From a bacterium (GTDB lineage: Bacteria > SAR324 > XYD2-FULL-50-16): 64,000 nt of DNA. Below the pieces are notes generated by a model. The model had not been told where the DNA came from. It did not search any database and worked only from the letters and a program-made list of their open reading frames with translations. Both the position numbers and the translations under genes were made by a program. Shown one piece after another: positions 1 through 64,000 of the stretch. The DNA lies in NCBI GenBank assembly GCA_032250835.1, contig JAVVEA010000005.1, positions 96,001 to 160,000 on the forward strand. Reading direction: 5' to 3'. Within the stretch, counting starts at the first letter, position 1. The number at the start of each line of letters is the position of its first letter.

Positions 1-566
1 TTTTTGCCCTGGCTAGAGCGCACGCTGTTGTCGATGCTGGCAAATTCATTGCCGTCGGCGTCAAAGACTTTGGTCAACTGACTCTTAAAGTCACCGAGTT
101 GATAAAAGCCTTCGATCCGTCCGTCCCAAAGACGCAGCTTCAGTTTGGCGAAATTGCCCCAGCTATGCGCTTGGGGTTGGATGTATAGTTCCGGGTCCGA
201 ATCGATGCCTCGATTGAAGCTCTTAAAGGGAATCTCCCCGTCAAAATGCCCGGTGGAAAGCCAGAGCTTGTCGGTAAAAAGCGGGAGTTGGTCGACCAGA
301 TAAACCAGCAGGTCAAAGTCCCCGCCCGGTGCCGACTGAACCACCATGGCATCGGTGGATTGATAGAAGTTACTGGCCAACCCGGTAAAGGTCATGGACT
401 GGCCGATCCCCTCAATGGCGATAGGCGTCGGCGCGGCCATCCAGCCGAAACTATCCTGGTACATCATGCCGCGCCGCTCGGGCACATAGTCCTGGGGCTC
501 CCAGGCCGAAGCAGTACCGACCAGACACAACCAGAACCCAGCCAACCCAACGATTCGTTTCCACAT
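1..566 (-). CDS. Secreted/outer-membrane hypothetical protein, 3' end runs off the window
   Basis: Not in ORF track. Manual translation from ATG at 566: MWKRIVGLAGFWLCLVGTASA-WEPQDYVPERRG..., open to the window edge; Sec signal peptide ending A-S-A; starts 23 bp after the gltX stop. Confidence 0.75.
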   Translation of the reverse strand, partial: MWKRIVGLAGFWLCLVGTASAWEPQDYVPERRGMMYQDSFGWMAAPTPIAIEGIGQSMTFTGLASNFYQSTDAMVVQSAPGGDFDLLVYLVDQLPLFTDKLWLSTGHFDGEIPFKSFNRGIDSDPELYIQPQAHSWGNFAKLKLRLWDGRIEGFYQLGDFKSQLTKVFDADGNEFASIDNSVRSSQGK

Positions 567-589
567 CTTTTTTTAGACCGGTTATATAT

Positions 590-2029
590 CTATTGAGCCT
601 CCAAAGCCCGCTGGACCATATGGACGCAGCGCTCTTTACCGAAAATATCGGCCACCAAGGGCAACTCGGGGCCATGCTCCACTAAGGTGATCGCTAAGCG
701 CATCGGCACCCAGAGGGCTTTTCCCTTTTGGCCCGAAGCCTTCTGCACCGCCTTCATCACTTGACCGAAGTTTTCGGCATTGAGCTGCTCTAGTGAAGCG
801 ACTTCTTCTAAGAAAGCCCGGTAGACGGCCTTGCTTTCTTCGGTTTTGATGGTCGCTAAAAGTGCGGGGTCTTTGACTTGGGCCTGATCGTTTAAAAACA
901 ATTCAAGTCGGTCGGCAATGTCAGACAAGAGCACCAAAGAGTCGCGGCTGACCTCGACCATCTTCGCCAATTGTTCGGCTGGCAGAGCTTTGGCGGCTTC
1001 AGGAAGGTAGGGAGCCAGCAGTTCCATCAGTTCCTCTAAGCTTTTCAGCTTTATATGCTGCTGGTTCATCCAACCTAACTTTTGTAGGTCAAAAACCGAG
1101 CCCGCCTTGCCCACTCGGGACATACTGAACTCTTTAACCAGCTCGTCCATGCTGAAGATTTCCCGCTCGTCCCCAGGGTTCCAGCCCAAGAGCGCCACAA
1201 AATTAACCAACCCTTCCTTCAGGTAGCCTTTATCGCGGAAGTCTTCGGTGGCTACGTCTCCCTGGCGCTTGCTCAGCTTGCTGCGGTCCGGGTTGAGCAA
1301 TAGCGGCAGATGATAAAACTTCGGCGGCTCCCAACCAAAATACTCATATAGTTGTAAATGTTTCGGCGTCGAGGGCAACCATTCTTCCCCACGGATCACG
1401 TCGGTGATCTGCATCAAGTGATCGTCCACCACGCTGGCCAAGTGGTAGGTCGGGAACCCGTCGGTTTTTAAGATCACCTGGTCATCAATCTGGGAAGGGG
1501 CAAAGCGCACCTGACCGCGGACTTGATCGTCTATATAATAGTCCCCTTTAGAGTGGATGATTTTCATCCGCACCACATAGGGCATGCCCGCGTCCAGCTT
1601 TTCGGTTACCTCGCCTGGCTGCAACCGGCGGCAGCGGCCATCGTAGCGGGTCGGCTGCTTGCGCTTTAGTTGTTGCTCGCGCATTTCGGTTAGTTCTTCT
1701 TCACTGCAAAAACATGGGTAGGCATGCCCTGCGTCCACCAACTGGTCTACATGCTGGCGGTAAAGCTCTAGGCGCTCGCTCTGCACATAGGGGCCCAGCT
1801 CGCCGCCTTGGGTGGGGCCTTCATCAAAGGTGATCCCCGCCCACTCTAAGGAGCGGATTAGGTTTTCTTCGGCTCCTTCGACCTTGCGGCTCTGGTCGGT
1901 GTCCTCAAATCGCAGGATCAGCTTACCCCCCAAAGAGCGCGCAAACAAAAAATTAAAGAGACAGGTGCGCAAACCGCCGACGTGCAAAAAACCAGTCGGG
2001 CTAGGAGCAAAGCGAACGCGTGGGGCCAT
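590..2029 (-). CDS. gltX: Glutamate--tRNA ligase
   Basis: RVRFAPSPTGFLHVGG (HIGH), KLSKR (KMSKS), YPCFCS; ATG at 2029 preceded by AGGAG. Confidence 0.97.
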   Translation of the reverse strand: MAPRVRFAPSPTGFLHVGGLRTCLFNFLFARSLGGKLILRFEDTDQSRKVEGAEENLIRSLEWAGITFDEGPTQGGELGPYVQSERLELYRQHVDQLVDAGHAYPCFCSEEELTEMREQQLKRKQPTRYDGRCRRLQPGEVTEKLDAGMPYVVRMKIIHSKGDYYIDDQVRGQVRFAPSQIDDQVILKTDGFPTYHLASVVDDHLMQITDVIRGEEWLPSTPKHLQLYEYFGWEPPKFYHLPLLLNPDRSKLSKRQGDVATEDFRDKGYLKEGLVNFVALLGWNPGDEREIFSMDELVKEFSMSRVGKAGSVFDLQKLGWMNQQHIKLKSLEELMELLAPYLPEAAKALPAEQLAKMVEVSRDSLVLLSDIADRLELFLNDQAQVKDPALLATIKTEESKAVYRAFLEEVASLEQLNAENFGQVMKAVQKASGQKGKALWVPMRLAITLVEHGPELPLVADIFGKERCVHMVQRALEAQ

Positions 2030-2107
2030 GAGTCTCCTGAACAATCAAGGGGTGTCAAAGTTGGACTGCTTTTTGAATAGCTAATAGAGAAATCGAGTCT
2101 ATTGGCA

Positions 2108-3184
2108 ATGGGCAAAAAAGAAAACCCCCTCCCCGGGTTTTTCCTTAAACCTTACGAATCCAGAGTGTGGGGACCTATGCATCAGTATATTGAATCGGTA
2201 AGAAGCGAAACCGAAGCGGCCTCTGGCCCGGAATCTTATCTGGCCGGGGCGCTCTTTATGCGCCTGCAGCAAGCCTTTGAGTATGAGGACGACGGCGAAA
2301 ACCGCTTGGAAAGCCGTGATGGCTATGAGTTGGTCCAGCATAAAGCGATCAACTGCCTCAAAGGCCGCCATGAATTCAAGATTGCCGACGAGGTGCTCTC
2401 TTGGCAAGCTTCGCTGCTGCGCCATGTGACCCATGAGCTATACGATTGGTGGATCCAGTATAAAAACGACAAATTCCAGGCTCCGAGCTTTTTTGCCGAC
2501 GGCCAGGGCTGTATGGCCATTGAAGCGGCCTGTGAAAAGATCGGCCTGAACCCGACCGAAGAATTCACCCAGGTCTTGGAAGTAGAGCACCTGTTGGTGA
2601 AGCTAACCACCGGGCCCAACAAGATGTTGCTGGAGCTCAAGCGTTTTTGGGAATTTAAGTGGTCTAACAAAGAAGCCAAGACCTCGCCTTTTACGGCAAA
2701 ACGGATCGAAGCCGAGCGCAGCCATGTGACGCTGGCGAAGATCGCCAAAGTTTTAGACGACATCGCCGACCGCTTCGCAGGCCACGCCCGACGCCAAGCC
2801 GGCGGACATCACCTCATGTGGATCAACGCGGCCACCGAGCTACGCGCCTTGACTGCATTGCTCAAGGGCTTCTTGGATTTTGAACACCATGAAAACCTAG
2901 AATCTTCTTTAAGCCAATGGATCGACGGGCTCTTCCCGAACCGCTTGGCCGACGGCACGCCCAATCCGCTCTTCCAAAGTGAATTGCACCACGAGGTGGT
3001 CCAGAAGATGACCCAAGCGACCCAAGTATTGGTCAATTTTCTGCTAAGAAAAGACGACTCCTTTACCCGGCGTGATGAGATCATGGTGCCCTTTGTGTTG
3101 GAGAAACTTGAGGCAATCAAGCGAACTTGCTTGACTTTTCTGCCCCAAGCCGAGGTAGGAGAACAGGCGGGGACCCGCATCTAA
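2108..3184 (+). CDS. Hypothetical protein, likely alpha-helical
   Basis: About 358-aa ORF divergent from gltX and followed by a perfect hairpin; no motif recognised. Confidence 0.75.
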   Translation: MGKKENPLPGFFLKPYESRVWGPMHQYIESVRSETEAASGPESYLAGALFMRLQQAFEYEDDGENRLESRDGYELVQHKAINCLKGRHEFKIADEVLSWQASLLRHVTHELYDWWIQYKNDKFQAPSFFADGQGCMAIEAACEKIGLNPTEEFTQVLEVEHLLVKLTTGPNKMLLELKRFWEFKWSNKEAKTSPFTAKRIEAERSHVTLAKIAKVLDDIADRFAGHARRQAGGHHLMWINAATELRALTALLKGFLDFEHHENLESSLSQWIDGLFPNRLADGTPNPLFQSELHHEVVQKMTQATQVLVNFLLRKDDSFTRRDEIMVPFVLEKLEAIKRTCLTFLPQAEVGEQAGTRI

Positions 3185-3192
3185 TCAGCTGA

Positions 3193-3218
3193 ACTGGAAG
3201 GAGTTTTCTCCTTCCAGT
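3193..3218. terminator. Perfect 11-bp stem-loop, probable terminator or pause site
   Basis: ACTGGAAGGAG-TTTT-CTCCTTCCAGT just after the stop at 3184; no clear U-tract. Confidence 0.55.
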
Positions 3219-3267
3219 CGCAACCTGCCCGGATCACTGCGCTTTTAAAAATCACCCAGATTTTCCT

Positions 3268-3296
3268 TTGACCTGCCCCGGCAATCTGCCTATTCT
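3268..3296 (+). promoter_or_regulatory. Sigma70-type promoter for the Rep-like/fmt/hflX operon
   Basis: TTGACC-N17-TATTCT, followed by a leader hairpin GGGGTCA-N8-TGACCCC (3298-3319). Confidence 0.55.
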
Positions 3297-3325
3297 GGGG
3301 GTCAACTTCCACTGACCCCTGATTT

Positions 3326-4834
3326 ATGCTGCACTTTCAAGGAATCCGAACCAACCGCCAAGGTGTACCCGAACGCTATAGCGTCCGCTATGACCTAATG
3401 GCTTCGCTCGAAGCGCTCCTGGTGATCATCGAGCACCACCAAGGAGACGCTGAGGCGGTGATGGCTTCCATTGACGCCAGCCTGAACGACCACTTCCGCC
3501 ACAGCGCTCCTTTAGGCAACGCCAGAGGTGAGCACCGCCGCGCGACCGCCCAGTGGTTCCGCGCCCGCGACATGGCTCAATTCCTTTTTAAGGAACCAGC
3601 GCTGCGCCGCCTGAAGCTAAACTCCCTACGTTTATTATTGGAGCCGCGCCCCCTAGAAGATAAGTGGCAGCTGATCAAGGAAAGCTTGGTCCAAGGGATT
3701 CAGGAGCTTGAGCCCCAATTTGCTCATGCGCTCCTGCTTGAGCCCGACTCAGACCTACACCGCCTGCTCGAAACCTTGGGCCTGTTCTTTTTGGATCAAG
3801 ACCCCGAATTGCCCCCCATGAACCTTGAGATGGAGTTCCTGCGCGGCGACTTCCCCAAACGCATTTGGCGGCGCAAAGGCAACCTCAGCCCAAGCCCCAG
3901 CCCCTTCTGGCAGCCCCAGAACCGGCTTTGCGATGCGCTGGTTTTAGAGCAGCTGGTCTTAGAGCAACTCTTTGAAGAGCGGGTCCATCAGGCCTTAAGC
4001 CATGCCTATGAGCCCGAAGGGACCATCACCCAGAACACCGGACCCATCTCGCTGCGCTTTGAAGAGGAGGGACAAACCTTAGAACTGATCCCCCAAAGCC
4101 CGGCGGAAACCTTGTTGTTATTGCAGCGCGAGGTCCAACGCCAGCACAGCTTTGAAGGCAGCAAGCACCTCTTGGCCCTGATGCGGCAACTGGCCGAAGC
4201 CCAAAGCCCACAGTTCCGCTTCGACAAAAAATCCCACTTCGAACTCTTAGGCCGCCTCAAACAGGGCCAAGAAATCAGCTTGCGCCAACAGCAGCTTTTA
4301 GACGACGTCTTAGCCGCCATGAGCCGCGTCAAAGTACGCCGCCAGCAGACCCTCGAGACGATCGAAACCCCGCTATTGATGCGCTGGGCCGAGATCGAAT
4401 CCCCCCAGGGTCCCGGTGCCATAGAGCTACTCTTAGACCCGATCTTATACCACGGTCTTGGGCTGGGCCAACAGCTGCGGCTGATCCCGCGCGAGGTTTT
4501 CTTAGAAAGCACCCAGAGCCACGGCTTAATCCCCGGCCTGATGGCCTATTTGACCGGTTGGTGGTTGGTACAGTATCCTGAACGCAAAGGGGTCTTTAAC
4601 TGCCGTGCAGACAAGCTAATCGAAGCCTTTACGCTAAAAAAGTCGGCGACCCAAAAGGCCAAATTCCAAGCAAAGATCAAATCGGAACTGAAATATATGG
4701 CCGAGAAAAAATATATTGGTGCCTTTGAAGTGAGCCCCCACGCCAATCCCTTTGAAGAGGAATACCAGATCACCGCGCCGCTCGCGCTGCTGGAAACCCT
4801 GCGCCCGGTTGGGCCTGCCGCACTCAACGCCTAG
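3326..4834 (+). CDS. Hypothetical protein; C-terminal half resembles the tandem winged helix of plasmid replication initiators (TrfA/Rep-like)
   Basis: 502-aa ORF whose stop overlaps the fmt GTG; WH1/WH2-like residue pattern (see findings). ORF is solid, family call is tentative. Confidence 0.6.
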   Translation: MLHFQGIRTNRQGVPERYSVRYDLMASLEALLVIIEHHQGDAEAVMASIDASLNDHFRHSAPLGNARGEHRRATAQWFRARDMAQFLFKEPALRRLKLNSLRLLLEPRPLEDKWQLIKESLVQGIQELEPQFAHALLLEPDSDLHRLLETLGLFFLDQDPELPPMNLEMEFLRGDFPKRIWRRKGNLSPSPSPFWQPQNRLCDALVLEQLVLEQLFEERVHQALSHAYEPEGTITQNTGPISLRFEEEGQTLELIPQSPAETLLLLQREVQRQHSFEGSKHLLALMRQLAEAQSPQFRFDKKSHFELLGRLKQGQEISLRQQQLLDDVLAAMSRVKVRRQQTLETIETPLLMRWAEIESPQGPGAIELLLDPILYHGLGLGQQLRLIPREVFLESTQSHGLIPGLMAYLTGWWLVQYPERKGVFNCRADKLIEAFTLKKSATQKAKFQAKIKSELKYMAEKKYIGAFEVSPHANPFEEEYQITAPLALLETLRPVGPAALNA

Positions 4835-5763
4835 TGGCCAAAATTCTCTTCATGGGCACGCCGGACTTTGCCCTGCCTTGCCTGGACGCCCTGATCCATT
4901 CCCACCACCAAGTGAGCTTAGTGCTCTGCCAGCCGGACCGCAAGAAGGGCCGGGGGCATAAAATGCTCGCCCCGCCGGTCAAGGAACGCGCGCTGGCCGC
5001 TGGGATCGAGGTCTTCCAACCCGAAAAAATCCGCCACCAACCTGAGGTCTTAGCGCGCCTGCAAGCTGAAGAGGCCGACTTTTTTGTGGTCGTTGCCTAT
5101 GGGAAGATTTTGCCCCAAGAGGTCTTAGACCTGCCCAAAAAGGGTTGCATCAACGTACATGCCTCCTTATTGCCCAAATTGCGCGGCGCAGCACCGATCC
5201 AATTTAGCCTTTTAGAGGGCCACCAGCAGACCGGTGTCTGTACCATGTTGATGGACGCAGGCATGGATACCGGGGCTTTGCTGCAATGCGCCGAAACGCC
5301 TATCGGCCCCAACGAGACCGCCGAAACACTGACCCCGCGTTTGGCGGGGATGGGGGCCAAATTATTACTCGAAACCTTAGACCGCTTCGACCAACTCACG
5401 CCCCGGCCTCAAGCCGAAAGCGAAGCAACCTACGCCCGTTTGATCACCAAAGAAGACCGCCAGCTTGACTGGAGCCAACCGGCCCGCGATCTCTTCAACC
5501 GATTCCGCGCCCTTAGCCCGGTTCCGGGCGTGGTCACGCAGTTTAAAGGCAAAGGTTTGGCCCTGTTGGACTGCCGTCTGGCCAAAGGCCACGGTGCCCC
5601 TGGCGAGGTGATCGAGATCGGCCCCGAAAGCTTTAAGGTCGCTTGCGGCAGCGGAGCCTTAGAAATCGTCGAACTACGGCCAGAGTCCAAAAAGTCTCTT
5701 TCGGCACAAGATTTTACCCATGGTTACCAATTACAGATCGGCCAGATCCTGGGAGGGCAATGA
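4834..5763 (+). CDS. fmt: Methionyl-tRNA formyltransferase
   Basis: KILFMGTPDFA, QPDR..GRG, VVVAYGKILP, INVHASLLPKLRGAAPI, MDAGMDTG. Confidence 0.97.
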   Translation: MAKILFMGTPDFALPCLDALIHSHHQVSLVLCQPDRKKGRGHKMLAPPVKERALAAGIEVFQPEKIRHQPEVLARLQAEEADFFVVVAYGKILPQEVLDLPKKGCINVHASLLPKLRGAAPIQFSLLEGHQQTGVCTMLMDAGMDTGALLQCAETPIGPNETAETLTPRLAGMGAKLLLETLDRFDQLTPRPQAESEATYARLITKEDRQLDWSQPARDLFNRFRALSPVPGVVTQFKGKGLALLDCRLAKGHGAPGEVIEIGPESFKVACGSGALEIVELRPESKKSLSAQDFTHGYQLQIGQILGGQ

Positions 5764-7034
5764 TCGATGAAGCGGTGGGACCACAACGCGCGTTGTTGGT
5801 GTCGGTGCATATCAAGGGCGAAGACCTCTCTTTAGCCGAGGAATCGCTCAAAGAACTAGAAAACCTAGCGCTCACCTTGGATTTTGAGGTCGTCGGGCAG
5901 GTGATCCAATCACGCAGTTCGCCGGACTCAAGGACCTTTTTAGGCCAAGGTAAGCTTGAAGAGATCCAGCAACTGGCCGAGTCCGCTGAGGCCAACCTGC
6001 TGATTGTGGACCATGAGTTGAGCCCGAACCAGGGTAAGAACCTGGAGCGAGAAATGGGTTTTATGGTGATCGACCGGACCCAGCTGATTTTAGAAATCTT
6101 CTTTGATCACGCCAAAACCCCCGAAGCCAAAGCCCAGGTGGAGTTGGCCCAACTCAAATACATGTTGCCTCGTTTGGTGGGCATGTGGGCCCACTTGGAC
6201 CGTGAAAAAGGCGGCATCGGGGCCAGCCGGGGGACCGGGGAAAAACAGATCAACATCGACCGGACCATCATCCGCAACCGCATTGCCAAGCTAGAAAAAA
6301 TCCTCCGCCAAGCCCAAAAAGACCGCGGGGTTCAGTCCAAAAGCCGGCGTGACTGTTACCAAGTAGCCATAGTGGGCTACACCAACGCCGGCAAGACTAC
6401 CTTAATGCACGAGCTTTCGGGCTTAAACCAGACCGGTGAAAACAAACTCTTTGCGACCCTAGAGTCCCGCACCCGGCAGTTAGAGGGCTTTTCAAACCCC
6501 GATCTGCTGCTTTCGGACACCGTTGGTTTTATCCAAAACTTGCCCCATGGCTTGGTTGCCAGCTTCCGCTCGACCCTTTCGGTGGTCCGCGAAGCCGACC
6601 TGTTGATGCACGTCGCCGACGCCAACAGCCCCATTTTAAGCCAACACCTTGAGACCACCTTTAACGTCTTAGGCGAGATTGGTGCCGGCGAGGTGCCCCA
6701 GATCTTGGTCTTTAACAAAGCCGACTTGGTCACCGATCCCGAGCGACTGGTTTGGCTCAAGAGCCGCTACCCCGGCAGCATCGCCGTCTCTAGTTTTGAC
6801 CGCGAGGGTTTGGCCCAACTCCTAAAGCTTATCCAGGGGCATTTTGCTAAGAATTTCATTTCCCAAGAGCTGCTCATCCCCTATAATCGCTCCGAATGGG
6901 TGAACCGGGTGCACCAGCTGGCCCAGGTGAAATCTCAGGCCTATGAGGAAGAAGGGGTGCGCATAACCTACCGCACTACGGCGGCGAACCAGAAGATGCT
7001 CGAATCGTTGATGCGAAATCAGGAGAACAAATGA
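5760..7034 (+). CDS. hflX: GTPase HflX
   Basis: DRTQLILEIF, AQVELAQLKY, GYTNAGKTT, LFATL, DTVGF, NKAD; ATGA overlap with fmt. Confidence 0.95.
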   Translation: MIDEAVGPQRALLVSVHIKGEDLSLAEESLKELENLALTLDFEVVGQVIQSRSSPDSRTFLGQGKLEEIQQLAESAEANLLIVDHELSPNQGKNLEREMGFMVIDRTQLILEIFFDHAKTPEAKAQVELAQLKYMLPRLVGMWAHLDREKGGIGASRGTGEKQINIDRTIIRNRIAKLEKILRQAQKDRGVQSKSRRDCYQVAIVGYTNAGKTTLMHELSGLNQTGENKLFATLESRTRQLEGFSNPDLLLSDTVGFIQNLPHGLVASFRSTLSVVREADLLMHVADANSPILSQHLETTFNVLGEIGAGEVPQILVFNKADLVTDPERLVWLKSRYPGSIAVSSFDREGLAQLLKLIQGHFAKNFISQELLIPYNRSEWVNRVHQLAQVKSQAYEEEGVRITYRTTAANQKMLESLMRNQENK

Positions 7035-7591
7035 AATATTGGTTGATTGCTTGTCTGCTTTTATTGCCCAGCTTCGCTGGCGCGGCCCCCCAAGAGGGCT
7101 CTATCTTGCCCCCATTGGTCTTAGAGGGTGACAATGGCGGCTTGGTCCAAGGCGGAGCCTTCCGCTCAGAAGACTTTAAAGGCAAAATTGTGGTCCTTTT
7201 TTACGTAGATCCAGACGAAAAAGACCTCAACCAGCCAGCCGTAGAAGCCCTAGCTGCACTGCCCAAGGTAGACGCGGTGCAGAGCGTTGCGGTCATCAAC
7301 TTGGCGGCCACCTGGCTGCCCAATTCGGTGATTGCCAGCAAGCTGGAAACGAGCCAAAAAGAACACCCTTTGACCATCTATGCCAAGGACTTGGAAAAAG
7401 TTTTGGTGAAGCAGTGGAACGCCGGGGACGACACTTACATGATCGCGTTGATCGGTGCCGACGGCAAAGTGCTCTTTGCCAAAGATGGCAAGCTGAACGA
7501 CGGCGACATCAACCGGTTGGTCAATACCCTCAAGCAGGCAGCTCAAGCTTTGACGGGGAAATCCATGGAAGACCTTCCGCCGAAAGGCTGA
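7031..7591 (+). CDS. YtfJ-family periplasmic thioredoxin-like protein
   Basis: Signal peptide; GKIVVLFYVDPDEKDLN, AVINLAATWLPN, VLFAKDGKL. Confidence 0.75.
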   Translation: MKYWLIACLLLLPSFAGAAPQEGSILPPLVLEGDNGGLVQGGAFRSEDFKGKIVVLFYVDPDEKDLNQPAVEALAALPKVDAVQSVAVINLAATWLPNSVIASKLETSQKEHPLTIYAKDLEKVLVKQWNAGDDTYMIALIGADGKVLFAKDGKLNDGDINRLVNTLKQAAQALTGKSMEDLPPKG

Positions 7592-8369
7592 TCAAATACC
7601 CCCCCTCCTTTACTGAGCCTCCGGCATTGACGGACCAAAAGTCCGTCTCTGCAAAGGGCTGAAAGGCCCAACTGTGGTGGATATGGCCATGCAAATAGCC
7701 CCGCACCCCCGGCTGCTTCAGCAATTGAAGCACTTCTTTTCTGCCCGCTAAGCTGTGGCTAAAAGCTTCGGACTGCCCGCCGGGGTAGACCAAGGGATAA
7801 TGCCCGTACAAAAGCTTTTGGTGGTTCGGGTAGGCGGCCAGTAGGTCACGGTAGGCCTGTAGATTCCAAGCCAGTTTTCCCTTCGAATGCAGTCCCGTGG
7901 GCCGCGACATGGGCAGCTCTAAAAACATCCACCCCTGCGGGTCGATCAAGAAGTGGGGGCCCTGGTGTTCGGTGTCGATGAAAGGGAAGCAATCGCCAAA
8001 GTGCAACTCTAATAGCTTTTCTTGCGTTGCGCTGCGGGTGTAGCGGTCATGATTGCCCGCGGTCAGCAGGACTCTACCGGGCACTTTCGAAAGCAGGGGT
8101 TCGAGCGCCGCGCGGGCTTCTAAAAATTCAGCCGAGGTGGAGAGATGGGTTAGATCACCCGAGAGGATCAGGTAATCAAAATCCAGATCCATACAATATT
8201 CAATCAGCGCCAACTTGCGCTCCTCAGCAAAGCGCCGTTTGCGGTTGAATTTACGGTTGGCAAAGCCCAGCAAGCGTTTATTAAAGAGCCCGCCTTCGCG
8301 CTGAAGTAAACCCAAGCTCAGCTGGCCATCGCCAAAATGTAAATCCGAAAGGTGTAAGACCTGGAGCAT
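7530..8369 (-). CDS. Calcineurin-like metallophosphoesterase (Icc/CpdA-like)
   Basis: HLSDLH, SGDLT, AGNHD, GHYP, LHGHIH motifs. Confidence 0.9.
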   Translation of the reverse strand: MLQVLHLSDLHFGDGQLSLGLLQREGGLFNKRLLGFANRKFNRKRRFAEERKLALIEYCMDLDFDYLILSGDLTHLSTSAEFLEARAALEPLLSKVPGRVLLTAGNHDRYTRSATQEKLLELHFGDCFPFIDTEHQGPHFLIDPQGWMFLELPMSRPTGLHSKGKLAWNLQAYRDLLAAYPNHQKLLYGHYPLVYPGGQSEAFSHSLAGRKEVLQLLKQPGVRGYLHGHIHHSWAFQPFAETDFWSVNAGGSVKEGGYLISLSAEGLPWISPSKLELPA

Positions 8370-8371
8370 CG

Positions 8372-9568
8372 TTAGCGCCCTCGGTCTGCGCTGATCTTAT
8401 ACCGCCGATTTGCGATGCGAGCCCCACTTAAGCCCAAACTGGATTTGCGCCGCGCCAAGTCCAAGGCCTTTTGCGCTTCCGCCTGACTTAGGTAAAAGCC
8501 CGCCTCTAGTTGATAAAGATACCCATTGGCATCTTTTTTCTGGGAAAGATAAAGCACGTCAAAATACCCGCCCACCTGGGCCATCTCGCTCAAGCCTTCA
8601 CCTAGACTGCGGTAGCTGGCCAGATCCAGGCAATAGGGGCGGCTGCGCTGCACCCCAAAATCCATCACCTCTAAATCCACCTCATCGAACTCGGGCAACA
8701 CCGGCCAGAGTTGGTGCTGGATCAAAGGTTCTTCAGGGAAGGCCCCTTGGATTTCGTTGGCCAATTGGACCGTTTCATATTCAGACTCGTAAAAGCCCAC
8801 CCGCAGCTTGTATAAAAACTGGTCGCCCTCTTTGGTCGGCCGGGGTTCGTCGCTGCGGCTCCAATAGACATAATATCCCTGATTAACCAAGGCCTCAGCT
8901 AAGGGCCAAGCCTTGGCGATTTCCTTGGCTGGCAGGCTAACTAGCTGGAGCGCGTAGCGGAACTTACGGGAGCGGTCAAAGCTGATCTGGCCGTTTTCGC
9001 CGCGCCCCTCTTCCTGGCTAACGATCAGCCGGGTTTCATTTTCAATGCGGTAGCTAAAATGTCCGGGCTCCACCGAGGCCAAGGGCAAGAAGGTCTTGCG
9101 TTGGCGCATCACCGCCACCACCCGAGGCTTGGACAGTTCGGTATAGACATAGGGCCGCTGCTGCAACTGCCAATGCCCTGAAGAAACCTCAAAAAGCCGA
9201 GCGGCGATCAGCTCGGCCTCGGGGCGCTCGGGCAGCACTTGATCCTCTCCGGGCAGCGGTTCGGCAGCGACCACCCGCTTGGGCTTGATCTTAGACCTCA
9301 AGATTCGCACGCCCGAATCAGTGGTGATGTCGTCGATGGCATCGCTACTCGCCTCATCGCCCGCCAAAGCGACCGCCGCATCGGCGCTGGCCTCGACCGG
9401 GGACTGAGCTTCAACCAAGCTGGCATTGGGGTCTTCTTTGCCGACGATCAATAGGTTCGCTAACAGCAACAAGCCCAAGGTCGAGGCGATTGCCAGCGGA
9501 ATCCCCCAGACCAGCCGAGCGTCGCCGCTTTCAAAGGCCCTCAGTTTTTCTGCCAAGATTTTGAACAT
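8372..9568 (-). CDS. Membrane-anchored protein with two SPOR-like domains
   Basis: N-terminal TM helix, linker, then YALQLVS...YKLRVGFYESE and YCLDLASY...YQLEAGFYLSQAEA repeats. Confidence 0.65.
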   Translation of the reverse strand: MFKILAEKLRAFESGDARLVWGIPLAIASTLGLLLLANLLIVGKEDPNASLVEAQSPVEASADAAVALAGDEASSDAIDDITTDSGVRILRSKIKPKRVVAAEPLPGEDQVLPERPEAELIAARLFEVSSGHWQLQQRPYVYTELSKPRVVAVMRQRKTFLPLASVEPGHFSYRIENETRLIVSQEEGRGENGQISFDRSRKFRYALQLVSLPAKEIAKAWPLAEALVNQGYYVYWSRSDEPRPTKEGDQFLYKLRVGFYESEYETVQLANEIQGAFPEEPLIQHQLWPVLPEFDEVDLEVMDFGVQRSRPYCLDLASYRSLGEGLSEMAQVGGYFDVLYLSQKKDANGYLYQLEAGFYLSQAEAQKALDLARRKSSLGLSGARIANRRYKISADRGR

Positions 9569-10657
9569 CTATAAAAACTCCGGTTCCACTTCCATCAACC
9601 CCAAGGCACTCTTGGCGCTAGCTCCTAAACTCAAAGGCTCTTCGCACTTCCCGCGCCCGGCCTGCAAATAGGCCCAAGCGGTGCGCCCGATCATGGCGGC
9701 GTTATCGGTGCAGTGCACCCGGCTGGGGTAATATAGCTCTAAACCCCGCCGCTGGGCCAAAGACATCATCGCCGCACGGATCCCGCTGTTGGCGGCGACC
9801 CCTCCGGTCAAGACCAAGCGCTTGGCTTCGATGCGCCCTAAGGCCTGCTCAAAACGTTCGGTCACAATCTGCGCCACGCAATTTTGGAAGCTCGCCGCTA
9901 TATCGGCCAGCGCCAAGCGGTGGGACGCCTCAAAGTTCAGGTAGTCAGCGTATCCGAGCAGCCGTTTTTTTTCCACCCGTAATTTGCGGGCCTCCGCCTC
10001 GTTTCTAACCGCTGTTTTCAGGCCGCTAAAGCTGAAGTTAAAGGTCTTTTTCCCTTTAAAAGGGATGGGGAACTGGATGCTAGCGCTTTCTGATTCTTGG
10101 GCGATTCGGTCGATGATCGGGCCGCCGGGGTAGGCAAAACCCAGCATTTTGGCCACTTTGTCGTAGGCCTCGCCCAGGGCGTCGTCTAAAGTTTTGCCCA
10201 ACAACTTATACTCGCCTAAGCCCTCGGCCCAGACTAGATGGGTGTGCCCGCCTGAGGCAATCAGGGCCAGATAGGGAAAGTCCAGTTGGGGATGGTCCAA
10301 GAAAGGGGCCAACAAATGCCCCTCGAGGTGATCCACCGGCACCAAGGGGAGATTCCAAGACCAAGCCAAGGCTTTAGCCCAACTTAAGCCCACCAAAACC
10401 GAACCGACCAATCCCGGCGCCTGGGTCACCGCCACCGCGCTCAAGTCAGCAGGGTCTAGGCCCCGCTCCTGGCGTAGGTGTTCCATCATCAGCGGTAAGG
10501 TGACCAAATGTTTGCGCGAGGCAATCTCCGGCACTACGCCGCCAAACTTAGCATGCCAGTCGATCTGCGAACTGAGGGCTTCAAAAACCACTTGGCCCTG
10601 TCGGTCGATCAACGCCAAGGCGGAATCGTCACAGGAAGTTTCAATGGCCAGGATCAT
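9569..10657 (-). CDS. tsaD: tRNA N6-adenosine threonylcarbamoyltransferase TsaD
   Basis: ILAIETSCDD, GGVVPEIASRKH, HLEGH, SGGHT, DDALGEAYDKVA, TDNAAMI. Confidence 0.97.
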   Translation of the reverse strand: MILAIETSCDDSALALIDRQGQVVFEALSSQIDWHAKFGGVVPEIASRKHLVTLPLMMEHLRQERGLDPADLSAVAVTQAPGLVGSVLVGLSWAKALAWSWNLPLVPVDHLEGHLLAPFLDHPQLDFPYLALIASGGHTHLVWAEGLGEYKLLGKTLDDALGEAYDKVAKMLGFAYPGGPIIDRIAQESESASIQFPIPFKGKKTFNFSFSGLKTAVRNEAEARKLRVEKKRLLGYADYLNFEASHRLALADIAASFQNCVAQIVTERFEQALGRIEAKRLVLTGGVAANSGIRAAMMSLAQRRGLELYYPSRVHCTDNAAMIGRTAWAYLQAGRGKCEEPLSLGASAKSALGLMEVEPEFL

Positions 10658-11286
10658 GGGCCCTCCGGGAATTGCCAAGCGCCGATGTAGGACGTTAATT
10701 TTTTATCCATTTCCGAATAGCCTGGATAAGCCCGTTCCTTGGCCCGGAACTCAGGCGTGTGGGCCAAGATCCGTCCGTTCTCGCGGCGGATGCCAACCGA
10801 CCGGTGCAGCAACTCATGAAAGGCCAAGTAATCCAAGATTTCCAGGGGCGCGTCTAGGCGGTCAAAGATCAAGGAAAAGGCGATCTCATCTTTGGTTGAA
10901 TTAAAATGGGCCATTTTACGGATCGTGAACTTGCCCAGCCAACGAACCTGCGGATAGCTGGTCATCTCGGGAAAATGCAGCTGTTGGACCCGCAAGACCC
11001 GCGCCGTCAAATCCTGGAAAACCCCCTGGCCCCGGCAGCGCTTTTTGGCCACTTCGGGCTTAAAATCAGGCCGCAGAATTTGTACATCCCGGGCGAAGCC
11101 ATAGGCAAAGCCGTCGGCCGGATGCAGGCGACGCCGCTTGACCCAAGGCTGCCAGAGCCCTAACATCTGTTGGTTGGTTTTATGTAAATCCAATAGCCCT
11201 TCAATGGGCCGCCCTTTGAGCAATTGACGGCGCAGGCCCGTGGCGTAGGGCTGGAAGGAGGGTGTTTTGGTCTTGAGCAGGTTCAT
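10654..11286 (-). CDS. SprT/YgjP-like zinc metallopeptidase domain protein
   Basis: LDYLAFHELLH (HExxH) plus HTPEFR; ATGA overlap with tsaD. Confidence 0.7.
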   Translation of the reverse strand: MNLLKTKTPSFQPYATGLRRQLLKGRPIEGLLDLHKTNQQMLGLWQPWVKRRRLHPADGFAYGFARDVQILRPDFKPEVAKKRCRGQGVFQDLTARVLRVQQLHFPEMTSYPQVRWLGKFTIRKMAHFNSTKDEIAFSLIFDRLDAPLEILDYLAFHELLHRSVGIRRENGRILAHTPEFRAKERAYPGYSEMDKKLTSYIGAWQFPEGP

Positions 11287-11331
11287 GGACTCAATGTAAA
11301 GACTGGCGCAGTGCCGGTCAAGGAAAGCAAT

Positions 11332-11682
11332 ATGGAAAGCCTCTGGAAAGGGAAAGCCGGTCCGCCGGAGCGGGAAGTGCGGTTAGAAATCCTACGATTT
11401 GGCCGAGATTATCTGGCCTGTCTAGGCGGCGGCGAGTCCCACTTGGGGGCGGTCGCCTGGGGCGGGGGTGGCTCCTTGGTGGATTACCCCCACAAAGAAG
11501 GTCCCATCGCCCGCGCCCTGGCCGCTGATTTAGGCCAGTTCTTAGACGCCCAAGTCCTAGTGGTCGCGGGATTACACTTTGCCGATCTCACCAAGCCGGG
11601 CATCCAAGAGGTCTTGACCAACGCCCGCCTGATCTGCCAGCGCTTTAAAGAGGATTGGCAGTCTGCAAAAACTGGGTCTTAA
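11332..11682 (+). CDS. LpdD/proteasome-assembly-chaperone-like small protein
   Basis: GRDYLACLGGGESHLGAVA, HKEGPIA, VVAGLH..LT..I pattern; AGGA upstream of ATG 11332. Confidence 0.6.
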   Translation: MESLWKGKAGPPEREVRLEILRFGRDYLACLGGGESHLGAVAWGGGGSLVDYPHKEGPIARALAADLGQFLDAQVLVVAGLHFADLTKPGIQEVLTNARLICQRFKEDWQSAKTGS

Positions 11683-12400
11683 GACCCAGTTCCTGTTCCA
11701 AGTACGCGCCTAAGGCCTTGATCCCTAAGGTCTCGGTGGCATAGTGCCCCGCGGCGATGTAGTGGGCCCCGGCGTCCTGGGCCTGACCGAAGTTAAATTC
11801 ACTGCCTTCGCCGGTCAAGTAGGCCTGGGCCCCCGCTGCCACGGCAGCCTCGAAATATTTCTGGGCTCCTCCGCTGCAAATCGCCAACCGCTCGATTTGC
11901 TTGGGCCCGAAATCAAGCCAAACCGGGGCGCGGCCCAAGGTTTCGGTGAGCCGCTCAGTAAGGCTTTGTTTCTGGTTATATGCCGGGCGGCCCATCAACA
12001 GCATGGGACGGCCCGAATCACCTAAAACCCACTCTAAATCTTGCATCCCCAAGGCTTCGGCCAGTTGGGCGTTATTACCCAATTGGGGGTGATAGTCCAA
12101 AGGCAGGTGGTAACTCGCCGCCGCCACACCCGAAACCAACAGGGACCGGAGCTTGCGGGCAAAGGGACCAACCACCCTGGGGTCGTTCCCATCCCAAAGA
12201 ATCCCATGATGCGTGATCATCAACTCGGCACCTAGGTCTAAGGCCTGCTCGATCAATTCAGAGGTCAGCGAAACCCCTAGAGCCACCAAGCGGACCTCGC
12301 GCCCGTCTCCCTCGACCTCCATTCCGTTGGGGCAATAGTCTTTAAACTCTTGGATCTTGAGCAGTTGGTCGCAGAATTTGATCACTTCGGCTTGGTTCAC
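11645..12400 (-). CDS. Nif3-like dinuclear metal centre hexameric protein (YbgI/DUF34)
   Basis: DYCPNGMEVEG, THHG, YHLPLD.HP.LGNN, YLTGE, AGHYATE; GTG start with GGAGG. Confidence 0.93.
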   Translation of the reverse strand: MNQAEVIKFCDQLLKIQEFKDYCPNGMEVEGDGREVRLVALGVSLTSELIEQALDLGAELMITHHGILWDGNDPRVVGPFARKLRSLLVSGVAAASYHLPLDYHPQLGNNAQLAEALGMQDLEWVLGDSGRPMLLMGRPAYNQKQSLTERLTETLGRAPVWLDFGPKQIERLAICSGGAQKYFEAAVAAGAQAYLTGEGSEFNFGQAQDAGAHYIAAGHYATETLGIKALGAYLEQELGLKTQFLQTANPL

Positions 12401-13134
12401 GGGACCTCCTTGACGCAACGAAAGCCCAAGTAGCTAGCCTTATAGGTTGCCGGACTAGGGGCCTGTTCCTGGTTTTTTAATTGTTGGGGGGTGGAGCCGT
12501 AAGATCCGCCTTTGATCACCATTTCCGCGTACAGGTCTTCGCGGGGTTGGTCGTCGCCCCGAAAGATCAGCGGTTGCCCGTCACGGGCGCGGGTATGGGT
12601 CCATTCCCAAAGGTTTCCGGTCATGTCCAGCAAACCTTCTGGCGTGGCCCCTTGGGGGTAGCTGCCCACCACCGATTCTCGCTCATGGCCGTCATCGACA
12701 CGCCAAAGGTGCCAGGGGGTTTTGCAGCGTTTGTCACAGATATTGGCTTGGCTCCCGTCAGGAGCGCTATCGCCCCAGGCATATAGACGGGTCGGGCCTG
12801 CCGCCAGGGTCCATTCGCGCGCGCTAGGTAGGCGCTTGCCCAAGTTTTGGCAAAACTGGGCCGCCTCGAACCAATCCACTAAGTTGGCCGGGGTCCGGCG
12901 TTCCTTAGGGAACTTGTGCTGGTATTGGGGCACGTCCTTAAAGCGGGTTTCTTGGCGGAATTTGATCAATTCGCCGACCGTCACCTCAGTGCGGTCCATC
13001 AAAAAGGGCTTCACGTCGCTATAAGCGGCTCCCCCCTCAATCTGGGCCGGGTCGATCAAGACCATGTCCGCCGCCCAAAGAACCGGGGCGCTCCAAAGCC
13101 CGATCAGACTAATCAACAGGCCATAAAATTTCAT
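12397..13134 (-). CDS. Secreted FGE-sulfatase (SUMF1-like) domain protein
   Basis: Signal peptide; MDRTEVTV, KRLPSAREW, GLLDMTGNLWEW, KGGS, GFRCV. Confidence 0.88.
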   Translation of the reverse strand: MKFYGLLISLIGLWSAPVLWAADMVLIDPAQIEGGAAYSDVKPFLMDRTEVTVGELIKFRQETRFKDVPQYQHKFPKERRTPANLVDWFEAAQFCQNLGKRLPSAREWTLAAGPTRLYAWGDSAPDGSQANICDKRCKTPWHLWRVDDGHERESVVGSYPQGATPEGLLDMTGNLWEWTHTRARDGQPLIFRGDDQPREDLYAEMVIKGGSYGSTPQQLKNQEQAPSPATYKASYLGFRCVKEVP

Positions 13135-14341
13135 CGATGCATTCCAGGCTATGGTTCCAGGCGTCTTGTTGCTTTGCTAAAATCTCTAAGCCCCTTTGGG
13201 CCATCTGTTTTAACCTTTCGGGCTGGGCGGCCAGCGCGGCCAACTCGGCCCCTTGCTGCAACTGCACCAAGCCACCCCCCTCACAGAGCAGCGCCACCGC
13301 TTCGGTAAAGTTGGCCGTATTGGGCCCCACCACGGTGGGTTTGCCTAAGCCTACGGGCTCAATCATGTTTTGCCCACCCCGTTGGTTGAAACTTCCGCCC
13401 ACAAAGACCAAGTCGGCTAAGGCATAAAGGGTCTTTAAAACCCCTATCCGGTCCACTAGGTAAATCCCGTGCCCTGGGTAGCGGCCCTGGCTGGCTAAAT
13501 GAACCTCAAAGCCCGCTTGCTCCAACTGAGCCACAAACTCCGGGGCTTTCTCGGGGTGCCGGGGCACCAACAGGGCCCGAAACTGGTTCCGCTCTTCGCT
13601 CATTTGGCGGATCGCCGGGATCAACTCGGGCAGTTCGTCGGGCCCGAGGCTACCGCCGACCCACACAAACTCGCCGCCCTTTAAGCCACAGGCTTGGCTC
13701 CACTCCGATACCTGGGCGGCAGATGGCGGTTCGGTGAGGCCCAATTTGAGGTTTCCGGCCAATCGGCTCTGGGCCCCAAAGGCCAAAAAACCTTCGTGGC
13801 TGAGTCGGTCACAAGCCAAAATCAATTGGATTTTCTGCAACATAGGCCGGTAGGCCCAGTCTAGTTTCTGGTAGGTCTTTAGGGCCTCAGGGCCCATGCG
13901 GCCATTGACCATCAAGATCGGGATCTTTAAGGGGCCAATCAAGTTGGGCCAAAGCTCCGTCTCCACCAGCACCAAAAGGTCGGGTCCTAACCGCGCCACC
14001 AATGACTGGGTGAGCCAACTAAAATCAAAGGGTTTATACCAGACCCACTCGCCCCGGCTTTGGGCCATCTCTAAGGCAGGCTGGCGGTTGGTGGTGAAGA
14101 GGCAGGTCACCTCGCGGCGCTGGCGCAACCGGCGGGCCAACTCTAAAGCTAAGCCCATCTCGCCCACCGAGGCGGCGTGTATCCAAATCCGGGGCCCCGC
14201 TTTGGGGCCTAAGGGCCGGGGCAGGCAAAAGAAGCTCCGCCTAAACTGGTGGCGCAGCTTCGGCACCAGCAAGCCGCCCAGCAGCAAACAGGGCGAGCAA
14301 GCCAGCATCAGGATCAGATACAATCCATCAAAGAGCGTCAT
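13109..14341 (-). CDS. waaA: 3-deoxy-D-manno-octulosonic acid (Kdo) transferase
   Basis: WIHAASVGE, ETELWPN, VPRHPE, FVGGS...GGQNMIEP. Confidence 0.93.
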   Translation of the reverse strand: MTLFDGLYLILMLACSPCLLLGGLLVPKLRHQFRRSFFCLPRPLGPKAGPRIWIHAASVGEMGLALELARRLRQRREVTCLFTTNRQPALEMAQSRGEWVWYKPFDFSWLTQSLVARLGPDLLVLVETELWPNLIGPLKIPILMVNGRMGPEALKTYQKLDWAYRPMLQKIQLILACDRLSHEGFLAFGAQSRLAGNLKLGLTEPPSAAQVSEWSQACGLKGGEFVWVGGSLGPDELPELIPAIRQMSEERNQFRALLVPRHPEKAPEFVAQLEQAGFEVHLASQGRYPGHGIYLVDRIGVLKTLYALADLVFVGGSFNQRGGQNMIEPVGLGKPTVVGPNTANFTEAVALLCEGGGLVQLQQGAELAALAAQPERLKQMAQRGLEILAKQQDAWNHSLECIDEILWPVD

Positions 14342-14344
14342 GCC

Positions 14345-15379
14345 CTAGCGGACCGAAAGTTCCTTCACCGCCCGGACCATCGCCCGCAGGTGGTCAGGAT
14401 TCACTTCTTTGTCGATCCCGTGGCCCAGGTTGAAGATATGGCCCGAGTCTTTGCCCCATTTATCGAGCAGAATCTTGACTTCGGCGCGGATCGTTTCGGG
14501 CTTGGCGAAGAGGATATTGGGGTCTAGGTTTCCCTGAATCGCCACTTTGCCGCCAATGTTCGCCTTGGCTTGGCCTAGGTCGGCCATCCAGTCCAGACCC
14601 ACCACGTCGGCCCCGGTCGCGGCCATTTGGTCGTGCAAATGGGCACCGCCGTTGATGTAATAACAACGGGGCACCTCGCCTTGTTTCTTGAGGCCCTTGA
14701 AGATTTTCTGGACCCAGGGGAAGACCAAGCGGCGGTAATGATCGGGGCTCAAGCTACCGGCCCAGGTATCAAACAACTGGACCATCTGGGCCCCGGAGTC
14801 GATCTGGTAATTCAAGTAGTTGATCGTCATGTCGGTGAGCTTATCCATCAGCTTCGCCGCCAATTCGGGCTGGTCAAAAAAGAGCGCCTTGGTCTTAGCG
14901 AAAAGCTTGCTGCCTTCACCTTCGACGGCGTAACAAGCCAGCGTAAAGGGAGCCCCGGCAAAACCGATGACCGGCACCCGACCGGCCACTTCCTGGGTCA
15001 AAAGCTGGAGGATCTTCCCTACATAAGGCGTGCCCTCATCGGGATCGGGCACCCGTAGAGCCTCGATATCGGCGGCGCTGCGCAGCGGGTTGGCGAACTT
15101 AGGCGAGGGGTTAAAGCTCAGCTCCATCCCCATCCCTTCTAAGGGGGTCAGGATGTCCGAAAACATAATCACCGCGTCCACCTCGATCAAATCTAAAGGC
15201 TGGATGGTCACCTCGGTGGCCAGTTCTACGTTCTTGCAGAGTTGCAGGAAACTTCCGGCCTGAGCGCGGGTGGCCCGGTATTCGCTCAGGTAACGTCCCG
15301 CTTGGCGCATCACCCAAACCGGGGTCCGCTCGATCGGTTGTTTAAAGGCCGCACGCAGCAGCAAGTCGTTTTGGATCAT
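14345..15379 (-). CDS. hemE: Uroporphyrinogen decarboxylase
   Basis: PVWVMRQAGRYL.EY, FSDIL, GFAGAPFTLACY, QGNLDP, IFNLGHGI. Confidence 0.97.
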   Translation of the reverse strand: MIQNDLLLRAAFKQPIERTPVWVMRQAGRYLSEYRATRAQAGSFLQLCKNVELATEVTIQPLDLIEVDAVIMFSDILTPLEGMGMELSFNPSPKFANPLRSAADIEALRVPDPDEGTPYVGKILQLLTQEVAGRVPVIGFAGAPFTLACYAVEGEGSKLFAKTKALFFDQPELAAKLMDKLTDMTINYLNYQIDSGAQMVQLFDTWAGSLSPDHYRRLVFPWVQKIFKGLKKQGEVPRCYYINGGAHLHDQMAATGADVVGLDWMADLGQAKANIGGKVAIQGNLDPNILFAKPETIRAEVKILLDKWGKDSGHIFNLGHGIDKEVNPDHLRAMVRAVKELSVR

Positions 15380-15380
15380 C

Positions 15381-15962
15381 TTATTCCTCAAAATGATGGG
15401 CTTGGTAACAATATAGGGTAAAAGGGCCGCTGCGCCAGTAATCACCGGGAAGTGAGGCCTTTTGGCACAAGGCCGTCATAAACTCTTCTTTGCTGGCCAC
15501 CTTCTCCCATACCTGGGGCAAAAAGGTGGCGCGGTGTCCCTGGGCCTCTAAGATCACCCCGTCCACATGGGGCCGCAGGGCTTCTAGTTGGCCTTCGATG
15601 CCTTCAGCTTCCACCGGTTCTGGGTCGCTCAGTAAGGAAATCTCCAGGCTAATTTGGTTCAACTCGCTGCGGTTCAAGGGCTCAAAACGCGGGTCCTCAA
15701 AGGCGGCGGCGCGGGCCATCTGGGGCACCAGCTCGATCAAGGGCGACTGGGCAGCCAGCTGGCCGATACAGCCCCGCAGTTCACCTTGCAGTGTCAGGGT
15801 CACAAAACAACCGCGGACCAGTTCAAAGTCCGGTTCCCAATAGTCCTCGGCGTCATACTCTTTTTGGAGCAACCGGTGCTCCAACTCAGCGCGGGCCAGG
15901 GCTAGCAGTTTCTTTTTCTGTTCATCGTTGAGAAATTTAGGCTTCAAAATGATATGTTTCAC
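15381..15962 (-). CDS. amrA: AmmeMemoRadiSam system protein A (AMMECR1 domain)
   Basis: GCFVTL...GELRGCIG, AAFEDPRF, EISLLS, ATFLPQVWE, LCQKA. Confidence 0.9.
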   Translation of the reverse strand: MKHIILKPKFLNDEQKKKLLALARAELEHRLLQKEYDAEDYWEPDFELVRGCFVTLTLQGELRGCIGQLAAQSPLIELVPQMARAAAFEDPRFEPLNRSELNQISLEISLLSDPEPVEAEGIEGQLEALRPHVDGVILEAQGHRATFLPQVWEKVASKEEFMTALCQKASLPGDYWRSGPFTLYCYQAHHFEE

Positions 15963-17115
15963 CTAAGTGTTTTACGCTCAACCGGTTGGCCCCATCGCTG
16001 GCTTCCACCCGGCCCGCAAGCAGGGCTTCGATCCCGTCGGCTTGAGCCATGGCCACCAAGGCTTCGGCGATTTCAGCCGGTACAAAGGCCTCTAAACGTG
16101 CGCCTAGGTTATAGACCGGCAACATATCTTTGAAGCTATAGCCATTGGCCTCTTGGATCAACTTAAAGATCGCCGGCGGGTCAAAGAGTTGGTCTTTGAT
16201 GTAATGTAACCCTTTACCGAACTTAAGGCATTTGGTCTGCCCCCCACCGGAGCAATGGACTAGGCCGTGGATCTTGGGGCCATAAGCGTCCAGCATCTTC
16301 TTGATCAAGGGGGCGTAGGTCCGCGTCGGGCTTAAGAGCGCTTGGCCCACGCTCAGCGGGGTGCCCGCCAAGGGGTCGCTCAACTGGGACTTTCCGCAAT
16401 AGACCAATTCCTCGGGTACTTCGGGGGCGAACGTTTCGGGGTAGCGGGCGGCGTAGCCATGAGCCAAGCCGTCGTGCCGGGCGGCGGTCAAGCCATTGGA
16501 GCCGATCCCGCTGTTATATCCTGATTCCCAACGGGCTTGGCCAAAGCTGGCAAAGCTAACAATGGCGTCACCGACCGAAACCCGGTCCAGGTCCACCACT
16601 TGGGCGCGGGGCAGCCGTACCATCAAGGTTGAATCAACGATCAAGGTCCGCACCAAGTCGCCCACATCGGCGGTCTCGCCGCCGGCTAAGGTGATGCCGA
16701 TCCCTTCGGCGCTTAAGCGCTCAATCTGTTCTTGGTAGCCCTGGATCACCTCGGCGATCACCTCACCGGGCACCTTCAGCTTGTTGCGGCCAATGGTATT
16801 GCTTAAGATGAAGCCGCTGGTCGCGCCCACACAGGCCAAATCGTCTAGGTTCATGACCAAAGAGTCTTGGGCAATGCCGCGGAAGACCGATAGGTCGCCG
16901 GTCTCTTTCCAGTAGAGATAAGCCAAGCTCGACTTGGTCCCCGCCCCGTCGGCGTGCATCATCATGCAGGCCTCTGGGTCCCCTGCCAGCAGGTCCGGCA
17001 AGACTTGGCAGAAGGCCCCCGGAAAGAGGCCCTTGTCTAGGCCTTGGATGGCCGCATGGACTTCGCTTTTGGCCGAGGACACCCCTCGTTTGAGATATAG
17101 ATCTGATTCGCTCAT
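15937..17115 (-). CDS. purM: AIR synthase / phosphoribosylformylglycinamidine cyclo-ligase, long variant
   Basis: Y.KRGVS..K, HADGAGTKS, MNLDDLACVG, GGETADVGD, SNGLT.ARH, LLSPTRTY, HCSGGG. Confidence 0.85.
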   Translation of the reverse strand: MSESDLYLKRGVSSAKSEVHAAIQGLDKGLFPGAFCQVLPDLLAGDPEACMMMHADGAGTKSSLAYLYWKETGDLSVFRGIAQDSLVMNLDDLACVGATSGFILSNTIGRNKLKVPGEVIAEVIQGYQEQIERLSAEGIGITLAGGETADVGDLVRTLIVDSTLMVRLPRAQVVDLDRVSVGDAIVSFASFGQARWESGYNSGIGSNGLTAARHDGLAHGYAARYPETFAPEVPEELVYCGKSQLSDPLAGTPLSVGQALLSPTRTYAPLIKKMLDAYGPKIHGLVHCSGGGQTKCLKFGKGLHYIKDQLFDPPAIFKLIQEANGYSFKDMLPVYNLGARLEAFVPAEIAEALVAMAQADGIEALLAGRVEASDGANRLSVKHLGETYHFEA

Positions 17116-18044
17116 CCTGCCGCCAGTTCTAGGGCTTTGTTTTTAAATTCTGTTTCTGTCTCGCTGGCCATCAGTTCCTTACGCGCTGTCTTGGCGTCGC
17201 GGAACCCGTTGATGTAGCCGCCCAAATGTTTGCGGAATTCCACCAAGGCCTTGTGCTCGCTTTGGGTGCGGCGCAGCAGGTTGAAGTGCTCGATCATCAC
17301 CTCCACCTTGTCTTTTAAGCTCACGGCTTCGCGCGCTGCCTGGGGCCAAAAAACCCAAGGATTGCCCATCGAGGCCCGGCCAATCATGTAGCCGTCCAAG
17401 TTGCCCAGTTGGGCCAGGGCCTGCTCGGGACTTTTCAGGTCGCCATTGCCCACCACCGGGATGCTGAGCGCGTCTTTAGCCCGGTAGATCGGTCCCCAAT
17501 CGGCGACACCTCGGTAGGCCATCTTGGCGGTCCGGCCGTGTAGCGTCAAGAGTTGGCAGCCCGCATCTTGCAATTGTTTGGCAAAGGGGATCAAGCCTTC
17601 GGCATCAGCCCAGCCCAGCCGGGTCTTGACGGTGACCGGGAGTTTGGTGGCCTTGGCCGTGGCTTCGACGATCCTCAAGGCCAAGTCCGGTTCCTTAAGC
17701 AACGCTGCGCCGGTTCCATTTTTGACAATCCGCTTCGAGGGGCAACCAAAGTTGATGTCGATGGCGGTAATGCCCATGTCCTCAATCTGCTTTGCAATCA
17801 AGGCAAAGGTATCGGGGTCGCGGCCAAAGAGTTGGACAATATAAGGCAATTCACGGGGCTCAAAATCCAGGCGGCTTTTGACGAAGTCGCTGTGGACAAT
17901 GCCGTTGACGTTGGTGAATTCCGAATAGAGCAATACCTCCGGGTTCAGGCGGCGCACCACCTGCCTAAAGGCCATATCGGTCACACCGTCCATCGGGGCC
18001 AGAGCGACAATGGGGCGTTTTAAAGAGTCAATCGGATGGGTCAA
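17112..18044 (-). CDS. dusB: tRNA-dihydrouridine synthase (DusB-like)
   Basis: LAPMDGVTD..FR, IDINFGCP, TVKTRLGW, LHGRT, GNGD, MIGRA..GNPW. Confidence 0.88.
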   Translation of the reverse strand: MTHPIDSLKRPIVALAPMDGVTDMAFRQVVRRLNPEVLLYSEFTNVNGIVHSDFVKSRLDFEPRELPYIVQLFGRDPDTFALIAKQIEDMGITAIDINFGCPSKRIVKNGTGAALLKEPDLALRIVEATAKATKLPVTVKTRLGWADAEGLIPFAKQLQDAGCQLLTLHGRTAKMAYRGVADWGPIYRAKDALSIPVVGNGDLKSPEQALAQLGNLDGYMIGRASMGNPWVFWPQAAREAVSLKDKVEVMIEHFNLLRRTQSEHKALVEFRKHLGGYINGFRDAKTARKELMASETETEFKNKALELAAG

Positions 18045-18336
18045 GGTTGCCTTTCACATACTCCTCCCACTCAACGGGCAGGAGGTATTTTTTCTTGTTG
18101 TTACATTCCTTACAGGCGGGCACTAAGTTGCCTTTGACGCTCAACCCACCCCGACTGACGGGGATCTTGTGGTCCATCGTCAACTCGGTGGCGTTGACCC
18201 TTTTTCCGCAATAATAACAAACGCCGCGCCCGCGCAGGTTCTTCCACCATTGAGAATGCCGGAGCTCGCGTGCCTTGGCTTTTTCTCGTTTGAGGTGGGC
18301 TTCGTCAACGGAAATAAAGTCGCCTTCAAATTTCAC
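18028..18336 (-). CDS. Small HNH endonuclease
   Basis: CYYC...TMDHKIPVSRGG...NLVPACKECNNKK. Confidence 0.9.
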   Translation of the reverse strand: MKFEGDFISVDEAHLKREKAKARELRHSQWWKNLRGRGVCYYCGKRVNATELTMDHKIPVSRGGLSVKGNLVPACKECNNKKKYLLPVEWEEYVKGNLDPSD

Positions 18337-19043
18337 TTACATTCCCCCACCGAACCCAAGCCGCAGACCTTCCCATCGATCCATTGGGCCCCTTCTAGCT
18401 GGGCCCCATCAAAATGCGCTCCGGTGATTTTGGCGCCGGTCAGGTCGGCTTCGCGCAGGTCTGCACCCGTTAGGTTGGTGTTTTCTAAACTAGCCCCGAC
18501 CAACTTAGCGCCCCGCAGGTGGGCCCCGATCAGGTTGGCATCGCCTAAAAAGACGTTGCGCAGGTTGGCCCGTTTGAGCCGGGCCCCTCGCAGATCAATC
18601 CCCAGCATCTTGGTTAAGGGCGCAATCAACCCATCCATCCGGGCGTTGTTCAATTCGGCGTAAGAAAGGTCCGAGCCTCCCAGATCCGCACCGACCCAGA
18701 TGGAGTTTGAAGCACTGAGCAGGTTTAAGTCCGCACCGGCGAACTGGGCCCCAGACAGGTCGGCGTTTTCTAGGTTGGCCCAGCGCAGCAGGGTCCCCTT
18801 GGCGCGGATCCCCTTGAGTTGTGCCCCTTTCAGGTCAACCCATTGCAAATTGGCCCGGTCCAAATCGGCTTGGTTGAGGTCCACGCCGCGTAATTGCCAG
18901 CTATTCAGGTCCGCTTCGGCCAGGTTACACCCGGCGCACTTGCGTTCCTTTTCCAGGCGGTCCACATCTTCGGGGAAATAGGCTTGTAGACTCAAGGGCA
19001 TGATGACCACCAAAGCGGCCAAGAGCAGTGATTTCGGTCCCAT
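18333..19043 (-). CDS. Secreted pentapeptide repeat protein
   Basis: Signal peptide, CAGCNL, then a long A(D/N)Lxx repeat run and terminal W.DG..C...S.G.C. Confidence 0.92.
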   Translation of the reverse strand: MGPKSLLLAALVVIMPLSLQAYFPEDVDRLEKERKCAGCNLAEADLNSWQLRGVDLNQADLDRANLQWVDLKGAQLKGIRAKGTLLRWANLENADLSGAQFAGADLNLLSASNSIWVGADLGGSDLSYAELNNARMDGLIAPLTKMLGIDLRGARLKRANLRNVFLGDANLIGAHLRGAKLVGASLENTNLTGADLREADLTGAKITGAHFDGAQLEGAQWIDGKVCGLGSVGECK

Positions 19044-19099
19044 AGATTGATCTCTCGAAGTTTTCTTATCCTCTCCGAAATTGCTTCTGCTCGCAACCC

Positions 19100-20662
19100 T
19101 TAAAAGGTTAGGTCCACTTTGAGGCCCCCTTTGGGACTCAGGCTTTGGCTTGATTCGCCTAGCTCTAGAACCCCCCATTGGTAGTCCTGATATTCACCGC
19201 CCACAAACCCGCCTAGCGACAGGTCCAAAGGCAGCGGCCAGCGCAGCCATAAGGCCAAGGTGGTGCTGGTCCCCTTAAACCGCATAGCAGGCTCATTGGC
19301 TGGGGCGTCGGCTTCGCGGGTAAAATCCATGCGGCGGTGGATCAGGCTGATTTCGGGCTCTAAAGGCAGCGTTTCAGAGAGGTCCAAATTGAAGCGGTAA
19401 TGGCGGATTTTGGTCAAATAGTTGGGAGCCGCCGCGATTTCGGCGCGCAGGCGTTCTTTCTCGGCGATTTGTTCGGGGCTATCCCCTTCGCTGATGATGA
19501 TGTTATCCACCTTCCCGTCCACCGACCAGCCAACGTGCAACTCTGCCTTTAAGTCTAAGTCACGGTAGCTCAGCGCCATTTTGTTGATCTCCACTCGGTG
19601 ACGGAAGAAGGCCTCGTCAATATTAACGCCGTACTGCATGGGCATCCACATATATTCTATGGCCCAGGCATCATAGTCAAAACCGCCCATAATATGGTGC
19701 AACTCATTGAGCCTAAAGTCCACCGCCCCCATGTCTTCAGGCTTCCATTTATAGCGTTCCTCGCCCAGTAACAGCCGGTCAAAGTCGTACATGATGCTAA
19801 AGTGCACATAGTCCGCCTTAAGGCGGTAGTAAAACTGGCTCTGGGGCTCTTCATGTAGGCTATAGGGCATCGGGTGGGTACCGGTGACCAAAACCCGCTG
19901 GAACCCAAAGGGCCCTTCGGACAACTGTGACACGAAGCTGGGGATGAAGCTATTGACCCGAGAGCGACTCGCCCCGTAGCGGGTGCCCGAAACAAACCAA
20001 AGGCCGAGACTGTTAAAGTTTTGGTAAACCTGAGGAACAGCGTAGAAAACCTTGTTTTCCCGGTATTCTTCCACCACTTTATAGGCCCCTTGCATCCGGT
20101 CTAATTCCCGGCGGATCAACAGTGGATCGCCCAAGAGTTGCTGCGGATTGATCCGGTTTTCTTTGGGTTGAGCGGCGCAATGGGCAAAGGGATAGGGATG
20201 GGCAAAGCTAGCCTGCTGGCCGCTAGTGGAGCCAAAACTAAGCGGTTTAAGTTCTTCTTGACGGACGATGTCCCAAATTGCGTCGCGCCGGATAATGGTT
20301 TCGCGGCCGTTGAGGCTCAAAAAGCTAATTTCTTGTTCGCTAAAATCTATCGGCCAGCCTTGCACCAATGGCTTTAAAACCCCCTGGTGCCTTGTGCGCA
20401 CCTCCAAGGGGGCTAAAGCCGGGCGGTCAATCTGAGGCAAAAACAACTCACCCATAGGGTAAGAGGCCATGTAGATCACGTCGAAGCGGTCGATCTCTTC
20501 AAACTTCCCCTTTAAATCTAAAAGGGTTAATTTCTCTTCCCCAACATCCAAAATCACCCCAACCGAACGGTTGCAGGCTCCTTTGTATAAGGCGGTGATG
20601 TTGAGCGCTTGGGCGGCCTGGGGGAGGCCTACCGCCCAAAGGAGCACCGCCCCCAGCGCCAT
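19100..20662 (-). CDS. Secreted/outer-membrane hypothetical protein, paralog 2
   Basis: Signal peptide (AAQA); shared motifs with 20667-22265; C-terminal amphipathic strands ending KVDLTF. Confidence 0.75.
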   Translation of the reverse strand: MALGAVLLWAVGLPQAAQALNITALYKGACNRSVGVILDVGEEKLTLLDLKGKFEEIDRFDVIYMASYPMGELFLPQIDRPALAPLEVRTRHQGVLKPLVQGWPIDFSEQEISFLSLNGRETIIRRDAIWDIVRQEELKPLSFGSTSGQQASFAHPYPFAHCAAQPKENRINPQQLLGDPLLIRRELDRMQGAYKVVEEYRENKVFYAVPQVYQNFNSLGLWFVSGTRYGASRSRVNSFIPSFVSQLSEGPFGFQRVLVTGTHPMPYSLHEEPQSQFYYRLKADYVHFSIMYDFDRLLLGEERYKWKPEDMGAVDFRLNELHHIMGGFDYDAWAIEYMWMPMQYGVNIDEAFFRHRVEINKMALSYRDLDLKAELHVGWSVDGKVDNIIISEGDSPEQIAEKERLRAEIAAAPNYLTKIRHYRFNLDLSETLPLEPEISLIHRRMDFTREADAPANEPAMRFKGTSTTLALWLRWPLPLDLSLGGFVGGEYQDYQWGVLELGESSQSLSPKGGLKVDLTF

Positions 20663-20666
20663 GGAT

Positions 20667-22265
20667 TTATAAAATAAATTCAATGGACCCCACCAAGGAA
20701 TACTGGTTTTCCTGGAACCGGCTCGAAGAACCAAAATCCAGTTGGTAGTCGCGCAAGAAGAAATTCAGCTGGCCAGTCAAGACCACATAGCTCCCAAAGC
20801 GTTGTCTGGCATACATCAACGTCTTGATCTGATTTCCTTTAAAACTGCGGTCCTGCTCTTTAAAGACCTCTCGGTAATCTACCTGCTGCAAAATCGCCGC
20901 ACCGCCAAAGGTGATTTCGGGGTCCCAGCGGTAGTCATAATTGCTTCGCAGGTAAAAGACATCAAAACTGAAGCGTTGCAACTGGGCACGCAACTGGGAT
21001 TCTGAATCTAAGGCCAAGCTCGCGCTGATCATCGCGTCGGAGTCGTTTAGGCGCAGCTGTCGCTCATCGGGTTCATCCGCCTCGGCGTGGCTTTTGGCCC
21101 AGATCAGCTTAAAGGAGGATTTAGGGTGCTGGAACATAAACCGGAAGATCGGCGTGGCCTCGGTAGCTAAGACTTCTCGAAAAAGCCCGCCTGCGTTGAG
21201 CCCATAAATGGGATAATATACCCCCGCCGCCAGCGAAAAAGGCCCGTAATCTATCCCCGAAAGGGCTAAATAGTTGAAGCTTTCATTAACCGCCGCTTCT
21301 TTAGCGACGACCTTTTTGTAATAGTCCAGCGCAAAGGCCCGATTGGCGACCATGAACCCACTACCCGCCGCCAGGGCCATCGGGTTGCCCACAAAGCTGG
21401 CGTTGAAGAAATGGGATTTTAGGTCCGTCTGCATCACAAAAACCGGCTCTACTTGGGGCAGCCATTCTACCTGCTTGGTGCCCAAAACCGTCAGGCCTTG
21501 GTGGCTGTAAGGACGACCGGCGGACCATTGGAAGTAAAAGGGGAAAAAGGAGGGGAGTTCCTCATTGCTGTTAGGAACCGTCAGCGGCAGGCCAAACTTG
21601 GTTTCCTCATCAAAAACAAAGGGCCTTGCGTAAAACTGGGTGCGTTCTTGAAAACGCCGCAAATTGGTGAAGCCCTCTTGATAGGCCCCAAAGAACTGGC
21701 TGATGCGGATTTGATCGCTGATCACCCGGGTCGGAAAGAGCGGCTCGCCGGGTCCCGGAGCCTCTTGGTCGTGGCACTGCGAAAGCCCCTGACCCAGACG
21801 GGGCGAAACGGGCTGGGCTTTGGTCGGCGCTAGCTCGGCGGTGAGATGGACGGGCGCTTTAATCCGCACGATTTGGTCGATGCCCACCAAGGAGGTCTTG
21901 CCGTTGGTGTCGTAATAAACCACCAACTCTTCTAAGAACCGGATGGGCCAGCCAGTGAAGGCCGGACCGCCCCGGTGCTTTAGGTGGATTTCGCGTAACT
22001 CCGATTGCAACCGACCGGTCAGGCGGACTTGGGAGATCGGGTTTTCCAGTGCATTGTAGACTAGGATATGGCGTACTTCTTCGCGCCGGATACTGTTGAG
22101 GCGGCCATCTAAGCCCAACAGGTCGATTTGCTGGGCGTCTGTGTAGATGATCAACCCAGCCGGGCCTTCGCACTGGGCGTCCAGCAATCGATAGAGTTCG
22201 ATGGCCTGCGTGGCGGGAACCTGGACCAACAAAAGCGCCAGGAAGGCTAAAATTATCCGGTTCAT
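20667..22265 (-). CDS. Secreted/outer-membrane hypothetical protein, paralog 1
   Basis: Signal peptide (ATQA); shared motifs with 19100-20662; C-terminus VGSIEFIL. Confidence 0.75.
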   Translation of the reverse strand: MNRIILAFLALLLVQVPATQAIELYRLLDAQCEGPAGLIIYTDAQQIDLLGLDGRLNSIRREEVRHILVYNALENPISQVRLTGRLQSELREIHLKHRGGPAFTGWPIRFLEELVVYYDTNGKTSLVGIDQIVRIKAPVHLTAELAPTKAQPVSPRLGQGLSQCHDQEAPGPGEPLFPTRVISDQIRISQFFGAYQEGFTNLRRFQERTQFYARPFVFDEETKFGLPLTVPNSNEELPSFFPFYFQWSAGRPYSHQGLTVLGTKQVEWLPQVEPVFVMQTDLKSHFFNASFVGNPMALAAGSGFMVANRAFALDYYKKVVAKEAAVNESFNYLALSGIDYGPFSLAAGVYYPIYGLNAGGLFREVLATEATPIFRFMFQHPKSSFKLIWAKSHAEADEPDERQLRLNDSDAMISASLALDSESQLRAQLQRFSFDVFYLRSNYDYRWDPEITFGGAAILQQVDYREVFKEQDRSFKGNQIKTLMYARQRFGSYVVLTGQLNFFLRDYQLDFGSSSRFQENQYSLVGSIEFIL

Positions 22266-22936
22266 GGTAAAGTGATATTTTTCACAAATCGTTCAAATAA
22301 GTCGTCTAACTGAGGCAATACCCACTCACGACCGGGCAATTCCGCTGTGTCCCAGGCCTGGGCTACCAATTGAGGGGTCAAGCAGGCTAAAGCGGGCCCA
22401 GAGATTTCGGCGAAACTGACGTGCCAAGGTTCGGGGGCCACGCCGCCTAAATCACGGGCATAGGGGCGGAAAAAACCAAAGGGGCTTAGGTTATGATCCA
22501 GCCACCGGTTTAATTTTTCGAAAACCCCGCCGTTGGCGTATTCTTCGGGCAGTAGCTGCACCTGATAACCCGGCGGGAGGGCGGCCAAATCGATCAAGTC
22601 CAATTCGCTGCCCCAATGGTGCCGACTAGCACCGGGCAGAGCCGACCAACGCAGAATCGCCAAAACCAAGGCCTCAGGGGAGAGGGACTCAAAGTCCAGA
22701 ACCTTTCCCTGGGTATCATAAAGCGGGCGTTGGCCCGTTAGCTTAAGCCGCCAGATTCTCGCCTGGCTCTCAAAATCACGAAAGCCCGAAAAGACCCCTA
22801 GTTCGATCCCTTCCTTGCGGGCTTTTTGACGTAGGTCGATAAAAGCGCGCACCGCCAAGGGCGCGGCGGCAAAGCGCGGCTCTTGCACCTGAAGTATATG
22901 CTGGCGGGTTTTCCCGGTCAACTCGGCGGGCGTCAT
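22262..22936 (-). CDS. M15-family D-Ala-D-Ala carboxypeptidase (VanY-like)
   Basis: SGFRDF..Q, SALPGASRHHWG..LD, EPWH. Confidence 0.92.
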   Translation of the reverse strand: MTPAELTGKTRQHILQVQEPRFAAAPLAVRAFIDLRQKARKEGIELGVFSGFRDFESQARIWRLKLTGQRPLYDTQGKVLDFESLSPEALVLAILRWSALPGASRHHWGSELDLIDLAALPPGYQVQLLPEEYANGGVFEKLNRWLDHNLSPFGFFRPYARDLGGVAPEPWHVSFAEISGPALACLTPQLVAQAWDTAELPGREWVLPQLDDLFERFVKNITLP

Positions 22937-23568
22937 GAGGGATATAAGACCTCTTTTAAATCGCGCTGGGGAAGTTTGGACAGTTGGCTGAAGATGGCTT
23001 CGACCTGTTGCCGCGTTTCTTCTAAGCTGCCGGAGTTATCCACCACATAGTCGGCGCGGGCTCGCTTTTCTTCGAGTGGTAATTGGGCCTGAATGCGCCG
23101 CTCGATCTCAACTAGGTTCATGCCGCGCCCCTCGACCAACCGGCGGACCTGTTCGGCAGGCTCCAAGGCAACCAAGATCGTGGCGGCAAAGCGAGATTGG
23201 AGGTTTTTTTCAAATAATAGGGGGATTAGGTAACAGACCCGGGCGTCGGGGTCTTGTTGGAACAACTGCCGCAACAGCCGCTTTTTTTCATGGGCGATGC
23301 GCCGGTGGGTGATCGCTTCTAGCTCGCGCAGTAAAGGCAGCTCATTAAAAACGATTTCCGCCACCCTCTGGCGGTCCATTTCGCCGTTGGGCAAGAGGAT
23401 CTTAGGACCTAACAGGTCGACCACCTCTTCTAAGCCCTCACTCCCCTTGGCCACCACCTTGCGGGCTAGTTGGTCTGAATCAATGATGCGCCAGCCTAAG
23501 GCTTCAACCATCGGGGCCAGCGTGCTTTTCCCCGAGCCGATTCCTCCGGTCAAGGCCACCAAGATCAT
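22933..23568 (-). CDS. coaE: Dephospho-CoA kinase
   Basis: ALTGGIGSGKST, IDSD.LAR, IPLLFE, RI.AQLP.EEK...ADYVVDNSG. Confidence 0.95.
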   Translation of the reverse strand: MILVALTGGIGSGKSTLAPMVEALGWRIIDSDQLARKVVAKGSEGLEEVVDLLGPKILLPNGEMDRQRVAEIVFNELPLLRELEAITHRRIAHEKKRLLRQLFQQDPDARVCYLIPLLFEKNLQSRFAATILVALEPAEQVRRLVEGRGMNLVEIERRIQAQLPLEEKRARADYVVDNSGSLEETRQQVEAIFSQLSKLPQRDLKEVLYPS

Positions 23569-23569
23569 C

Positions 23570-24109
23570 TCAGTTCTCCCGTAGGTACCCAATCAAAGAC
23601 CCAAACCAACGCGTCAGGGTCAGGTAATATTTAACCAAAATCAAGGCCAGGAAATACCAAACCAGCAGACTGTGGGAAATATGCAGTAATTCTAACCCAG
23701 GCCATCCGCCCAGGTGCAGACGGGTTTTAAGGTGCAACAGTAAGCCCAATAGGGCAATCAAGCCGAGGGTAGAAAAAAACATCAGGTCCACCCAATGCCG
23801 GGGGCCTCGGCTTTTTATCTCGCGGATTTGGTCGCGGGCGGCGCTGCCTGCTTGTTTGAGCGCCACCTTCGGCGCGGTACGTCCCTGTATCCGGTCGTAA
23901 ACCAAAGCGACCAATACGGTGATCAACAAGATGCCAAAGGCCCGGTGGAACAATTGCATCTCGATGCGCCCAAAGGACTCTAAGATTTCTAAACGCCGCA
24001 GACCCAAGGCGGTCAGGTAACAAAGCAGGATCGCCGAGGGCAAGCCAAAACGGCGGAACTGGCGGATGCCAAATTCGTAGGCTGAAAAACGCAGCGATTG
24101 GAGATTCAT
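23570..24109 (-). CDS. Ni/Fe-hydrogenase cytochrome b-like membrane subunit with a reduced His set
   Basis: Four hydrophobic segments, third gene after small and large subunit homologs; LFHRAFG (TM2) and HISHSLL..LILVKYY (TM4). Confidence 0.7.
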   Translation of the reverse strand: MNLQSLRFSAYEFGIRQFRRFGLPSAILLCYLTALGLRRLEILESFGRIEMQLFHRAFGILLITVLVALVYDRIQGRTAPKVALKQAGSAARDQIREIKSRGPRHWVDLMFFSTLGLIALLGLLLHLKTRLHLGGWPGLELLHISHSLLVWYFLALILVKYYLTLTRWFGSLIGYLREN

Positions 24110-24115
24110 CGGCTC

Positions 24116-25576
24116 CTATTGGGTAGCGTCCAGGGCCATCGCATAATAGCTATGTAAAATGCGGTTGGCGGTCAGCGGTTTGATCGGGTTGTTCTCACTC
24201 AGTCGGTTCAACTCAGACTCGACCAAGCCGGTCTTGCCGAATTCGTCACGGCTGCTGAGCGTCCAGTTGGCCGGTGCCACGATCCGGTATCCGGTGATGG
24301 CTCCTTCGCCGATAAAGACCTGGTGCATCAAGCTACCCGAAGGCGCTTCGACCAGCCCCGTCCCGGTCCCACGCCCAGAGAAGGCAAGGGGCCGTTGTAG
24401 GTTGAGCTTTTGGCTAAAATCAAAACCCATCAGACTCTTAAAGAGGCTTAACATCAAAAAGCGCCCTTCAAAAGCTTCGGCCAGCAAGCGTGAGGCCGCG
24501 CTATTAGCGCGGTCGGAGCTAAGGCCTAGGTCTTCGATCCAAGCCGAGATGCTGTCGGAAATCTGCACGTTGCCGCCGCCGTAGTGGGTCACCAACATCC
24601 GCGCCAGGGGACCGGTCTGCATCACTTCGATTTCGTACCGGGCGGCTTTGATCCAGGTTTTCGCCTCTTTTTTGTTGAGGTCATAAATCAGATCGTTGGA
24701 CAGGCTCTTATTGTCCGCCGAACGGTAATAAGTGTCCACGAAAGATTCGGTCACCTTAGCGGCATTCAGGGGCTCCAATTTACCGTCCAGGTAAACACCG
24801 GAGGTATAATAAGAGGGGTCATCTTTGGCGTTTTCGATGTCCATGGAACCGAAGCTGATGAGCTGTTGGTTCTCGCCTAGTCCCTGGGCCAACTCCGGGG
24901 TTGCGCCGATCAAGGCCCGCAGATCGCCCGGCCAAGTTACCTCTACTGTTTGTTTGATGCCTTCGAGCAGCCGCAACAACCGCATCACCTGGTCTCGACT
25001 GACTTGCTGGTTAGTCACCCCGCCGGGGATCAAGTTCATCACGATCGGGAACTTTCCGCCTAGAAGCCCCAAACATTGTTGTAGCTTGCCTAAACAGGTC
25101 ACTACCTGGGGCAAATGGCTCAAAATCAGCCGCCCGCTTTCATGGCCTAAATCGCCCGGGGCTTCTTCACGCATCGCTAAAGCCGGAAAAAAGCTAGCCC
25201 GCAGCAGGCCTTGGGCCTTAAAGTGACGCTGGTTCAGATAGTCCGGCAGGACTTCAAAATAGAAATGAGAAATATGGGCGTGTAAAGTGGAGAGCTGCAG
25301 CATGATCTGGCGGATCTTCTGGCCCCCGTAGGTAGGCTTGATCTGGAGAAAGTTTTCCAGCGCTAAGGCAGCCGCCAAACCGTGAGCCACCCCGTTTTTG
25401 GCCGAAAGGGTCTGGGTCAGTTGGACTGCCTCCAAAGGAGACTTGCCAAAGAGCCGCCCTTCCATGTGCAGGGTGCGGCCCGACTGCAATAAAACCCGCC
25501 CTTCTTCGCCGTCGGTCTCCACCGAAACCTTCAACAGGCCTTCAATATTAGGAACCCGTTCGATCAATGATTTCAA
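24116..25576 (-). CDS. [NiFe]-hydrogenase large-subunit homolog lacking all metal-binding cysteines
   Basis: IEG..KV, HISHFY..LPDY, WIKAARY, GPLARM, EAPSG.L.H, APANW..S.RD..G..G..E; L1 and L2 CxxC motifs absent. Confidence 0.9.
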   Translation of the reverse strand: MKSLIERVPNIEGLLKVSVETDGEEGRVLLQSGRTLHMEGRLFGKSPLEAVQLTQTLSAKNGVAHGLAAALALENFLQIKPTYGGQKIRQIMLQLSTLHAHISHFYFEVLPDYLNQRHFKAQGLLRASFFPALAMREEAPGDLGHESGRLILSHLPQVVTCLGKLQQCLGLLGGKFPIVMNLIPGGVTNQQVSRDQVMRLLRLLEGIKQTVEVTWPGDLRALIGATPELAQGLGENQQLISFGSMDIENAKDDPSYYTSGVYLDGKLEPLNAAKVTESFVDTYYRSADNKSLSNDLIYDLNKKEAKTWIKAARYEIEVMQTGPLARMLVTHYGGGNVQISDSISAWIEDLGLSSDRANSAASRLLAEAFEGRFLMLSLFKSLMGFDFSQKLNLQRPLAFSGRGTGTGLVEAPSGSLMHQVFIGEGAITGYRIVAPANWTLSSRDEFGKTGLVESELNRLSENNPIKPLTANRILHSYYAMALDATQ

Positions 25577-26547
25577 GACTCATCCTCCCGGTCGTCGATC
25601 TGGTATTTGCGGGCCGAGCGTTTGGTTGCTCCGTGGATTCCTAAGCCCACCAAGGTTACCCCAAAGGCCCCGTAGGCCAAATCTTCGGCATGACGGACCC
25701 AGCCAGACTGGACCCCGGCAATCCGGTGGCTCAGTTGGCCGAAAAGACCCTGACCATGGTGCGAGGGGTAGTCGGGTTCCGAACAGCCGGTGCAGGGGCT
25801 GCCTACCGAAACACACCATTCATCGCTGCCGTTCCATTGGACGATGGGGCAGTCATTATAGGTGACCCGGCCTTTGCAGCCTAAGAGATAAAGACAACCT
25901 TCGCGTTCGCCGTGGTAGCGTACATAATCGCCCTTTTCAAAGTCGCCCCGGTATTCACAGCGGTCACAGACCAACTGTTCAAAAAACATGCGGGGCCGGC
26001 GGTGTTCGTCTAGTTCAGGTAGGCCATACATCAACAAATGGTTGAGTAAACCCAGCAGATGACGAGATTGGGCCGGTTGGCCAGGGATGCGGATCACCGG
26101 GGCGGGAGCACCCGAAAGAATCTGTCCGTTGAGGTCTAAATACCCGCCGGGCTTTTCGGCCAAATAGCTAGCTTCATTCCCCAAAAGGACCACGACCTTC
26201 GCGCGGGTGATCCAAGCATGTAAGATTTGGTTGACCCGGTCTAAGGCATCGTCGGGGAAAGCGCCTTCCAAAATGAGGATCGGTGGGCTTTGGTCTTCCT
26301 GGGGTTCTTCTCCTTCGGCCTCTAGACGGCGGAAGTAGCGCGCCAAGAAGGAAGGATATTCCTCTAGGCCCCACAGCCCGAGGCTGTGCGTCTCTGCGCT
26401 GTTGCCTTTCAGCCAGACCAAGGGTTCGGCTGCGCCCACTTCTTCCTGGGCCAACAAGTTGCTCAAGTTGGCGCTGAGGAAAGAAAGGCTCAAGGCCCCG
26501 GTGCCCAGCAGGCGGATAAAGTCTCTTCTGTTGTGTTGGTGGCTCAT
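25573..26547 (-). CDS. Tat-exported [NiFe]-hydrogenase small-subunit homolog lacking proximal-cluster ligands
   Basis: NRRDFIR Tat motif; CDRC, GCLYLLGCKG, NDCP, WCVSVGSPCTGCSEP; C-terminal TM with GIH. Confidence 0.92.
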   Translation of the reverse strand: MSHQHNRRDFIRLLGTGALSLSFLSANLSNLLAQEEVGAAEPLVWLKGNSAETHSLGLWGLEEYPSFLARYFRRLEAEGEEPQEDQSPPILILEGAFPDDALDRVNQILHAWITRAKVVVLLGNEASYLAEKPGGYLDLNGQILSGAPAPVIRIPGQPAQSRHLLGLLNHLLMYGLPELDEHRRPRMFFEQLVCDRCEYRGDFEKGDYVRYHGEREGCLYLLGCKGRVTYNDCPIVQWNGSDEWCVSVGSPCTGCSEPDYPSHHGQGLFGQLSHRIAGVQSGWVRHAEDLAYGAFGVTLVGLGIHGATKRSARKYQIDDREDES

Positions 26548-26552
26548 AGAAT

Positions 26553-27488
26553 TTATTGACCGGTTCTTTCCCTTTGATACCGGTACAAAGGCGCTCCGTA
26601 AAGGTCAAAAAACCGCGCCGAGAGCCGCTCGCGATTGGCCTGAAGGTACAAGAAACCCTGGCCGGGGTGTAGGAAAAGCGAGCCGGAACGCCCCTGGGGC
26701 GACTGGGACCCCTTGTAGGGATAACCGCCACCACCGGAGATCAAAAAATCGGTGCCCTCAGGATTGAGCTGAATATGCTCTAAATGATGTTCATGGCCCG
26801 AGAGCAACAAATCCACTTGCTCCCCCAGCCAGACATCCCAAAGCCAACGCAGCATCGCCGGTGCATCGCCATGATCCCCTGAACCATAAAGATTGTGGTG
26901 GGCAAAAACCAAACGCCAAGACTGAGCCGGAGCCAAGTCCAGTTGGTCCTTGAGCCAACCCCAACCGAAGGGGCGGCAGTTGGAGTTGAGTCCATACAAC
27001 TCCACCGGTCCCGCGCTGAGGTGGTATTTAAAGTCCGGCATGCGCCACTTGAGGCTATGTAAGCTGTATTCACGCTGGGCCAGGACGGAGCCTTTGGCGT
27101 CGTGGTTGCCTAAAACCACCAGAAAAGGCAGGTCCAAGTCGGCGTAGACCGACTCAAAATGACTGACCCATTGGGGGTCGGCTAGGCTGGTGACTCCTTT
27201 GGGGTAAAAGTTATCGCCCAAATAGAGGACCAAGTCGCAGCCCAGTTCAGCGCAAACCTTGGCGATTGATTGGGCCACTTGGGCTTGCAACCATTCGCCG
27301 GTACCCGCGTCGCCCAAGACAATCAACCGCAGCTCCGCTTTGCCCTTAAAGGTGTCTAGGGACATCAAAGCCCCCTGATCGGCGCAGCCCTTAGCCTGCC
27401 ATTGGGACCTTAGCTGCAGCAACGCCCATAAACCTAACAACAGCAGCACAGCGGCCAAAGCCCAGCGGAAGCGGCCTTTGGGTAACAT
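26553..27488 (-). CDS. Exported purple-acid-phosphatase-like metallophosphoesterase
   Basis: N-terminal TM/signal; LGDAG, LGDNFY, LGNHD, AHH, SGHEH. Confidence 0.9.
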   Translation of the reverse strand: MLPKGRFRWALAAVLLLLGLWALLQLRSQWQAKGCADQGALMSLDTFKGKAELRLIVLGDAGTGEWLQAQVAQSIAKVCAELGCDLVLYLGDNFYPKGVTSLADPQWVSHFESVYADLDLPFLVVLGNHDAKGSVLAQREYSLHSLKWRMPDFKYHLSAGPVELYGLNSNCRPFGWGWLKDQLDLAPAQSWRLVFAHHNLYGSGDHGDAPAMLRWLWDVWLGEQVDLLLSGHEHHLEHIQLNPEGTDFLISGGGGYPYKGSQSPQGRSGSLFLHPGQGFLYLQANRERLSARFFDLYGAPLYRYQRERTGQ

Positions 27489-27494
27489 GGGGAT

Positions 27495-28817
27495 TTACTG
27501 GGGGAAGTCTTTAAAGATCAATTCCATCTCCGCTTCTGCCTGGATCAGCGAGAAGCGTTCCTCTACCGCTTGGCGTAAGAATCGATTGATGGCGTCGATT
27601 TTTCCAATGGCGTAGTCGATCATCTTATTGGAGCCCTTTACATAAGCCCCGATGTTGATCAAATCCTCGGCTTCTTTGAAGGTCGCCAAGGTTTGGACCA
27701 TCCGGCTGGCGTTTTTCTGCATCGCCTTTGAGGTTACCTCTACCATCACCCTGGATTTAGACCGCAAGACGTCTATGGCCGGGTAATGCCCCTGGGCGGC
27801 GATTTCTCGGTCTAAGAGGATGTGGCCATCGACGATAGAGCGCACGGCGTCGCCGATCGGTTCGTTGGGGTCGTCGCCTTCGACCAAAACCGTATAAAAG
27901 CCCGTTAACGAGCCCGATGCCTTGGAATTACCGGCCCGCTCTAAAAGCTTAGGCAGCAGCGCATAGACCGAAGGGGGGTAGCCCTTGGTGGTTGGCGGTT
28001 CGCCGACGGCCAGACCAATTTCGCGTTGGGCCATCGCAAAGCGCGTGACCGAATCCATCATCAAAATCACATCCTGGCCTTGTTCGCGGAACCATTCGGC
28101 GATAGTGGTCGCCAAATAGGCGCCGTGCAGGCGCACCAAAGGGCTATGGTCGCTGGTTGCGGCAATCACGATGCTACGCTTAAGGCCCTCGGGCCCCAGG
28201 TCGCGCTCAATAAATTCCCGCACCTCTCGGCCCCGCTCGCCGATCAGCGCGATCACGTTGACTGCGGCGGTGGTGTTACGGGCCATCATGCCTAGCAATA
28301 CGGACTTACCCACACCCGAACCGGCCAAAATAGCCATCCGCTGTCCCTTACCGGCGGTCAAAAGGCCGTTGATGGCCTTAATGCCCACGTCTAAAGGCTC
28401 CTCGATGCGGCGTCGGTGCATGGGGTTGATCGGATCAGCGTAGAGCGGGGCTTTAAAGCGGGTGAAGATCGGGCCTAGATCGTCAATGGGTTGGCCCGTA
28501 CCGTCCATGCAGCGCCCCAATAGCTCGGGCCCGACGGGCACCAAGGTCTTTTCGACACTAGGGCGGACCACTGAGTCCGGGCCGACGCCCCGGATATCGC
28601 CTAGGGGCATGACAAAAACATACTTCCCCTTAATCCCCACCGCCTCACCGGCCACTTTCTCGCCGGTCTGCCGATCTAAGATGTGGCAGCGCCCGCCGAT
28701 ACGCATGCCGGGGTTGTGGGCGCGGATCATGAAGCCCACCACCTCGTCTACCTTGCCTTCGGGCTGATCGGTGTGCAGTTGGGAGACGCGCTGGCCATAG
28801 TCGTCTAAGGAAAACAT
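27495..28817 (-). CDS. fliI: Flagellar export ATPase FliI
   Basis: AGSGVGKS, LIGERGREV, MDSVTRFAMAQRE, GEPPTTKGYPPS, DGHI.L.R, YPAIDVL.S.SR. Confidence 0.97.
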   Translation of the reverse strand: MFSLDDYGQRVSQLHTDQPEGKVDEVVGFMIRAHNPGMRIGGRCHILDRQTGEKVAGEAVGIKGKYVFVMPLGDIRGVGPDSVVRPSVEKTLVPVGPELLGRCMDGTGQPIDDLGPIFTRFKAPLYADPINPMHRRRIEEPLDVGIKAINGLLTAGKGQRMAILAGSGVGKSVLLGMMARNTTAAVNVIALIGERGREVREFIERDLGPEGLKRSIVIAATSDHSPLVRLHGAYLATTIAEWFREQGQDVILMMDSVTRFAMAQREIGLAVGEPPTTKGYPPSVYALLPKLLERAGNSKASGSLTGFYTVLVEGDDPNEPIGDAVRSIVDGHILLDREIAAQGHYPAIDVLRSKSRVMVEVTSKAMQKNASRMVQTLATFKEAEDLINIGAYVKGSNKMIDYAIGKIDAINRFLRQAVEERFSLIQAEAEMELIFKDFPQ

Positions 28818-28823
28818 AGGCTC

Positions 28824-29900
28824 CTAAGGATTGCTGGGGTCGAACTCAGGAGGCGCTTTCAACTCATTGGGGACCGGGCCTGTTGGGGCGGCCTGCTCGG
28901 CGGGAGCGGCCGGGGGCGCGGTTGCTGGCCCTTGGGCCTTTTCGGCGTTCCGCTCGGCCACAAAATGAGGGTCGAACAGTGAGCGGCGCTCATCTAGGCA
29001 ATCACCTAAGACCCGCTCGATTTCTTCAAACTGCTGGTTGAGGTCCATCTGAACGCGGGCGAAGTCAGTCTCGACCACCGGACCGCTGGCTGAAACGCTC
29101 TCGCTTTTGCGGAAGGTCAAATATTGCCCTTCTTCCAGATAGGCTTCTAATTCCGGCTTGTGTTTGGCCAAAAAGTCGTATTCCACGGGATGCACGGTGA
29201 TGCGCACCTTGCCCAGGCCTTCAAAGTGCTTGAGCGCTGTTTTGATCAGGTTCAAAACAAATTCAGGCCGGGTCTTTAACTCTTCATGGACCACCTTCTT
29301 AGCCATCAACAAAGTCTGTTGGACTATTTCGGTTTCGTGCTGGTGGGCCAGGGTGATGCGGAGATCTTTCAACTCGGCCAACAAGTCCGTCACCTGCACC
29401 GCCAATTCAGCGCTATCCTTACGGGCTAATTCCAGCCCCGCTTCATAGCCTTTGGCGTGGCCCACTTCATAGGCGGCCCGTTCGATTTCCTCTACCGAGG
29501 CCTCGGCCTTTTCCACCATCGCCAGGGCGTCTTTTTCGGCTTCTTCGCGCCGGATCTGGGCATGAGCTAAGGTTTCTTCAGCCTCGGACAAGGCTAAATC
29601 GGCATTGCGCATGATCAGCTTCGCCTGTCGGTCGGCCTCGCTGCGGATGCGCTTGGAGTATTCCTCGACGTTGGTCAGTAAGCTGCCCTCTTCAACAAAG
29701 GCATTGGAGGTAAACTTGCTGGCGTCGCGGGTATCTAGGCGGATCGTGGCCTTGGCGCTTTTGGTGATCAGTGATTCGGGCTCGAAGGCCCGGACCTCTG
29801 GGTCCTCCTCGGGGCCTCCGAAACTCTGCATCACCTCTACCTGCGGGGCGTCGTCCTCGCTGATGTCCTCGAATTGTGGGGGAAGGAACTGGTTTTCCAT
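28824..29900 (-). CDS. fliH: Flagellar assembly protein FliH, extended
   Basis: Lies between fliF and fliI; AYEVGHAKGYEAG (GxxxG), ITVHPVEY, GPVVETDF. Confidence 0.85.
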   Translation of the reverse strand: MENQFLPPQFEDISEDDAPQVEVMQSFGGPEEDPEVRAFEPESLITKSAKATIRLDTRDASKFTSNAFVEEGSLLTNVEEYSKRIRSEADRQAKLIMRNADLALSEAEETLAHAQIRREEAEKDALAMVEKAEASVEEIERAAYEVGHAKGYEAGLELARKDSAELAVQVTDLLAELKDLRITLAHQHETEIVQQTLLMAKKVVHEELKTRPEFVLNLIKTALKHFEGLGKVRITVHPVEYDFLAKHKPELEAYLEEGQYLTFRKSESVSASGPVVETDFARVQMDLNQQFEEIERVLGDCLDERRSLFDPHFVAERNAEKAQGPATAPPAAPAEQAAPTGPVPNELKAPPEFDPSNP

Positions 29901-29921
29901 AGTTGCTTAGAGCCGGTGCTT

Positions 29922-31550
29922 TTAGGGTCCCTTCTTTTCCTTGAGCCAAGTCCGTACCAAAGACGCCGTCTTGAGCGGGTCCTGCTTGGCGATTTCGATG
30001 ATCTTGTCGCGTGGCGGAATCCCCGTTTCCTTTTCGGTCGGGATTTCCAATTCTTCGCCTTCTAGTTCGCCGATGGTAGTGGGCAGACCCATGAGCAGGT
30101 CCAAATCCTCGGGCTTGGCCGAGAGCTTCATCACCATCGGGCGGATCACCATGAAGACCAGGACAATCACAATCAAGCCGACCAAGACGTAGCGGACCAA
30201 GTCGATGATGAACTTGCGGGTCGCTTCGTTTTTCTGCTGCTTGAGGCGTTCCTGCTCGACCAAAGGCTTGGTGAAGCGGATGTTTTGCACCGTAATGGTG
30301 TCGCCCCGTTCGTTGTTAAAGCCCACGGTCTGTTTAGCGATCTGTTCGATCATCTGCAGGTCGGCGGGGCTCCATGACTTATATACAGGGCTACCGACCA
30401 CGTCGCCGTTTTCGTCGCGGACATACTCATACTTACCGTCCAACAAAACCGCCACGCTCATGCGCTTGATCTCGCCGGGGGCCTTTTTCTTGACTACATG
30501 CCGGGTGGAGTTGACGTAGTTGGTGCGCTTGACCCGCTTGTCTAAGTCGCTGACGTTGGCGATCTCGCTGGCACCGGCGCGTACTTCGGGGCTGTTGCTG
30601 GTTACGCCGGGCACGCCTACGGGAATGCTGCGGCTACCGGTGGCCTTTTCGTTGGTCGCTTCTTCACTAACCACCGCGCTTAAGTCGGGGTCCACTAAGT
30701 CTTCGGTGATTTCAGAGATATTAAAGTCCATCTCCACCGAGGCGCGCACCTCTACACGGTCCTTGCCGGTCACCTTTTCCAGCTGGCTTAAAAGCTTTTG
30801 CTCTAAGCGCAGTTCCACCAGCTGCTGGTGGCCAAAATTCTTATTGCGCATCTCTGAGCCGTCCTCGTCACCTACTTTAGAAAGCAGGTTACCGCTGGTA
30901 TCCGAAACGCGTACATCCTCCATAGACAGGTCTGGAACAGCACCGGCCACGAGGTTAACAATGGTGTTGACGCCCTTGCTGTTCAGGCGGTTGTTCGGGG
31001 CCATCTCGACCACTACCGAAGCGGTGGTGCGGCGGTCCTCGTCAATGAACAGGCTTTGTTCCGGGATGGCGACGGAGACCTTGGCGTTCTCGATGATGTC
31101 GATCAGGCTGATCAACCGGGCCAATTCCCCTTCTAAGGCGCGCTTGTACTGGACTTTCTGTTGGAATTCGGTGGCACCGAAGTTGGCTTCGTCGAAGATC
31201 TCAAAGCCCACCAAGCCACCCATCTGGAGGCCCGAAGAAGCAATCTGCAGCCGCACCTTGTCCACATCATCCACTGGCACCAAAATACCCCCACCACCGG
31301 GCTGCAAGACATACTGCACGTTCAGTTCGTCCAGTTTCTGGACGATCTTGGCGGTGTCGCCTTGCTTGAGGCCCGAAACCAAGGGTGCGTAGGTGATTTG
31401 GGAAGAAAAGAAGACGAAGGCGATCAGGCCTAATACAATACCCCCAAGGCTAGAGAAGAGGAATATCTTCTTACCTGTGGTCAGGCTTGCAAAAAAATTT
31501 TGAAACTGGGACTGAAAGTCGTCGACCAGTCCTACAGTCTGTTCGGCCAT
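29922..31550 (-). CDS. fliF: Flagellar M-ring protein FliF
   Basis: VGFEIFD..FGATEF.Q.V.Y.RALEGEL.R.I, SLF, ASVV, LVAGAVP.L, GVPG..SN, two TM helices, C-terminal DP...A..VR.WL. Confidence 0.96.
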   Translation of the reverse strand: MAEQTVGLVDDFQSQFQNFFASLTTGKKIFLFSSLGGIVLGLIAFVFFSSQITYAPLVSGLKQGDTAKIVQKLDELNVQYVLQPGGGGILVPVDDVDKVRLQIASSGLQMGGLVGFEIFDEANFGATEFQQKVQYKRALEGELARLISLIDIIENAKVSVAIPEQSLFIDEDRRTTASVVVEMAPNNRLNSKGVNTIVNLVAGAVPDLSMEDVRVSDTSGNLLSKVGDEDGSEMRNKNFGHQQLVELRLEQKLLSQLEKVTGKDRVEVRASVEMDFNISEITEDLVDPDLSAVVSEEATNEKATGSRSIPVGVPGVTSNSPEVRAGASEIANVSDLDKRVKRTNYVNSTRHVVKKKAPGEIKRMSVAVLLDGKYEYVRDENGDVVGSPVYKSWSPADLQMIEQIAKQTVGFNNERGDTITVQNIRFTKPLVEQERLKQQKNEATRKFIIDLVRYVLVGLIVIVLVFMVIRPMVMKLSAKPEDLDLLMGLPTTIGELEGEELEIPTEKETGIPPRDKIIEIAKQDPLKTASLVRTWLKEKKGP

Positions 31551-31724
31551 GAGGGCTCTGCAGAAAGGGGTTTACCGATCCTTGCCAGAAATCGGCGTCA
31601 AAGCAAATGGTTTCTGCCCGCATCCCTTCGGGTCTGGCTCAAATCAAGCCTTGCCAATCCGTCGGCTTCCTTGCCGGTCGGGCCCCGTCAAGAGCCCGAA
31701 GATTGGTCTATAGTCTATCGTTTG

Positions 31725-31740
31725 TGCAAACAATAGGCCA
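31725..31740 (-). promoter_or_regulatory. Sigma54 (-24/-12) promoter for the fliF operon
   Basis: Minus strand TGGCCTATTGTTTGCA (GG-N10-GC). Confidence 0.7.
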
Positions 31741-31760
31741 ACAGGTTTTTTTAAAGATCC

Positions 31761-32039
31761 TTAAACCTGCATCCGCATCATTTCCTCATAAGCACTGACC
31801 ACCTTGTTGCGGACGGCCATTAATAACTTCAATGAGGTCTCTGCTTTTTCCATGGCGACCATGGTGCCCGGGATGTCTTTATTGCGCCCGGCGGCCATCT
31901 CGGCAATTTTATGGTCCGTCTGGATCTGATCTTGATTGACTTGATCAAAGATGTCTTTGAAATTGTCAACGATCGCTTTACTGGCCCCAGATTTCTGGTG
32001 GGGCTGGACTTGATGGGCGGTGGATATCTGGCGGATCAT
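31761..32039 (-). CDS. fliE: Flagellar hook-basal body protein FliE
   Basis: VNQDQ, MVAMEKAETSLKL..AVRNKVVSAYEEMMRMQV. Confidence 0.95.
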   Translation of the reverse strand: MIRQISTAHQVQPHQKSGASKAIVDNFKDIFDQVNQDQIQTDHKIAEMAAGRNKDIPGTMVAMEKAETSLKLLMAVRNKVVSAYEEMMRMQV

Positions 32040-32069
32040 GTTTCCTCGGGGCAAATTTTACCGGTTAGC

Positions 32070-32387
32070 TCAGGACTTTTTAAGGTCCATTTTGCCGTAT
32101 TTATCGGCGGCCTGCTTGGCCGTCGGTCCATGGTGCTCGCCCTTGGCGGGCTCAAGCTGTTTGACGATCCCTTCTAGGGATTCTAGCGTCTTACCAATCT
32201 GGGTCACTTGGGTGTCCATCGAAGCGCTTTGGGCCCCTTCAACGGTGCGGTCCACTTCGGCCGAAAAGGCCTCGGCTGACTTAAGTAGTTCCCTAAATTT
32301 CTCGACTTCGTTTGGCTGTGGCTTTTTGGCCACAGCACCCTTTTTGGGGTCCATCCCGGTAGGGCCGATTTTGTTGATTTCGTTCAT
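32070..32387 (-). CDS. Hypothetical 105-aa protein inside the flgBC-fliE operon
   Basis: AGGAG upstream of ATG; fills the gap between flgC and fliE. Confidence 0.75.
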   Translation of the reverse strand: MNEINKIGPTGMDPKKGAVAKKPQPNEVEKFRELLKSAEAFSAEVDRTVEGAQSASMDTQVTQIGKTLESLEGIVKQLEPAKGEHHGPTAKQAADKYGKMDLKKS

Positions 32388-32401
32388 CTCAGACTCCTAG
32401 T

Positions 32402-32845
32402 TTACCGGCCTCCGATTTCCAATGACTTGGAAATCAGGTTCTTGGTTGCGTTCATCGCAGCCAAGTTAGCTTCGTAGGAGCGTTTAGAGACCATCAAGTT
32501 GGTCATCTCCTCGACTATATCTACGTTAGGCAGCGCCACATAACCCTCTTCATTGGCGTCGGGGTGGCTGGGGTCGTACTTCATCTTGGGCGGGCGGCTG
32601 TCTTCGACGACGCCCAATACTTTGACCTCGCGGATCCCCTTGTCCTGCTCTTGGTTTTGCAATTCCTGCAAAAAGCTCTTTTGCTGGGGCAGGGCACCAA
32701 AAATCACCTCGCGTCTGCGGTAAGGGCCACCCGAAGGGGTCCGGGTCGTGTTGACGTTGGCGATGTTACTAGAGATCACCTTCATCCGGGTCCGCTGTGC
32801 GGCCAAACCCGAAGAGCTGACGTTCATGCTATCAAATAAGCTCAT
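32402..32845 (-). CDS. flgC: Flagellar basal-body rod protein FlgC
   Basis: SSGL.AQR.RM.VISSNIAN, GGPYRR, YDPSHPDA..GYV..PNV, RSYEAN. Confidence 0.97.
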   Translation of the reverse strand: MSLFDSMNVSSSGLAAQRTRMKVISSNIANVNTTRTPSGGPYRRREVIFGALPQQKSFLQELQNQEQDKGIREVKVLGVVEDSRPPKMKYDPSHPDANEEGYVALPNVDIVEEMTNLMVSKRSYEANLAAMNATKNLISKSLEIGGR

Positions 32846-33264
32846 TATCTACCTCCTTCCGTGATGGCGCTCTTGAGCATGCGGAACTTCCAGTTCACCG
32901 CTTTGGTGGTGGCCTGGAACATCAATTGGTTTTCGGCTAACTTGGCCATCTCTTGGTCCAAATTCACCGTGTTCCCATCCATCCTTGGATCGGGATTAAA
33001 GCTGTTGATCTGTTGTCCCTGGACGGTCTCCAGGGGTTCGCGGTCTACACCGTCAAAGTGGCGCGGGTCGCTGGTCTTTAGCGGTCCCGGCTGGTCTTGA
33101 TACAGCGCCTTGGTCAGTTGGTCTTCAAAGACCAAATCTTGGGCGCGGTATCCCGGTGTTTCGCGGTTGGCTAAGTTAGAGGAGATCAGGCCGTTACGCT
33201 GGACGCGCATACCCATAGATCGCTCTAATAACGTAATATTTTTATCGAACAGTCGAATACTCAT
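32845..33264 (-). CDS. flgB: Flagellar basal-body rod protein FlgB
   Basis: ISSNLAN.ETPGYRA.DL.F, DGNTVNLDQEMAKLAENQ. Confidence 0.96.
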   Translation of the reverse strand: MSIRLFDKNITLLERSMGMRVQRNGLISSNLANRETPGYRAQDLVFEDQLTKALYQDQPGPLKTSDPRHFDGVDREPLETVQGQQINSFNPDPRMDGNTVNLDQEMAKLAENQLMFQATTKAVNWKFRMLKSAITEGGR

Positions 33265-33308
33265 GGCTTCTCCCAGGTTCGGCCCATGAGGGCTTTAGGG
33301 AAAAGAAA

Positions 33309-33324
33309 TGCAAGGGAAGGGCCA
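33309..33324 (-). promoter_or_regulatory. Sigma54 promoter for flgB
   Basis: Minus strand TGGCCCTTCCCTTGCA (GG-N10-GC), about 45 bp upstream of the flgB start. Confidence 0.75.
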
Positions 33325-33471
33325 GAATGAATGGGGCGGGGATTTGCGGCGAAGTGGCCGCGGAGAATCGGGCATAAAGGCCCAAAAGACGGGCTTGGAG
33401 GGCTCAGAAAATGAGCCTCCAAACCCCTCTCGATAGCCATGCAATCTAAAGGCCCAAGCAGGGCCCCAAAA

Positions 33472-34677
33472 TCACTCCTGCTCGCCTAACCAGCGTTCGG
33501 CATCGATGGCCGCACGGCAGCCCATCCCGGCGGCGGTGACCGCTTGGCGGTAGTGGGGGTCGGCAACGTCACCGGCGGCGAAGACGCCTTCGATGTTGGT
33601 CTTGCTGGTAATGCCCTGGGTGACCAAGTAACCCTGTTCGTCCATATCCAACTGCCCCTTGAAAGGCGCGGTGTTGGGGCTGTGGCCGATGGCGACAAAC
33701 AGGCCGGTGGTGCCCAACTCGCGGGTTTCACCGGTTTTAAGGTTTTTCACCCGCAGATCGGTCATCAATTTCCCGTCGCCCATCACCTCGTCAATGGCCG
33801 AATCAAGCACTAGTTCGATCTTGGGGTTCGCCTGAACCCGCTTCTGCATGGCCACCGAAGCGCGGAACTCCTGGCGACGGTGGATCAAAAAGACCTTCTC
33901 GCAGATGTTGGCCAAATAGCTGGCTTCTTCTAAAGCCGTATCCCCGCCGCCGACAACGGCCACCTTTTGTCCCCGGTAAAAGAACCCGTCGCAGGTAGCA
34001 CAAGCCGAGACGCCGTGGTTGCGGTATTTATCTTCGCTGGGCAGACCTAAATACTTAGCGCTCGCGCCGGTGGCGACGATTAAGGCGTCACAAGAATAGG
34101 TCTGGTCGTCGGTTTTGAGGTGGAAGGGGCGCTTGGACAGATCCACTTCATGAACCTCAGAAAAGACCAATTTGGTCTCGAAACGAACGGTCTGGGCTTC
34201 CATGTTCATCATCAACTGGTTTCCGTCGATCCCTTCAGGGAAGCCAGGGAAGTTTTCTACCTCGGTGGTGGTGGTCAGCTGGCCGCCCTTTTGGGGTCCG
34301 GCGATGATCAGCGGATTCAAACTGGCGCGGGCGGCGTAAATAGCGGCCGTGTAACCCGCCGGGCCAGAACCCAAAACAATGACGCGGTGGTGTTCCGTTT
34401 CCATTTCCTCTTCCTCCCTTTCAAGTAGGGGATCGAGCTTACCGGCCCGATCCAAGTCAAAGAGATCGTCGCAGCCGCCGACATGAAAATCGCCGATAAA
34501 AATCTGAGGAACGGTACGCTTGCCCCCGCTCTTTTCAATCATTACGTCGCGCTGCTCGGGATGCTCGTCGATCCAAATTTCTTCGAATTCAACGCCCTTG
34601 CGAGCCAAAAGAGACTTGGCGCGGTCGCAAAAGGGGCAATAATCCTTGCAGTAGATGACGACGTTTGGTTTGCTCAT
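33472..34677 (-). CDS. trxB: Glutaredoxin-3 / thioredoxin reductase fusion protein
   Basis: Residues 1-85: CPFC, TVPQIFI, GGCDDL. Residues 92-401: GSGPAG, GGQL, CATC, GGGDTA, AAGDV. Confidence 0.92.
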   Translation of the reverse strand: MSKPNVVIYCKDYCPFCDRAKSLLARKGVEFEEIWIDEHPEQRDVMIEKSGGKRTVPQIFIGDFHVGGCDDLFDLDRAGKLDPLLEREEEEMETEHHRVIVLGSGPAGYTAAIYAARASLNPLIIAGPQKGGQLTTTTEVENFPGFPEGIDGNQLMMNMEAQTVRFETKLVFSEVHEVDLSKRPFHLKTDDQTYSCDALIVATGASAKYLGLPSEDKYRNHGVSACATCDGFFYRGQKVAVVGGGDTALEEASYLANICEKVFLIHRRQEFRASVAMQKRVQANPKIELVLDSAIDEVMGDGKLMTDLRVKNLKTGETRELGTTGLFVAIGHSPNTAPFKGQLDMDEQGYLVTQGITSKTNIEGVFAAGDVADPHYRQAVTAAGMGCRAAIDAERWLGEQE

Positions 34678-34781
34678 TACATGTCCTTGGCGATTGATTC
34701 AGCAGCCCGATATTTTGGTTCGCAGATCATAACCCTTTGTGCGAACCCAAGCAACCGGGCAATTTTGGAAAGTCTTTTTTT

Positions 34782-34797
34782 GGGAAAGCTTCTTGCA
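34782..34797 (+). promoter_or_regulatory. Candidate sigma54 promoter for the sensor kinase
   Basis: GGGAAAGCTTCTTGCA (GG-N10-GC with TTGCA), about 85 bp before the ATG. Confidence 0.45.
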
Positions 34798-34882
34798 GTC
34801 CTTGCATGGACCTGCTGGGAAGTGGCAACTTAAACCATGAGTTTACCTGAAGAACCGGTAGGAACTTGTAAGTGAAGTTACG

Positions 34883-36142
34883 ATGGATAAAAACTTGGAC
34901 CTTTCCTCCTTGAATTTAGCAGAAAAGCAGTTGCTTTCGCAGGCTTTCGAGACCTTTAACCGAAGCATCGAAAAGCTACGCACCTATCAAGCCAAACTAC
35001 AGGTGCAGGTGCAAACCCTCAACGAGGAGTTGCGCGACAAGAACCAAGAACTGACCAACGTTTTACAATCTTTAAAGTCCGGCCTGGTGGTCACCGACCT
35101 TAAGGGACGGATCTTGACCTTTAACCGCGCCGCTGTCGCCTTGACGGGGATCGAGCGCGAAACGGCTTTGGGCCAAGAGCTCAACGGCCTCCTGAAGTTG
35201 CCTTTGCTACCGGAGCCGATGGACAAAGCGGCCTTCGCCAAGCTCAGCGACGAACCCAAAGAACTACGCTACCGCCGCGCCGATGGCGGTGAAATCTTGT
35301 TGGAAGTGACCACCACGCCGATGGAGTCGGAGGACAAAGAGGCCCAAGGGGTGATCTTAAACCTAAACGACGTTTCTTTGCTTAAGCGTCTGCAAGACGA
35401 GGCGCAGCGCAAAAACCGGCTCACCGCTATGGGCGAGATCGCCATGCAAGTGGCCCACGAGGTCCGCAACCCGCTGGGCAGCATCGAGTTGTTCGTTTCG
35501 ATGATGAAAAAGGACTTCACCGAGGATTCGGGTGAGATGGAATTGCTCAACCACATCACCTCGGCAATCCACAGCATGAACCACATCATCTCCAACCTCT
35601 TAGAATACTCTCGGCCCAAACCGATCCAGTTAGAACCGATGGATTTGGCCCCTTTGGTGGCCGAGTTTGTGGCCTTCAGCCAGCATACGGCCGACCAACA
35701 GGCCGTCGAAATCGACTTTGAAGGACCCGAACCAGACCTCTGGGTTAAGGGCACGCCACAGTTGGTCAAACAAGTGATGCTCAATATCTTTATGAACGCC
35801 TGCCAAGCGATGGACGAAGGCGGGCAATTGAGCATCCGCGCCCTGGCCTACGAAGAAACGGACCCCTTGGTTTTAGAGCGCTTCCAAAAGCAGGTCCTAA
35901 AGGACCGCGAATCCTTGCCGGTAGTGCGGGTTTCTTTTAAAGACACCGGCCGCGGCATGGACGAGGAAACGCTACGCCGCCTCTTCGACCCCTTCTTCAC
36001 CACCCGCGAACAAGGTACCGGCCTGGGCATGTCCATTGTCCACAAAACCATGACCAGCCACGGCGGCACCATTGAGGTTAGTTCCAAGTTAGGCGAAGGA
36101 ACCCAAATCGCCCTGCTCTTCCCGCAGCATCAAGGGCATTGA
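34883..36142 (+). CDS. Cytoplasmic PAS-domain sensor histidine kinase (FlgS/FleS/FlrB-like)
   Basis: Coiled coil, PAS, AHEVRNPLG, N-box NACQA, DTGRG, FDPFFTT, GTGLG; no TM; next to flgB. Confidence 0.88.
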   Translation: MDKNLDLSSLNLAEKQLLSQAFETFNRSIEKLRTYQAKLQVQVQTLNEELRDKNQELTNVLQSLKSGLVVTDLKGRILTFNRAAVALTGIERETALGQELNGLLKLPLLPEPMDKAAFAKLSDEPKELRYRRADGGEILLEVTTTPMESEDKEAQGVILNLNDVSLLKRLQDEAQRKNRLTAMGEIAMQVAHEVRNPLGSIELFVSMMKKDFTEDSGEMELLNHITSAIHSMNHIISNLLEYSRPKPIQLEPMDLAPLVAEFVAFSQHTADQQAVEIDFEGPEPDLWVKGTPQLVKQVMLNIFMNACQAMDEGGQLSIRALAYEETDPLVLERFQKQVLKDRESLPVVRVSFKDTGRGMDEETLRRLFDPFFTTREQGTGLGMSIVHKTMTSHGGTIEVSSKLGEGTQIALLFPQHQGH

Positions 36143-36192
36143 TTCAACGAGCAAGCTAAGGTAAACTCCCCCCAAAAGCTTAAAGGAAGTTT

Positions 36193-37134
36193 ATGAAAGC
36201 TATCTATCTGCGGTGTTTTACCTGCCTCTTATTGCTCTTGGCCCAACGGGCAGAGCTCTTCGCACACGCCCAACCCCAGGGCCTAGTTGAGCCCAATAGA
36301 AAATTCCAAGTGCTTCATTTGGACCGCCAAGAGGCCCAGCAGCTCAAGCAAGAGTTGAGCAGCCAGGGCCATCAAATCCTTGAAGGTCCTCAAGCCCAAG
36401 CGCTTTATGAAAAAAGCCTCTATGCCCAAGCAGGCCAGTGGGACGATGGCTACGCCCCCCAAGATTACCAAGAACCGGCCTACGCGCCTGAACCACAATA
36501 CCAAACAGGCGGGGTGGCTCGGTTAAACTGGTTCTCGTTCAATGTATTTGATGACGATAACTCCGCGGTGCTCTTCATCTTGATTGGACTGGTGGTGGTC
36601 TTTGCTTTTGTGTTTTATGCTGCCTATTATCTGGCGCGCCACGGCCTGTACGGCGACCGAGGCAAGGGCTGGTTTGAGTTCGGCGTTGGTGCTTGGGCCT
36701 TTGGCAACCAATCTGAAATTGGCCATATGTTAGCCACCCGGATCGGTCTGGGCCAGCAAGAGCAGGTTGTGGGATGGGGTCTGGGGGCCGAGGTGGGAAA
36801 TATCAATGCAACCTTGGATTTAGACCCCGAACAGAGCACGGGCGGACAAATCGACCTAGAGGGCAATTACCTAATCGCCGGTCCTCGCTTAACCTTTAAT
36901 ACCCGCAGCGGGTCCCGCTGGTTGATTGAATTAATGGCTGGAACCAGCGAGCACCCCGAAGTAAACCAAGTCGCCAAGGCACTGGTAGGTTATCGTTACC
37001 AGTCACGCCGAGGACCTTATATCGGTTGGAGCGTCGGCAGTTTGATGGTCAGCCTAAACAATCAACTAGGCTACGTCCGCAAACAAAACCCCTACAACGC
37101 CCTTTTTGGCTTGGAAATGGGCCTACATTTTTAA
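36193..37134 (+). CDS. Putative 8-stranded OM beta-barrel protein with internal hydrophobic helix, paralog 1
   Basis: QRAELFA signal-like N-terminus, AVLFILIGLVVVFAFVFYAAYYL helix, amphipathic strands, ends GLHF. Confidence 0.75.
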   Translation: MKAIYLRCFTCLLLLLAQRAELFAHAQPQGLVEPNRKFQVLHLDRQEAQQLKQELSSQGHQILEGPQAQALYEKSLYAQAGQWDDGYAPQDYQEPAYAPEPQYQTGGVARLNWFSFNVFDDDNSAVLFILIGLVVVFAFVFYAAYYLARHGLYGDRGKGWFEFGVGAWAFGNQSEIGHMLATRIGLGQQEQVVGWGLGAEVGNINATLDLDPEQSTGGQIDLEGNYLIAGPRLTFNTRSGSRWLIELMAGTSEHPEVNQVAKALVGYRYQSRRGPYIGWSVGSLMVSLNNQLGYVRKQNPYNALFGLEMGLHF

Positions 37135-37135
37135 G

Positions 37136-38077
37136 ATGCAGCCAAAGCACCGCCTCGTACTCCGCCAGTTGGTTTGGCTGGTCTTGATCTTGGTTTTCCA
37201 GCGTGCCGAGTTGTGGGCGAAGGCCCAGGCCGATGGCAGCCAGCTGGTGGTCTCCAAGGTTCAAACGCTCCAATTAGATACCCAGCAGGCCCGCCAACTG
37301 AGAATGGACCTGGAGGCCCAAGGGGCCCAGGTGATCGAAGGCCCACAGGCCCAGGCGCTTTATGACCGCCAACTATACGCCCAGGCGGGACAATGGGACA
37401 ATGGATACCCCCCAGAACGGGAGCAGAAGCGGGAGGCGCAAGCCAGGTCCAGTTCCGGAAACGGCTTTCCTGCGCCTAACTTGGGGTCCGGCGGAGGTGA
37501 TGGAGCGGCGGTTTTATTTGTCATCATCGGCTTGGTTGTGGTTTTCGCCTTTGTCTTTTATGCGGCCTATTACCTGGGACGCCAAGTTGTATACGGCAAT
37601 CAAAGCCGGGGCTGGGTCGAGCTAGGCCTGGGCGGTTGGGCTTTCGGCAACTCCACCGAGTCCGGAAATATGACGGCCCTACGTTTGGGGTTGGGCCAAG
37701 AGATTCGATCGAATGGCTGGGGACTGGCGGCAGAGATCGGCCAGATCGACGCCACGCTGGATTTAGACCCCGAGGAAAGCACCGGGGGGCAGATCGACCT
37801 AAAGGGGGCCTATGCCATCGTCGGTCCCCGCATCACCTTTGGCCACCGGGGCAACTCCCTCTGGTTGATGGAGCTAATGGCCGGTACGAGCGAACACCAA
37901 GAAGTGGAGGTGGTCGCCAAAGCCCTGATAGGATACCGATTCCAACCGCCAAGGGGCCTCTATTTCGGGTTTAGCCTGGGCAGCCTGATGGTGAGTTTAA
38001 AGAAAGACCTGGGGCTGGTGCGCCAGCAAAACCCCTACAACCTCTTGGGAGGCCTGGAAACGGGCGTCCACTTTTAA
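37136..38077 (+). CDS. Putative OM beta-barrel protein, paralog 2
   Basis: Same architecture; ends GVHF; ATG at 37136. Confidence 0.75.
   Translation: MQPKHRLVLRQLVWLVLILVFQRAELWAKAQADGSQLVVSKVQTLQLDTQQARQLRMDLEAQGAQVIEGPQAQALYDRQLYAQAGQWDNGYPPEREQKREAQARSSSGNGFPAPNLGSGGGDGAAVLFVIIGLVVVFAFVFYAAYYLGRQVVYGNQSRGWVELGLGGWAFGNSTESGNMTALRLGLGQEIRSNGWGLAAEIGQIDATLDLDPEESTGGQIDLKGAYAIVGPRITFGHRGNSLWLMELMAGTSEHQEVEVVAKALIGYRFQPPRGLYFGFSLGSLMVSLKKDLGLVRQQNPYNLLGGLETGVHF
37346..37384 (+). repeat. 39-bp near-identical repeat between paralogs 2 and 3 (second copy at 38290-38328)
   Basis: CAGGCCCAGGCGCTTT(A/T)TGACCGCCAACTATACGCCCAG, one mismatch. Confidence 0.85.
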
Positions 38078-38091
38078 CCTAGGGATACCCT

Positions 38092-39066
38092 ATGTCTCGC
38101 CCCTTTAGACAAATATTCTGGCTGCTCTTGATCTTGGTTTTCCAGCGCGCTGAGTTGTTCGCCAAGTCACAGCATGGAGCACAAACCGAGCCGGGGCCGC
38201 CCCGGCGGGTATTGCATCTGGACGCCTCAGAGGCGGCTAGCCTAAAGGCCGACCTAAGAGCGCAGGGGGTAGAAGTCCTGCCCGCAGCCCAGGCCCAGGC
38301 GCTTTTTGACCGCCAACTATACGCCCAGACCCCTCCGCGCCACAGCGATGACGCCAGCGCGGACCCAGAGCAAGACCGGCTAGAGTCCTACCGCAGCAAT
38401 GAGCGGCCCGCCCCGGCCTATCAGCCCGCCCCCAGGTTCAACTTCAATCTAGGCTTCCATTTCAACGGCCCCATCCGGGGCGGAAACGACGACGCGGTGG
38501 CTCTCTTTTTTGTGGTCGTCGGCTTGGTGGTGGTCTTTGCCTTTGTGGCCTATTCGGTAACCTATCTGTACCGCTATTTGGCCCATGGCTACCGAGGGCA
38601 AGGTTGGTTTGAGTTAGGCGTCGGGGCCTGGGGTTTTGCTAACGCCCAAGAATTTGGCGGGCTGAAGGCCGCAAGGATCGGGATGGGACTCAAAGAACGG
38701 GGGTTCTCGTGGGGCCTAGGAGCCGAGTTGGGCCGGATCGACGCCACCTTGAGTTTAGAACCCAAAGACCAAGCAAAAGACTTGGCCCTTTCGGGGGCCT
38801 ACGCCGCCGCCGGTCCGCGCCTCAACTACGCCACCGACTGGGGCCCCCAATGGACCCTGGAGTTTTTAGCGGGCACCAGCGAACACCCCGAGGTGCACCT
38901 CTTAGCCAAGGCTATGCTGGGCCTACGCTGGCGCTATGGTAGTGGGTTATATTTCGGCCTCAGCACCGGCAGCCTGATGGTCAGTCTCAAGAGCAACCTA
39001 GGCTATGTGCGCCAACAAAACCCCTACAACTGGCTGAGCGGAGCCGAGACAGGCTGGCGGTTTTAG
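38092..39066 (+). CDS. Putative OM beta-barrel protein, paralog 3
   Basis: Same architecture; ends GWRF. Confidence 0.75.
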   Translation: MSRPFRQIFWLLLILVFQRAELFAKSQHGAQTEPGPPRRVLHLDASEAASLKADLRAQGVEVLPAAQAQALFDRQLYAQTPPRHSDDASADPEQDRLESYRSNERPAPAYQPAPRFNFNLGFHFNGPIRGGNDDAVALFFVVVGLVVVFAFVAYSVTYLYRYLAHGYRGQGWFELGVGAWGFANAQEFGGLKAARIGMGLKERGFSWGLGAELGRIDATLSLEPKDQAKDLALSGAYAAAGPRLNYATDWGPQWTLEFLAGTSEHPEVHLLAKAMLGLRWRYGSGLYFGLSTGSLMVSLKSNLGYVRQQNPYNWLSGAETGWRF

Positions 39067-39072
39067 CGGCCT

Positions 39073-39612
39073 TTAGGGCTGGTTTTCGGAGTCTTGGTAG
39101 ACACGAGTGCCGGTGGCGCGGCGTTGGCCTTGATATTTGCCGTCGTAGGGGTTTTTGGCGGCTTGGTCCATTTCGGCCAAGACCAACTGACAGATGCGGC
39201 GGCCTGCCACCAAGCGGATGGGGACGTTGTTGGCGTTAAACAACTCTAAAGTGATTTCGCCTTCAAAGCCCGGATCGACCCAACCGGCATTTTGGATGAA
39301 CAAACCCATGCGCCCAATCGAACTGCGGCCTTCAACGAAGGCCGTCAGGTTGTTGGGCAGGCCGATGTATTCCATGGTAGTCGCCAAGATGAAGCTGTGC
39401 GGCGGCAAGATGATCTCTTCGCGCTCGATGGTCACATATTCAGGCGGCGTTTCTAGGTCGAGGTGGGTGACGTTGTTTTCGCTGATCTTTAAGAAGTGGG
39501 TACCCAAGCGCAAATCCACCGAGGCCGGTTGGATCTGGTGTTCCACTAAAGGGTCGATCTTCAACTCGCCCTTGTCGATCAGTTCTGCAATCTTGTGGTC
39601 AGATAGGATCAT
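39073..39612 (-). CDS. dcd: dCTP deaminase
   Basis: [48 protein letters not shown]. Confidence 0.95.
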
Positions 39613-39735
39613 GAGCCCAATTTCCCTTTACAAAGCACCAAAAAAAGCCAAACCTAACTGGCAAATCCGCAGGGCCGAACGCTTTGCGGTTTGGCCATCC
39701 TGTATGAAATTCCCCCAAAAGGCAAGCTTAGCTCC

Positions 39736-40911
39736 ATGACCCAACCTCTGCGTTTTAATTTGCACCAAACCGACCCCAGCGGCGCGCGCCGGGGTGAGAT
39801 CGTCACCGCCCGCGGAACGGTACAAACGCCCATCTTCATGCCCGTCGGCACCGCTGCGGCGATGAAGGCACTGACCCCCGCCCAGCTTAAAGACTGCGGG
39901 GCTCAGATTGTCTTATCCAACGCCTACCACCTAGAAAACCAACCGGGCAGTGAGCTGATCGAAAAGCTCGGCGGCCTGCATGAGTTCATGAAGTGGGACG
40001 GGCCCATGCTGACCGATTCGGGCGGTTATCAGGTCTTTAGCCTCAAGAAAAAGACGGTCGAAGAAGAAGGGGTGACCTTTGCCTACGCCCTTGAAGGTAA
40101 GCCCGTGCGCCTCAGCCCCGAGATCAGCATGATGATCCAAAACCGGCTGGGTGCGGACATCATCATGGCCTTTGATGAATGTGTCGAATTCCCGACCACC
40201 TATGGCTACGCCAAGGAATCCCTGGAGCGCACCCTACGTTGGGCCAAGCGCAGCAAAGAGGCCCACAACAACCCCGCCCAAGCGCTCTTCGGCATCAGCC
40301 AAGGAGCCCTGTGGGAAGACCTGCGCCAGCGCAGCATGGAAGGCCTGATTGAACTAGACTTTCCGGGTTATGCCATCGGCGGGCTTTCGGTCGGCGAGGG
40401 GCTGGAACACATGAAAAATGCGCTGGACTTCACCACGCCGTTGATGCCCGCAGACAAGCCCCGCTACCTGATGGGTATTGGTCTGCCTGAGGACATCTTA
40501 GAAGCCGTAGAACGCGGCATCGACATGATGGACTGCGTGATCCCCACCAAGTTCGCCCGTAGCGGCGTCTTGTTCACCCACGTAGGCCGCCTCCGGGTGA
40601 CCAACGGTGAATTCCGGCGCGACAAGTTCCCGGTGGACACCAATTGTGAATGTTATTGCTGCCAAAACTTCAGCCGTGCCTACCTGCACCACCTCTTTGC
40701 GGCCAACGAGATCTTAGGGGCGACCTTGACCTCGATCCACAACGTCCATTTTTACATGACCCTTTCTACCAAAATGCAGCAGGCCATCGAGCAAGGGCGC
40801 TTCGGAGCCTTTAAGGCCGACTTCTTAGAGACCTACCAGCGGGCCGAAAAGAAGCAAGCCGCCAAGGGCTCGAGGCCCAAGCCCATCTCGGGCAAGCGGA
40901 AGAAAAAATAA
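39736..40911 (+). CDS. tgt: tRNA-guanine transglycosylase
   Basis: TPIFMPVGT, LTDSGGYQVFSL, DIIMAFDEC, GGLSVGE, PRYLMG, CECYCC...H zinc site. Confidence 0.96.
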   Translation: MTQPLRFNLHQTDPSGARRGEIVTARGTVQTPIFMPVGTAAAMKALTPAQLKDCGAQIVLSNAYHLENQPGSELIEKLGGLHEFMKWDGPMLTDSGGYQVFSLKKKTVEEEGVTFAYALEGKPVRLSPEISMMIQNRLGADIIMAFDECVEFPTTYGYAKESLERTLRWAKRSKEAHNNPAQALFGISQGALWEDLRQRSMEGLIELDFPGYAIGGLSVGEGLEHMKNALDFTTPLMPADKPRYLMGIGLPEDILEAVERGIDMMDCVIPTKFARSGVLFTHVGRLRVTNGEFRRDKFPVDTNCECYCCQNFSRAYLHHLFAANEILGATLTSIHNVHFYMTLSTKMQQAIEQGRFGAFKADFLETYQRAEKKQAAKGSRPKPISGKRKKK

Positions 40912-43025
40912 TGAAGCTCGACCCCGCCAACCTATTCCGGCTCCTCAAGAATCACCCAGGGGGCCTAAACAGCAAAGAAATCCTGACCCAAATGGGTCAG
41001 AAGCAAAAGATGAAGGCCCAACTGCGCAAAATACTGCGCCATATGGCCCAGGAGGGTTGGGTTTTTAAAGACAACAGCCGCTACCAACTCACCGACCAGG
41101 GGAAAGAGGCCTCCGGGGCCTTTGCCGCAGCGTCAGAAAAGAAAAGGGAAAAGGAAAAACCAACCGCCAAGCGACGCATCCAGGAGGCTTTTTTCAAGGC
41201 CCAAGGCAGCTACCTCTTGGCGCGCGGCACCGGCCAGCGCTTGGAGTTGGCCCCCAGTTCGGAGCGTGAGTTCTTGACCGGCGACTTGGTGGGCTTTGAA
41301 GAAACCCCGCAAGGGGCGAAGATCAACCGCTTTATCGAACGCAGCATCGAGCAAATCAAAGGGCGGCTGCGTTTTGAAGGTGAACAGCTTTTCTTCGACC
41401 CCCTCAGCGCCGACTTCCCCAAGGGCTTTAAGGCCAGCGGCCTCAAGCCGACCGAAAAGCTCGACGGCCAAAAAGCCATGGGCAAGGTCTTGGCCTTTCC
41501 CGACGCGCGGGTCCGCATCGAAGGGTTGATTTCAAAAGACGAAAACGATAAAGCCGCCTACCGCAGCATCCAGATCCAAAACCAAATCCCCTTTGAATTC
41601 CCCCAAGCAGTCGTCGAGCAAGCCCGCTCCTTTGGGACCGAGCCAAGCCCGAGCCCAAACCGGACCGACCTGCGCGACCTACCCATTGTGACCATCGACG
41701 GAGCCGACGCCAAGGACTTTGACGACGCCATCTGTGGTGAAGAAACGCCGGACGGCGATTTCCGCCTTTGGGTCAGTATTGCCGACGTGGCCGAATACGT
41801 GACCCTCAAGAGCGACCTAGACAAAGAAGCCGCCCAGCGCGGCACCAGCGTCTATATGCCCGGCACGGTGGTGCCGATGCTGCCCGAGGAGTTATCCAAC
41901 GGGCTGTGTAGCCTCAACCCCGAGGTCAACCGCTTAACCTTGACCGCCGAGATGCTCTTAGGCCCCAAAGGCGAAGTCAAGGATTGCAAAATCTATGAGT
42001 CCACCATCAAATCCCGCGCCCGCCTGACATACGGCGAGGTGGACCAGCTGTTTGAGACGGGAAGCTGGGACAAGGATGCGGTCTTAACCGAAAAGCTGAT
42101 GCTCTACCGCAAGTGGGCGCTGATCTTACGGGGCAAGCGTGAAAAGCGCGGGGCCATTGCCTTTTCACTGCCTGAAGCGGTTTTTGACTTTGCGCCGACC
42201 GGAGAGGTGACCGGTATCCACCAATCCTTCCAAAGCGAGGCCCAGAAACTGATCGAGCAGTTTATGTTAGAGGCCAACGAAAATGTGGGCCATTTCTGTG
42301 AGAAACAAAAGCTACCGATCCTTTGGCGTAACCACCCGCCCCCGCTGCCGGCCAAACAGGAACTACTCAAAAGCCTGTTGTGGAACCTAAACATCCGCGT
42401 GCCCTTCTTGCAGCGCGGAAAGGACTACAACGAGGTTTTGGCCCAAGCCCATGACAACCCCAACCGCATCTTTGTGGAAAACGCCCTGCTGCGCTCCATG
42501 TCGCTGGCTAACTATGGAGCCAAGCGCGAGGGCCACTTTGGTTTGGCGGCGACCCATTACCTGCACTTCACTTCGCCTATAAGGCGCTACCCGGACCTAG
42601 TGGTCCACCGCGCCCTGAAGGCCCATTTGGCGGGAGAAAAGCCCCCCGCACTGGCCCGCTTTTTAGGCGAAACGACCAGCGAACGGGAACGCCTGGCTAA
42701 GCAGGCCGAGCGCGACGGGGTCAAGCTCAAGCGGATGGTCTATATGTCCGGCTTTATCGGGCAAGACTATAAGGCACGCATCACCGGCTTGAACCGAGCG
42801 GGCATCTACTGCGAAGTCGCCGAACCCTATGTAGAAGGATTCATCCCCTTTAAAGGCTTGGTGGATGACCACTATGATTGGGACGACCAGATCCAACGGG
42901 CCCTAGGCAAGCGCAGCCACCGTAGTTTGGCCATCGGTCAGGAATTGCAGGTCCTTTTAACGGGCTTGCAGTTGGACTATAAGTCGCTGAATTTTGCTTG
43001 GATTGCCTGGATTGACCCGGCCTGA
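40911..43025 (+). CDS. rnr: Ribonuclease R (RNB family)
   Basis: TIDGADAKDFDDA, RGTSVY, LCSLNP, HFGLA...YLHFTSPIRRYPDL; N-terminal HTH, C-terminal S1. Confidence 0.9.
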   Translation: MKLDPANLFRLLKNHPGGLNSKEILTQMGQKQKMKAQLRKILRHMAQEGWVFKDNSRYQLTDQGKEASGAFAAASEKKREKEKPTAKRRIQEAFFKAQGSYLLARGTGQRLELAPSSEREFLTGDLVGFEETPQGAKINRFIERSIEQIKGRLRFEGEQLFFDPLSADFPKGFKASGLKPTEKLDGQKAMGKVLAFPDARVRIEGLISKDENDKAAYRSIQIQNQIPFEFPQAVVEQARSFGTEPSPSPNRTDLRDLPIVTIDGADAKDFDDAICGEETPDGDFRLWVSIADVAEYVTLKSDLDKEAAQRGTSVYMPGTVVPMLPEELSNGLCSLNPEVNRLTLTAEMLLGPKGEVKDCKIYESTIKSRARLTYGEVDQLFETGSWDKDAVLTEKLMLYRKWALILRGKREKRGAIAFSLPEAVFDFAPTGEVTGIHQSFQSEAQKLIEQFMLEANENVGHFCEKQKLPILWRNHPPPLPAKQELLKSLLWNLNIRVPFLQRGKDYNEVLAQAHDNPNRIFVENALLRSMSLANYGAKREGHFGLAATHYLHFTSPIRRYPDLVVHRALKAHLAGEKPPALARFLGETTSERERLAKQAERDGVKLKRMVYMSGFIGQDYKARITGLNRAGIYCEVAEPYVEGFIPFKGLVDDHYDWDDQIQRALGKRSHRSLAIGQELQVLLTGLQLDYKSLNFAWIAWIDPA

Positions 43026-43130
43026 GGCCGCTCGACCCTGGCCTAGTAAGATTCCAGCAAATTAGCTTATCATATCGGCCAGGATCGGATACCCTAGGGG
43101 GACATTTGACCCCAACTAGGAGCTATCCAA

Positions 43131-43505
43131 ATGACTCAGAAAATTGCCTTCGGGGCCCGCGTGATCATGGGCCTGATCTTTGTGGTTTTTGGCCTAAACG
43201 GCTTCCTCAACTTCATGCCCACCCCACCGTTAACGCCCCCGGCGGCGGCCTTTTTAAACGCCATGATGGCCACCGGCTATATTTTGCCGATGGTTAAGGC
43301 GACTGAGATCATCGGGGGCGCGATGCTGCTAAGCGGCGGACTGGCCCCCTTGGGCTTGGTCTTTTTGGCTCCGGTGATCGTTAACATCCTGGCCTTCCAT
43401 CTCTTCTTGGACCCGGCGGGCCTGCCTATGGCTACGGTATTGACGCTCTTAGAAGCCTTTTTGGCCTTCGCCTATTTTGGCCGCTTCCGCAGTTTATTCG
43501 GCTAG
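43131..43505 (+). CDS. DoxX-family membrane protein
   Basis: R..MGLIFVVFGLNGF, EIIGG..LL, APVIVNILAFHL. Confidence 0.88.
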   Translation: MTQKIAFGARVIMGLIFVVFGLNGFLNFMPTPPLTPPAAAFLNAMMATGYILPMVKATEIIGGAMLLSGGLAPLGLVFLAPVIVNILAFHLFLDPAGLPMATVLTLLEAFLAFAYFGRFRSLFG

Positions 43506-43821
43506 GGTCTTGGGGCTGAACCGGCAAGGAGCAACCCCGCAAGGGGCATAAAGCCTGTGCTGGCCCTGCCCTAAAATAAACTGAAGCTACCCTTACCCCC
43601 TAGGACCTTGTGAATTGGGTTAACCCGGTAGCCTTCGGATGCGTTGGACGTTAAAGACCTGATAGACCTTGAGTTTCACCAAGCGCAGCCGAACAGAACC
43701 AATGCCTCCTTGGGTATTTTGTTCCGCCGGAGCCTGGACCTTGTCATTCGGAAGACCGCCTGATAAAATATTGTTGTGGCAGGCAAACAAATCACTGCTT
43801 CGCACAAGTTTTACAGGATGA

Positions 43822-44430
43822 ATGATTGACCTAATCGCCACCTTTATCATTTTCTTTTCTGTTATTGACCCCATTGGGTCAGTACCAGTTTTCATTGCCG
43901 TTACCGCCAAGCACAGCGAAGAAGAACGGACCAAAATAGCGCTTCTGTCTACCCTAATTTCAGCAGCTATTCTTTTGGTCTTCATTGTCGCTGGGGAAAT
44001 TATTTTAAAGGCCATGAAAATTCCGCTTTCTAGCTATCAAACAGCTGGCGGGATTATTTTGTTTTTATTTGCTCTATCGATGATTTTTGGTGAAAGTAAA
44101 CCAGAAGAAGAGGTTAACCTAGCTAAGAAGTATCAAGATACGGCTGTTTTTCCTTTAGCTGTTCCCTCCATAGCTGGCCCAGGTGCCATGTTAACGGTGG
44201 TTCTATTGACGGAACATTCTCGTTTCAGCTTTTGGGAGCAAGCACAAACAGCGGCCGTAATGCTGTTTGTCTTACTTTTAACCTACTTATGTATGTTAGG
44301 TGCCAAGTGGATCAACCGAATCATCGGTAGCACCGGAGCCAGTATCATCAGCCGCGTCTTGGGGTTAATTTTAGCCTCCGCTGCAGTCGCCCATACCTTG
44401 GCGGGTATTAAAGCCTATTTTGAACTCTAG
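43822..44430 (+). CDS. MarC-family integral membrane protein
   Basis: VIDPIG.VP.F, AGGIILFL.A..M, AVFPLA.P.IAGPGA, SRVLGLIL. Confidence 0.93.
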   Translation: MIDLIATFIIFFSVIDPIGSVPVFIAVTAKHSEEERTKIALLSTLISAAILLVFIVAGEIILKAMKIPLSSYQTAGGIILFLFALSMIFGESKPEEEVNLAKKYQDTAVFPLAVPSIAGPGAMLTVVLLTEHSRFSFWEQAQTAAVMLFVLLLTYLCMLGAKWINRIIGSTGASIISRVLGLILASAAVAHTLAGIKAYFEL

Positions 44431-44508
44431 CCCCCGCAAAACAGGCAAGTTCGCCCAAGAATAGGGGAATTTGACGGATACACCTCTTTAAAAAACCATG
44501 GAGAAGCC

Positions 44509-45582
44509 GTGTTCATTGACGTCGCAATGTTGTTAGGTGGGCTGGCGTTATTGGTTTTTGGAGCCGATTTGCTTGTGAAAGGGGCTTCTGGAATTGCCCA
44601 TCGTTTTGGGGTGCCCCCTTTAGTGATCGGCTTAACGATTGTCGCCTTCGGTACTAGCGCGCCCGAGGCTTCCGTGGGCATCCAGTCCGCCTTATTGGGG
44701 CAGGCAGGGATTACCACCGGAAACGTAATTGGCTCCAATTTATTTAATACCCTGGCTATTTTGGGTGTAGCGGCACTGTTAGTCCCTCTGGTGGTATCGG
44801 CCCAGATCATCCGCAAAGAAGTCCCTGTAATGATAGCGGCTACCCTTTTAGTGCTGCTATTAGGCCGTGACGGGTATTATGGATGGTGGGATAGTTTGCT
44901 GCTCGTCAGCCTCTTGGTAGGTTATACCCTCTGGACGATCACTGAGGCGAACAGAGAAAGCGCCAAATCCAGTCAGCCCAAGGAAAAAATCAACTCCAAG
45001 GGGCCCTTAATCTTGTTGCTATTTACTTCCAGCGGGTTAGGTTTGCTGGTTCTAGGCGCTAATGGGTTAGTCACGGGCGCTTCTACTATTGCGAGTGCCT
45101 TAGGGGTTGATGAAGTAGTGATCGGCTTAACGATCGTCGCGATGGGTACCTCGCTTCCCGAAGCGGCTACCTCAGTGGTGGCGACCTTAAAGGGAGAGCG
45201 GGATTTAGCGGTAGGTAACGTGATTGGTTCAAATATTTTTAACTTAACCGGCGTGTTGGGACTGTCGGGCTTGGTAGCACCTCAGGCTATCCCAGTACCC
45301 ACCAGCATCCAATCATATGATATTTGGGTCCTTTTAATGGCAACCTTGCTCTGCCTGCCGGTTTTTATTTCCGGTGCCGAGATCTCTCGGCGCGAGGGAC
45401 TTTTGTTTTTGTTTTTTTACTTGGTTTATATGCTTGATTTGGTTTCCGAGGCCACCGGCAATCCTCTGCATTCCCAGTTAAGAAATTTTGAACTGTTTGT
45501 GCTTTTTCCTTTGGTCGTGATAGCTGTGGCTCTAGAGTCCTGGTTCCTATACCGGAAAAAAAACTTGTCGAATAATAGCTAG
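44509..45582 (+). CDS. Calcium/sodium antiporter (YrbG/CaCA family)
   Basis: Two alpha repeats: GTSAPE...GNVIGSN and GTSLPE...GNVIGSN. Confidence 0.93.
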   Translation: MFIDVAMLLGGLALLVFGADLLVKGASGIAHRFGVPPLVIGLTIVAFGTSAPEASVGIQSALLGQAGITTGNVIGSNLFNTLAILGVAALLVPLVVSAQIIRKEVPVMIAATLLVLLLGRDGYYGWWDSLLLVSLLVGYTLWTITEANRESAKSSQPKEKINSKGPLILLLFTSSGLGLLVLGANGLVTGASTIASALGVDEVVIGLTIVAMGTSLPEAATSVVATLKGERDLAVGNVIGSNIFNLTGVLGLSGLVAPQAIPVPTSIQSYDIWVLLMATLLCLPVFISGAEISRREGLLFLFFYLVYMLDLVSEATGNPLHSQLRNFELFVLFPLVVIAVALESWFLYRKKNLSNNS

Positions 45583-45824
45583 CGAATAACCTGATGGTGA
45601 GCAGCGATAGACACCAATGCGTAGATTAAAAAAAACCTAACTAGCAAACCTGAAATTAGGCTAAGCGATATTAGGCCGCCTTCATTCAAAAACCCTTTTT
45701 TTTGGGGGGGCATGGAGTCTCTGGTCGAACAGGCTAAAATCTATTCCCAGCACTTGCTCGCCCCCAATCAATTTGGACCACAGCCTAGCTCCATCGCAGG
45801 CCAAACAATATTGAGGTTTTTCCT

Positions 45825-46412
45825 ATGACCGACATCAAATTTGACCCCAAAAAGCTGGCCAAGCTCAACAACCCAGAGCGCCTAAAGGCCCAAGACCCCG
45901 ATAAATATTGGGACCAATTGGATTTACCGGAAAATCCGGTGATCGTTGATCTAGGCTGCGGGACCGGCTTTTTTAGTGTGGAGTTTTTGCGCCGAGCGAA
46001 AGGGCCGAACGCCCAAGTTTTCGGCTTGGACATTGCCCAAATCATGCTCGATTGGATCGCGGAAAACCGGGCCGAGTACCAGGAGGGGCGTCTGGTCACC
46101 GGATTGATGCAAGAAGCCAACATCCCGCTTGAAGACGACTTAGCCGACTTGCTGGTGATGATCAACCTCCACCACGAGCTGCACCGCCCCACCCCGCTGC
46201 TAGAAGAGTGCTTCCGGGTGCTCAAAGAGGGCGCAAAAATCTTGATCATCGACTGGAAACCGACCGAAATGCCCCAAGGTCCGCCGCTAAAAATCCGCGT
46301 GGCCCCCGAGAAAGTAGTCGAGCAACTGACCCACAGCGGCTTTGAACAGGCCCGTGACTTACAACTCTACGAAAATTTTTATGCGGTGTTGGCTCTTAAG
46401 CCTGAGGCTTGA
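45825..46412 (+). CDS. Class I SAM-dependent methyltransferase
   Basis: VDLGCGTG, GLDI, NLHHE, RVLKEG.KI.IIDW. Confidence 0.9.
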   Translation: MTDIKFDPKKLAKLNNPERLKAQDPDKYWDQLDLPENPVIVDLGCGTGFFSVEFLRRAKGPNAQVFGLDIAQIMLDWIAENRAEYQEGRLVTGLMQEANIPLEDDLADLLVMINLHHELHRPTPLLEECFRVLKEGAKILIIDWKPTEMPQGPPLKIRVAPEKVVEQLTHSGFEQARDLQLYENFYAVLALKPEA

Positions 46413-46470
46413 AAAAAGATCACCACTCCGCTAGATTCAAGGGGCAAACCACCAACCGTCAAAGGCGCCT

Positions 46471-46953
46471 ATGTTTTCAGTCAAAGCCACCTTCCACAAT
46501 GGCCAGTTCCAATTGGAAGACCCCTTGTTTTTTAAGGGTAAAGCCAAAGTGATCGTGACCCTACTTGAGGGCGACTCGCTAGATGCCAGCCAGTCCATCG
46601 AAGTAGACGACGAAGACAACTTGAGCGAAGAAGAACTCCGCGCCCTGCGCCGCTTCGAGCGCCACCGCGCCCGTGGCACCATCACCATCAATGAAGAAGG
46701 GACAGAGGAAGCCTTTAAGCTCTTTGACTACTCCAAAGGCGGCCTCAGCTTCATTTCCAAGCGGCCTTTTGAAAAAGGGCGCTTGCTCACGGCGCACCTT
46801 AAAGATGCCCTAGACAGCTCTTCTTCGGTTTTGGAATTTGAATTTGAAGTAGCCCGCTCGGTGGAGCATGGTCAGGAATTCAAAATCGGCTGTAAATTTA
46901 CCGACGACATCGACGAAGGCCTGTGGCACGACTTGATGCGAACCAGCGGTTGA
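46471..46953 (+). CDS. PilZ-domain protein with N-terminal DUF104/AF2212-like domain
   Basis: RRFERH (RxxxR), DYSKGG (DxSxxG), IGCKF; N-terminus KATFHNGQFQL..P....KVIVTLL. Confidence 0.75.
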   Translation: MFSVKATFHNGQFQLEDPLFFKGKAKVIVTLLEGDSLDASQSIEVDDEDNLSEEELRALRRFERHRARGTITINEEGTEEAFKLFDYSKGGLSFISKRPFEKGRLLTAHLKDALDSSSSVLEFEFEVARSVEHGQEFKIGCKFTDDIDEGLWHDLMRTSG

Positions 46954-46954
46954 G

Positions 46955-47557
46955 ATGGAACTAGTCATCGGTTTAGCGGACTTCATAAAGTGGAGCTGCG
47001 TCATCTACGGCTGGATGATCCTTGGCGCCTTCCTGCTCAGTTGGATCCACGCGGACCCCAACAACGGCATGGTCCGTTTCATCAACAACGCCACCCAGCC
47101 CTTCTGGTACGCCGTCAGCCACAAGCTGCCCCTTTCGCTGGTGCCCTTGGCCCCGATTGTGGCCCTATTTTTGGTGGATTATGCTGAGGTTTTCTTGCCC
47201 GGCCTAGTGCGTTCGGTGGGGGCCATGTTGGTCGCGGGATTGCCACCCGAAACGGCGGCGCTGAACATTGGCGTCTATGCTTTGTTGGCCGGTTTGATGG
47301 TGCTGCGCAGCATCATGTTTTTCCTGGGTTTGCTCTGCGTCTTGTATTTTATCTTCGGCGTGGTGGCTCCTTCTCTGGGCAACCCCATTGTCCGCAGCGT
47401 CACCTTCATGATCGACCCCTTTTTACGGCCCCTACAGCGGCTCTTGCCCCGCGCTAGCGTGGACCTTTCTCCGGTGGTTTTGGGGCTGGGGCTCTACATC
47501 GGCATGACCGCCATGATGCCCCTCTTTGTGACCTTGCAGCGGCAATTGAGCATTTAA
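46955..47557 (+). CDS. YggT-family membrane protein (two repeats)
   Basis: LSWIHADP.N..VRF....T.P and NPIVR.....DPFLRPLQR.LP...VDLSP. Confidence 0.8.
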   Translation: MELVIGLADFIKWSCVIYGWMILGAFLLSWIHADPNNGMVRFINNATQPFWYAVSHKLPLSLVPLAPIVALFLVDYAEVFLPGLVRSVGAMLVAGLPPETAALNIGVYALLAGLMVLRSIMFFLGLLCVLYFIFGVVAPSLGNPIVRSVTFMIDPFLRPLQRLLPRASVDLSPVVLGLGLYIGMTAMMPLFVTLQRQLSI

Positions 47558-47558
47558 C

Positions 47559-48659
47559 ATGCCCGAAGCCCGCGCCTCTTTAGTCCGGCGAATCCAACGC
47601 CTCGCCGGAATCGACCCCTTAGCCGATTTTGACGAAAGCTTTTTCGCCCCGACCGGTAACGATCAGGGGGCCCAGTTTTGCTTAAAAAACCTGTCGCCCG
47701 AGTTGTTAGAATTAGACCCCGCCGATGCGCACCACTTTCTTTGCGCCGAATTGGGGGCCGCTTTGGGTTTGGAATTAACGCTAGACGAGTCCGGCCTATT
47801 CGCCGAGGTCAAAACAGAGCCCCAAAAGGGTTCGCCCTTACAATTGGTTTTGGACCTCAGCGACCCCTTGCTGGTGGTGGCTCATTATCTGGGCGACGCC
47901 CGCGCCATAACGCGCCTAAACGCCCAATTAACGGCCCAGCCAGCACTCCCCCCGGCCCGTTTGGGCGGTCAAGGTTTGAGGGACCTGCGCGGCCTTTGGA
48001 CCCGCCTGTTCGAGGCCCATTTAAACTTCGAGCAATCGCCCAAACTATTTAATTACCCTCAAGGCCTCAAAGCGCAGCTCAAGGGAGCCACCGCCAGCCA
48101 GCTCTTTGGCAAGTTGCTGGGGCCCGAAAACCGCTGGGTAGAGTTGGAATTATTATCCGGCGAAACCGACCAAGGGTCCGGTGCTTGGTTATCGGTCAAC
48201 GAGTCGGCCTATCTGCTTGGCCGGGGCATGAAGACGGGACAATTCTTAGAGCCGGTCCAGGCAGCAGCAGAGCGCTTGCAGCGACGCTACCAGAGCCTTG
48301 AAGCGCTCTACTGCGCCAAACTAGAACCCCAAGGTTCCGGCTGGTTTCAGCTAGACGACCCCTGGGTAAGCGCTCGGCTGGACCAGCCGATTGAGCGGAT
48401 CGACCAATTCTTGCGCCTGCTGGGCCAAGAGACCAAGTCCTTGGAACTAGCCGGACAGTCCGAACGACTGACCCCTGAACTCTGGAGCCTATTGCTTTGT
48501 GACGCCCGAGGCGGGCAGTTGAAGCTAGAAGTGAGCCGGCAAAAACTACGCGCCCAGCTAGAAGGGCGCGCTTCGATTGCTCTGTTAGACCGCCTGGAGC
48601 GATTCTTAGCTGCTCAGGTTTGTGCTGGATTGAGCTTCCTTGAGGCCCAAGATGTTTGA
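47559..48659 (+). CDS. Hypothetical protein
   Basis: 366-aa ORF tightly packed in the operon; no motif recognised. Confidence 0.7.
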   Translation: MPEARASLVRRIQRLAGIDPLADFDESFFAPTGNDQGAQFCLKNLSPELLELDPADAHHFLCAELGAALGLELTLDESGLFAEVKTEPQKGSPLQLVLDLSDPLLVVAHYLGDARAITRLNAQLTAQPALPPARLGGQGLRDLRGLWTRLFEAHLNFEQSPKLFNYPQGLKAQLKGATASQLFGKLLGPENRWVELELLSGETDQGSGAWLSVNESAYLLGRGMKTGQFLEPVQAAAERLQRRYQSLEALYCAKLEPQGSGWFQLDDPWVSARLDQPIERIDQFLRLLGQETKSLELAGQSERLTPELWSLLLCDARGGQLKLEVSRQKLRAQLEGRASIALLDRLERFLAAQVCAGLSFLEAQDV

Positions 48660-49521
48660 ATTTGCCGCTAACGAACAATTGCTGGCCGATTGGGTGTTGG
48701 ATCAAAACCACCATAACGGCCTCTTCCCCCCGGCGAAGGGTTGGACGCTGCGTTTTAAGCTCTTTGAGCCCAAAAGTGAGCTACGCCCGCTCTTTTTGTT
48801 TGAAGCCTTAAGCGAAGGCGAACGGGTGCGTTTGCTTCCCTTAAGCCCCCTGGTATCCCCAAAGCTTTACCGCGAATTGCCCGCCTTGTGTGATGGTGCG
48901 GACCAGTTGGTGTTGCTTTGTGGGCAGGCCTATAGCGAAGAGCTGAGCGCAAAGACCGAAGGCCTACCGATCCGGCCCGTACAACTAGCCTTAAGCGAAA
49001 GCGGGATGAAGTTGGTCGGTGGAGAATTCAAAAACTCCCGCTTGGAATTCCGGTTAATGAAGACCGAATCAAAACCCCAACTCTTACCGCACCGCATGCC
49101 CCTGAATCCAGGCCTGCATGAAGACGAGGCCATCTTGGCCCGCTGTTTCCACGCCCTCTTCCACCAGCTCAACCGCCTCTGGCTGGCTGGAACGACCCAG
49201 GCCAAGCTAGATCCCCTTTGGGACCTGGCCCTACCCCTCTTTCCCTTGATGGGTAAGGCCCAGCGCAAAGAAGCCGCGGGGAGGCTGGACGAACACCTAT
49301 CGCTCCTGACCCAAGCGGGGCCGTTAAAGGGCTGGTTGGACTTAAAATGGCACCAAAAGAAACCCCAATCCCAACCGGTGCGCCAGTTGTCTTGGAGCGG
49401 CCCGCCAGAGAACCGCGCGGTTCTCTTAGCGGTGCTACGTCGCCAGGATCAGGCCCTCCATTTGCTGCGCACCCAATCCCAACAGACCAGCTATTATGAC
49501 CCAGAAACTGACGCACTTTGA
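48652..49521 (+). CDS. Hypothetical protein
   Basis: About 289-aa ORF overlapping both neighbours; ATG at 48652. Confidence 0.7.
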   Translation: MFEFAANEQLLADWVLDQNHHNGLFPPAKGWTLRFKLFEPKSELRPLFLFEALSEGERVRLLPLSPLVSPKLYRELPALCDGADQLVLLCGQAYSEELSAKTEGLPIRPVQLALSESGMKLVGGEFKNSRLEFRLMKTESKPQLLPHRMPLNPGLHEDEAILARCFHALFHQLNRLWLAGTTQAKLDPLWDLALPLFPLMGKAQRKEAAGRLDEHLSLLTQAGPLKGWLDLKWHQKKPQSQPVRQLSWSGPPENRAVLLAVLRRQDQALHLLRTQSQQTSYYDPETDAL

Positions 49522-49984
49522 CGAATCGGGCCGGGCCCGGATGGTTGATGTTTCGGCTAAATCCGAAACCAGCCGATTGGCGCTGGCCCATGCGGAAATA
49601 AAGATCAGCGCGGAGTTGGCACAAATCCTTGCCGAAGGGAGTCTTTCCAAAGGAGACGCCTTTACGGTAGCTAAAACAGCGGGCATCCTGGCGGCCAAGC
49701 GTACCGGGGAGTTGATCCCCATGTGCCACCCTTTGGGCTTAGATCAAATTGAGGTAGAAATCCGGCTGGATCAGCCGGGCGGTCGTATTTTCTTAGAAGC
49801 TACCGCCAAGTGTCAGGGTAAGACGGGTGTTGAGATGGAAGCCTTGGTGGCCGTTAATCTAGCGGCTTTGACGGTCTACGACATGTGTAAGGCCGTAGAC
49901 AAGGGGATGTTGATCGAGCGGGTCGGGCTGGTGCGCAAAGAAGGGGGCAAATCAGGCCTCTACCAGAACCCAGAGTTCGCTTAA
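49496..49984 (+). CDS. moaC: Cyclic pyranopterin monophosphate synthase MoaC
   Basis: LTHFD..G.ARMVDVS.K, AAKRT.ELIPMCHP, TGVEMEAL, YDMCKAVD, K.GGKSG. Confidence 0.97.
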   Translation: MTQKLTHFDESGRARMVDVSAKSETSRLALAHAEIKISAELAQILAEGSLSKGDAFTVAKTAGILAAKRTGELIPMCHPLGLDQIEVEIRLDQPGGRIFLEATAKCQGKTGVEMEALVAVNLAALTVYDMCKAVDKGMLIERVGLVRKEGGKSGLYQNPEFA

Positions 49985-50316
49985 AACTTCAGGCTGGAAG
50001 AATCAAAGACCAAGCGGCTGGCCAATAATTTGCCTTTAGATACCTCAAACCACTGGGCTACGTCCAAGGTGGCCCCTTCCTTTTGGTAGCGATAGAAAAG
50101 CGCTACCTGCCCACCCTCTTCTACTTCTGCTAAAATCAGGGCTTCGCCGGGCTCTAAGGGGTTGGCCTTGAGGTTCGCTAAATAAGCCGGGGCGCTTTCG
50201 CTCCTCAACAGGGGGCTTTCAAAACGGAAGTCATCGGCCAACAACTTGGCTACGCCTTCTAGGTCACGAGTGACTAAGCAGCGTAGGTATTGTCGGGCTA
50301 GTTCTAAAGAAGTCAT
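49981..50316 (-). CDS. SnoaL/NTF2-like protein
   Basis: LARQY....RDL......LADDFRFESP, WFEV..GK.....LVFD. Confidence 0.8.
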   Translation of the reverse strand: MTSLELARQYLRCLVTRDLEGVAKLLADDFRFESPLLRSESAPAYLANLKANPLEPGEALILAEVEEGGQVALFYRYQKEGATLDVAQWFEVSKGKLLASRLVFDSSSLKF

Positions 50317-51179
50317 CAGGCACTTTTAGCTAAGAGGATGGAAATTTCATAAGCAAAAGACAGGGCCACCACGATGAAGCCAGAAATAGCCCAGATGGCG
50401 GAAGCTTTGCCCCGCATCCCTTCGATGCTGCGGTCTAATAAGAAAACGGCGTAAATAGCCCAGGTAGCAACGGGCAGGCCCTGACGCAGGTTCACGCCCA
50501 TCCCACCGGAATTAGCAAATAGATTCATCCCCACGCCAGACAAGAGCCCAAAGGTAACCAGCAGGAACCCTACCGCGATTACCTTATAATTCAGTTTATC
50601 CAGGTAACCAAGGCTCGGCACCTTGCCGCCGCGTAAGTGCAGCGTCTTGGCCTTGAGTTGGTGCTCTTGGTAGAGGTAAAAGATGGAGGTCACGCAAGCT
50701 ACCGCAAAGAGCAAGTAGCCAACCATCAGGTTGCTGGCATGAAAGATCAAGATCACCTTGCCGAAGACCGGCGAACTAGAAAGATACCCCTCGGTTCCGA
50801 TCTCCCGGTGGGCGACTAGGTCCGAAAGCAGCAAAAAAAACAAGGTGAGCGGCGGGAAGATGACCTCAAAGATTTGGTTGGTATAGTAAAAATCCAACAC
50901 AAAATAGAGCGTCAAGACCAAGAGGGACCCAAAGAGAAACAGCCCTGCGGTGCTGCTAAAGGGGTCTAAGCCCAGCTCGATATAGCTCGCCACCGCGTAG
51001 ACTAACTGGAACACCAAGCCCACGAAGAGTAAACGTTCGCCGACCCGATGACTCCTTTGGCTGTCTTTAAAAAAGGACAAACAACTGAGCACCCAGCCCA
51101 GAGTGATCAGGGCGAAAAGGGTCCAAAAAAAGAGGCTTAAGCTCACGTTGACTTTGGGGCTAAAGGGTTCGTCAGACAT
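50316..51179 (-). CDS. CcsA/HemX-like cytochrome c assembly family membrane protein
   Basis: About 8 TM helices; FHAS...GY, YLYQE..LK.K, PSL..LD.LNY.....GF..LT.G..SG, W.IY, RG...A. Confidence 0.8.
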   Translation of the reverse strand: MSDEPFSPKVNVSLSLFFWTLFALITLGWVLSCLSFFKDSQRSHRVGERLLFVGLVFQLVYAVASYIELGLDPFSSTAGLFLFGSLLVLTLYFVLDFYYTNQIFEVIFPPLTLFFLLLSDLVAHREIGTEGYLSSSPVFGKVILIFHASNLMVGYLLFAVACVTSIFYLYQEHQLKAKTLHLRGGKVPSLGYLDKLNYKVIAVGFLLVTFGLLSGVGMNLFANSGGMGVNLRQGLPVATWAIYAVFLLDRSIEGMRGKASAIWAISGFIVVALSFAYEISILLAKSA

Positions 51180-51225
51180 GATGAGAAATCCAAGGGCCCC
51201 TGTCCACCCCTTTTTCGGTAGGCTT

Positions 51226-52161
51226 TTACCAGCCCTTGGGACGCTTAGATGCGCGGCCCATGGCGGCCAATAGGTCTTCACGCATTTCTAAGGTGGCGCG
51301 CCTCGCCGCTAACCCATAATCTTCGGGGGCCATATTCAACCGGTCCCAGGCGAAGAGGATGCCTCTAGAGGAGTTGATCAGCGCCCCGTAGCCCTGGTCA
51401 TTGAAGCTGGGCATCACATCGTCTCCGGTGCCGCCCTGAGCGCCATATCCGGGCACCAAAAAGGGCACGTTAGGCATCAGTTGGCGCAGCCTAGCGGCCT
51501 CGTCGGGCCAAGTGGCTCCCACCACCGCGCCCAGCGGCGCAAATCCATATCCACCGGTATGTTGGGCCGCTTGGGCTTGCAGATCTAAGGCGATCCGCTC
51601 ATAAAGCGGCATCCCATCGACCACGGCGGTCTGGTATTGACCTGAAGAGGGATTGGAAGTGCGCACCAGCAAGAAGACGCCCCGGTCTTCGGCTAGGGCG
51701 ACTCGGTAGAAGGGATCGGTGCCGTCGCTCCCGAGGTAGGGATTGACGGTCACAAAATCGGCCAGCGCTTCGGGGGACTTCCCTTGGAGCAGCGGAGCCC
51801 GACCAATATGCCCTAAGGCATACAATTGGGCCGTACTGCCGATATCGCCGCGCTTGCTGTCGTCAATGACGATCAGGCCCATCTGGCGAGCTTGGGTACA
51901 GGTCGCTTCAAAGGCGGCCAAACCAGCCGGTCCGAAGAGTTCATAACAGGCCATCTGCAGTTTCACCGCAGGCACCAAGTCGGCGACGGCTTCTAAAATG
52001 CCTAGGTTAAACTCCAACAAAGCCTCGGCTGCACCTTCTCTGCCCCCTTTCCTCCCTTGGGTTAAAAAGGGCGGCAAGCGGTCTAACAGAGGGTCCAGCC
52101 CGACCATAATCGGGCTGGCCTTGGCGTCTACTGCTTGAAACAATCGGTCGATCAAAGACAA
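51226..52161 (-). CDS. pyrF: Orotidine-5'-phosphate decarboxylase (subfamily 2)
   Basis: VGLDP, AVKLQ.A.YE, DSKRGDIGST, TVNPYLG, LVRTSNP, VVGAT, LVPGYGAQGG, NSSRGI; TTG start uncertain. Confidence 0.93.
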   Translation of the reverse strand: MSLIDRLFQAVDAKASPIMVGLDPLLDRLPPFLTQGRKGGREGAAEALLEFNLGILEAVADLVPAVKLQMACYELFGPAGLAAFEATCTQARQMGLIVIDDSKRGDIGSTAQLYALGHIGRAPLLQGKSPEALADFVTVNPYLGSDGTDPFYRVALAEDRGVFLLVRTSNPSSGQYQTAVVDGMPLYERIALDLQAQAAQHTGGYGFAPLGAVVGATWPDEAARLRQLMPNVPFLVPGYGAQGGTGDDVMPSFNDQGYGALINSSRGILFAWDRLNMAPEDYGLAARRATLEMREDLLAAMGRASKRPKGW

Positions 52162-52165
52162 GGAT

Positions 52166-52633
52166 TCAGCGTTTCTTGAGGTTGTCGATAAAGCCATGGA
52201 TCTTGGCAGTAAGGGCCTTTTGAAGATCATCAAGCTTGGCCAAGTCGCTGGGCATAGAAGCGGTTTTTTGTTTGAGGAACTTCATCAAGGTTTCTTCTAG
52301 TTCCCTAAACCGTTTGTCAATGGGGTTAACCCGGCGGCCACGCTTGCCGACTTGAACATCCAAGGTTTTGAGCAATTGGTCCATCTGCTTTTCTAAATTA
52401 CCGACCCGGCTTTCTAGGTCGCCGGTCGTTTTGCGCGGGCGGCCGCGCTTTGCCTTCGGGGCCACCTCTTTCTTAACTTTCTTGGCCTTGGCTGGAGTGG
52501 GGGCAAATTTGCTGCGGTAATGGCGCAGCGTGTTTTGCCTTACCTTCGGGAAAGCCTCGTAAAGTTCCTTATTGCCCGCTTCTGGGTTTTCTTTAAGATA
52601 GTCTTGTACTTCTTCGGCAATCGACTTAGCCAT
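52166..52633 (-). CDS. Basic putative DNA-binding protein with AT-hook and coiled coil
   Basis: Small helical N-terminal domain, Lys/Ala/Pro linker with KRGRPRK, C-terminal heptads. Confidence 0.7.
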   Translation of the reverse strand: MAKSIAEEVQDYLKENPEAGNKELYEAFPKVRQNTLRHYRSKFAPTPAKAKKVKKEVAPKAKRGRPRKTTGDLESRVGNLEKQMDQLLKTLDVQVGKRGRRVNPIDKRFRELEETLMKFLKQKTASMPSDLAKLDDLQKALTAKIHGFIDNLKKR

Positions 52634-52731
52634 AGTTTTCTCCCTCAGTGCCTCAAGAACTGATCAAAAAAACGGGGCGGCAATAGGTTCGCCTCGTAGA
52701 AAGCCCCTAAAACTATTTGGGGATAGTTGAT

Positions 52732-52760
52732 TTTATATCAGCAAATAAGAGTTTGTACAA
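52732..52760 (-). promoter_or_regulatory. Sigma70 promoter for the AT-hook/pyrF operon
   Basis: Minus strand TTGTAC-N17-TATAAA. Confidence 0.55.
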
Positions 52761-52770
52761 TAGGCTAAGC

Positions 52771-52799
52771 TTGCTCCTTTTTAATAAAGGCGGTATAAA
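52771..52799 (+). promoter_or_regulatory. Sigma70 promoter for ate-aroC
   Basis: TTGCTC-N17-TATAAA. Confidence 0.55.
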
Positions 52800-52836
52800 T
52801 AGCCCCTGATATATTTTCGAAAGCGCTAAGGAGCTT

Positions 52837-53556
52837 ATGGAAATCCCCCTCTTCGAAGCCAGTAACGGTGCCTGTCCCTATTTAAAGGGCAAAGAATGGC
52901 TCAGCTACTTGACCCACGCCGACCGCCTCGACGAGTACCTTTACGAAGCGTTGCTCAACCGCGGATTCCGGCGCAGCGGACACATTTTCTATCAGAACCA
53001 ATGTAAAGGCTGTGACGCCTGCATTCCCGTCCGCTTAAGCGCCGATAGCTTTGAGCCCACCAAGTCGCAGCGCAAGGTTTGGCGTAAGAACCAAGACCTA
53101 CGTTTAGAAATCCTGCCCGCGCGCTTTGATGAAGAGGCCTACAAAGTCTACGACGCCTTCACTAAAAGTCGCTACAACGCCTCAGCTACGGCCGAAGAGT
53201 TCCAGCAATTCCTCGTAAAAACCGCCGTAGACACCCAAATGGTCAAGTATTACCTAGAAGACCAAATAGTTGCGGTTGGCTGGCTAGATATCTTAGCCAA
53301 CTCGGTCTCCAGCGTATATTTCGCCTTCGATCCCTCCCAAGCAAAGCGCAGCCTGGGCACTTTTAGCGTGATGAAGGAGATCGAAATCTGCCGCGAAATG
53401 GGCAAAGATTATTTGCACTTGGGCTTTTGGGTTGCCGACTGTCAGGCAATGGCCTATAAAAGCAAATTTTATCCTCACCAGTTCCTGATAGACGGCGAGT
53501 GGTGCGACCCCATCCGCTACAGCGGCCAAGAACCCAACCTCCCTTATGAGCAATAG
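52837..53556 (+). CDS. Arginyl-tRNA-protein transferase family protein (ATE/Bpt, N-degron pathway)
   Basis: CPYL, GFRRSG..FY..C..C.AC.PVR, KSQR, SSVY..FDP, RSLGT, YLHLGFW...C..M.YK. Confidence 0.92.
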   Translation: MEIPLFEASNGACPYLKGKEWLSYLTHADRLDEYLYEALLNRGFRRSGHIFYQNQCKGCDACIPVRLSADSFEPTKSQRKVWRKNQDLRLEILPARFDEEAYKVYDAFTKSRYNASATAEEFQQFLVKTAVDTQMVKYYLEDQIVAVGWLDILANSVSSVYFAFDPSQAKRSLGTFSVMKEIEICREMGKDYLHLGFWVADCQAMAYKSKFYPHQFLIDGEWCDPIRYSGQEPNLPYEQ

Positions 53557-54652
53557 CTTCGGACGACTTTTCCGGATCACCACCTTTGGCGAAAGCCACG
53601 GGCGTGGCCTAGGTGTGACCTTAGACGGTTGCCCCGCCGGGCTGGCTATTGACGCCGCCTACATCCAAGCCGAACTGGACCGCCGTAAGCCCGGCCAAAG
53701 CAAGATCACCACCAGCCGTAAAGAAGAAGACCAGATCGAGATCCTTTCGGGGATCTATCAAGGCCAAACTTTAGGCACCTCGATCGGGATGGTGGTCTAC
53801 AACGCCGATGCCAAGTCAAAGCATTACGACGAACTCAAAGACCTCTACCGGCCGGGCCATGCGGACTATACCTACCAAAGCCGCTATGGGCTGCGTGACC
53901 ACCGCGGCGGCGGTCGGGCCAGCAACCGTGAAGCAGTAGGCCGCGTCGCCGCCGGAGCGGTGGCCAAGGCTTTTTTGCAAGATCTATTGGGGACCTCTTG
54001 TCTTAGTTGGGTAGAGCAAGTCCACCATATCGAAGCACAAATCGACCCCGATCAAGTGCGCTTTGAGGACATTGAGGCCAACATCGTACGTTGCCCCGAC
54101 CCCGCCAAAGCCCAAGAGATGATCGCCGCCATCAGCCAAGCTAAGACCGAGGGCAATAGCTTAGGAGGCAGCATTGGTTTCGCCGTCAAGGGCTTGCCCG
54201 CAGGCCTGGGTGCGCCGATATTCGACAAACTGACCGCCCTTTTAGCCCAAGCCTTAATGTCGATCCCCGCAACCCGCAGCGTCTCCTTTGGCTTAGGCGA
54301 AGGAGCGACCCGGCTGAAGGGATCCGAGCATAACGATGCCTTTATCCTTAGAGACGGACGGGTCTCCACCAAATCCAACCGAGCCGGCGGGATGCTCGGC
54401 GGCATGACCAACGGAGAGACCCTCTGGGGCCATGTGACCTTCAAGCCCACCGCCACCTTGATGATCGACCAAGAAACGGTCACCGCCGACGGCCGAGAAG
54501 TTATCTTCAAAGCCCGTGGCCGCCACGATCCCTGTGTATTGCCTAGGGCGGTGCCCAATGTAGACGCGATGGTGAATTTAGTGTTGGCTGATCAGCTTTT
54601 GCTGTATAGTTGCGCCAACATGGACCGACTACGCCGATCTTTGCGGCAGTAA
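53546..54652 (+). CDS. aroC: Chorismate synthase
   Basis: TTFGESHG, RPGHAD, RGGGRAS.RE, FKPT.T, GRHDPC. Confidence 0.97.
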   Translation: MSNSFGRLFRITTFGESHGRGLGVTLDGCPAGLAIDAAYIQAELDRRKPGQSKITTSRKEEDQIEILSGIYQGQTLGTSIGMVVYNADAKSKHYDELKDLYRPGHADYTYQSRYGLRDHRGGGRASNREAVGRVAAGAVAKAFLQDLLGTSCLSWVEQVHHIEAQIDPDQVRFEDIEANIVRCPDPAKAQEMIAAISQAKTEGNSLGGSIGFAVKGLPAGLGAPIFDKLTALLAQALMSIPATRSVSFGLGEGATRLKGSEHNDAFILRDGRVSTKSNRAGGMLGGMTNGETLWGHVTFKPTATLMIDQETVTADGREVIFKARGRHDPCVLPRAVPNVDAMVNLVLADQLLLYSCANMDRLRRSLRQ

Positions 54653-54676
54653 ATCAAAAATTAACGGCTATTTTAG

Positions 54677-54705
54677 TTGATCCTAGCGGTAAAGTCCTTT
54701 AGGAT
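54677..54705 (+). promoter_or_regulatory. Sigma70 promoter for dksA
   Basis: TTGATC-N17-TAGGAT. Confidence 0.45.
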
Positions 54706-54750
54706 TCATGCAAATTTCGGCAACCAAAATATATAGGGAAGGCCTGAGTC

Positions 54751-55149
54751 ATGAAAGAGATCAAGGAAATGCTGATCGAGATGCAGCAAACGATCATCGA
54801 TGAAATCGAGCAGGACCGCCGCTACTCGGACAATGCCATCACCAATGACATTGGCGACGACATCGACCACGCCAGCGAAGAACGCGACCGCGAGTTATAT
54901 CAACTGCTAGGTGAGCGGGACCGCCGCAAGCTAGAGCAGATCGCTTCGGCTTTAGAGCGCATTGAAGACAGCACCTACGGGGTCTGCGAAGATTGCGGTG
55001 CCAAGATATCCAAAAAACGCTTGATGGCCCTGCCCTTCACCGAACTCTGCATCGATTGTAAAAACGAGGAAGAACGAACCCGTGGCAAGTCCGATCTAGC
55101 CATTGATTCAGGCACCACCAAGTTCATGGATGCCGACGACGACCTCTAA
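54751..55149 (+). CDS. dksA: DksA/TraR family C4 zinc-finger protein
   Basis: GDDIDHA (DxxDxA), AL.RI...TYGVCEDCG..I...RL.ALP...LCIDCK. Confidence 0.88.
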   Translation: MKEIKEMLIEMQQTIIDEIEQDRRYSDNAITNDIGDDIDHASEERDRELYQLLGERDRRKLEQIASALERIEDSTYGVCEDCGAKISKKRLMALPFTELCIDCKNEEERTRGKSDLAIDSGTTKFMDADDDL

Positions 55150-55200
55150 TCTCCCCTAAGGGGTCGCTAGACCCCGAACCCCACGCCCCCAGGCCCGGCC

Positions 55201-55986
55201 ATGGAAAGCGTGCTGCAGTTTTCTGCGGAACAGTATTTTACCTTCTTTTTAGTGGTTTTGCGCGTCTCGGGAATGTTTGTGACCGCGCCAATCCTCTCTT
55301 CCGCCTCAGTTCCGCGCCAGCTTAGGGTCTATATGGCCCTGATGGTCTCTATGATCCTCTTCGCTGCAGTCCCGTTAGGGAACATTTACGGCAATTGGAC
55401 GGTCGCCGGTTTTTTGTCTATCGCCCTGGCCGAAACCATGGTGGGGTTGATGCTGGGCATAGTACCCCGGGTGATTTTCGCGGCCGTAGACTTTTCGGGT
55501 ACCATCATAGGTTACCAAATGGGCCTATCTCTAGCTAACGTGATGGACCCCCAGACCGAAGTACAGGTCTCGATTATCTCGAGTTTTAAGGGGCTTTTAG
55601 CAACCCTTTTGTTTGTGACCATTGACGGCCACCACATCTTTTTTGAAGTCTTAGGCACCACCTACGAGCAAATCCCCATAGGCGGGTTCAGCTTCGCCGC
55701 CAACAAGATCGACTACCTCTTACAACTCGGCGCTTTGGTGATCACCCTAGGGGTAAAGATCGGGGCACCGTTGATCGTGTCTTTATTGCTCGCGAATATT
55801 ATCTTGGGCTTTATGGCCCGCGCCATGCCGCAGATGAATATCTTTGTGGTCGGTGTCCCCTTGACCATTCTTTTGGGCTTCCTCTTGTTGTTCACCGGTA
55901 TGCCCTATATGATGACCGGCATGCAGCGGGCCTTCGACGGCATGGGCAAGCAGGTTCTTGAACTGATCGGTATTATGGCGCACTAA
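55201..55986 (+). CDS. fliR: Flagellar biosynthetic protein FliR
   Basis: RVSG.F..AP, G..IGYQMGLS.A.V.DP, DGHH, LG.MARAMPQMNIF.VG.P. Confidence 0.95.
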   Translation: MESVLQFSAEQYFTFFLVVLRVSGMFVTAPILSSASVPRQLRVYMALMVSMILFAAVPLGNIYGNWTVAGFLSIALAETMVGLMLGIVPRVIFAAVDFSGTIIGYQMGLSLANVMDPQTEVQVSIISSFKGLLATLLFVTIDGHHIFFEVLGTTYEQIPIGGFSFAANKIDYLLQLGALVITLGVKIGAPLIVSLLLANIILGFMARAMPQMNIFVVGVPLTILLGFLLLFTGMPYMMTGMQRAFDGMGKQVLELIGIMAH

Positions 55987-57066
55987 ATGGCTGAAAGCGG
56001 CGGACAGGAAAAAACAGAGGCCCCAACCCAGAAAAAGCGCGACGACGCCCGCGAAGAGGGTCAAGTTGCCTTTTCCAAGGAGTTGTCCAGCGTAGCCCTC
56101 TTGGGCAGCTTTTTGTTGCTCTTCTGGTTTGCCAGTTCGAGCATGCTGGGCGCTTACCGCGACGCCTTTGTCCATTCCTTCACCAACTTAGATCAGGGCG
56201 AGTTCAACCCGGCGTTGATGGAACAAATGGTGGACTCGATTTTTGAAAGCGCCACCATCCTGGTCGGCCCTTTCTTCTTGACCGCCTTGGTCATCGGTGT
56301 CTTTGCCAGTGTGGTCCAGGTGGGCTTTAAGATCACCGGCAAACCCTTGATGCCCAAGCTAGACAAGCTCAGCCCCCTCAAAGGTATCCAAAGAATTTTT
56401 TCCAAGCAGGCCTTAAGCGAACTCTTTAAATCGCTCTTTAAAATGGGTCTGATCGGTTATATTGGTTGGTACACCTTCATCCAATATGATCAGGAAATGC
56501 ATAACCTGATTGATCAAGACCCGGTTGTCTTGTTGGGCATTGTGGGTAAAATCACCGGAGTCTTTACCTTCCGTCTCTTTTTAGCCCTATTGATTTTGGC
56601 TTTGGCTGACTACCTGTTCCAGCGTTGGGATTTGGAACAGAAGCTGATGATGAGCAAGCAGGACGTAAAAGAAGAAATGAAGCAGTCCGAAGGCGACCCT
56701 CAGCTAAAGGCCCGCATCCGCCAAATCCAGCAGTCCATGAGCCAAGCGCGGATGATGCAGGAGGTGCCCAAGGCGGATGTAGTGGTCAGCAACCCGACCC
56801 ACTTCGCCATCGCCATGAAATACGACCGCGAGACGATGGTGGCTCCGCAGGTGATGGCCAAAGGCGCGGACCATATGGCATTAAGGATCATCGAAATCGC
56901 CCAGGAAAACGGCGTGCTGGTCTACCAATCGCCTCAGGTAGCGCGGGGCCTATACTTCCAGGTCGAGGTTGGCGACGGTATCCCCGAAGGCTTTTATAAA
57001 GCTGTCGCCGAGATCCTGGCCTTTGTTTTCAAAGCCAAGGCCAAGACAAAGGGCAAAAGGCGTTAG
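55987..57066 (+). CDS. flhB: Flagellar biosynthetic protein FlhB
   Basis: EKTEAPT.KK..DAREEGQV, MSKQDVKEE.KQSEGDP, NPTH autocleavage motif. Confidence 0.97.
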   Translation: MAESGGQEKTEAPTQKKRDDAREEGQVAFSKELSSVALLGSFLLLFWFASSSMLGAYRDAFVHSFTNLDQGEFNPALMEQMVDSIFESATILVGPFFLTALVIGVFASVVQVGFKITGKPLMPKLDKLSPLKGIQRIFSKQALSELFKSLFKMGLIGYIGWYTFIQYDQEMHNLIDQDPVVLLGIVGKITGVFTFRLFLALLILALADYLFQRWDLEQKLMMSKQDVKEEMKQSEGDPQLKARIRQIQQSMSQARMMQEVPKADVVVSNPTHFAIAMKYDRETMVAPQVMAKGADHMALRIIEIAQENGVLVYQSPQVARGLYFQVEVGDGIPEGFYKAVAEILAFVFKAKAKTKGKRR

Positions 57067-57213
57067 CGCCCCCTGGTTTTTGGCCTAAATCTTTCATACT
57101 CCCCTCATAAGACCACTGCCGGATACCCGGCAGGACCACCCAAGGAAGGGCGGGTACAGGTATTTCAAGGATGTGCCGCAGGAATTGCCGCAAATGGATG
57201 CAGGTTGCCGACT

Positions 57214-57229
57214 TTGTACGGCCCTTGCA
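57214..57229 (+). promoter_or_regulatory. Imperfect sigma54-like promoter upstream of flhA
   Basis: TTGTACGGCCCTTGCA (first G of GG mismatched), preceded by TGCCGCA repeats. A second imperfect site, TGGCCTAAATCTTTCA, is at 57081. Confidence 0.4.
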
Positions 57230-57309
57230 TGGATGACTCTTAATCAAGACGACTCTGGTTCGATCGATTCGAGCCGCCCTGGCGACCAACCAACTACTTA
57301 GAACCCGGC

Positions 57310-59415
57310 ATGGCCCTATCACTTTCCAGCGCAACCTCCGCCGCCCCAAAGAATCGGTTTTTAAGTCCAGACTTCGCGCTGGCCGTCGGGTTGATTTTGA
57401 TCTTGGCGGTGATGATTCTCCCGCTGCCTGCGGTGATCTTAGACGTGCTCTTCGCGTTAAACATCACCTTCAGTATTTTGATCCTCTTTGTGGCCCTTTA
57501 TAGCCTCAAGCCCCTAGACTTCTCGGTCTTCCCCTCCATCTTATTGGTCACCACCCTGGCACGGCTCTCACTCAACGTGGCCAGTACCCGGGCGATCTTG
57601 ACCAACGGCAAGCAAGGCACCGGCGCGGCGGGGAATGTGATTCAGGCCTTCGGCTCTTACGTAGTTGGCGGTAACTACCTGATCGGTATCATCGTCTTCT
57701 TGATCTTGGTGTTGATCAACTTTATCGTGATCACCAAAGGTTCGGGCCGTATTGCAGAAGTGGCCGCTAGGTTTACCTTGGACGCTATGCCCGGTAAGCA
57801 GATGGCCATCGACGCCGACCTAAACGCAGGCATTATCAACGAAGTCGAGGCCCAACGCCGCCGCCGTGAAATCCAACACGAAGCAGACTTCTTCGGTGCT
57901 ATGGACGGTGCATCCAAATTCGTCCGTGGTGACGCCATTGCTGGCTTGATCATCACCACCATCAACATTATCGGCGGTTTGGTTTTAGGCGTGCTCTTTT
58001 ACAACATGAGCCTCGCCAATGCGGCCACTACCTTCACCAGCCTAACCATCGGTGACGGCTTGGTGGGTCAGATTCCCGCCCTGATCATCTCGATCTCGGC
58101 CGGTATGGTGATCTCCAAAGCCGGTGCCCAAAACCGTTTAGGGGTAGATTTTGGCCTGCAACTTTTTGGCAACCCCTTTGCCATGATGCTGGCGGCTGGT
58201 GCCTTAGCTATGTTTGCCATGGTGCCGGGCATGCCGAAGGCGACGTTCATCTCCTTGGCTGCCTTGATCGCCTTTGTGGCCTGGAGAACCAAAAACAAAT
58301 ATGCCGAAGCCGAACGGGTCCAACTGGTCCAGACTGAGGCCGCCGAGGCGACTGAGGCCGAGGAATCTAGCGAAAGCATTGTGGATCTTTTGCCCATCGA
58401 CACTTTGGGCTTAGAGTTAGGTTACGCCTTGATCCCGCTGGTTGATGCGGACCAAGACGGGGAACTGTTAGAGCGGGTCAAGGCAATCCGGCGGCAGGTG
58501 GCCTTGGACATGGGCTTTGTGGTGCCTCCGGTACACATCAAAGACAACTTGCAGCTTGAGCCCGGCGCGTACAGTGTCGTGATCAAAGGCATCGAGGTCG
58601 GCAAAGGCGAAATGATGATCGACCACTTCTTAGCCATGCAGGCGGGCGAAGTGGACGAAGAGGTCGACGGCATCCCCACCACCGAACCGGCCTTCGGCCT
58701 GCCAGCGCTTTGGATCAGCGAGGCGGACAAGGAAAAGGCACAAATCGCAGGTTATACGGTGGTTGACATCCCGACGGTGGTCAGCACCCATTTGACCGAG
58801 ATCATCCGCAGCCACTCGCCGGAGTTCTTGGGCCGCCAAGAGGTCCAGAAGGTACTCGACAAAGTGGCTTCTACGGAGCCCAAGTTGGTCGAGGAATTGA
58901 TCCCCGATTTATTGGGGTTAGGTACTATCCAGCGGGTTCTTCAAGCTTTGCTCAAAGAAAACGTCTCGATCCGCGACATGAACACGGTCTTGGAAGTGTT
59001 GGCCGACACGGCTCAATACACCAAGGTGCCCGAGATTTTGGTGGAGCACGTCCGCGAAGGACTAGCCCGCAGCATCACACGCCAGTACCAAAACCAAGAA
59101 GGGATTGTGCCAGTGATGACCTTGAGTCAAGACATGGAGCACATGATCGTCGAGGCGATCCAAGACACCGGTCAAGGGACCTTCTTAGGGATTGCGCCCG
59201 AAGACGCTCAGCGCATCATCGAAGCCATCGAACAGGGCATCGAGGCCTTCAATATGTACAACTACCAACCGGTGATCCTGTGCGGCCCTCAGGCCCGCAT
59301 CCAGGTCAAACGGCTGACCGAACGGGCGATCCCCAACTTAGCGGTGATCAGCCACAACGAGATTGCCTCAGAAGTGCAGGTCGAATCGCTAGGCAACATC
59401 GACTTTGTCAGCTAA
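57310..59415 (+). CDS. flhA: Flagellar biosynthesis protein FlhA
   Basis: RLSLNVASTR, RIAEVAARFTLDAMPGKQMAIDADL, GAMDGASKFVRGD, EPAFGLPALWI. Confidence 0.98.
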   Translation: MALSLSSATSAAPKNRFLSPDFALAVGLILILAVMILPLPAVILDVLFALNITFSILILFVALYSLKPLDFSVFPSILLVTTLARLSLNVASTRAILTNGKQGTGAAGNVIQAFGSYVVGGNYLIGIIVFLILVLINFIVITKGSGRIAEVAARFTLDAMPGKQMAIDADLNAGIINEVEAQRRRREIQHEADFFGAMDGASKFVRGDAIAGLIITTINIIGGLVLGVLFYNMSLANAATTFTSLTIGDGLVGQIPALIISISAGMVISKAGAQNRLGVDFGLQLFGNPFAMMLAAGALAMFAMVPGMPKATFISLAALIAFVAWRTKNKYAEAERVQLVQTEAAEATEAEESSESIVDLLPIDTLGLELGYALIPLVDADQDGELLERVKAIRRQVALDMGFVVPPVHIKDNLQLEPGAYSVVIKGIEVGKGEMMIDHFLAMQAGEVDEEVDGIPTTEPAFGLPALWISEADKEKAQIAGYTVVDIPTVVSTHLTEIIRSHSPEFLGRQEVQKVLDKVASTEPKLVEELIPDLLGLGTIQRVLQALLKENVSIRDMNTVLEVLADTAQYTKVPEILVEHVREGLARSITRQYQNQEGIVPVMTLSQDMEHMIVEAIQDTGQGTFLGIAPEDAQRIIEAIEQGIEAFNMYNYQPVILCGPQARIQVKRLTERAIPNLAVISHNEIASEVQVESLGNIDFVS

Positions 59416-59434
59416 CAGGCCCCAGCTTTAAAAG

Positions 59435-59461
59435 AGCCCCCTACCCTGGGGGCTTTTTTTT
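59435..59461 (+). terminator. Rho-independent terminator after flhA
   Basis: AGCCCCC-TACCCT-GGGGGCT followed by a T-run. Confidence 0.88.
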
Positions 59462-59877
59462 GCCCAAAAATCGGCAGTGCCCGCTTAATGGGCTCAAAAA
59501 ACTCTGCGCTAGGGCCTCTAGGCGGCTCTAGAAAGCAAATTCCCTGGTCCGCTGCACTCACCATCATCAGGACAATTTGCCGGTCCTGGGGTGCCGAAAA
59601 GTTAGGTGAGACCAAAGCGTCTGGGGAGAGGGATCGTTGTTGGTTGGTGAGCCCCCCCTGCGTTTGGGGCGCACAGCAAGCAAAAGAGCGATTTGCAGCC
59701 CCTTGAGCAAGGGGCTCAGCAGAGCATTAGGCGAGGACTGATATCTTTTGGGGAGGCGGCATTCCACCAGCAAACAAGCCGGCGGCAGACGACCACCCGG
59801 GCCAGGGCATCGGAGCCATCAACGCGGTCGAAGGGGTTTTTATTGCAGCTCCCAAAGCAAGGCTGGCAAGGTTGTGG

Positions 59878-60570
59878 TCACGATTTCGGGTCCTTTGGTT
59901 TGACCTCAATTGTGTTTGCGCTCTGCAAATCCAGGAGGTCATTGAGATTGCCAAAAATCTGTCGGATGTCTTTCGGCGGGTTTTTCATGCTGCACCGCCG
60001 CATCAAATCCCCATCGCGGAAAGCGATCACCACCCGGTCAATCTCCAAGATCGGCTCTAGAAGATTCTTTTTTACAGACCGCAAAAAGATCATACCCGCC
60101 ATAAAGGTGGCGGTCGCCATAAAAACGACGCCCCAAGCCCCAGCATATCCTAATTGCTTGGCCTTGGCGTCTGCCCGGTGCATAGCCGCTCGGTTGATGG
60201 CCCCTAGCTCAACGATGGCCTCCACCGTTTGTTTGAGCGCCCGGTCGTTGCCCTGGAAAGCCGCTTGATAATGCTGGGCTATTTTTTTTATGACCCTAGG
60301 TTCTTCTTGCTCAGTGATATTGTTGGATGCTTTGTTCAAAGCGTCGCGAAAAGATTCAATGGAAAACTCCGCTCGGTCCTCATCACTCTCTGTCATTAAA
60401 AGGCTGGACAGCATCCCCTCAGAAGCTTCTAGGGACACCTCATTCTGGTTGATAATGACGTCGATTGCCGGAGCCATCCGCATAAAGACCCAGATAGATC
60501 CAAAAGCGATCAAGAGATTGAGGGCGATCAGAAGCCAGGCACCGACTTTCACGGATTGTGCGAGTTTCAT
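59878..60570 (-). CDS. Membrane protein: TM, four-helix periplasmic domain, TM, HAMP; no output domain
   Basis: TM1 LLIALNLLIAFGSIW, NNITE.EE motif, TM2, LLEP..EI.......DGD...R.....KDI..I...LN.LLD. Confidence 0.8.
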   Translation of the reverse strand: MKLAQSVKVGAWLLIALNLLIAFGSIWVFMRMAPAIDVIINQNEVSLEASEGMLSSLLMTESDEDRAEFSIESFRDALNKASNNITEQEEPRVIKKIAQHYQAAFQGNDRALKQTVEAIVELGAINRAAMHRADAKAKQLGYAGAWGVVFMATATFMAGMIFLRSVKKNLLEPILEIDRVVIAFRDGDLMRRCSMKNPPKDIRQIFGNLNDLLDLQSANTIEVKPKDPKS

Positions 60571-61232
60571 GATTGGAAGCTCTTAGTCAATTTGGGGATA
60601 GCCGCCTCATTGGAGACAATGATCAGGTGGTCATTTTCCTGCAAAGGATCGATCGGTGATGGATGAAGAATTTTGGGCGGAATTCCTCTGCGGATGCCAA
60701 CCACCATGATACCAAAATGCTTCGGCAACGAAAGCTCGATGAGGTTTTTGCCAATCATGGCCGGTTGCACCCGAATCTCTGTTAGATTCAGGTCTTCCCC
60801 TAGATTAGTATCGACCACCACATCTTTATACAACAGCCGGTTGGCAAAGCGTTTGCCGAACTCACGCTCAGGGTTGATGATCTGGTGCGCACCGACCAGC
60901 TTCAAGATGCGCTGGTGCATCTTGTCATTGGCCCGCGCAATGACTACCGGAGCGCCCATCTGGCGCAACAGAGCGGTACAGATGATGGATGCTTCCTTTG
61001 AGTCATCGCCAATCGCGCAAACCGCAGAGTCCCTCTTAGCGGGCTCTAGGCGCGCCAGTTCAGCCTCGTCGGTGCCGTCAACAACCAAGGCCTCTGCCAC
61101 AAAGGCCGAGGCCTCCTCGACAAGATTCCGGTTGGTATCGATGGCCAGCACCTCAGCTCCCTTTTCGGAGAGCGTTGAGGCCAGAGACATCCCGAAATGG
61201 CCCAGGCCGATAATCAATATTTGTTGTGCCAT
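60567..61232 (-). CDS. ktrA: Ktr/Trk potassium uptake RCK regulatory subunit
   Basis: IIGLGHFG, VLAID, AIGD, ARA....H..IL..VGA..II.PE, C-terminal RCK_C. Confidence 0.9.
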   Translation of the reverse strand: MAQQILIIGLGHFGMSLASTLSEKGAEVLAIDTNRNLVEEASAFVAEALVVDGTDEAELARLEPAKRDSAVCAIGDDSKEASIICTALLRQMGAPVVIARANDKMHQRILKLVGAHQIINPEREFGKRFANRLLYKDVVVDTNLGEDLNLTEIRVQPAMIGKNLIELSLPKHFGIMVVGIRRGIPPKILHPSPIDPLQENDHLIIVSNEAAIPKLTKSFQS

Positions 61233-61248
61233 AGGTGGATCTCGCTAC

Positions 61249-63252
61249 TTAAGTGATGGATACGCTGATCATCGGATGCCGGTTATCGGCAATGGCCTGT
61301 TCATCGTTTAAAAGCATAAATAAAGTAATCGGCCCGATCCGCCCGGCGAACATGGCAAAGATGATGATAACCTTGCCGATGGCGTCCAGCAATGAGGTTG
61401 CTCCGGTAGACAGACCAACGGTGGCGAGGGCCGAGGTGGCCTCAAAAATCAAGTCCCTAGCGGGGATTTCCTGGGTCACTTGCAGCATCAAGACGACCCC
61501 AAACCATATCGCCCCCCCTGCCCCCAGAACGGTGATGGCGCGGTAGATCGTCGCCGATTGGATCCGCCGGTTTTGGAAGATGATCTGGTTTCTATTGGTG
61601 ATATTGGACCAAAAGGTCAGGGCCAAGATACTGATGGTCGTGGTTTTTACGCCACCGGCGGTCCCTCCTGGACTGCCGCCGATAAACATAAAGGCGGTCA
61701 TGATCAGAAACATGGGGCCTGATATACTGGCGATATCGACGGAATTAAATCCCGCAGTGCGCAAGGTAACGGACTGGAACCAGGCATTCTGTATTTTATC
61801 GCTTAGGGACAATCCCCCCAAGACGCCGTTCCATTCGAAGGCGAGCACAAAAAAAGTCCCTCCGGCCAGCAAAATAACGGTGGTGATCAAGGCCAGCCTG
61901 GGGGCAATCGGAACGGGCTTTCGGCTCAGCCATCTAGGCACCATCAAACTAGTCGCCGGTGCCATCCCCCCGGAAACGATCAGTCCCGCCACAATATGCA
62001 GGACCCAAGGGTTGGATTGGTAGGGAATCAAGCTGTCGGTTTGCAGGGCAAATCCCGCATTGCAAAAGGCCGATACGGCAGTGAACAATCCCCGCCAAAT
62101 AGCTTGGCTGATGGGATCTCCCTCGGCGTAAAACAGTAGGCTCAGGAACAGGGCACCTAAAACTTCGGCCACCAGAGTAAACTTGAGGATCGTGGCCAGC
62201 GCCTGGAGCAGGTCCTGATGGCTGGTATCGGTCATCGCCACCAACAGCCGCTCATGTCTAAGGCTCAACCGACGGCCCATAACTTGTAGGGCTATAGTCG
62301 TGATGCTCATGATGCCAAGACCACCAAGCTGGATCAGCAACAAGATAAATATCTGGCCCAGGAGCGTAAAATCGTTGGGCGTATCGAGCACGATCAGGCC
62401 GGTCACACAGACCGCACTGACGGCGGTAAAGACCGCATCGATCAATTCAATAGTACCCCCTTGCGTCGATGCTGGAATCATGAGCAACAGGGTACCGGCC
62501 AGACTAAGGAGAAAAAAGGTGGCGAACAAAATTCGTCCTGGGTGGTCGCCTAACATGTCCCACCAATGATCTTCGCGACCCTGTTTGTTGGGCTTTCGCG
62601 GAATCATTAAGAAGCTGATGAAACTCGTCAGGCTAACCAAAACCGCAATCACCTGGACCGAAGGCCAGAACAACATGAGGGCGAGGGCCCACAGGGTGAA
62701 GGCCGCAGCAACAATGCGCCACTTCAACCGACCATTCACCGCCCAATGGAGAAAAAGAACTTGAGCAATCAACGAGGAGGCGGCAACGCTGTAGCGTGCT
62801 GGAGAACCGGCAGGCAACTCTAATAACAGAAAGGCGGCCACTACGGCCGGTACGGTCAGGGCCGCCCAACGAGCGCGCTGGAGGCAACGCGCGGCATGAT
62901 TATTCCGGTCTTCGTTTTTGCTGATGTCAAAGTCAAACAACAAGACCAGGACAAAAACCAGACCAACCAAACCGGTAAGCGCAGCAAAGGGATCTCTTGA
63001 AAGGTAGGGGAAGGCTGCCGAAAAGCTCGCCACCGAAGCCCCTGTAGCTAGTACTTTAGCGAACCGGGGGCGACGAAAAATGGTCAAAGCGAACAGAAAG
63101 CAAGAGGCCACCGCAAGGGCCGAAAAGGCCCCCCGCCAAACCGGTGGATATCCCGATTCAACCCCGAGAAAAGAGAGCACAAACAGGAAGGGAGAAAAAA
63201 CCATGAGGGTTCCTTCTAAACCTATCTTTGAAATATATGCTCTTGATTTCAT
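61249..63252 (-). CDS. ktrB: Ktr/Trk potassium uptake membrane subunit with N-terminal membrane extension
   Basis: SAVCVTGL, SAFCNAGF, LRTAGFN, GGSPGGTAGGVKTTT, SALATVGLS, MFAGRIGP. Confidence 0.9.
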   Translation of the reverse strand: MKSRAYISKIGLEGTLMVFSPFLFVLSFLGVESGYPPVWRGAFSALAVASCFLFALTIFRRPRFAKVLATGASVASFSAAFPYLSRDPFAALTGLVGLVFVLVLLFDFDISKNEDRNNHAARCLQRARWAALTVPAVVAAFLLLELPAGSPARYSVAASSLIAQVLFLHWAVNGRLKWRIVAAAFTLWALALMLFWPSVQVIAVLVSLTSFISFLMIPRKPNKQGREDHWWDMLGDHPGRILFATFFLLSLAGTLLLMIPASTQGGTIELIDAVFTAVSAVCVTGLIVLDTPNDFTLLGQIFILLLIQLGGLGIMSITTIALQVMGRRLSLRHERLLVAMTDTSHQDLLQALATILKFTLVAEVLGALFLSLLFYAEGDPISQAIWRGLFTAVSAFCNAGFALQTDSLIPYQSNPWVLHIVAGLIVSGGMAPATSLMVPRWLSRKPVPIAPRLALITTVILLAGGTFFVLAFEWNGVLGGLSLSDKIQNAWFQSVTLRTAGFNSVDIASISGPMFLIMTAFMFIGGSPGGTAGGVKTTTISILALTFWSNITNRNQIIFQNRRIQSATIYRAITVLGAGGAIWFGVVLMLQVTQEIPARDLIFEATSALATVGLSTGATSLLDAIGKVIIIFAMFAGRIGPITLFMLLNDEQAIADNRHPMISVSIT

Positions 63253-63317
63253 GACAATAGTAGTCCTGCTTCCTGCTTCTGTGAAGACTCTAGTTGACTA
63301 CGACCCTGAAACTTATC

Positions 63318-63346
63318 CTTATAGTTTTATTTATGCCTAGTGTCAA
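63318..63346 (-). promoter_or_regulatory. Near-consensus sigma70 promoter for the ktr operon
   Basis: Minus strand TTGACA-N17-TATAAG. Confidence 0.7.
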
Positions 63347-63747
63347 AGTGCTTTCACCTTTTCCTCCGTCCCATAGCTCAGCGCTGTGGTGCCCTTCGGG
63401 GTCCGGTCTTTGGGGTTTGCCCAGGTCTGCCTATTTCGATTCCAATGGGTGACTGCATCTGGTTTTTGGCTTAAGCACCAAGGCCGCCCAATAGCCGCCA
63501 AACACCTAGGTTAGACTGCAAAGGTTTTCTTTTTCCCTTATCACTCCCCGTAGGCTGTTAGCTTCGCGGAAAGACCGCGCGGGCTGTCCGCTTGCTTTGC
63601 CAAAAGTATAACGGATTCATCGTGGCTGGTGGGCTGAGGGCTCATCAATCAATCCCGGCCCTGGGCTTGGGTTGGTTTAGAAAAGCCCGAATCCAATCGG
63701 TTTGCTGGGCTACAAAGGCCTTTGAAAGTCAGCGGAATACTGGGGGC

Positions 63748-63778
63748 AAAACAAAAAAGCCCAGTAGAGCCGGGCTTT
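63748..63778 (-). terminator. Rho-independent terminator
   Basis: Minus strand AAAGCCCG-GCTCTAC-TGGGCTTT-TTTGTTTT after the stop at 63806. Confidence 0.75.
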
Positions 63779-63805
63779 GGTGCAGCTAAAAAGAGGGGGC
63801 CTAGG

Positions 63806-64000
63806 CTATTCTCCGTGGTCACGTTCCAAGCGAGCTTGAACCAACTCCAAGGCTTTCTTACGCACCGCAATCTTGGGCGAAAGCAAGGTTTTAAGGCCTT
63901 CACGTTCCTTTTCGTCACCCCGCGAATAGAGACGCAAACAGACCCGGAAGATGGCCTGCAAACGACGCTCTAACATCGAAGGTGACACCCCTGGATCAGA
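63806..64000 (-). CDS. 3' end of a gene entering from beyond the window
   Basis: Frame open from 64000 (SDPGVSPSMLERRL...RDHGE*), followed by a terminator. Confidence 0.65.
   Translation of the reverse strand, partial: SDPGVSPSMLERRLQAIFRVCLRLYSRGDEKEREGLKTLLSPKIAVRKKALELVQARLERDHGE

Follow-up and report, generated by a model that had tools for sequence, protein, structure and literature searches.

Three adjacent genes in the 64,000-nucleotide stretch of DNA analysed here (hereafter the window) probably descend from those of a group-1 membrane-bound [NiFe]-hydrogenase and encode a complex without nickel, which would be unable to activate H2 and would have been kept as a redox module at the periplasmic face of the membrane. 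As the ligands for H2 activation are lost yet the genes are kept intact in related bacteria, the trio probably does another redox job, and its presence should not be taken as evidence of H2 use.

Gene layout of the trio

The trio occupies positions 23570-26547 of the window on the minus strand and consists of three intact, tightly packed genes without frameshifts or internal stops (Table 1), exactly where a preliminary description of this DNA had placed three full-length, closely spaced reading frames. The order that it had proposed, small subunit, large subunit and cytochrome b, also holds, with the identity of the third gene established through relatives of the membrane protein. The stop codon of the small-subunit gene (TGA) and the start codon of the large-subunit gene (TTG) lie in a 4-nt overlap, while a GGAG is found within the 6-nt spacer ahead of the third gene. 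A scan for promoters and terminators was uninformative, returning 4 promoter-like sites where 4.8 were expected.

Table 1. Genes of the trio and mapped features of the small subunit (window coordinates).
Feature	Coordinates	Strand	Description and basis
Small-subunit homologue	25573..26547	-	324 aa; PF14720, PDB small chains, HyaA mapping
Large-subunit homologue	24116..25576	-	486 aa; PF00374, NiFeSe large chains, HyaB mapping
Four-helix membrane protein	23570..24109	-	179 aa; divergent, shortened PF01292-type cytochrome b, via relatives
Tat signal peptide region, residues 1-35, RRDF at residues 7-10	26443..26547	-	HyaA alignment
Predicted distal and medial cluster Cys ligands of small subunit	25783..25968	-	HyaA mapping, 14/14
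Small-subunit C-terminal transmembrane anchor with invariant His305	25612..25683	-	Model helix, alignment

The large subunit keeps its fold without the Ni-Fe site

The window large subunit matches PF00374 with an E-value of 2.1e-49 (169.3 bits against a cut-off of 25.8) and 59 hydrogenase large chains in the PDB, and its match to NiFeSe large chains spans residues 5-477 in a single stretch. The best NCBIfam model is NF033181, at 193.9 bits, below its cut-off of 600. When ligand positions were mapped on E. coli HyaB for 30 family members, all four Cys columns proved to be non-Cys in the window protein, in agreement with the earlier claim that the Ni-Fe ligands are lost. The C76 column holds Ser58 (Ser in 30/30 members), the C79 column Asn (N61; Cys in 0/30), the C576 column Met (M480; Cys in 1/30) and the C579 column D483 (Asp in 28/30, Glu in 2/30, Cys in 0/30); the cysteine pairs of the L1 (RxCGxCxxxH) and L2 (DPCxxCxxH) motifs are thereby absent. 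The protein also stops at the HyaB H582 column, with 0 residues past the cleavage-site column and hence no C-terminal extension.

The residues now standing in these columns could be read as a non-canonical metal site, for example one with Ser, Asp and His ligands, in a protein that is still a hydrogenase. Consistent with this, an invariant Ser58 and, in all 30 sequences, an Asp or Glu at position 483 stand where two of the Cys ligands used to be, and His65 and Glu12 are still present. However, the other two former Cys positions are variable, the column of the active-site Arg (HyaB R509) holds Ser in the window protein and Arg in none of the 30 members, the proximal cluster that would carry electrons away is absent, and we know of no Cys-free Ni-Fe site. 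We therefore consider this reading very improbable.

Conservation of the large subunit is nonetheless high, with 62 invariant and a further 52 nearly invariant positions across 25 aligned sequences, including family-specific residues at the former ligand positions. Judged from the alignment, this might exceed the needs of a passive scaffold and might leave room for a new function. In one form of such a function, the former active-site cavity would accommodate a ligand or cofactor new to the protein, and the complex would be a sensor in the periplasm or a new enzyme instead of a plain relay; complex I, in which hydrogenase-derived subunits form the quinone site, provides a precedent. Complex I, however, kept a proximal-type cluster beside its quinone site whereas the trio lost it, so that the large subunit would have no electron path for redox chemistry. 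In addition, the family alignment shows neither a conserved Cys nor a new metal motif, and no signalling partner is encoded nearby. On balance we regard a new function of this kind as unlikely.

The small subunit has lost the proximal cluster and keeps eight cysteines

The window small subunit was identified by a PF14720 match (E 2.4e-23), by 43 PDB small-chain matches reaching down to E 8.5e-26, and by a Foldseek search with its structural model that returned 76 matches at E<=1e-3, those listed all being hydrogenase entries. The best NCBIfam small-subunit model, TIGR00391, scored 116.8 bits, below its cut-off of 179.5. Mapping of 14 sequences on E. coli HyaA places Cys in 0/14 at each of the six proximal-cluster positions (mature positions 17, 19, 20, 115, 120 and 149), bearing out the proposed loss of the proximal Fe-S ligands.

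The remaining features that had been described as retained (Tat motif, medial and distal ligands, anchor His) are invariant in 14/14 sequences. The RRxF motif (R7, R8, F10) aligns with the HyaA Tat motif, and His305 lies at the column of the HyaA anchor His (precursor H342), with helix 287-313 of the structural model forming the C-terminal anchor. The account of the Fe-S ligands requires a refinement: the eight Cys are kept (C194, C197, C218 and C224 for the predicted distal cluster; C233, C245, C252 and C255 for the predicted medial cluster; all Cys in 14/14), but the distal His itself has been replaced, by C194 at the HyaA His187 column, and C245 stands at the column of the medial Pro242. 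Because both the distal His and the medial Pro positions are Cys, the two clusters are predicted to be all-Cys [4Fe-4S] clusters. Within the small subunit, conservation is highest in the Fe-S domain (42 of 114 residues invariant). The modelled structure of this domain is poor, with a pLDDT of 25-40 that is too low for cluster geometry.

The membrane protein is assigned to the cytochrome b family through its relatives

Direct searches with the window membrane protein gave no Pfam match at E<=0.1, none in NCBIfam, and no PDB match by phmmer at E<=10. An hhalign comparison of its family with E. coli HyaC showed no similarity (probability 0.6%), and a Foldseek search with the structural model found nothing at E<=1e-3, its first match being the Hyd-1 cytochrome b (4gd3_A) at a non-significant E of 0.18. 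Atlas feature scores of 0.87 and 0.85 to PF01292 clusters served as a lead only. The family profile, in turn, collected 41 relatives of 105-190 aa together with one PF01292 protein at E 1.9e-4. Among 10 relatives searched, three score above the PF01292 cut-off of 30.1 (37.5, 36.3 and 36.3 bits), three give sub-threshold matches and four no signal. It is through these relatives that we assign the window protein to the PF01292 cytochrome b family.

The AlphaFold2 (AF2) model of the protein (mean pLDDT 76.5) contains helices at 3-38, 48-78, 103-131 and 139-178. H55 and H146, which align with HyaC H63 and H184, are His in 33/33 sequences; they are the only invariant His residues, and the G of the HxxxG motif is invariant as well. 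The column of HyaC H198, the second TM4 His, holds Lys in 28/33 and Arg in 5/33, and a TM1 His occurs in 9/33 sequences, the window having Arg there. The earlier view that one heme His pair was lost and the other kept thus describes the whole set of 33 sequences.

Predicted docking of the membrane subunit on the C-terminal part of the small subunit scored 0.52, against 0.01 for the best of 3 controls, and offers weak support for a complex. The pass mark was reached by 116/157 solved complexes and by 2/215 mismatched pairs, and passing scores of <=0.60 were obtained for only 18/157 solved complexes, yet for both of the passing mismatches. The docking runs share at least 60% of contacts, with a partner pLDDT of at least 73. 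Since a like complex (4GD3) has already been solved, the pass may reflect likeness alone.

These results also bear on whether the third protein is simply a heme-free membrane anchor, in which case soluble carriers in the periplasm, and not the membrane, would exchange electrons with the two clusters. Such an anchor would be in keeping with a window protein that falls below the Pfam cut-off, with the loss of half of the canonical His ligands and with the weakness of the complex prediction. What makes it unlikely to us is that, of all the His residues, precisely the two forming a pair in canonical relatives never vary; they are accompanied by the invariant G and stand where helices 2 and 4 begin. 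The small subunit, for its part, has an invariant anchor His.

Maturation genes and genomic neighbourhood

No Hyp or endopeptidase families were detected among the 64 open reading frames of the window, as the preliminary description had noted. Two reading frames were considered and rejected as candidates: one of the AIRS family, evaluated as HypE, has purM as its best, and weak, match, while one evaluated as HypF is TsaD (388 bits).

The neighbours of the trio are flagellar export genes, coaE and a gene for a VanY-like peptidase. Across 15 loci we counted FliI at 8, FliF at 7, FliH at 7, coaE at 8, the VanY-like peptidase at 12 and a metallophosphoesterase at 5. Flagellar export genes precede the trio in about half of the loci. 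Because these neighbours stand in long, co-directional, tightly packed arrays together with unrelated housekeeping genes, no link to flagella is claimed. No functional or signalling partner gene is evident near the trio in the window or at the related loci.

The losses are old, shared and maintained under purifying selection

The trio recurs at 14 Lambdaproteobacteria/SAR324-type genome loci and in about 33 protein clusters. It is complete at 13 of the loci, the 14th being cut inside the large subunit. The large-subunit family profile retrieves 32 proteins at E<=1e-60. The losses are common to 30/30 large, 14/14 small and 33/33 membrane subunits, and identical substitutions are found in relatives down to 43% identity. 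It had been suggested that close relatives with canonical ligands would overturn the idea of a repurposed complex; close and distant relatives instead carry the same losses. In a tree of 30 family tips and only 10 true hydrogenases, the large-subunit family is monophyletic on a long stem (30/30 tips, support 0.847), with a median depth of approximately 1.05 substitutions per site after ligand loss.

The genes of the trio are under purifying selection. The ratio dN/dS was 0.035-0.286 in the 11 of 38 comparisons with computable dS, dS being saturated in the other 27, and for the large subunit it was 0.069 in the sole unsaturated pair (L009-L012, dS 0.94). The preliminary description had proposed looking for recurrent Cys and His losses, conserved synteny and dN/dS well below 1 among homologs, and all three are found, the last wherever it could be computed.

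These observations are difficult to reconcile with recent decay, in which a hydrogenase operon just out of function would be drifting towards pseudogenes. Decay would explain why every catalytic ligand is lost and why maturation genes are absent from the window. It would not, however, be expected to leave intact reading frames, the same substitutions throughout a monophyletic family that has diverged to such a depth since the loss, dN/dS values this low, and eight Cys, a Tat motif and His residues that are invariant. We consider recent decay extremely improbable.

Proposed organization of the complex

If the trio is the nickel-free redox module that we favour, its small and large subunits would fold in the cytoplasm, where the small subunit would gain its two all-Cys [4Fe-4S] clusters, and the pair would be exported together by the Tat system. 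The exported pair would then dock, via the small-subunit anchor, onto a mono-heme cytochrome b. A wire of heme b, distal cluster and medial cluster would connect the quinone pool or membrane with a periplasmic partner and let electrons pass from one to the other; alternatively, electrons may be stored or sensed at the periplasmic face. The large subunit would be a non-catalytic structural partner. Fe-S clusters of canonical enzymes are about 12 A apart, and loss of the proximal one would therefore leave the former active site at a distance of over 20 A from any remaining cluster.

The anatomy put forward in the preliminary description fits the conservation pattern in each of its parts, namely Tat export, two predicted [4Fe-4S] clusters, one predicted heme and a large subunit without conserved Cys. 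It is from this pattern that we infer the absence of H2 activity and the metal and heme content of the trio, and a role as sensor, relay or scaffold would likewise be deduced from the sequences.

Annotation and significance

Members of the family are named 'Ni,Fe-hydrogenase I large subunit' or 'nickel-dependent hydrogenase large subunit' in some sources, so the mislabelling as a functional hydrogenase that had been foreseen is real. In the portions of the literature available to our search, no Cys-less family of group-1 hydrogenase-like proteins is described. In the parts consulted, two SAR324 genome surveys report 'Group 1d hydrogenases' (PMC9031357) and 'hydrogenase (HyaAB)' (PMC8364033), either of which may or may not be this trio. 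If annotation relied on domains, organisms bearing the trio would wrongly be credited with H2 oxidation. In evolutionary terms, the trio indicates that loss of the catalytic end need not prevent a group-1 uptake hydrogenase from persisting for a long time. For biochemistry, it may offer a natural construct of the distal hydrogenase electron wire, with a predicted all-Cys distal cluster, a 4Fe medial cluster and a single heme, without an active site.

Comparison with known systems

The trio resembles E. coli HyaABC in its gene order (small, large, cytochrome b), the Tat signal, Fe-S domain and His-bearing C-terminal anchor of its small subunit, the PF00374 fold and a membrane subunit assigned to the PF01292 type through its relatives. 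Unlike HyaABC, it is without the Ni-Fe ligands, the active-site Arg, the proximal cluster, the C-terminal extension and the second heme His pair, and it has Cys at the distal His and medial Pro positions; moreover, E. coli has an adjacent hyaDEF, whereas no maturation genes adjoin the trio. Wolinella HydABC falls in the same class as HyaABC, that of group-1 membrane-bound [NiFe]-hydrogenases that include a cytochrome b subunit. In length, the large subunit is similar to the short periplasmic group-1 large subunits of NF033181 (NiFeSe_hydrog), at about 490-520 aa. Among true hydrogenases, the nearest found are P0031 and P0032, which are 27-28% identical to it and pass NF033181 with 686 and 642 bits; true members of NF033181 keep both CxxC motifs, whereas the window large subunit has neither.

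A parallel in evolutionary outcome is provided by NuoB/NuoD of complex I and the Ehr-type complexes, descendants of group-4 hydrogenases without Ni-Fe ligands in which, as probably in the trio, a large/small pair outlived its Ni-Fe Cys and took on another part in membrane electron transfer. In contrast to the trio, these systems are of cytoplasm-facing group-4 origin and have neither a Tat signal nor a cytochrome b. The parallel with the origin of complex I modules is further qualified by the clusters that were kept, since NuoB/NuoD and Ehr keep the proximal-type cluster and are without the medial and distal clusters, the opposite of the pattern in the trio. More speculatively, the trio could represent a second, independent recruitment of a [NiFe]-hydrogenase beyond H2 chemistry, in addition to that of group 4 into complex I and Ehr and this time starting from a periplasmic group-1 enzyme, with the large subunit acting as a ligand-binding or signalling domain and the complex reporting or buffering the redox state of the periplasm or quinone pool, possibly in connection with flagellar export; in this full form we think the proposal rather unlikely.

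Hydrogenase-subunit paralogues with non-respiratory roles are also known, among them the scaffold proteins HupK/HoxV and the regulatory HupUV/HoxBC. These proteins are cytoplasmic, have no Tat signals and keep some or all of the active-site Cys, whereas none of the four Ni-Fe Cys positions in the trio holds a Cys, and export is predicted for its small and large subunits.

A gene trio built like a group-1 hydrogenase operon

All three ORFs of the preliminary description were found at exactly the positions it gave, on the minus strand (Table of features). The small- and large-subunit ORFs overlap by 4 nt, the TTG start of the latter, preceded by a GGAGG, lying over the TGA stop of the former, while the 6-nt gap before the third ORF contains GGAG. 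The first ORF matched PF14720 (hydrogenase small-subunit C-terminal domain, E = 2.4e-23) and 43 small chains of solved structures, and the second matched PF00374 (nickel-dependent hydrogenase large subunit, E = 2.1e-49) and 59 large chains, with periplasmic group-1 enzymes as the best matches. Both fell below the NCBIfam cut-offs (TIGR00391, 116.8 vs 179.5 for the small subunit; NF033181, 193.9 vs 600 for the large). The nearest true hydrogenase relatives of the large subunit pass NF033181. The absence of maturation genes from the window, also part of the earlier account, was upheld by Pfam, which found neither Hyp proteins nor a hydrogenase endopeptidase among the 64 window ORFs. An AIRS-family ORF (best match purM) and a Kae1-like ORF (TsaD) were considered as Hyp proteins and rejected.

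Features of the window by position
Feature	Position	Strand	Remarks
Small-subunit homologue	25573..26547	minus	ORF, 324 aa
Large-subunit homologue	24116..25576	minus	ORF, 486 aa
Third gene, membrane protein	23570..24109	minus	ORF, 179 aa
Calcineurin-like metallophosphoesterase	26553..27488	minus	hydrophobic N-terminus; 5 nt upstream of small subunit
flgC-like, fliE, fliF, fliH, fliI	27495..33264	minus	flagellar run
fliF	29922..31550	minus	
fliH	28824..29900	minus	358 aa (long); Pfam domain confined to residues 167-293
Two adjacent paralogous ORFs	19100..22265	minus	544 and 532 aa; hydrophobic N-termini
Small HNH endonuclease ORF	18028..18336	minus	102 aa; between pentapeptide-repeat gene and dus
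Four consecutive ORFs	36193..39736	plus	313, 323, 324, 181 aa; downstream of PAS histidine kinase
Low-G+C stretch	44001..46000		G+C 0.479 vs 0.52-0.59 elsewhere in window; MarC-family protein and Na/Ca exchanger gene

The large subunit has lost its metal ligands throughout its family

A word-indexed search with the large subunit returned 30 relatives at 43-77% identity, followed by true hydrogenases at 24-28%, and a profile search returned 32 proteins with E<=1e-60; the named ones derive from Candidatus Lambdaproteobacteria and SAR324 MAGs. When 30 family members were aligned with 10 true hydrogenases and E. coli HyaB, the family showed mostly other residues at the HyaB motif positions (Table of ligand columns). 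The window protein stops at the H582 column and therefore has no cleavable extension. Among 39 search matches, regular expressions for the L1 and L2 CxxC patterns found neither in any of the 30 family members, which contain 0-3 Cys each, and found both in 8 of 9 non-family matches, the ninth (P0036) being without the L1 pattern.

HyaB motif columns in the window protein and the family (n = 30)
HyaB column	Window	Family
C76	S58	Ser 30/30
C79	N61	Cys 0/30
R509 (Arg above metal site)	S413	Arg 0/30
C576	M480	Cys 1/30
C579	D483	Asp 28, Glu 2
H582 (C-terminal residue after maturation)	Q486	Gln 18, Lys 5, Arg 3, His 2, Leu 2

A single scan across species-representative genomes yielded 14 trio loci of constant gene order, all with the large subunit and membrane protein and 13 with the small subunit (L012 starts inside the large subunit). 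A FastTree phylogeny that combined 30 family members (3 fragments excluded) with HyaB and 9 true hydrogenases recovered the family as monophyletic (30/30 tips, support 0.847), with a stem of 1.73 substitutions per site and a median depth of 1.05. Nei-Gojobori dN/dS, computed for the 14 closest pairs (38 gene comparisons), was 0.035-0.286 in the 11 comparisons with estimable dS; the sole unsaturated pair, the large subunits of loci L009 and L012, gave 0.069 at dS 0.94, and the window against locus L002 gave 0.135, 0.184 and 0.169 at dS 1.5-2.2. The homologues thus share the ligand losses and gene order, at dN/dS below 1 wherever dS could be estimated. A hydrogenase operon in recent decay is incompatible with this shared loss of both CxxC patterns among divergent relatives, with a monophyletic family on so long a stem and with the low dN/dS, and we conclude that the trio is not a product of decay.

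The small subunit keeps two of three cluster sites

In alignments to E. coli HyaA, Cys was found in 0/14 family sequences at the proximal-cluster positions (mature 17, 19, 20, 115, 120 and 149) and in 14/14 at the eight distal and medial positions. These include a Cys in place of the distal His (CDRC where HyaA and Desulfovibrio enzymes have HDxC) and another in place of the medial-site Pro of the same enzymes, a residue found alongside medial clusters of the 3Fe type. For the Desulfovibrio fructosovorans enzyme, variants engineered with Cys in place of the His or the Pro reportedly keep or gain 4Fe clusters, and with this precedent both sites can be read as putative all-Cys [4Fe-4S] clusters. 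The Tat motif (R7, R8, F10) is invariant, as is His305 of the C-terminal helix, which lines up with the anchor His of HyaA. Conservation is highest in the Fe-S domain (42/114 invariant positions vs 7/113 in the N-domain). The structural model is poor (mean pLDDT 54.4; 25-40 across the Fe-S domain) but still aligns with hydrogenase small subunits over 233-310 columns (76 matches at E<=1e-3).

The third gene reads as a shortened cytochrome b

The third ORF itself had no sequence match in Pfam, NCBIfam or PDB, and a profile of its family gave no match to E. coli HyaC (probability 0.6%). Run over 1.84 billion representatives, the profile retrieved 42 proteins at E<=1e-3, comprising 41 relatives of 105-190 aa and P0081 (213 aa, profile E 1.9e-4), which is clearly a cytochrome b of PF01292 (E 9.8e-27). 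When 10 relatives were scanned with PF01292, 3 exceeded the 30.1-bit cut-off (37.5, 36.3, 36.3), 3 were sub-threshold and 4 gave nothing; PF01292 also names the nearest named Atlas clusters (scores 0.87 and 0.85), which we treat as a lead only. Four long helices make up the AF2 model (pLDDT 76.5). Foldseek returned zero significant matches with it, the top one being 4gd3_A, E. coli hydrogenase-1 cytochrome b (E 0.18, TM 0.55).

Across 33 aligned family members (9 short or partial relatives of the 41 excluded), only H55, G59 and H146 are invariant. With HyaC and P0081 as guides, H55 corresponds to HyaC H63, within an HxxxG motif of helix 2 common to both, and H146, where helix 4 starts, to HyaC H184; Lys (28) or Arg (5) occupies the column of HyaC H198. 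The window protein has Arg in place of the helix-1 His, which occurs in 9/33 sequences (P0040, P0041, P0044, P0049, P0052, P0054, P0061, P0065 and P0069), at or beside the heme-ligand column. With its helix-4 partner Lys or Arg in all, this His looks like a relic of a lost second heme site. In formate dehydrogenase-N cytochrome b, a helix-2/helix-4 His pair holds the heme nearer the periplasm. Because only this pair is kept, and given that precedent, we read the third gene as a shortened cytochrome b with a single heme. The ligand pattern of the preliminary description, in which the Ni-Fe ligands, proximal Fe-S ligands and one heme His pair are lost and the medial and distal Fe-S ligands, Tat motif, anchor His and other pair are kept, holds except at the distal His, itself now Cys.

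Complex prediction for the third protein and the small-subunit C-terminal part, heme included, scored 0.52 (best of 3 controls, 0.01), passing a mark reached by 116/157 solved complexes and 2/215 mismatches; scores of 0.60 or lower comprise only 18 of the 157, plus both passing mismatches. At least 60% of contacts agreed between runs, with partner pLDDT of at least 73. This lends weak support to docking of the two, and the pass may reflect memory of 4GD3, since that solved complex is alike.

Genomic neighborhood

The trio lies in a long co-directional array, preceded by flgC, fliE, fliF, fliH, fliI and the metallophosphoesterase and followed by coaE, a VanY-like peptidase, two unknown paralogues, a pentapeptide protein, an HNH protein and dus. 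Over 15 loci, window included, neighbors were the VanY-like peptidase (12), coaE and fliI (8 each), fliF and fliH (7 each) and, directly upstream of the small subunit, the metallophosphoesterase (5). No functional link to the trio is drawn from these counts because unrelated housekeeping genes are mixed into the array. There is no fliG between fliF and fliH and no fliJ after fliI in the window; the fliF-fliH-fliI order without fliG also occurs in related loci (neighbor-gene clusters c6, c7 and c4). The 544/532-aa paralogues, without match in Pfam or NCBIfam, and the HNH ORF both recur in locus L001 (clusters c13 and c14). The four plus-strand ORFs were without Pfam matches at E<=1e-5. Across window positions 1-64000, no tRNA or tmRNA genes were found, nor any Rfam family at gathering score.

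Proposed function and relation to known systems

The trio thus encodes a Tat-signal protein with two-cluster ligands and a conserved anchor His, a partner with few Cys and full hydrogenase length, and a membrane protein with a single conserved His pair. By analogy with known hydrogenases, the small and large subunits would be assembled in the cytoplasm, exported together via Tat and docked on the cytochrome b, and electrons could pass between heme b, distal cluster and medial cluster. Such a complex may act as a relay, buffer or sensor. Clusters in canonical hydrogenases are about 12 A apart, so removal of the proximal cluster would isolate the former active site electrically; the large subunit would then most simply be a structural partner for folding, export and stability. 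A live alternative is that it has been neofunctionalised and carries a new binding site, as its high conservation (62 invariant positions in the family alignment) might suggest.

Our literature search returned no description of a Cys-less group-1 hydrogenase-like family. One SAR324 paper states that hydrogenase is absent (PMC4782131); for aquifer SAR324 genomes "Group 1d hydrogenases" are reported (PMC9031357), and for SAR324 "HyaAB" (PMC8364033), calls that may correspond to the trio. Although its build is that of HyaABC/HydABC-type enzymes, the trio does not pass the catalytic tests that define them and should therefore not be classed as a hydrogenase. The closest conceptual precedent lies in the group-4-derived NuoB/NuoD and Ehr modules, which retained the other end of the electron wire.

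Follow-up and report, generated by a model that had tools for sequence, protein, structure and literature searches.

A hydrogenase-derived gene triad without a Ni-Fe site in SAR324 bacteria, a candidate periplasm-facing oxidoreductase or electron relay

In this study, we analyzed a three-gene locus within a 64,000-nucleotide stretch of SAR324 DNA (contig JAVVEA010000005.1, referred to as the window), and the data suggested, on a narrow balance of probability, that it encodes a Tat-exported, membrane-anchored, periplasm-facing oxidoreductase or electron relay of three subunits, descended from a [NiFe] uptake hydrogenase of group 1 and inactive towards H2. Comparison of the genes among relatives showed that the predicted complex has no Ni-Fe site, proximal cluster, maturation extension or dependence on Hyp proteins, and that all three genes are under selection. 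The triad is not a hydrogenase, nor is it a hydrogenase copy in decay.

All three ORFs are intact, are encoded on the minus strand and run from the small subunit through the large subunit to cytochrome b (Table 1). The gaps between them are -4 nt (small/large) and 6 nt (large/cytochrome b), which agrees with the first-pass annotation of three full-length, tightly spaced genes in this order. The large-subunit gene starts with a TTG located 7 nt downstream of a GGAGG and overlaps the small-subunit stop. Intergenic gaps of 5–22 nt run from fliF through the small subunit, and the ATG of coaE is found 1 nt past the cytochrome b stop. A promoter scan returned 4 sites, against 6.3 expected by chance. 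The upstream genes, flagellar ones and a metallophosphoesterase gene, are probably co-transcribed with the triad, yet outside the complex.

Table 1. Features of the triad and its surroundings (positions within the window)
Feature	Position	Strand	Remark
Small subunit, 324 aa	25573..26547	-	Tat signal, flavodoxin-like N-domain, two predicted all-Cys [4Fe-4S] sites, anchor helix
Large subunit, 486 aa	24116..25576	-	Predicted metal-free; group 1 hydrogenase fold
Cytochrome b, 179 aa	23570..24109	-	Four helices, HyaC fold
Twin-arginine signal peptide, NRRDF	26449..26547	-	R7 and R8
Distal ligands C194, C197, C218, C224; medial ligands C233, C245, C252, C255	25783..25968	-	
C-terminal membrane anchor with His305	25624..25683	-	Aligns with the anchor of the host's canonical small subunit
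Former L1 motif, residues 55-61	25394..25414	-	First Cys replaced by Ser58, second by Asn61; Arg and Gly gone
Former L2 motif, residues 476-486	24119..24151	-	DPC gone; bridging Cys replaced by Asp483, terminal His by Gln
Upstream context: flgB, flgC, fliF, fliH, fliI, metallophosphoesterase	26553..33264	-	Pfam
Downstream context: coaE and vanY-type peptidase	22262..23592	-	Pfam

The large subunit matched PF00374 above the Pfam cut-off (E 2.1e-49), and its predicted model (pLDDT 88.8) resembled NiFeSe and NiFe large subunits in Foldseek, with TM 0.80–0.86. It has no signal peptide and stops at the mature C-terminus, the C-terminal extension being absent. In the host copy, the L1 motif RxCGxC reads QTLSAKN and the L2 motif DPCxxC reads YAMALD, and its two Cys (161 and 168) lie outside the ligand columns. 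The loss of the Ni-Fe ligands, noticed earlier in this single copy, extends to the whole family: the four Cys columns contained no Cys in 29/29 orthologues, nor in any of the 65 large subunits. These columns hold Ser/Gly, Ser/Ala/Asn, Ser/Gln and Asp/Glu, whereas Cys was found in 81/81 canonical large subunits, a set picked by the L1/L2 Cys motifs themselves. Position 58 is Ser (60/65) or Gly (5/65), position 61 shows no Cys among its main residues, and position 483 is Asp (59/65) or Glu (6/65). The canopy motif EAPRG is EAPSG in the host copy; the main residues at this position in the 65 sequences are Ala (27), Gly (21), Ser (12) and Thr (3), against Arg in 100% of the canonical enzymes.

It had been claimed that the losses are not random, and the alignment bears this out. 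The H2 end alone is affected: in the large subunit, 54 positions remain conserved as in the 81 canonical enzymes, while the 16 that are lost take in the canopy Arg, the terminal His and the complete L1 and L2 motifs. At the vacated sites, Ser58, Asp483 and Met180 (64/65) are newly conserved by alignment. We find it hardly credible that the triad is a pseudogene in decay, or a hydrogenase that works with unusual ligands, even though the large subunit passes the PF00374 cut-off and retains Glu12, His65, Asp112 and the Mg-ligand Glu39. None of the 37 large-subunit matches has an internal in-frame stop, and dN/dS was 0.05–0.48, indicating purifying selection on all three genes, so that decay is refuted. 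Activity is opposed by the lack of thiolates at all four metal positions, by the missing proximal cluster and by the carriers without Hyp proteins. Selenocysteine or another recoding was also rejected, because the matches were without in-frame stops; no in-frame TGA was found either.

The small subunit matched PF14720 (E 2.4e-23, residues 189–263) and gave no PF01058 match in Pfam, and its TIGR00391 score was under the NCBIfam cut-off. The Tat signal described previously is present, with R7/R8 invariant in 28/28 orthologues and found in 70/82 of a larger set, the remaining 12 being gapped there. Its cleavage is predicted close to residue 33, and TatC was detected in 5/5 genomes checked. With the canonical cluster ligands taken from PMC5902676, the eight distal and medial Cys were invariant in 82/82 small subunits, a constraint stronger than in the canonical enzymes. 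The first-pass annotation rightly regarded these ligands as kept but overlooked an invariant change, since position 194 is Cys in 82/82 members of the family and His in 20/20 canonical small subunits. The medial C245 replaces the Pro of [3Fe-4S] enzymes. Judging from these residues, the small subunit would bind two all-Cys [4Fe-4S] clusters.

On the other hand, the proximal ligands are gone, as had been noted. The host small subunit has no Cys upstream of residue 194, an intact proximal site is missing in 82/82 sequences, and no Cys occurs at columns 125 or 157 in any of them. A stray Cys was seen in the first proximal segment of 3/82 sequences and a Cys displaced by two, at column 127, in 20/82. 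The GKxPH His, which adjoins the proximal cluster in canonical enzymes, is lost in the family, while Glu/Asp125 (76/82) and His/Tyr163 (79/82) are newly conserved, by alignment, at the vacated sites. The anchor helix is Gly-rich and under the hydropathy threshold of 1.3. Its reported His is present in the host copy but is not a constant of the family, because it was found in 20/28 orthologues.

The third ORF gave no Pfam or NCBIfam match except MarC below threshold. E. coli HyaC (4gd3_A) was the top match of its model in two fold searches (Z 13.1, rmsd 6.4, 154 aligned; Foldseek rank 1, probability 1.00, E 0.2), and PF01292 led in the ESM Atlas at 0.85–0.87. His55 (TM2), Gly122 and His146 (TM4) are invariant in 28/28 orthologues and no other residue is, the mean identity being 31%. 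The second, late TM4 His occurs in 0/28 and the TM1 His in 10/28, being absent from the host copy. This confirms that one heme His pair was lost and the other kept. The surviving pair His55/His146 would lie on the periplasmic side of a topology that is itself predicted. The cytoplasmic loop varies in length and sequence, and no conserved polar residue marking a quinone site was found in the 28 sequences. A profile comparison with the host's own HyaC gave a weak match (probability 10.9, E 0.0028) in which both His were aligned.

The triad is single-copy in 37/88 genomes of the phylum SAR324, being found in 19/19 genomes of one family, 17/19 of the host's family and 0/45 of another. Its sequences form one clade in the tree. 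Two orders show the same ligand losses with the same gene order and, together with the low dN/dS, this is the opposite of a recent decay by neutral drift among close relatives with canonical ligands. Pattern scans of genome contigs and metagenome contigs returned no relatives of the large subunit; scans with two other Cys-less large subunits returned none for one and one weak match (24%) for the other. Plasmids yielded 110 records, none of which reached 60% identity; the 8 matches listed were at 24–26%. In trees that included no group 4 sequences, FastTree joined the triad large subunits with Thermincola-type Cys-less subunits (support 86). A shared origin with these was rejected as unsupported because the join was lost in the IQ-TREE analysis.

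No hyp or endopeptidase gene was recognized by eye in the ORF list of the window, as had been stated. This is weak evidence, because the host genome encodes HypD and other hyp-like genes on another contig, as well as three Cys-bearing hydrogenases outside the window; the statement does not extend to the whole genome. Stronger evidence comes from genomes that hold orthologues without HypD or HypF. HypD was not found in 13/29 carriers, and HypF was under the cut-off in 5/5 carriers checked. The triad large subunit was the sole PF00374 gene in 4/5 genomes checked, and G035, G052, G043 and G058, where it is the sole one, yielded neither HypD nor HypF. The idea that the triad assists genuine hydrogenases, by pairing with a Ni-containing enzyme in a dimer, acting as its decoy or adapting it to the membrane, would suit the host and the many family members that also encode canonical group 1 enzymes, and the distal clusters of group 1 dimers are 12.3 Å apart (PMC5902676). 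However, 17/37 carriers show no other large-subunit homologue, the four genomes named above show no other PF00374 gene and neither HypD nor HypF, and the triad was unclustered with hydrogenase genes in the regions examined. As a family-wide role this is already contradicted, and we regard it as very improbable.

Among the sensor, relay and scaffold roles proposed earlier, we ranked the oxidoreductase or relay first. The recurring losses and the low dN/dS support a repurposed periplasm-facing complex with a short 2x[4Fe-4S]-heme wire and a metal-free large subunit. The small subunit would carry the signal-less large subunit through Tat, and cytochrome b would bind one heme on the periplasmic side. 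Electrons may pass along heme, distal cluster and medial cluster, in exchange with the menaquinone pool, and no charge would be separated because they would not cross the membrane. The wire would terminate at the small/large interface, the former site of the proximal cluster and the Ni-Fe centre, where the large subunit may cap its end and offer a redox partner other than H2, either a small molecule or a periplasmic protein, a site or a surface to dock on. The triad is kept even without any hydrogen metabolism and therefore has another redox job. The constraint on the medial cluster, otherwise a dispensable spur, argues for something beyond it. Menaquinone genes (MqnA or MenB) in 31/37 carriers and UbiB over its cut-off in 0/88 genomes were counted for the menaquinone link. 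Cofactor-less catalytic subunits in periplasmic quinone-linked complexes have precedents in QrcB and ActB (PMC6303296), and in an engineered hydrogenase the same His-to-Cys and Pro-to-Cys pair gave a functional wire with a bias towards the large subunit (PMC3701524).

Several observations count against an oxidoreductase or relay. No partner gene accompanies the triad, whose neighbours are flagellar and housekeeping genes, and none of the seven families tested in the 88 genomes (HypD, FliF, ActD, MqnA, CcoN, MenB and UbiB) separates carriers from non-carriers. The lack of a conserved polar quinone-site residue in cytochrome b counts here as well. ActD occurs in 80/88 genomes, and the host's own copy is on a different contig from the triad. 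The potential of all-Cys clusters should be well below that of menaquinone, which constrains the electron direction. The HyaC-type quinone site sits at the heme that was lost here. Such quinone sites are on the N side according to PMC6303296. The newly conserved residues at the vacated sites, which we count for this role, could also simply plug empty cavities. A further, tentative reading, which we find rather doubtful, is that the vacated proximal/Ni-Fe cavity became a new substrate site lined by Ser58, Asp483 and Met180 of the large subunit and Glu125 and His163 of the small subunit. The medial [4Fe-4S] cluster would feed it from menaquinone, and the triad would represent an undescribed respiratory enzyme class. 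If true, this enzyme would be a core function of two SAR324 lineages and the periplasmic group 1 counterpart of the step that made the quinone chamber of complex I out of a hydrogenase active site.

We also weighed a redox sensor, in which the heme-2x[4Fe-4S] chain would be a dead-end capacitor in equilibrium with the periplasm or the menaquinone pool. Its redox state would reach a partner in signalling or motility by way of the membrane helices or of the large subunit. The dead-ended wire, the lack of conserved quinone-site residues in cytochrome b and the single-copy, core-like presence fit this picture, as does the neighbourhood: in one order the triad shares an operon with fliF-fliH-fliI, and in the other it adjoins fliR-flhB-flhA-flhF-flhG and a LexA-like regulator. 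However, the triad is not fused to a kinase, chemoreceptor or output domain and has none conserved alongside it, the cytoplasmic loop of cytochrome b is variable, and the LexA-like gene has no match in the host genome, so we think a sensor unlikely. The same neighbourhood could indicate an accessory of the flagellar apparatus or cell pole, serving as a structural part or as a redox supply. Of the 21 regions viewed (the window and L040–L059), 15 have a gene for flagellar structure or export no more than about 10 kb away and 2 further ones have flhF/flhG only; the flagellar neighbours differ between the two orders. Such a role is improbable. The triad persists in G035 and G052 (single contigs, 89% and 83% complete), where flagellin, FlhA and FliF were not over the cut-off, and in G011 it lies beside a split fliF without fliH or fliI. 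In G022 the triad was deleted from the fliI/coaE junction, giving fliI-coaE-vanY, but flagellin and FliF remain, and FliF occurs in 25/26 genomes of family f6, none of which has the triad.

The core-like retention of the triad, even in genomes of 1.6–1.7 Mb without hydrogenases or flagella, suggests that the cells need its function. Cofactor-less hydrogenase descendants have been described from group 4 (Ehr, complex I); our literature search found no description of the triad, nor of a cofactor-less descendant of the periplasmic group 1 uptake enzymes. It would be a second, independent case of a hydrogenase scaffold gaining a new job, and it shows in nature the pair of cluster changes that had been engineered deliberately. 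It should express easily because Ni-Fe maturation is not required. The expected mislabelling was confirmed, as orthologues are named 'nickel-dependent hydrogenase large subunit', and since the protein passes the PF00374 cut-off and can be the only such gene in a genome, surveys can miscount these SAR324 as H2 oxidisers.

Compared with known systems, the triad shares with group 1 uptake [NiFe] hydrogenases (HyaABC/HoxKGZ/HydABC, PDB 4GD3) the gene order, Tat signal, anchor helix, large-subunit fold, HyaC-fold cytochrome b, and medial and distal cluster positions. It differs in having no Ni-Fe ligands, canopy Arg, C-terminal extension or proximal cluster, in the distal His-to-Cys change, in one heme pair instead of two, and in being kept without Hyp. 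The group 1a [NiFeSe] enzymes (HysAB, PDB 2WPN) are its best NCBIfam and Foldseek matches, and it shares with them the short large subunit and the medial [4Fe-4S] cluster (PMC5902676). In contrast to them, it has no Sec or Cys at the metal positions and no in-frame TGA, and it scored 194 bits against a family cut-off of 600.

Ehr complexes face the cytoplasm and have antiporter-like subunits, and complex I retains as N2 the proximal cluster that the triad has lost. As described in PMC7304191, Ehr likewise has a hydrogenase-derived large subunit without metal-binding Cys that is under selection, but it descends from group 4, whereas the triad has a Tat-exported group 1 architecture. The best sequence and fold matches of the triad are group 1 enzymes, and its sole membrane subunit is the four-helix cytochrome b, with no antiporter-like subunits in the operon. 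QrcABCD and alternative complex III (ActB) are likewise periplasm-facing and menaquinone-linked with a cofactor-less catalytic subunit (PMC6303296), but they have unrelated folds (Mo/W-bisPGD and NrfD families) and multiheme cytochromes c, none of which is encoded with the triad; Pfam and NCBIfam detected no such domains in the three proteins. Their resemblance to the triad is limited to the working principle. Mco of ANME-2 archaea (PMC9012536) also reuses a hydrogenase cytochrome b (VhtC) without H2 chemistry, but it swapped the hydrogenase subunits for a multiheme cytochrome, whereas the triad keeps both.

The three hydrogenase-derived genes on the minus strand of the window encode a small subunit, a large subunit and a cytochrome b, and they belong to a real, conserved and apparently undescribed family. 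The first-pass annotation had read this triad as three frameshift-free ORFs, and our analysis confirmed it at the coordinates given; all three are on the minus strand. Both subunits scored far under the NCBIfam cut-offs for the real enzymes, and the large-subunit model (pLDDT 88.8, pTM 0.92) showed the group 1 fold (Foldseek TM 0.80-0.86). The third ORF had no family match above cut-off in Pfam or NCBIfam. For its model (pLDDT 86.1), Foldseek ranked E. coli hydrogenase-1 cytochrome b first (probability 1.00, E 0.2), as did VIA-align among 48,161 chains with a Z of 13.1, a borderline value for helical bundles (rmsd 6.4, 154 aligned), in a tie with superoxide oxidase (Z 13.0) and followed by FdnI (9.7). 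Gene order, together with the His pair that aligns, makes the assignment to a hydrogenase-type cytochrome b firm enough. The GC and GC3 of the triad are those of the neighbouring genes.

Coordinates of the triad subunits and of other features and loci observed
Feature	Position	Strand	Remarks
Large subunit	window 24116-25576	-	PF00374, 169 bits (cut-off 25.8)
Small subunit	window 25573-26547	-	PF14720 (C-terminal hydrogenase small-subunit domain), E 2.4e-23, sole domain match
Two tandem paralogues	window 19100-22265		544 and 532 aa, signal-like N-termini; 23% identity over 351 aa, E 1e-15; no Pfam match
fliF and fliH	window 28824-31550		fliH directly after fliF, no fliG in between; equally close in other genomes viewed
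Apparent glutaredoxin (CPFC)-thioredoxin reductase fusion	window 33472-34677		label read from sequence
flhF/flhG locus, genome G052 (triad carrier)	L049:14408-17161		single-contig genome, 1.6-1.7 Mb; flhF and flhG retained, flagellin/FlhA/FliF not found
flhF/flhG locus, genome G035 (triad carrier)	L050:15522-17746		as for G052
Split fliF beside the triad, genome G011	L058 (G011:C26:7453-8805)		intact triad; adjoining fliF split in two, fliH and fliI absent
Genuine hydrogenases, source genome	G000:C43:34000-57400 and G000:C17:21000-26100

The Ni-Fe ligands, the proximal Fe-S ligands and one heme His pair had been called missing, and these losses recurred throughout the family. Compared with 81 canonical sequences, picked for intact motifs, the 65 large subunits kept 54 conserved positions and lost 16. 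The lost positions include the Arg, Cys, Gly and Cys of L1 and the Asp, Pro, Cys and Cys of L2 (the two Ni-Fe-binding CxxC motifs), the terminal His, and the Arg of EAPRG, termed the canopy arginine. Replacement extends to the GKxPH loop, which no longer has its His. None of the 29 aligned genome copies has a cleavable extension; each stops at the mature C-terminus. An intact proximal site was found in none of 82 small subunits. The second TM4 His of the cytochrome b is absent (0/28), and a TM1 His is present in 10/28 and missing from the window copy. The assignment of the heme pairs to membrane sides is supported by how helices and charges are arranged in the window protein. The vacated sites carry new conserved residues: Ser58, Asp483 and Met180 in the large subunit, and in the small one an acidic residue at position 125 and either His or Tyr at 163. 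For the canonical ligands of the clusters and of Mg we followed passages of PMC5902676.

The small and large genes were present in 37 of the 88 genomes of the phylum: the source genome and 16/18 others of its family (the two exceptions are 68% and 79% complete), f3 (1/1) and f7 (19/19), and in none of f6 (0/45) or f2, f4 and f5 (0/4). The recurrence in relatives that had been proposed as a check was observed, since the same Cys/His losses and gene order occur across two taxonomic orders; the small-large-cytochrome b order appeared in 20/21 wide views, the other ending at a contig edge. In an IQ-TREE phylogeny of 48 rows, the 15 sampled members formed one clade (support 100/99) split by order, outside which the source genome's own hydrogenases fell; this fits vertical inheritance from the common ancestor of the two orders. 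In genome G022, fliI-coaE-vanY was found with the triad and a phosphoesterase gene missing. Homologues with names belonged to Candidatus Lambdaproteobacteria or SAR324 cluster bacteria, or had generic labels. When 1.84 billion representatives were searched with a profile, full-length members scored more than 370 bits and canonical enzymes reached about 312 bits at most; the family may be present outside the phylum as well. Several other full-length large-subunit homologues also lack all four Ni-Fe Cys (P0116, P0136, P0091; P0085, P0099, P0167; P0059; P0070), and some stop right at L2. P0116 is named from Thermincola and the cluster of P0167 is from Desulfovibrionaceae; these homologues occupy at least four tree positions, all apart from the SAR324 family.

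Selection was estimated by the Nei-Gojobori method in 26 gene comparisons from nine genome pairs, five of them saturated at synonymous sites. The 21 unsaturated comparisons gave dN/dS of 0.053-0.480, well below 1 as anticipated; for the window copy against its two closest genomes the ratio was 0.10-0.21, a rough value as dS exceeded 1. A decaying copy or a cryptically active hydrogenase is hardly credible.

On other contigs the source genome carries a canonical group 1 enzyme (a small-large-cytochrome b operon) with hyp genes, a group 3b-like cluster, and a HupUV-like pair adjoining a sensor kinase, all labels read from translations. HypD was not found in 13/29 carriers, including genomes 96-98% complete, and 17/37 carriers had no second large subunit. 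In G035, G052, G043 and G058 the only PF00374 gene is that of the triad, and no HypF scored over cut-off. It is thus very improbable that the triad serves as an accessory of genuine hydrogenases.

In the source genome's order, the triad lies downstream of flgB-flgC-fliF-fliH-fliI, and in the other order beside a LexA-like gene and fliR-flhB-flhA-flhF-flhG. This neighbourhood spoke against a simple respiratory reading, and therefore the flagellar link was tested. A flagellar or polar accessory would explain why flagellar genes adjoin the triad in both orders; however, G035 and G052 keep the triad with no flagellin, FlhA or FliF found, while 25/26 f6 genomes have FliF and none has the triad, which makes such a role quite doubtful. 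The link is best read as an ancestral location, and in the window the triad is likely co-transcribed with the flagellar genes. The apparent glutaredoxin-thioredoxin reductase fusion recurs ahead of flgB in many genomes of the source order.

The quinone of the phylum is menaquinone: MqnA or MenB occurred in 31/37 carriers, and UbiB over cut-off in 0/88 genomes. Across the phylum the menaquinone route differs between families, with MqnA in f1 and f3 and MenB in f6 and f7. ActD of alternative complex III is near universal (35/37 carriers, 80/88 overall), and none of the families tested for co-occurrence tracks the triad.

What remains supports the earlier description in most respects. Neither the twin arginines of the Tat signal nor the cytochrome b residues His55 and His146 vary. 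Eight Cys are invariant in 82/82 small subunits, in line with the claimed retention of medial and distal ligands, and therefore two all-Cys [4Fe-4S] clusters are predicted from the sequences. One of these Cys replaces the distal-cluster His (His in 20/20 canonical sequences) and another occupies the medial Pro/Cys position. The stress laid on the anchor His held in the source order (17/17) and failed in the other (only 3/11).

We consider the chances somewhat better than even that the triad is a periplasmic oxidoreductase or electron relay. A heme-[4Fe-4S]-[4Fe-4S] wire would be coupled to menaquinone at the outer membrane face, would not be electrogenic, and would terminate at the small/large subunit interface, where something should be present because the medial cluster is invariant. 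Against this stand the lack of a partner gene with the triad and of a conserved quinone-site residue in the cytochrome b, and the low potential expected of all-Cys clusters. That the triad acts instead as a redox sensor is possible and rather unlikely. For the oxidoreductase or relay, passages of PMC3701524 report that combining the distal His-to-Cys and medial Pro-to-Cys changes gave three- to four-fold more H2 evolution in lysates with no effect on uptake, so such a wire conducts, biased towards the large subunit.

No description of the family was found among listings and abstract openings in the open literature, subscription journals lying mostly outside the search, which agrees with the first reading, which knew of no characterised family of this sort. 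PMC9031357, on the SAR324 phylum, uses HydDB and describes hydrogenases of group 1d in genomes from aquifers; its matching passages do not mention a ligand-free copy, and its supplements may list these genes. According to passages of PMC6303296, QrcB and ActB are emptied catalytic subunits retained in periplasmic quinone-linked complexes, a precedent for keeping a cofactor-less catalytic subunit. Ehr is likewise described, in passages of PMC7304191, as being without the metal-binding cysteines. The triad family is outside both Ehr and the group 1 hydrogenases, and it adds a new variant to the hydrogenase descendants already known to lack the cofactor.

Follow-up and report, generated by a model that had tools for sequence, protein, structure and literature searches.

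The three adjacent genes at 23570..26547 on the reverse strand of the window (the whole stretch of 64,000 nucleotides that was analysed) quite likely encode a Tat-exported membrane complex that derives from a group-1 [NiFe]-hydrogenase and is now a non-hydrogenase, with two [4Fe-4S] clusters and one heme b. The complex probably moves electrons for a purpose other than H2 oxidation. Its genes specify a small-subunit-like protein of 324 amino acids (25573..26547), a large-subunit-like protein of 486 amino acids that lacks NiFe ligands (24116..25576), and a four-helix membrane protein of 179 amino acids (23570..24109) resembling a diverged HyaC/cytochrome b561-type protein. Our literature searches did not find a description of this family in print.

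The small-subunit gene is an intact open reading frame, and its product matched the C-terminal small-subunit domain PF14720 (residues 189-263, E 2.4e-23), with no Pfam match to the N-terminal domain PF01058; it also scored below the cut-off of the NCBIfam hydA model TIGR00391 (116.8 versus 179.5 bits). Despite the missing PF01058 match, structural alignment of the AF2 model indicated that the N-terminal fold is kept. The model aligned with solved small subunits over 249-320 columns, and its best structural matches were the NiFeSe-type subunits 4kl8_S and 1cc1_S (E 3e-12), with a low-confidence cluster domain (pLDDT 40-55). The protein starts with a Tat-type signal peptide (residues 1-33, 26449..26547, reverse strand), containing NRRDFIR at residues 6-12 and with putative cleavage after LLA; the pattern RR.[FL] was found in 52 of the 68 small-subunit homologues, and the remaining 16 begin inside or after the signal region. 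Near the other end, the AF2 model places a helix at residues 287-311 (25615..25689, reverse strand), which is probably a membrane anchor as in HyaA and HoxK, and alignments to PDB entries extended to residues 309-315 solely with membrane-bound small subunits. We infer the anchor, rather than state it, because this helix passed a strict hydropathy filter in just 26 of 68 homologues.

To locate cluster ligands, the small subunit was aligned residue by residue with solved small subunits and with its 18 closest genuine relatives, and columns were then counted in the 68-member family set (mean column identity 50%). A previous reading of the sequence alone had proposed that the proximal ligands were replaced, that the distal site was all-Cys and that the medial site held four Cys, including one at the usual Pro position. 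All three proposals were confirmed, and every motif string it quoted was found (SAETH, GNEA, PGQP, CDRC, CLYLLGC and NDC..WC..PCTGC). The sites of the first two proximal Cys (CxxC) are occupied by A51-E-T-H54 (26386..26397), that of the third by E125 (26173..26175; GxC changed to GNE) and that of the fourth by Q157 (26077..26079; PGCP changed to PGQP), all on the reverse strand, and no conserved Cys was seen at any of these four positions in the 68 homologues.

Conversely, the cluster-binding region C194-C255 (25783..25968, reverse strand) contains four putative distal ligands (C194, C197, C218 and C224) and four putative medial ligands (C233, C245, C252 and C255). These eight Cys are invariant (68/68), and in 40 of the 68 homologues they equal the total Cys content of the protein. 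C194 aligns with the distal His of HxxC, a column that is Cys in 68/68 homologues versus His in 18/18 genuine relatives, so that the distal Cys is kept among orthologues. C245 aligns with the Pro of [3Fe-4S] enzymes; nevertheless, the four-Cys medial site is probably inherited, and not new, because it is shared by 15 of the 18 closest genuine relatives. The His-to-Cys change at the distal site, as judged from these alignments, is specific to the family. When the 150 best cluster representatives were aligned with hmmalign, Cys occurred at the distal-His column only in family-type sequences and in P0148, whose alignment at this column is ambiguous, with a His also three residues upstream (HIGCPRC); the N-terminal ligand columns of genuine sequences were unreliable in this alignment and were left out. 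By sequence comparison, then, what is new in this family is the all-Cys distal site, and not the all-Cys medial site, which is common to NiFeSe-type enzymes.

The large-subunit gene (24116..25576, reverse strand) lies downstream, overlapping the small-subunit stop by 4 nt. Its product matched PF00374 well above the cut-off (E 2.1e-49; 169.3 versus 25.8 bits), and its best-scoring NCBIfam large-subunit models were NiFeSe-type, with 193.9 bits for NF033181 versus a cut-off of 600. The CxxC of the N-terminal motif RxCGxCxxxH is replaced by S58-A-K-N61 (25394..25405), with Ser at position 58 in 18/18 family rows versus Cys in 12/12 genuine rows, and the CxxC of the C-terminal motif DPCxxCxxH is replaced by M480-A-L-D483 (24128..24139), both on the reverse strand. 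The protein stops three residues past MALD; lacking a C-terminal extension, it would not be expected to need cleavage by an endopeptidase. These losses are general: among the family large-subunit clusters covering each motif, the N-terminal Cys pair is absent in 27/27 and the C-terminal pair in 29/29, the active-site Arg of PRG occurs in 0/29, and the NiFe Cys are missing in 18/18 genome-derived family rows, whereas all are present in 12/12 genuine rows. The large subunit of one family member contains no Cys whatsoever. In the tree, 21 such dead large subunits formed a single clade (SH-aLRT 99). The genome containing the window also encodes three genuine large subunits (L001, L002 and L005). 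The description of the 324-residue protein as a hydrogenase subunit is therefore right as to homology and fails as to role: it is a small-subunit homologue, and the retained function is not H2 catalysis, because the large subunit beside it lacks every NiFe ligand.

The assignment of the third gene (23570..24109, reverse strand) as a cytochrome b comes from weak similarity. The window copy had no Pfam match, although PF01292 was matched in 12 of 17 orthologues (best E 1.7e-9), and comparison with genuine hydrogenase cytochromes b gave an hhalign probability of 81% (E 1.2e-5). A search of PDB sequences with the family profile returned two matches, both at chance level. The AF2 model (pLDDT 81.6) had 4gd3_A, 5oc0 and 6g94_A as top structural matches, with Z scores of 12.6-13.1 that are near the noise level for helical bundles; HyaC was the best of them (Z 13.1), and the best Foldseek E value, 0.034, fell short of significance. 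The only invariant His in the family, H55 and H146, align with H64 and H181, both invariant in genuine hydrogenase cytochromes b. At the H195 site of the latter the family has K or R, and at the H22 site the window copy has R, with His in some members only. The predicted topology suggests that the retained H55/H146 pair is the periplasmic-side one. A predicted complex between this protein and the C-terminal part of the small subunit scored 0.23, under the mark of 0.32, a value that speaks neither for binding nor against it.

Of 17 family loci, 16 maintain the order small subunit-large subunit-cytochrome b and the remaining one is truncated at a contig end, and in the deep-branching clade a small membrane-protein reading frame also directly follows the large-subunit gene. 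Counted by the small subunit, 37 of 88 genomes in the phylum (SAR324/Lambdaproteobacteria) carry the operon. For one close pair of loci (L023/L024), dN/dS was 0.053, 0.051 and 0.088 for the three genes, with dS of 1.2-1.4, indicating that all three are under strong purifying selection. Promoter predictions around the three genes were not in excess (4 versus 6.8 expected from shuffled sequence), and no clear terminator bounds them. A search of sequencing runs listed no RNA run containing this DNA, and a single DNA run with a small share (0.13) of its sequence words.

From these data, we propose that the small subunit would bind two all-Cys [4Fe-4S] clusters and the third protein one heme b, making up a short relay at the periplasmic face, from heme b to the distal cluster and on to the medial cluster. 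The relay would exchange electrons with the membrane (quinone pool) at one end and with a putative periplasmic partner at the other, and the dead large subunit would serve as scaffold and Tat co-export partner rather than as catalyst. A difficulty for such a relay is that the medial cluster would lead nowhere unless a partner docks nearby, or unless the distal cluster and the heme are the only way out for electrons. The sequence-only reading had added that an all-Cys distal site may shift the redox potential or close the usual His-mediated exit, and the effects of distal ligands are the subject of published mutant and DFT work (PMC5297734). According to that paper, which cites Dementin et al., the distal H184C mutant of Desulfovibrio fructosovorans still assembled the cluster and was impaired in intermolecular electron transfer, which argues against a fast exit through the distal cluster. 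One elaboration of the relay, possible but doubtful, is a periplasmic respiratory module that mirrors the evolution of complex I: whereas complex I retained the proximal cluster and converted the NiFe pocket to a quinone site, this lineage would have discarded the catalytic half and retained the two outer [4Fe-4S] clusters, medial and distal, together with the heme b on the periplasmic side, linking the membrane to a putative periplasmic redox partner or substrate, with the dead large subunit perhaps supplying a new binding or catalytic pocket.

The proposal that a different, non-thiolate metal or some organic cofactor has moved into the vacated NiFe/proximal pocket, turning the complex into an enzyme that acts on something besides H2, appears unlikely. 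Family-specific, invariant polar residues take the place of ligands at S58, at the fourth NiFe Cys of the large subunit (D or E) and at position 125 of the small subunit. The last is E in 59 of 68 homologues and D in five, and D/E also occurs there in the deep-branching clade, so the acidic residue is common to both clades. Position 54 is H in 44, Q in 12, D in 7 and N in 3 homologues (66 of 68 in all), position 51, A in the window, is S in 53 of 68, and the former proximal-cluster loops are well conserved in the main clade (GQSSGIH, LLGNEA and KLPGxP). The large subunit, moreover, is as conserved as the small one in dN/dS. Such conserved loops, together with acidic residue 125, could mean that the pocket does more than maintain structure. 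However, the deep-branching clade does not keep S51 and H54, with T/S or L/S at these two positions instead, position 157 is variable, though never Cys, and no conserved set of His or Cys able to form a redox-active site was seen. Additionally, by the crystal geometry of hydrogenases, the distance between the former NiFe site and the medial cluster would be too great for electrons to pass directly.

It is likewise improbable that the complex is a redox or gas sensor, in which two clusters and a heme would serve to signal quinone-pool state, O2 or NO and not to carry metabolic flux. Sensors derived from hydrogenases have a precedent in the group 2b regulatory hydrogenases, and a short relay lacking an obvious catalytic end is compatible with sensing. 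The probable sensor-type enzyme of the same genome, L002, ends at the motif His and lacks a C-terminal extension, as does the dead large subunit. Nevertheless, inspection of the neighbours in both clades revealed no conserved kinase, receiver, DNA-binding or other signalling gene, and a gene for a LexA-like S24 peptidase adjoins the operon only in 3 of 5 deep-clade loci.

The genomic context could also suggest that the operon is functionally part of the flagellar cluster that surrounds it, a reading that is largely refuted and that we regard as very unlikely. In the window, the operon follows flgB-flgC-fliE-fliF-fliH-fliI and a phosphoesterase gene on the same strand, with gaps of 5-6 nt; FliF, FliH and FliI occur in the neighbourhood at 12 of 19 loci, and in the deep-branching clade either flhB (2/5 loci) or an SRP54-type/ParA-type pair (3/5) is nearby, with flhA nearby in genome G012. 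Yet in family f7, 41 of 45 genomes have FliF and none of the 45 has the operon. The single-contig genomes G005 and G006, conversely, keep the operon without an FHIPEP match or a FliF above the Pfam cut-off, and in G002 it lies 450-550 kb from fliF/flhA. Dependence on the flagellum was accordingly rejected: the synteny is striking, but the phyletic patterns give it no support.

That the complex is still a hydrogenase with unconventional ligands is highly improbable, even though PF00374 and PF14720 are matched above their Pfam cut-offs and some family members are named 'Ni,Fe-hydrogenase I' subunits in public records. The family lacks the four NiFe Cys and the PRG Arg throughout, there is no proximal cluster to accept electrons, and the NCBIfam cut-offs are missed by wide margins. 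The operon, moreover, persists independently of NiFe maturation: a match to HypD is absent in 19 of 37 carrier genomes, a count subject to MAG incompleteness, although two of these genomes are single contigs and others reach 96-98% completeness; in G005, G006 and G012 the dead large subunit is the sole PF00374 match. Finally, decay of a lost hydrogenase into a pseudogene pair, which would likewise produce the loss of eight metal ligands, is scarcely credible and is refuted by the conservation data, namely intact reading frames in every locus, eight Cys in 68/68 homologues, dN/dS of about 0.05 and a single old clade across two families of the phylum, all in keeping with the continued function, rather than decay, that had been read from the sequence.

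The preferred reading, an electron-transfer complex without hydrogenase activity, has consequences for annotation. Metabolic reconstructions that trust such names may overstate H2 metabolism in these lineages, because public records and automatic tools call some of the genes 'Ni,Fe-hydrogenase I' subunits. The family also provides a natural case of a group-1 hydrogenase that lost its active site and proximal cluster while the rest of the electron-transfer chain was kept under strong selection, complementing the known group-4 descendants (complex I and Ehr). Its natural all-Cys distal cluster offers a way to study why genuine hydrogenases retain the distal His.

Among known systems, Escherichia coli Hyd-1 HyaABC (4gd3/6g94) and the Cupriavidus necator membrane-bound hydrogenase HoxKGZ (3rgw) share with the family the gene order small subunit-large subunit-cytochrome b, a Tat signal on the small subunit alone and a C-terminal helix in the small subunit. 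Unlike them, the family has neither NiFe ligands nor a proximal cluster, its distal His is replaced by Cys, its cytochrome b retains one His pair of two, and its large subunit lacks a C-terminal extension. The periplasmic [NiFeSe] and [NiFe] enzymes of groups 1a/1b (Desulfomicrobium baculatum 1cc1/4kl8; Desulfovibrio 1yqw and 1h2r) resemble the family in their four-Cys, [4Fe-4S]-pattern medial site and in a large subunit of about 485 amino acids; unlike the family, however, they are active enzymes containing three clusters, of which the distal one has a His ligand. In cyanobacterial HupS, a subunit of an active enzyme, Gln takes the place of the distal His, and the distal cluster lacks a His ligand as in the family, whereas H184C is a laboratory mutant and the distal Cys of the family is a fixed natural state. 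NuoB/NuoD of complex I and the Ehr-type complexes are group-4 descendants that lost the NiFe Cys and whose small/large pairs are still functional; they face the cytoplasm, keep only the proximal cluster (N2) and have no PF14720 medial/distal domain. The family differs from such modules in its Tat signal, its PF14720 domain, its lack of proximal ligands and the lack of Nuo/Mrp-like neighbours at the locus. It thus represents the converse of complex I and Ehr, a periplasmic complex in which the proximal cluster was lost and the medial and distal sites were kept.

The small-subunit-like gene (25573-26547, minus strand) is an intact ORF of 324 aa in which Pfam detected the C-terminal domain, PF14720 (E = 2.4e-23), and no match to the N-terminal small-subunit domain PF01058; its score against the NCBIfam hydA model, 116.8 bits, was below the cut-off of 179.5. 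We read ligand positions from phmmer alignments to small subunits of known structure (matches to 43 distinct PDB sequences, the best being 1yqw_A, E = 8.5e-26) and from a MAFFT alignment that set 12 rows of the protein's own family beside 18 genuine small subunits from other phyla. The motif strings quoted in the sequence-only reading are all present in the protein, and the alignments bear out the three site assignments it made from them. The proximal cluster is lost, its four ligand positions holding no Cys (A51 and H54 stand in for the CxxC pair, E125 for the Cys of GxC and Q157 for that of PGC); the distal site is all-Cys, with C194 in place of the HxxC His in addition to C197, C218 and C224; and the medial site is also all-Cys (C233, C245, C252 and C255), C245 occupying the position of Pro in [3Fe-4S] enzymes.

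A search of 5.8 billion proteins with the small subunit gave 87 matches at E <= 1e-5. The first 68 (E <= 1.6e-69) constitute the family, 65 of them matching PF14720 alone; the other 19 (E >= 1e-29) all match PF01058 and PF14720. All eight Cys are invariant in the 68 members (mean column identity 50%), including C194 (68/68), the distal Cys whose conservation among orthologues the earlier reading had singled out, and 40 members contain exactly eight Cys. No conserved Cys occurs at the former proximal columns of these 68 sequences; column 51 is S in 53, column 54 is H in 44, Q in 12, D in 7 and N in 3, column 125 is E in 59 and D in 5, and column 157 is variable. The RR.[FL] motif lies upstream of the mature part in 52/68 members, and the 16 without it begin within the signal region or beyond it, most probably because of late start calls.

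In the MAFFT alignment, the first distal position is His in 18/18 genuine relatives versus Cys in 12/12 family rows, and the His-to-Cys change is the family's own. The medial 'WC' Cys occurs in 15 of the 18 genuine relatives (P, V and L in the remaining three), so the simplest account of the four-Cys medial site is inheritance from an ancestor of NiFeSe-like type. A profile searched against 1.84 billion cluster representatives produced 1061 matches at E <= 0.001; among the best 150 of these, Cys at the distal column was limited to family-type sequences, save for one ambiguous representative, P0148, which has this Cys but also a His three residues upstream. For the small subunit, AF2 gave a model (mean pLDDT 69) that was confident for the N-terminal alpha/beta domain (blocks of 80-95) and poor for the cofactor-free cluster domain (40-55). 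Foldseek aligned 249-320 columns of this model to solved small subunits, the top matches being the NiFeSe enzymes 4kl8_S (E = 3e-12) and 1cc1_S (E = 6e-12); the flavodoxin-like domain, former seat of the proximal cluster, is thus kept, though unseen by Pfam.

Overlapping the small-subunit ORF by 4 nt is a large-subunit-like ORF of 486 aa (24116-25576, minus strand) matching PF00374, the Pfam entry for [NiFe]-hydrogenase large subunits (E = 2.1e-49). In alignments with Desulfovibrio vulgaris Miyazaki F and other sequences, it reads TLSAKNGVAH at RxCGxCxxxH and YAMALDATQ, followed by the stop, at DPCxxCxxH. Each of the 18/18 genome-derived family large subunits has 0/4 NiFe Cys, and all four are present in 12/12 genuine rows. 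Among the 30 family clusters from the protein database, counting those that cover each motif, both N-terminal Cys are absent in 27/27 and both C-terminal Cys in 29/29; the Arg of the PRG motif occurs in 0/29, and no cluster has a C-terminal extension. Family large subunits contain 0-5 Cys in total, and many fold-defining residues common to genuine enzymes are still invariant (e.g. E12, G13, H65, R89, H101, R313, H418 and W438). The partner large subunit is dead, that is, devoid of NiFe Cys ligands.

The third gene of this dead operon, 6 nt after the large-subunit ORF, encodes a 179-aa membrane protein (23570-24109, minus strand). The window's own copy had no Pfam match; 12 of the 17 orthologues in our alignment matched PF01292 (best E = 1.7e-9), the Ni/Fe-hydrogenase b-type cytochrome family. 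Invariant in the 17 are H55, G59, F111, G122, H146, W151, W168, Y175 and L176. An HMM of this alignment matched ORFs directly 3' of genuine large subunits in seven Actinomycetota loci (E = 4e-6 to 5e-4), and hhalign against those ORFs plus the MBH cytochrome b of the window's genome (probability 81%, E = 1.2e-5, 154 columns) paired H55 and H146 with the invariant H64 and H181 of genuine cytochromes b. The position of genuine H195 is Lys or Arg in the whole third-gene family; at the H22 position the window has Arg, and only some family members have His. The AF2 model (pLDDT 81.6) has four long helices (residues 3-38, 48-78, 103-131 and 139-178), and its top structural matches were E. coli HyaC (4gd3_A, Z = 13.1, 151 residues aligned), E. 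coli CybB (5oc0, Z = 13.0) and 6g94_A (Z = 12.6), followed by an unrelated protein (Z = 10.0); Foldseek with this model gave nothing significant (E = 0.034). By the positive-inside rule, helices 2 and 4 would each carry one of the two kept His at the periplasmic end, which would make the kept heme the one adjoining the distal cluster.

The dead complex has an exported three-subunit architecture derived from a membrane-bound group-1 hydrogenase. Its eight conserved Cys fall into two cubane patterns, its membrane subunit has a single conserved His pair, and NiFe and proximal ligands are absent. A short relay made up of two all-Cys [4Fe-4S] clusters and a single heme b would operate at the periplasmic face, and the large subunit is probably retained as a structural and co-export partner. 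With the second heme gone, electrons would, by the FdnI/HyaC geometry, no longer pass across the membrane. By analogy with the H184C mutant of D. fructosovorans, in which an all-Cys distal cluster assembles and intermolecular electron transfer is slower, according to PMC5297734, citing Dementin et al., the natural distal Cys may tune or restrict the electron exit route, in line with the proposal of the sequence-only reading.

The order small subunit-large subunit-membrane protein occurs in 16/17 family loci, the remaining one (L017) being cut by a contig end. Of 88 genomes from the window's phylum, 37 encode the small subunit: 16/18 of family f1 plus the window's genome, 1/1 of f5 and 19/19 of f6, with 0/45 in f7 and 0/4 in f2-f4. 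In a quick IQ-TREE run of 79 large subunits, with long branches flagged and the sister group of the dead clade unresolved, the 21 dead sequences form one clade (SH-aLRT 99, stem length 1.48), splitting into f1-type (17 rows, support 100) and f6-type (4 rows, support 96) groups.

In the window, the same-strand run comprises flgB, flgC, fliE, fliF, fliH, fliI, a calcineurin-like phosphoesterase, the three genes, coaE and vanY, and across 19 loci the neighbours include FliF/FliH/FliI (12/19), VanY (14/19), CoaE (11/19) and the phosphoesterase (8/19). In the deep-branching f6-type clade the neighbours differ, with flhB in 2/5 loci, an SRP54-type/ParA-type pair in 3/5 and flhA in genome G012. A flagellar function, as such neighbours might suggest, is argued against by family f7, with FliF in 41/45 genomes and the dead operon in 0/45, and by carriers G005 and G006, which have no FlhA and no FliF match over the Pfam cut-off; on these grounds we read the neighbouring flagellar genes as inherited synteny, not as a sign of function. 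Decay is excluded by conservation and low dN/dS (Nei-Gojobori), as the sequence-only reading anticipated in favouring continued function: the close pair L023/L024 gave 0.053, 0.051 and 0.088 for the small subunit, large subunit and membrane protein (dS 1.2-1.4), and the window versus L009 gave 0.13-0.18, with dS near saturation.

Several features of the neighbourhood are recorded here in their own right. The phosphoesterase (26553-27488, minus strand) has an N-terminal hydrophobic segment, and 5-6 nt separate its gene from fliI on one side and the small-subunit gene on the other. In the fliF and fliH region (28824-31550), the usual slot between the two genes lacks fliG, the best FliG_C match being on another contig (G000:C43:136009-136329). 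Just upstream of the flagellar rod genes, 33472-34677 (minus strand) encodes a glutaredoxin domain fused to a pyridine-nucleotide-disulphide oxidoreductase (401 aa). At 19100-22265 (minus strand) there is a tandem pair of signal-peptide proteins (532 and 544 aa) without Pfam match, distantly paralogous to each other (23% identity across 366 residues, E = 6e-16), neither belonging to a cluster common to at least 4 of the 19 compared loci. A LexA-like S24 peptidase gene adjoins the dead operon in 3/5 deep-clade loci (L099:6599-7258, L101:6826-7476 and L026:5963-6610).

HypD (PF01924) occurs in 35/88 genomes of the phylum and in 18 of the 37 dead-operon carriers. The other 19 carriers, in which none was found, point to a dead operon that is independent of nickel maturation; they include G082 (98% complete), G012 (97%), G085 (96%) and G002 (92%, in 6 contigs), and also two single-contig genomes, G005 and G006. 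The dead large subunit is the sole PF00374 match in G005, G006 and G012; G082 and G085 have one ORF each of ~400 aa (G082:C33:11796-12020 and G085:C27:27350-28405) matching only the C-terminal part of PF00374, which may be NuoD-like. Other contigs of the window's genome encode a 572-aa large subunit beside a small subunit that has a Tat signal and the proximal motif CTCC, a signal-less pair that looks sensor-type, its large subunit ending at the motif His, a 428-aa large subunit and HypD. Given these genuine enzymes, the dead operon is a paralogue there; other genomes have no hydrogenase-like locus besides it. The region G000:C43:34734-56411 (L001, L002 and L004) holds both the genuine Tat-exported hydrogenase, with its CTCC small subunit and a cytochrome b gene, and, ~17 kb away, the signal-less pair, with HypD between the two.

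Full-text literature searches found no published description of the dead-operon family. Group 1d hydrogenases are the only ones mentioned in the available passages of one SAR324 genomics paper (PMC9031357), and hydrogenases are reported absent in those of another (PMC4782131). Family members fail what defines a hydrogenase small or large subunit: they lack the proximal Cys, the distal His and the NiFe Cys, and their scores fall short of the curated NCBIfam cut-offs. The nearest known systems are HyaABC/HoxKGZ-type membrane-bound hydrogenases, which have the architecture of the dead complex, and NiFeSe-type enzymes, which have the medial site of the family small subunit. Complex I NuoB/NuoD and Ehr are hydrogenase-derived non-hydrogenases that kept the proximal cluster and face the cytoplasm, and the family shows the converse arrangement.
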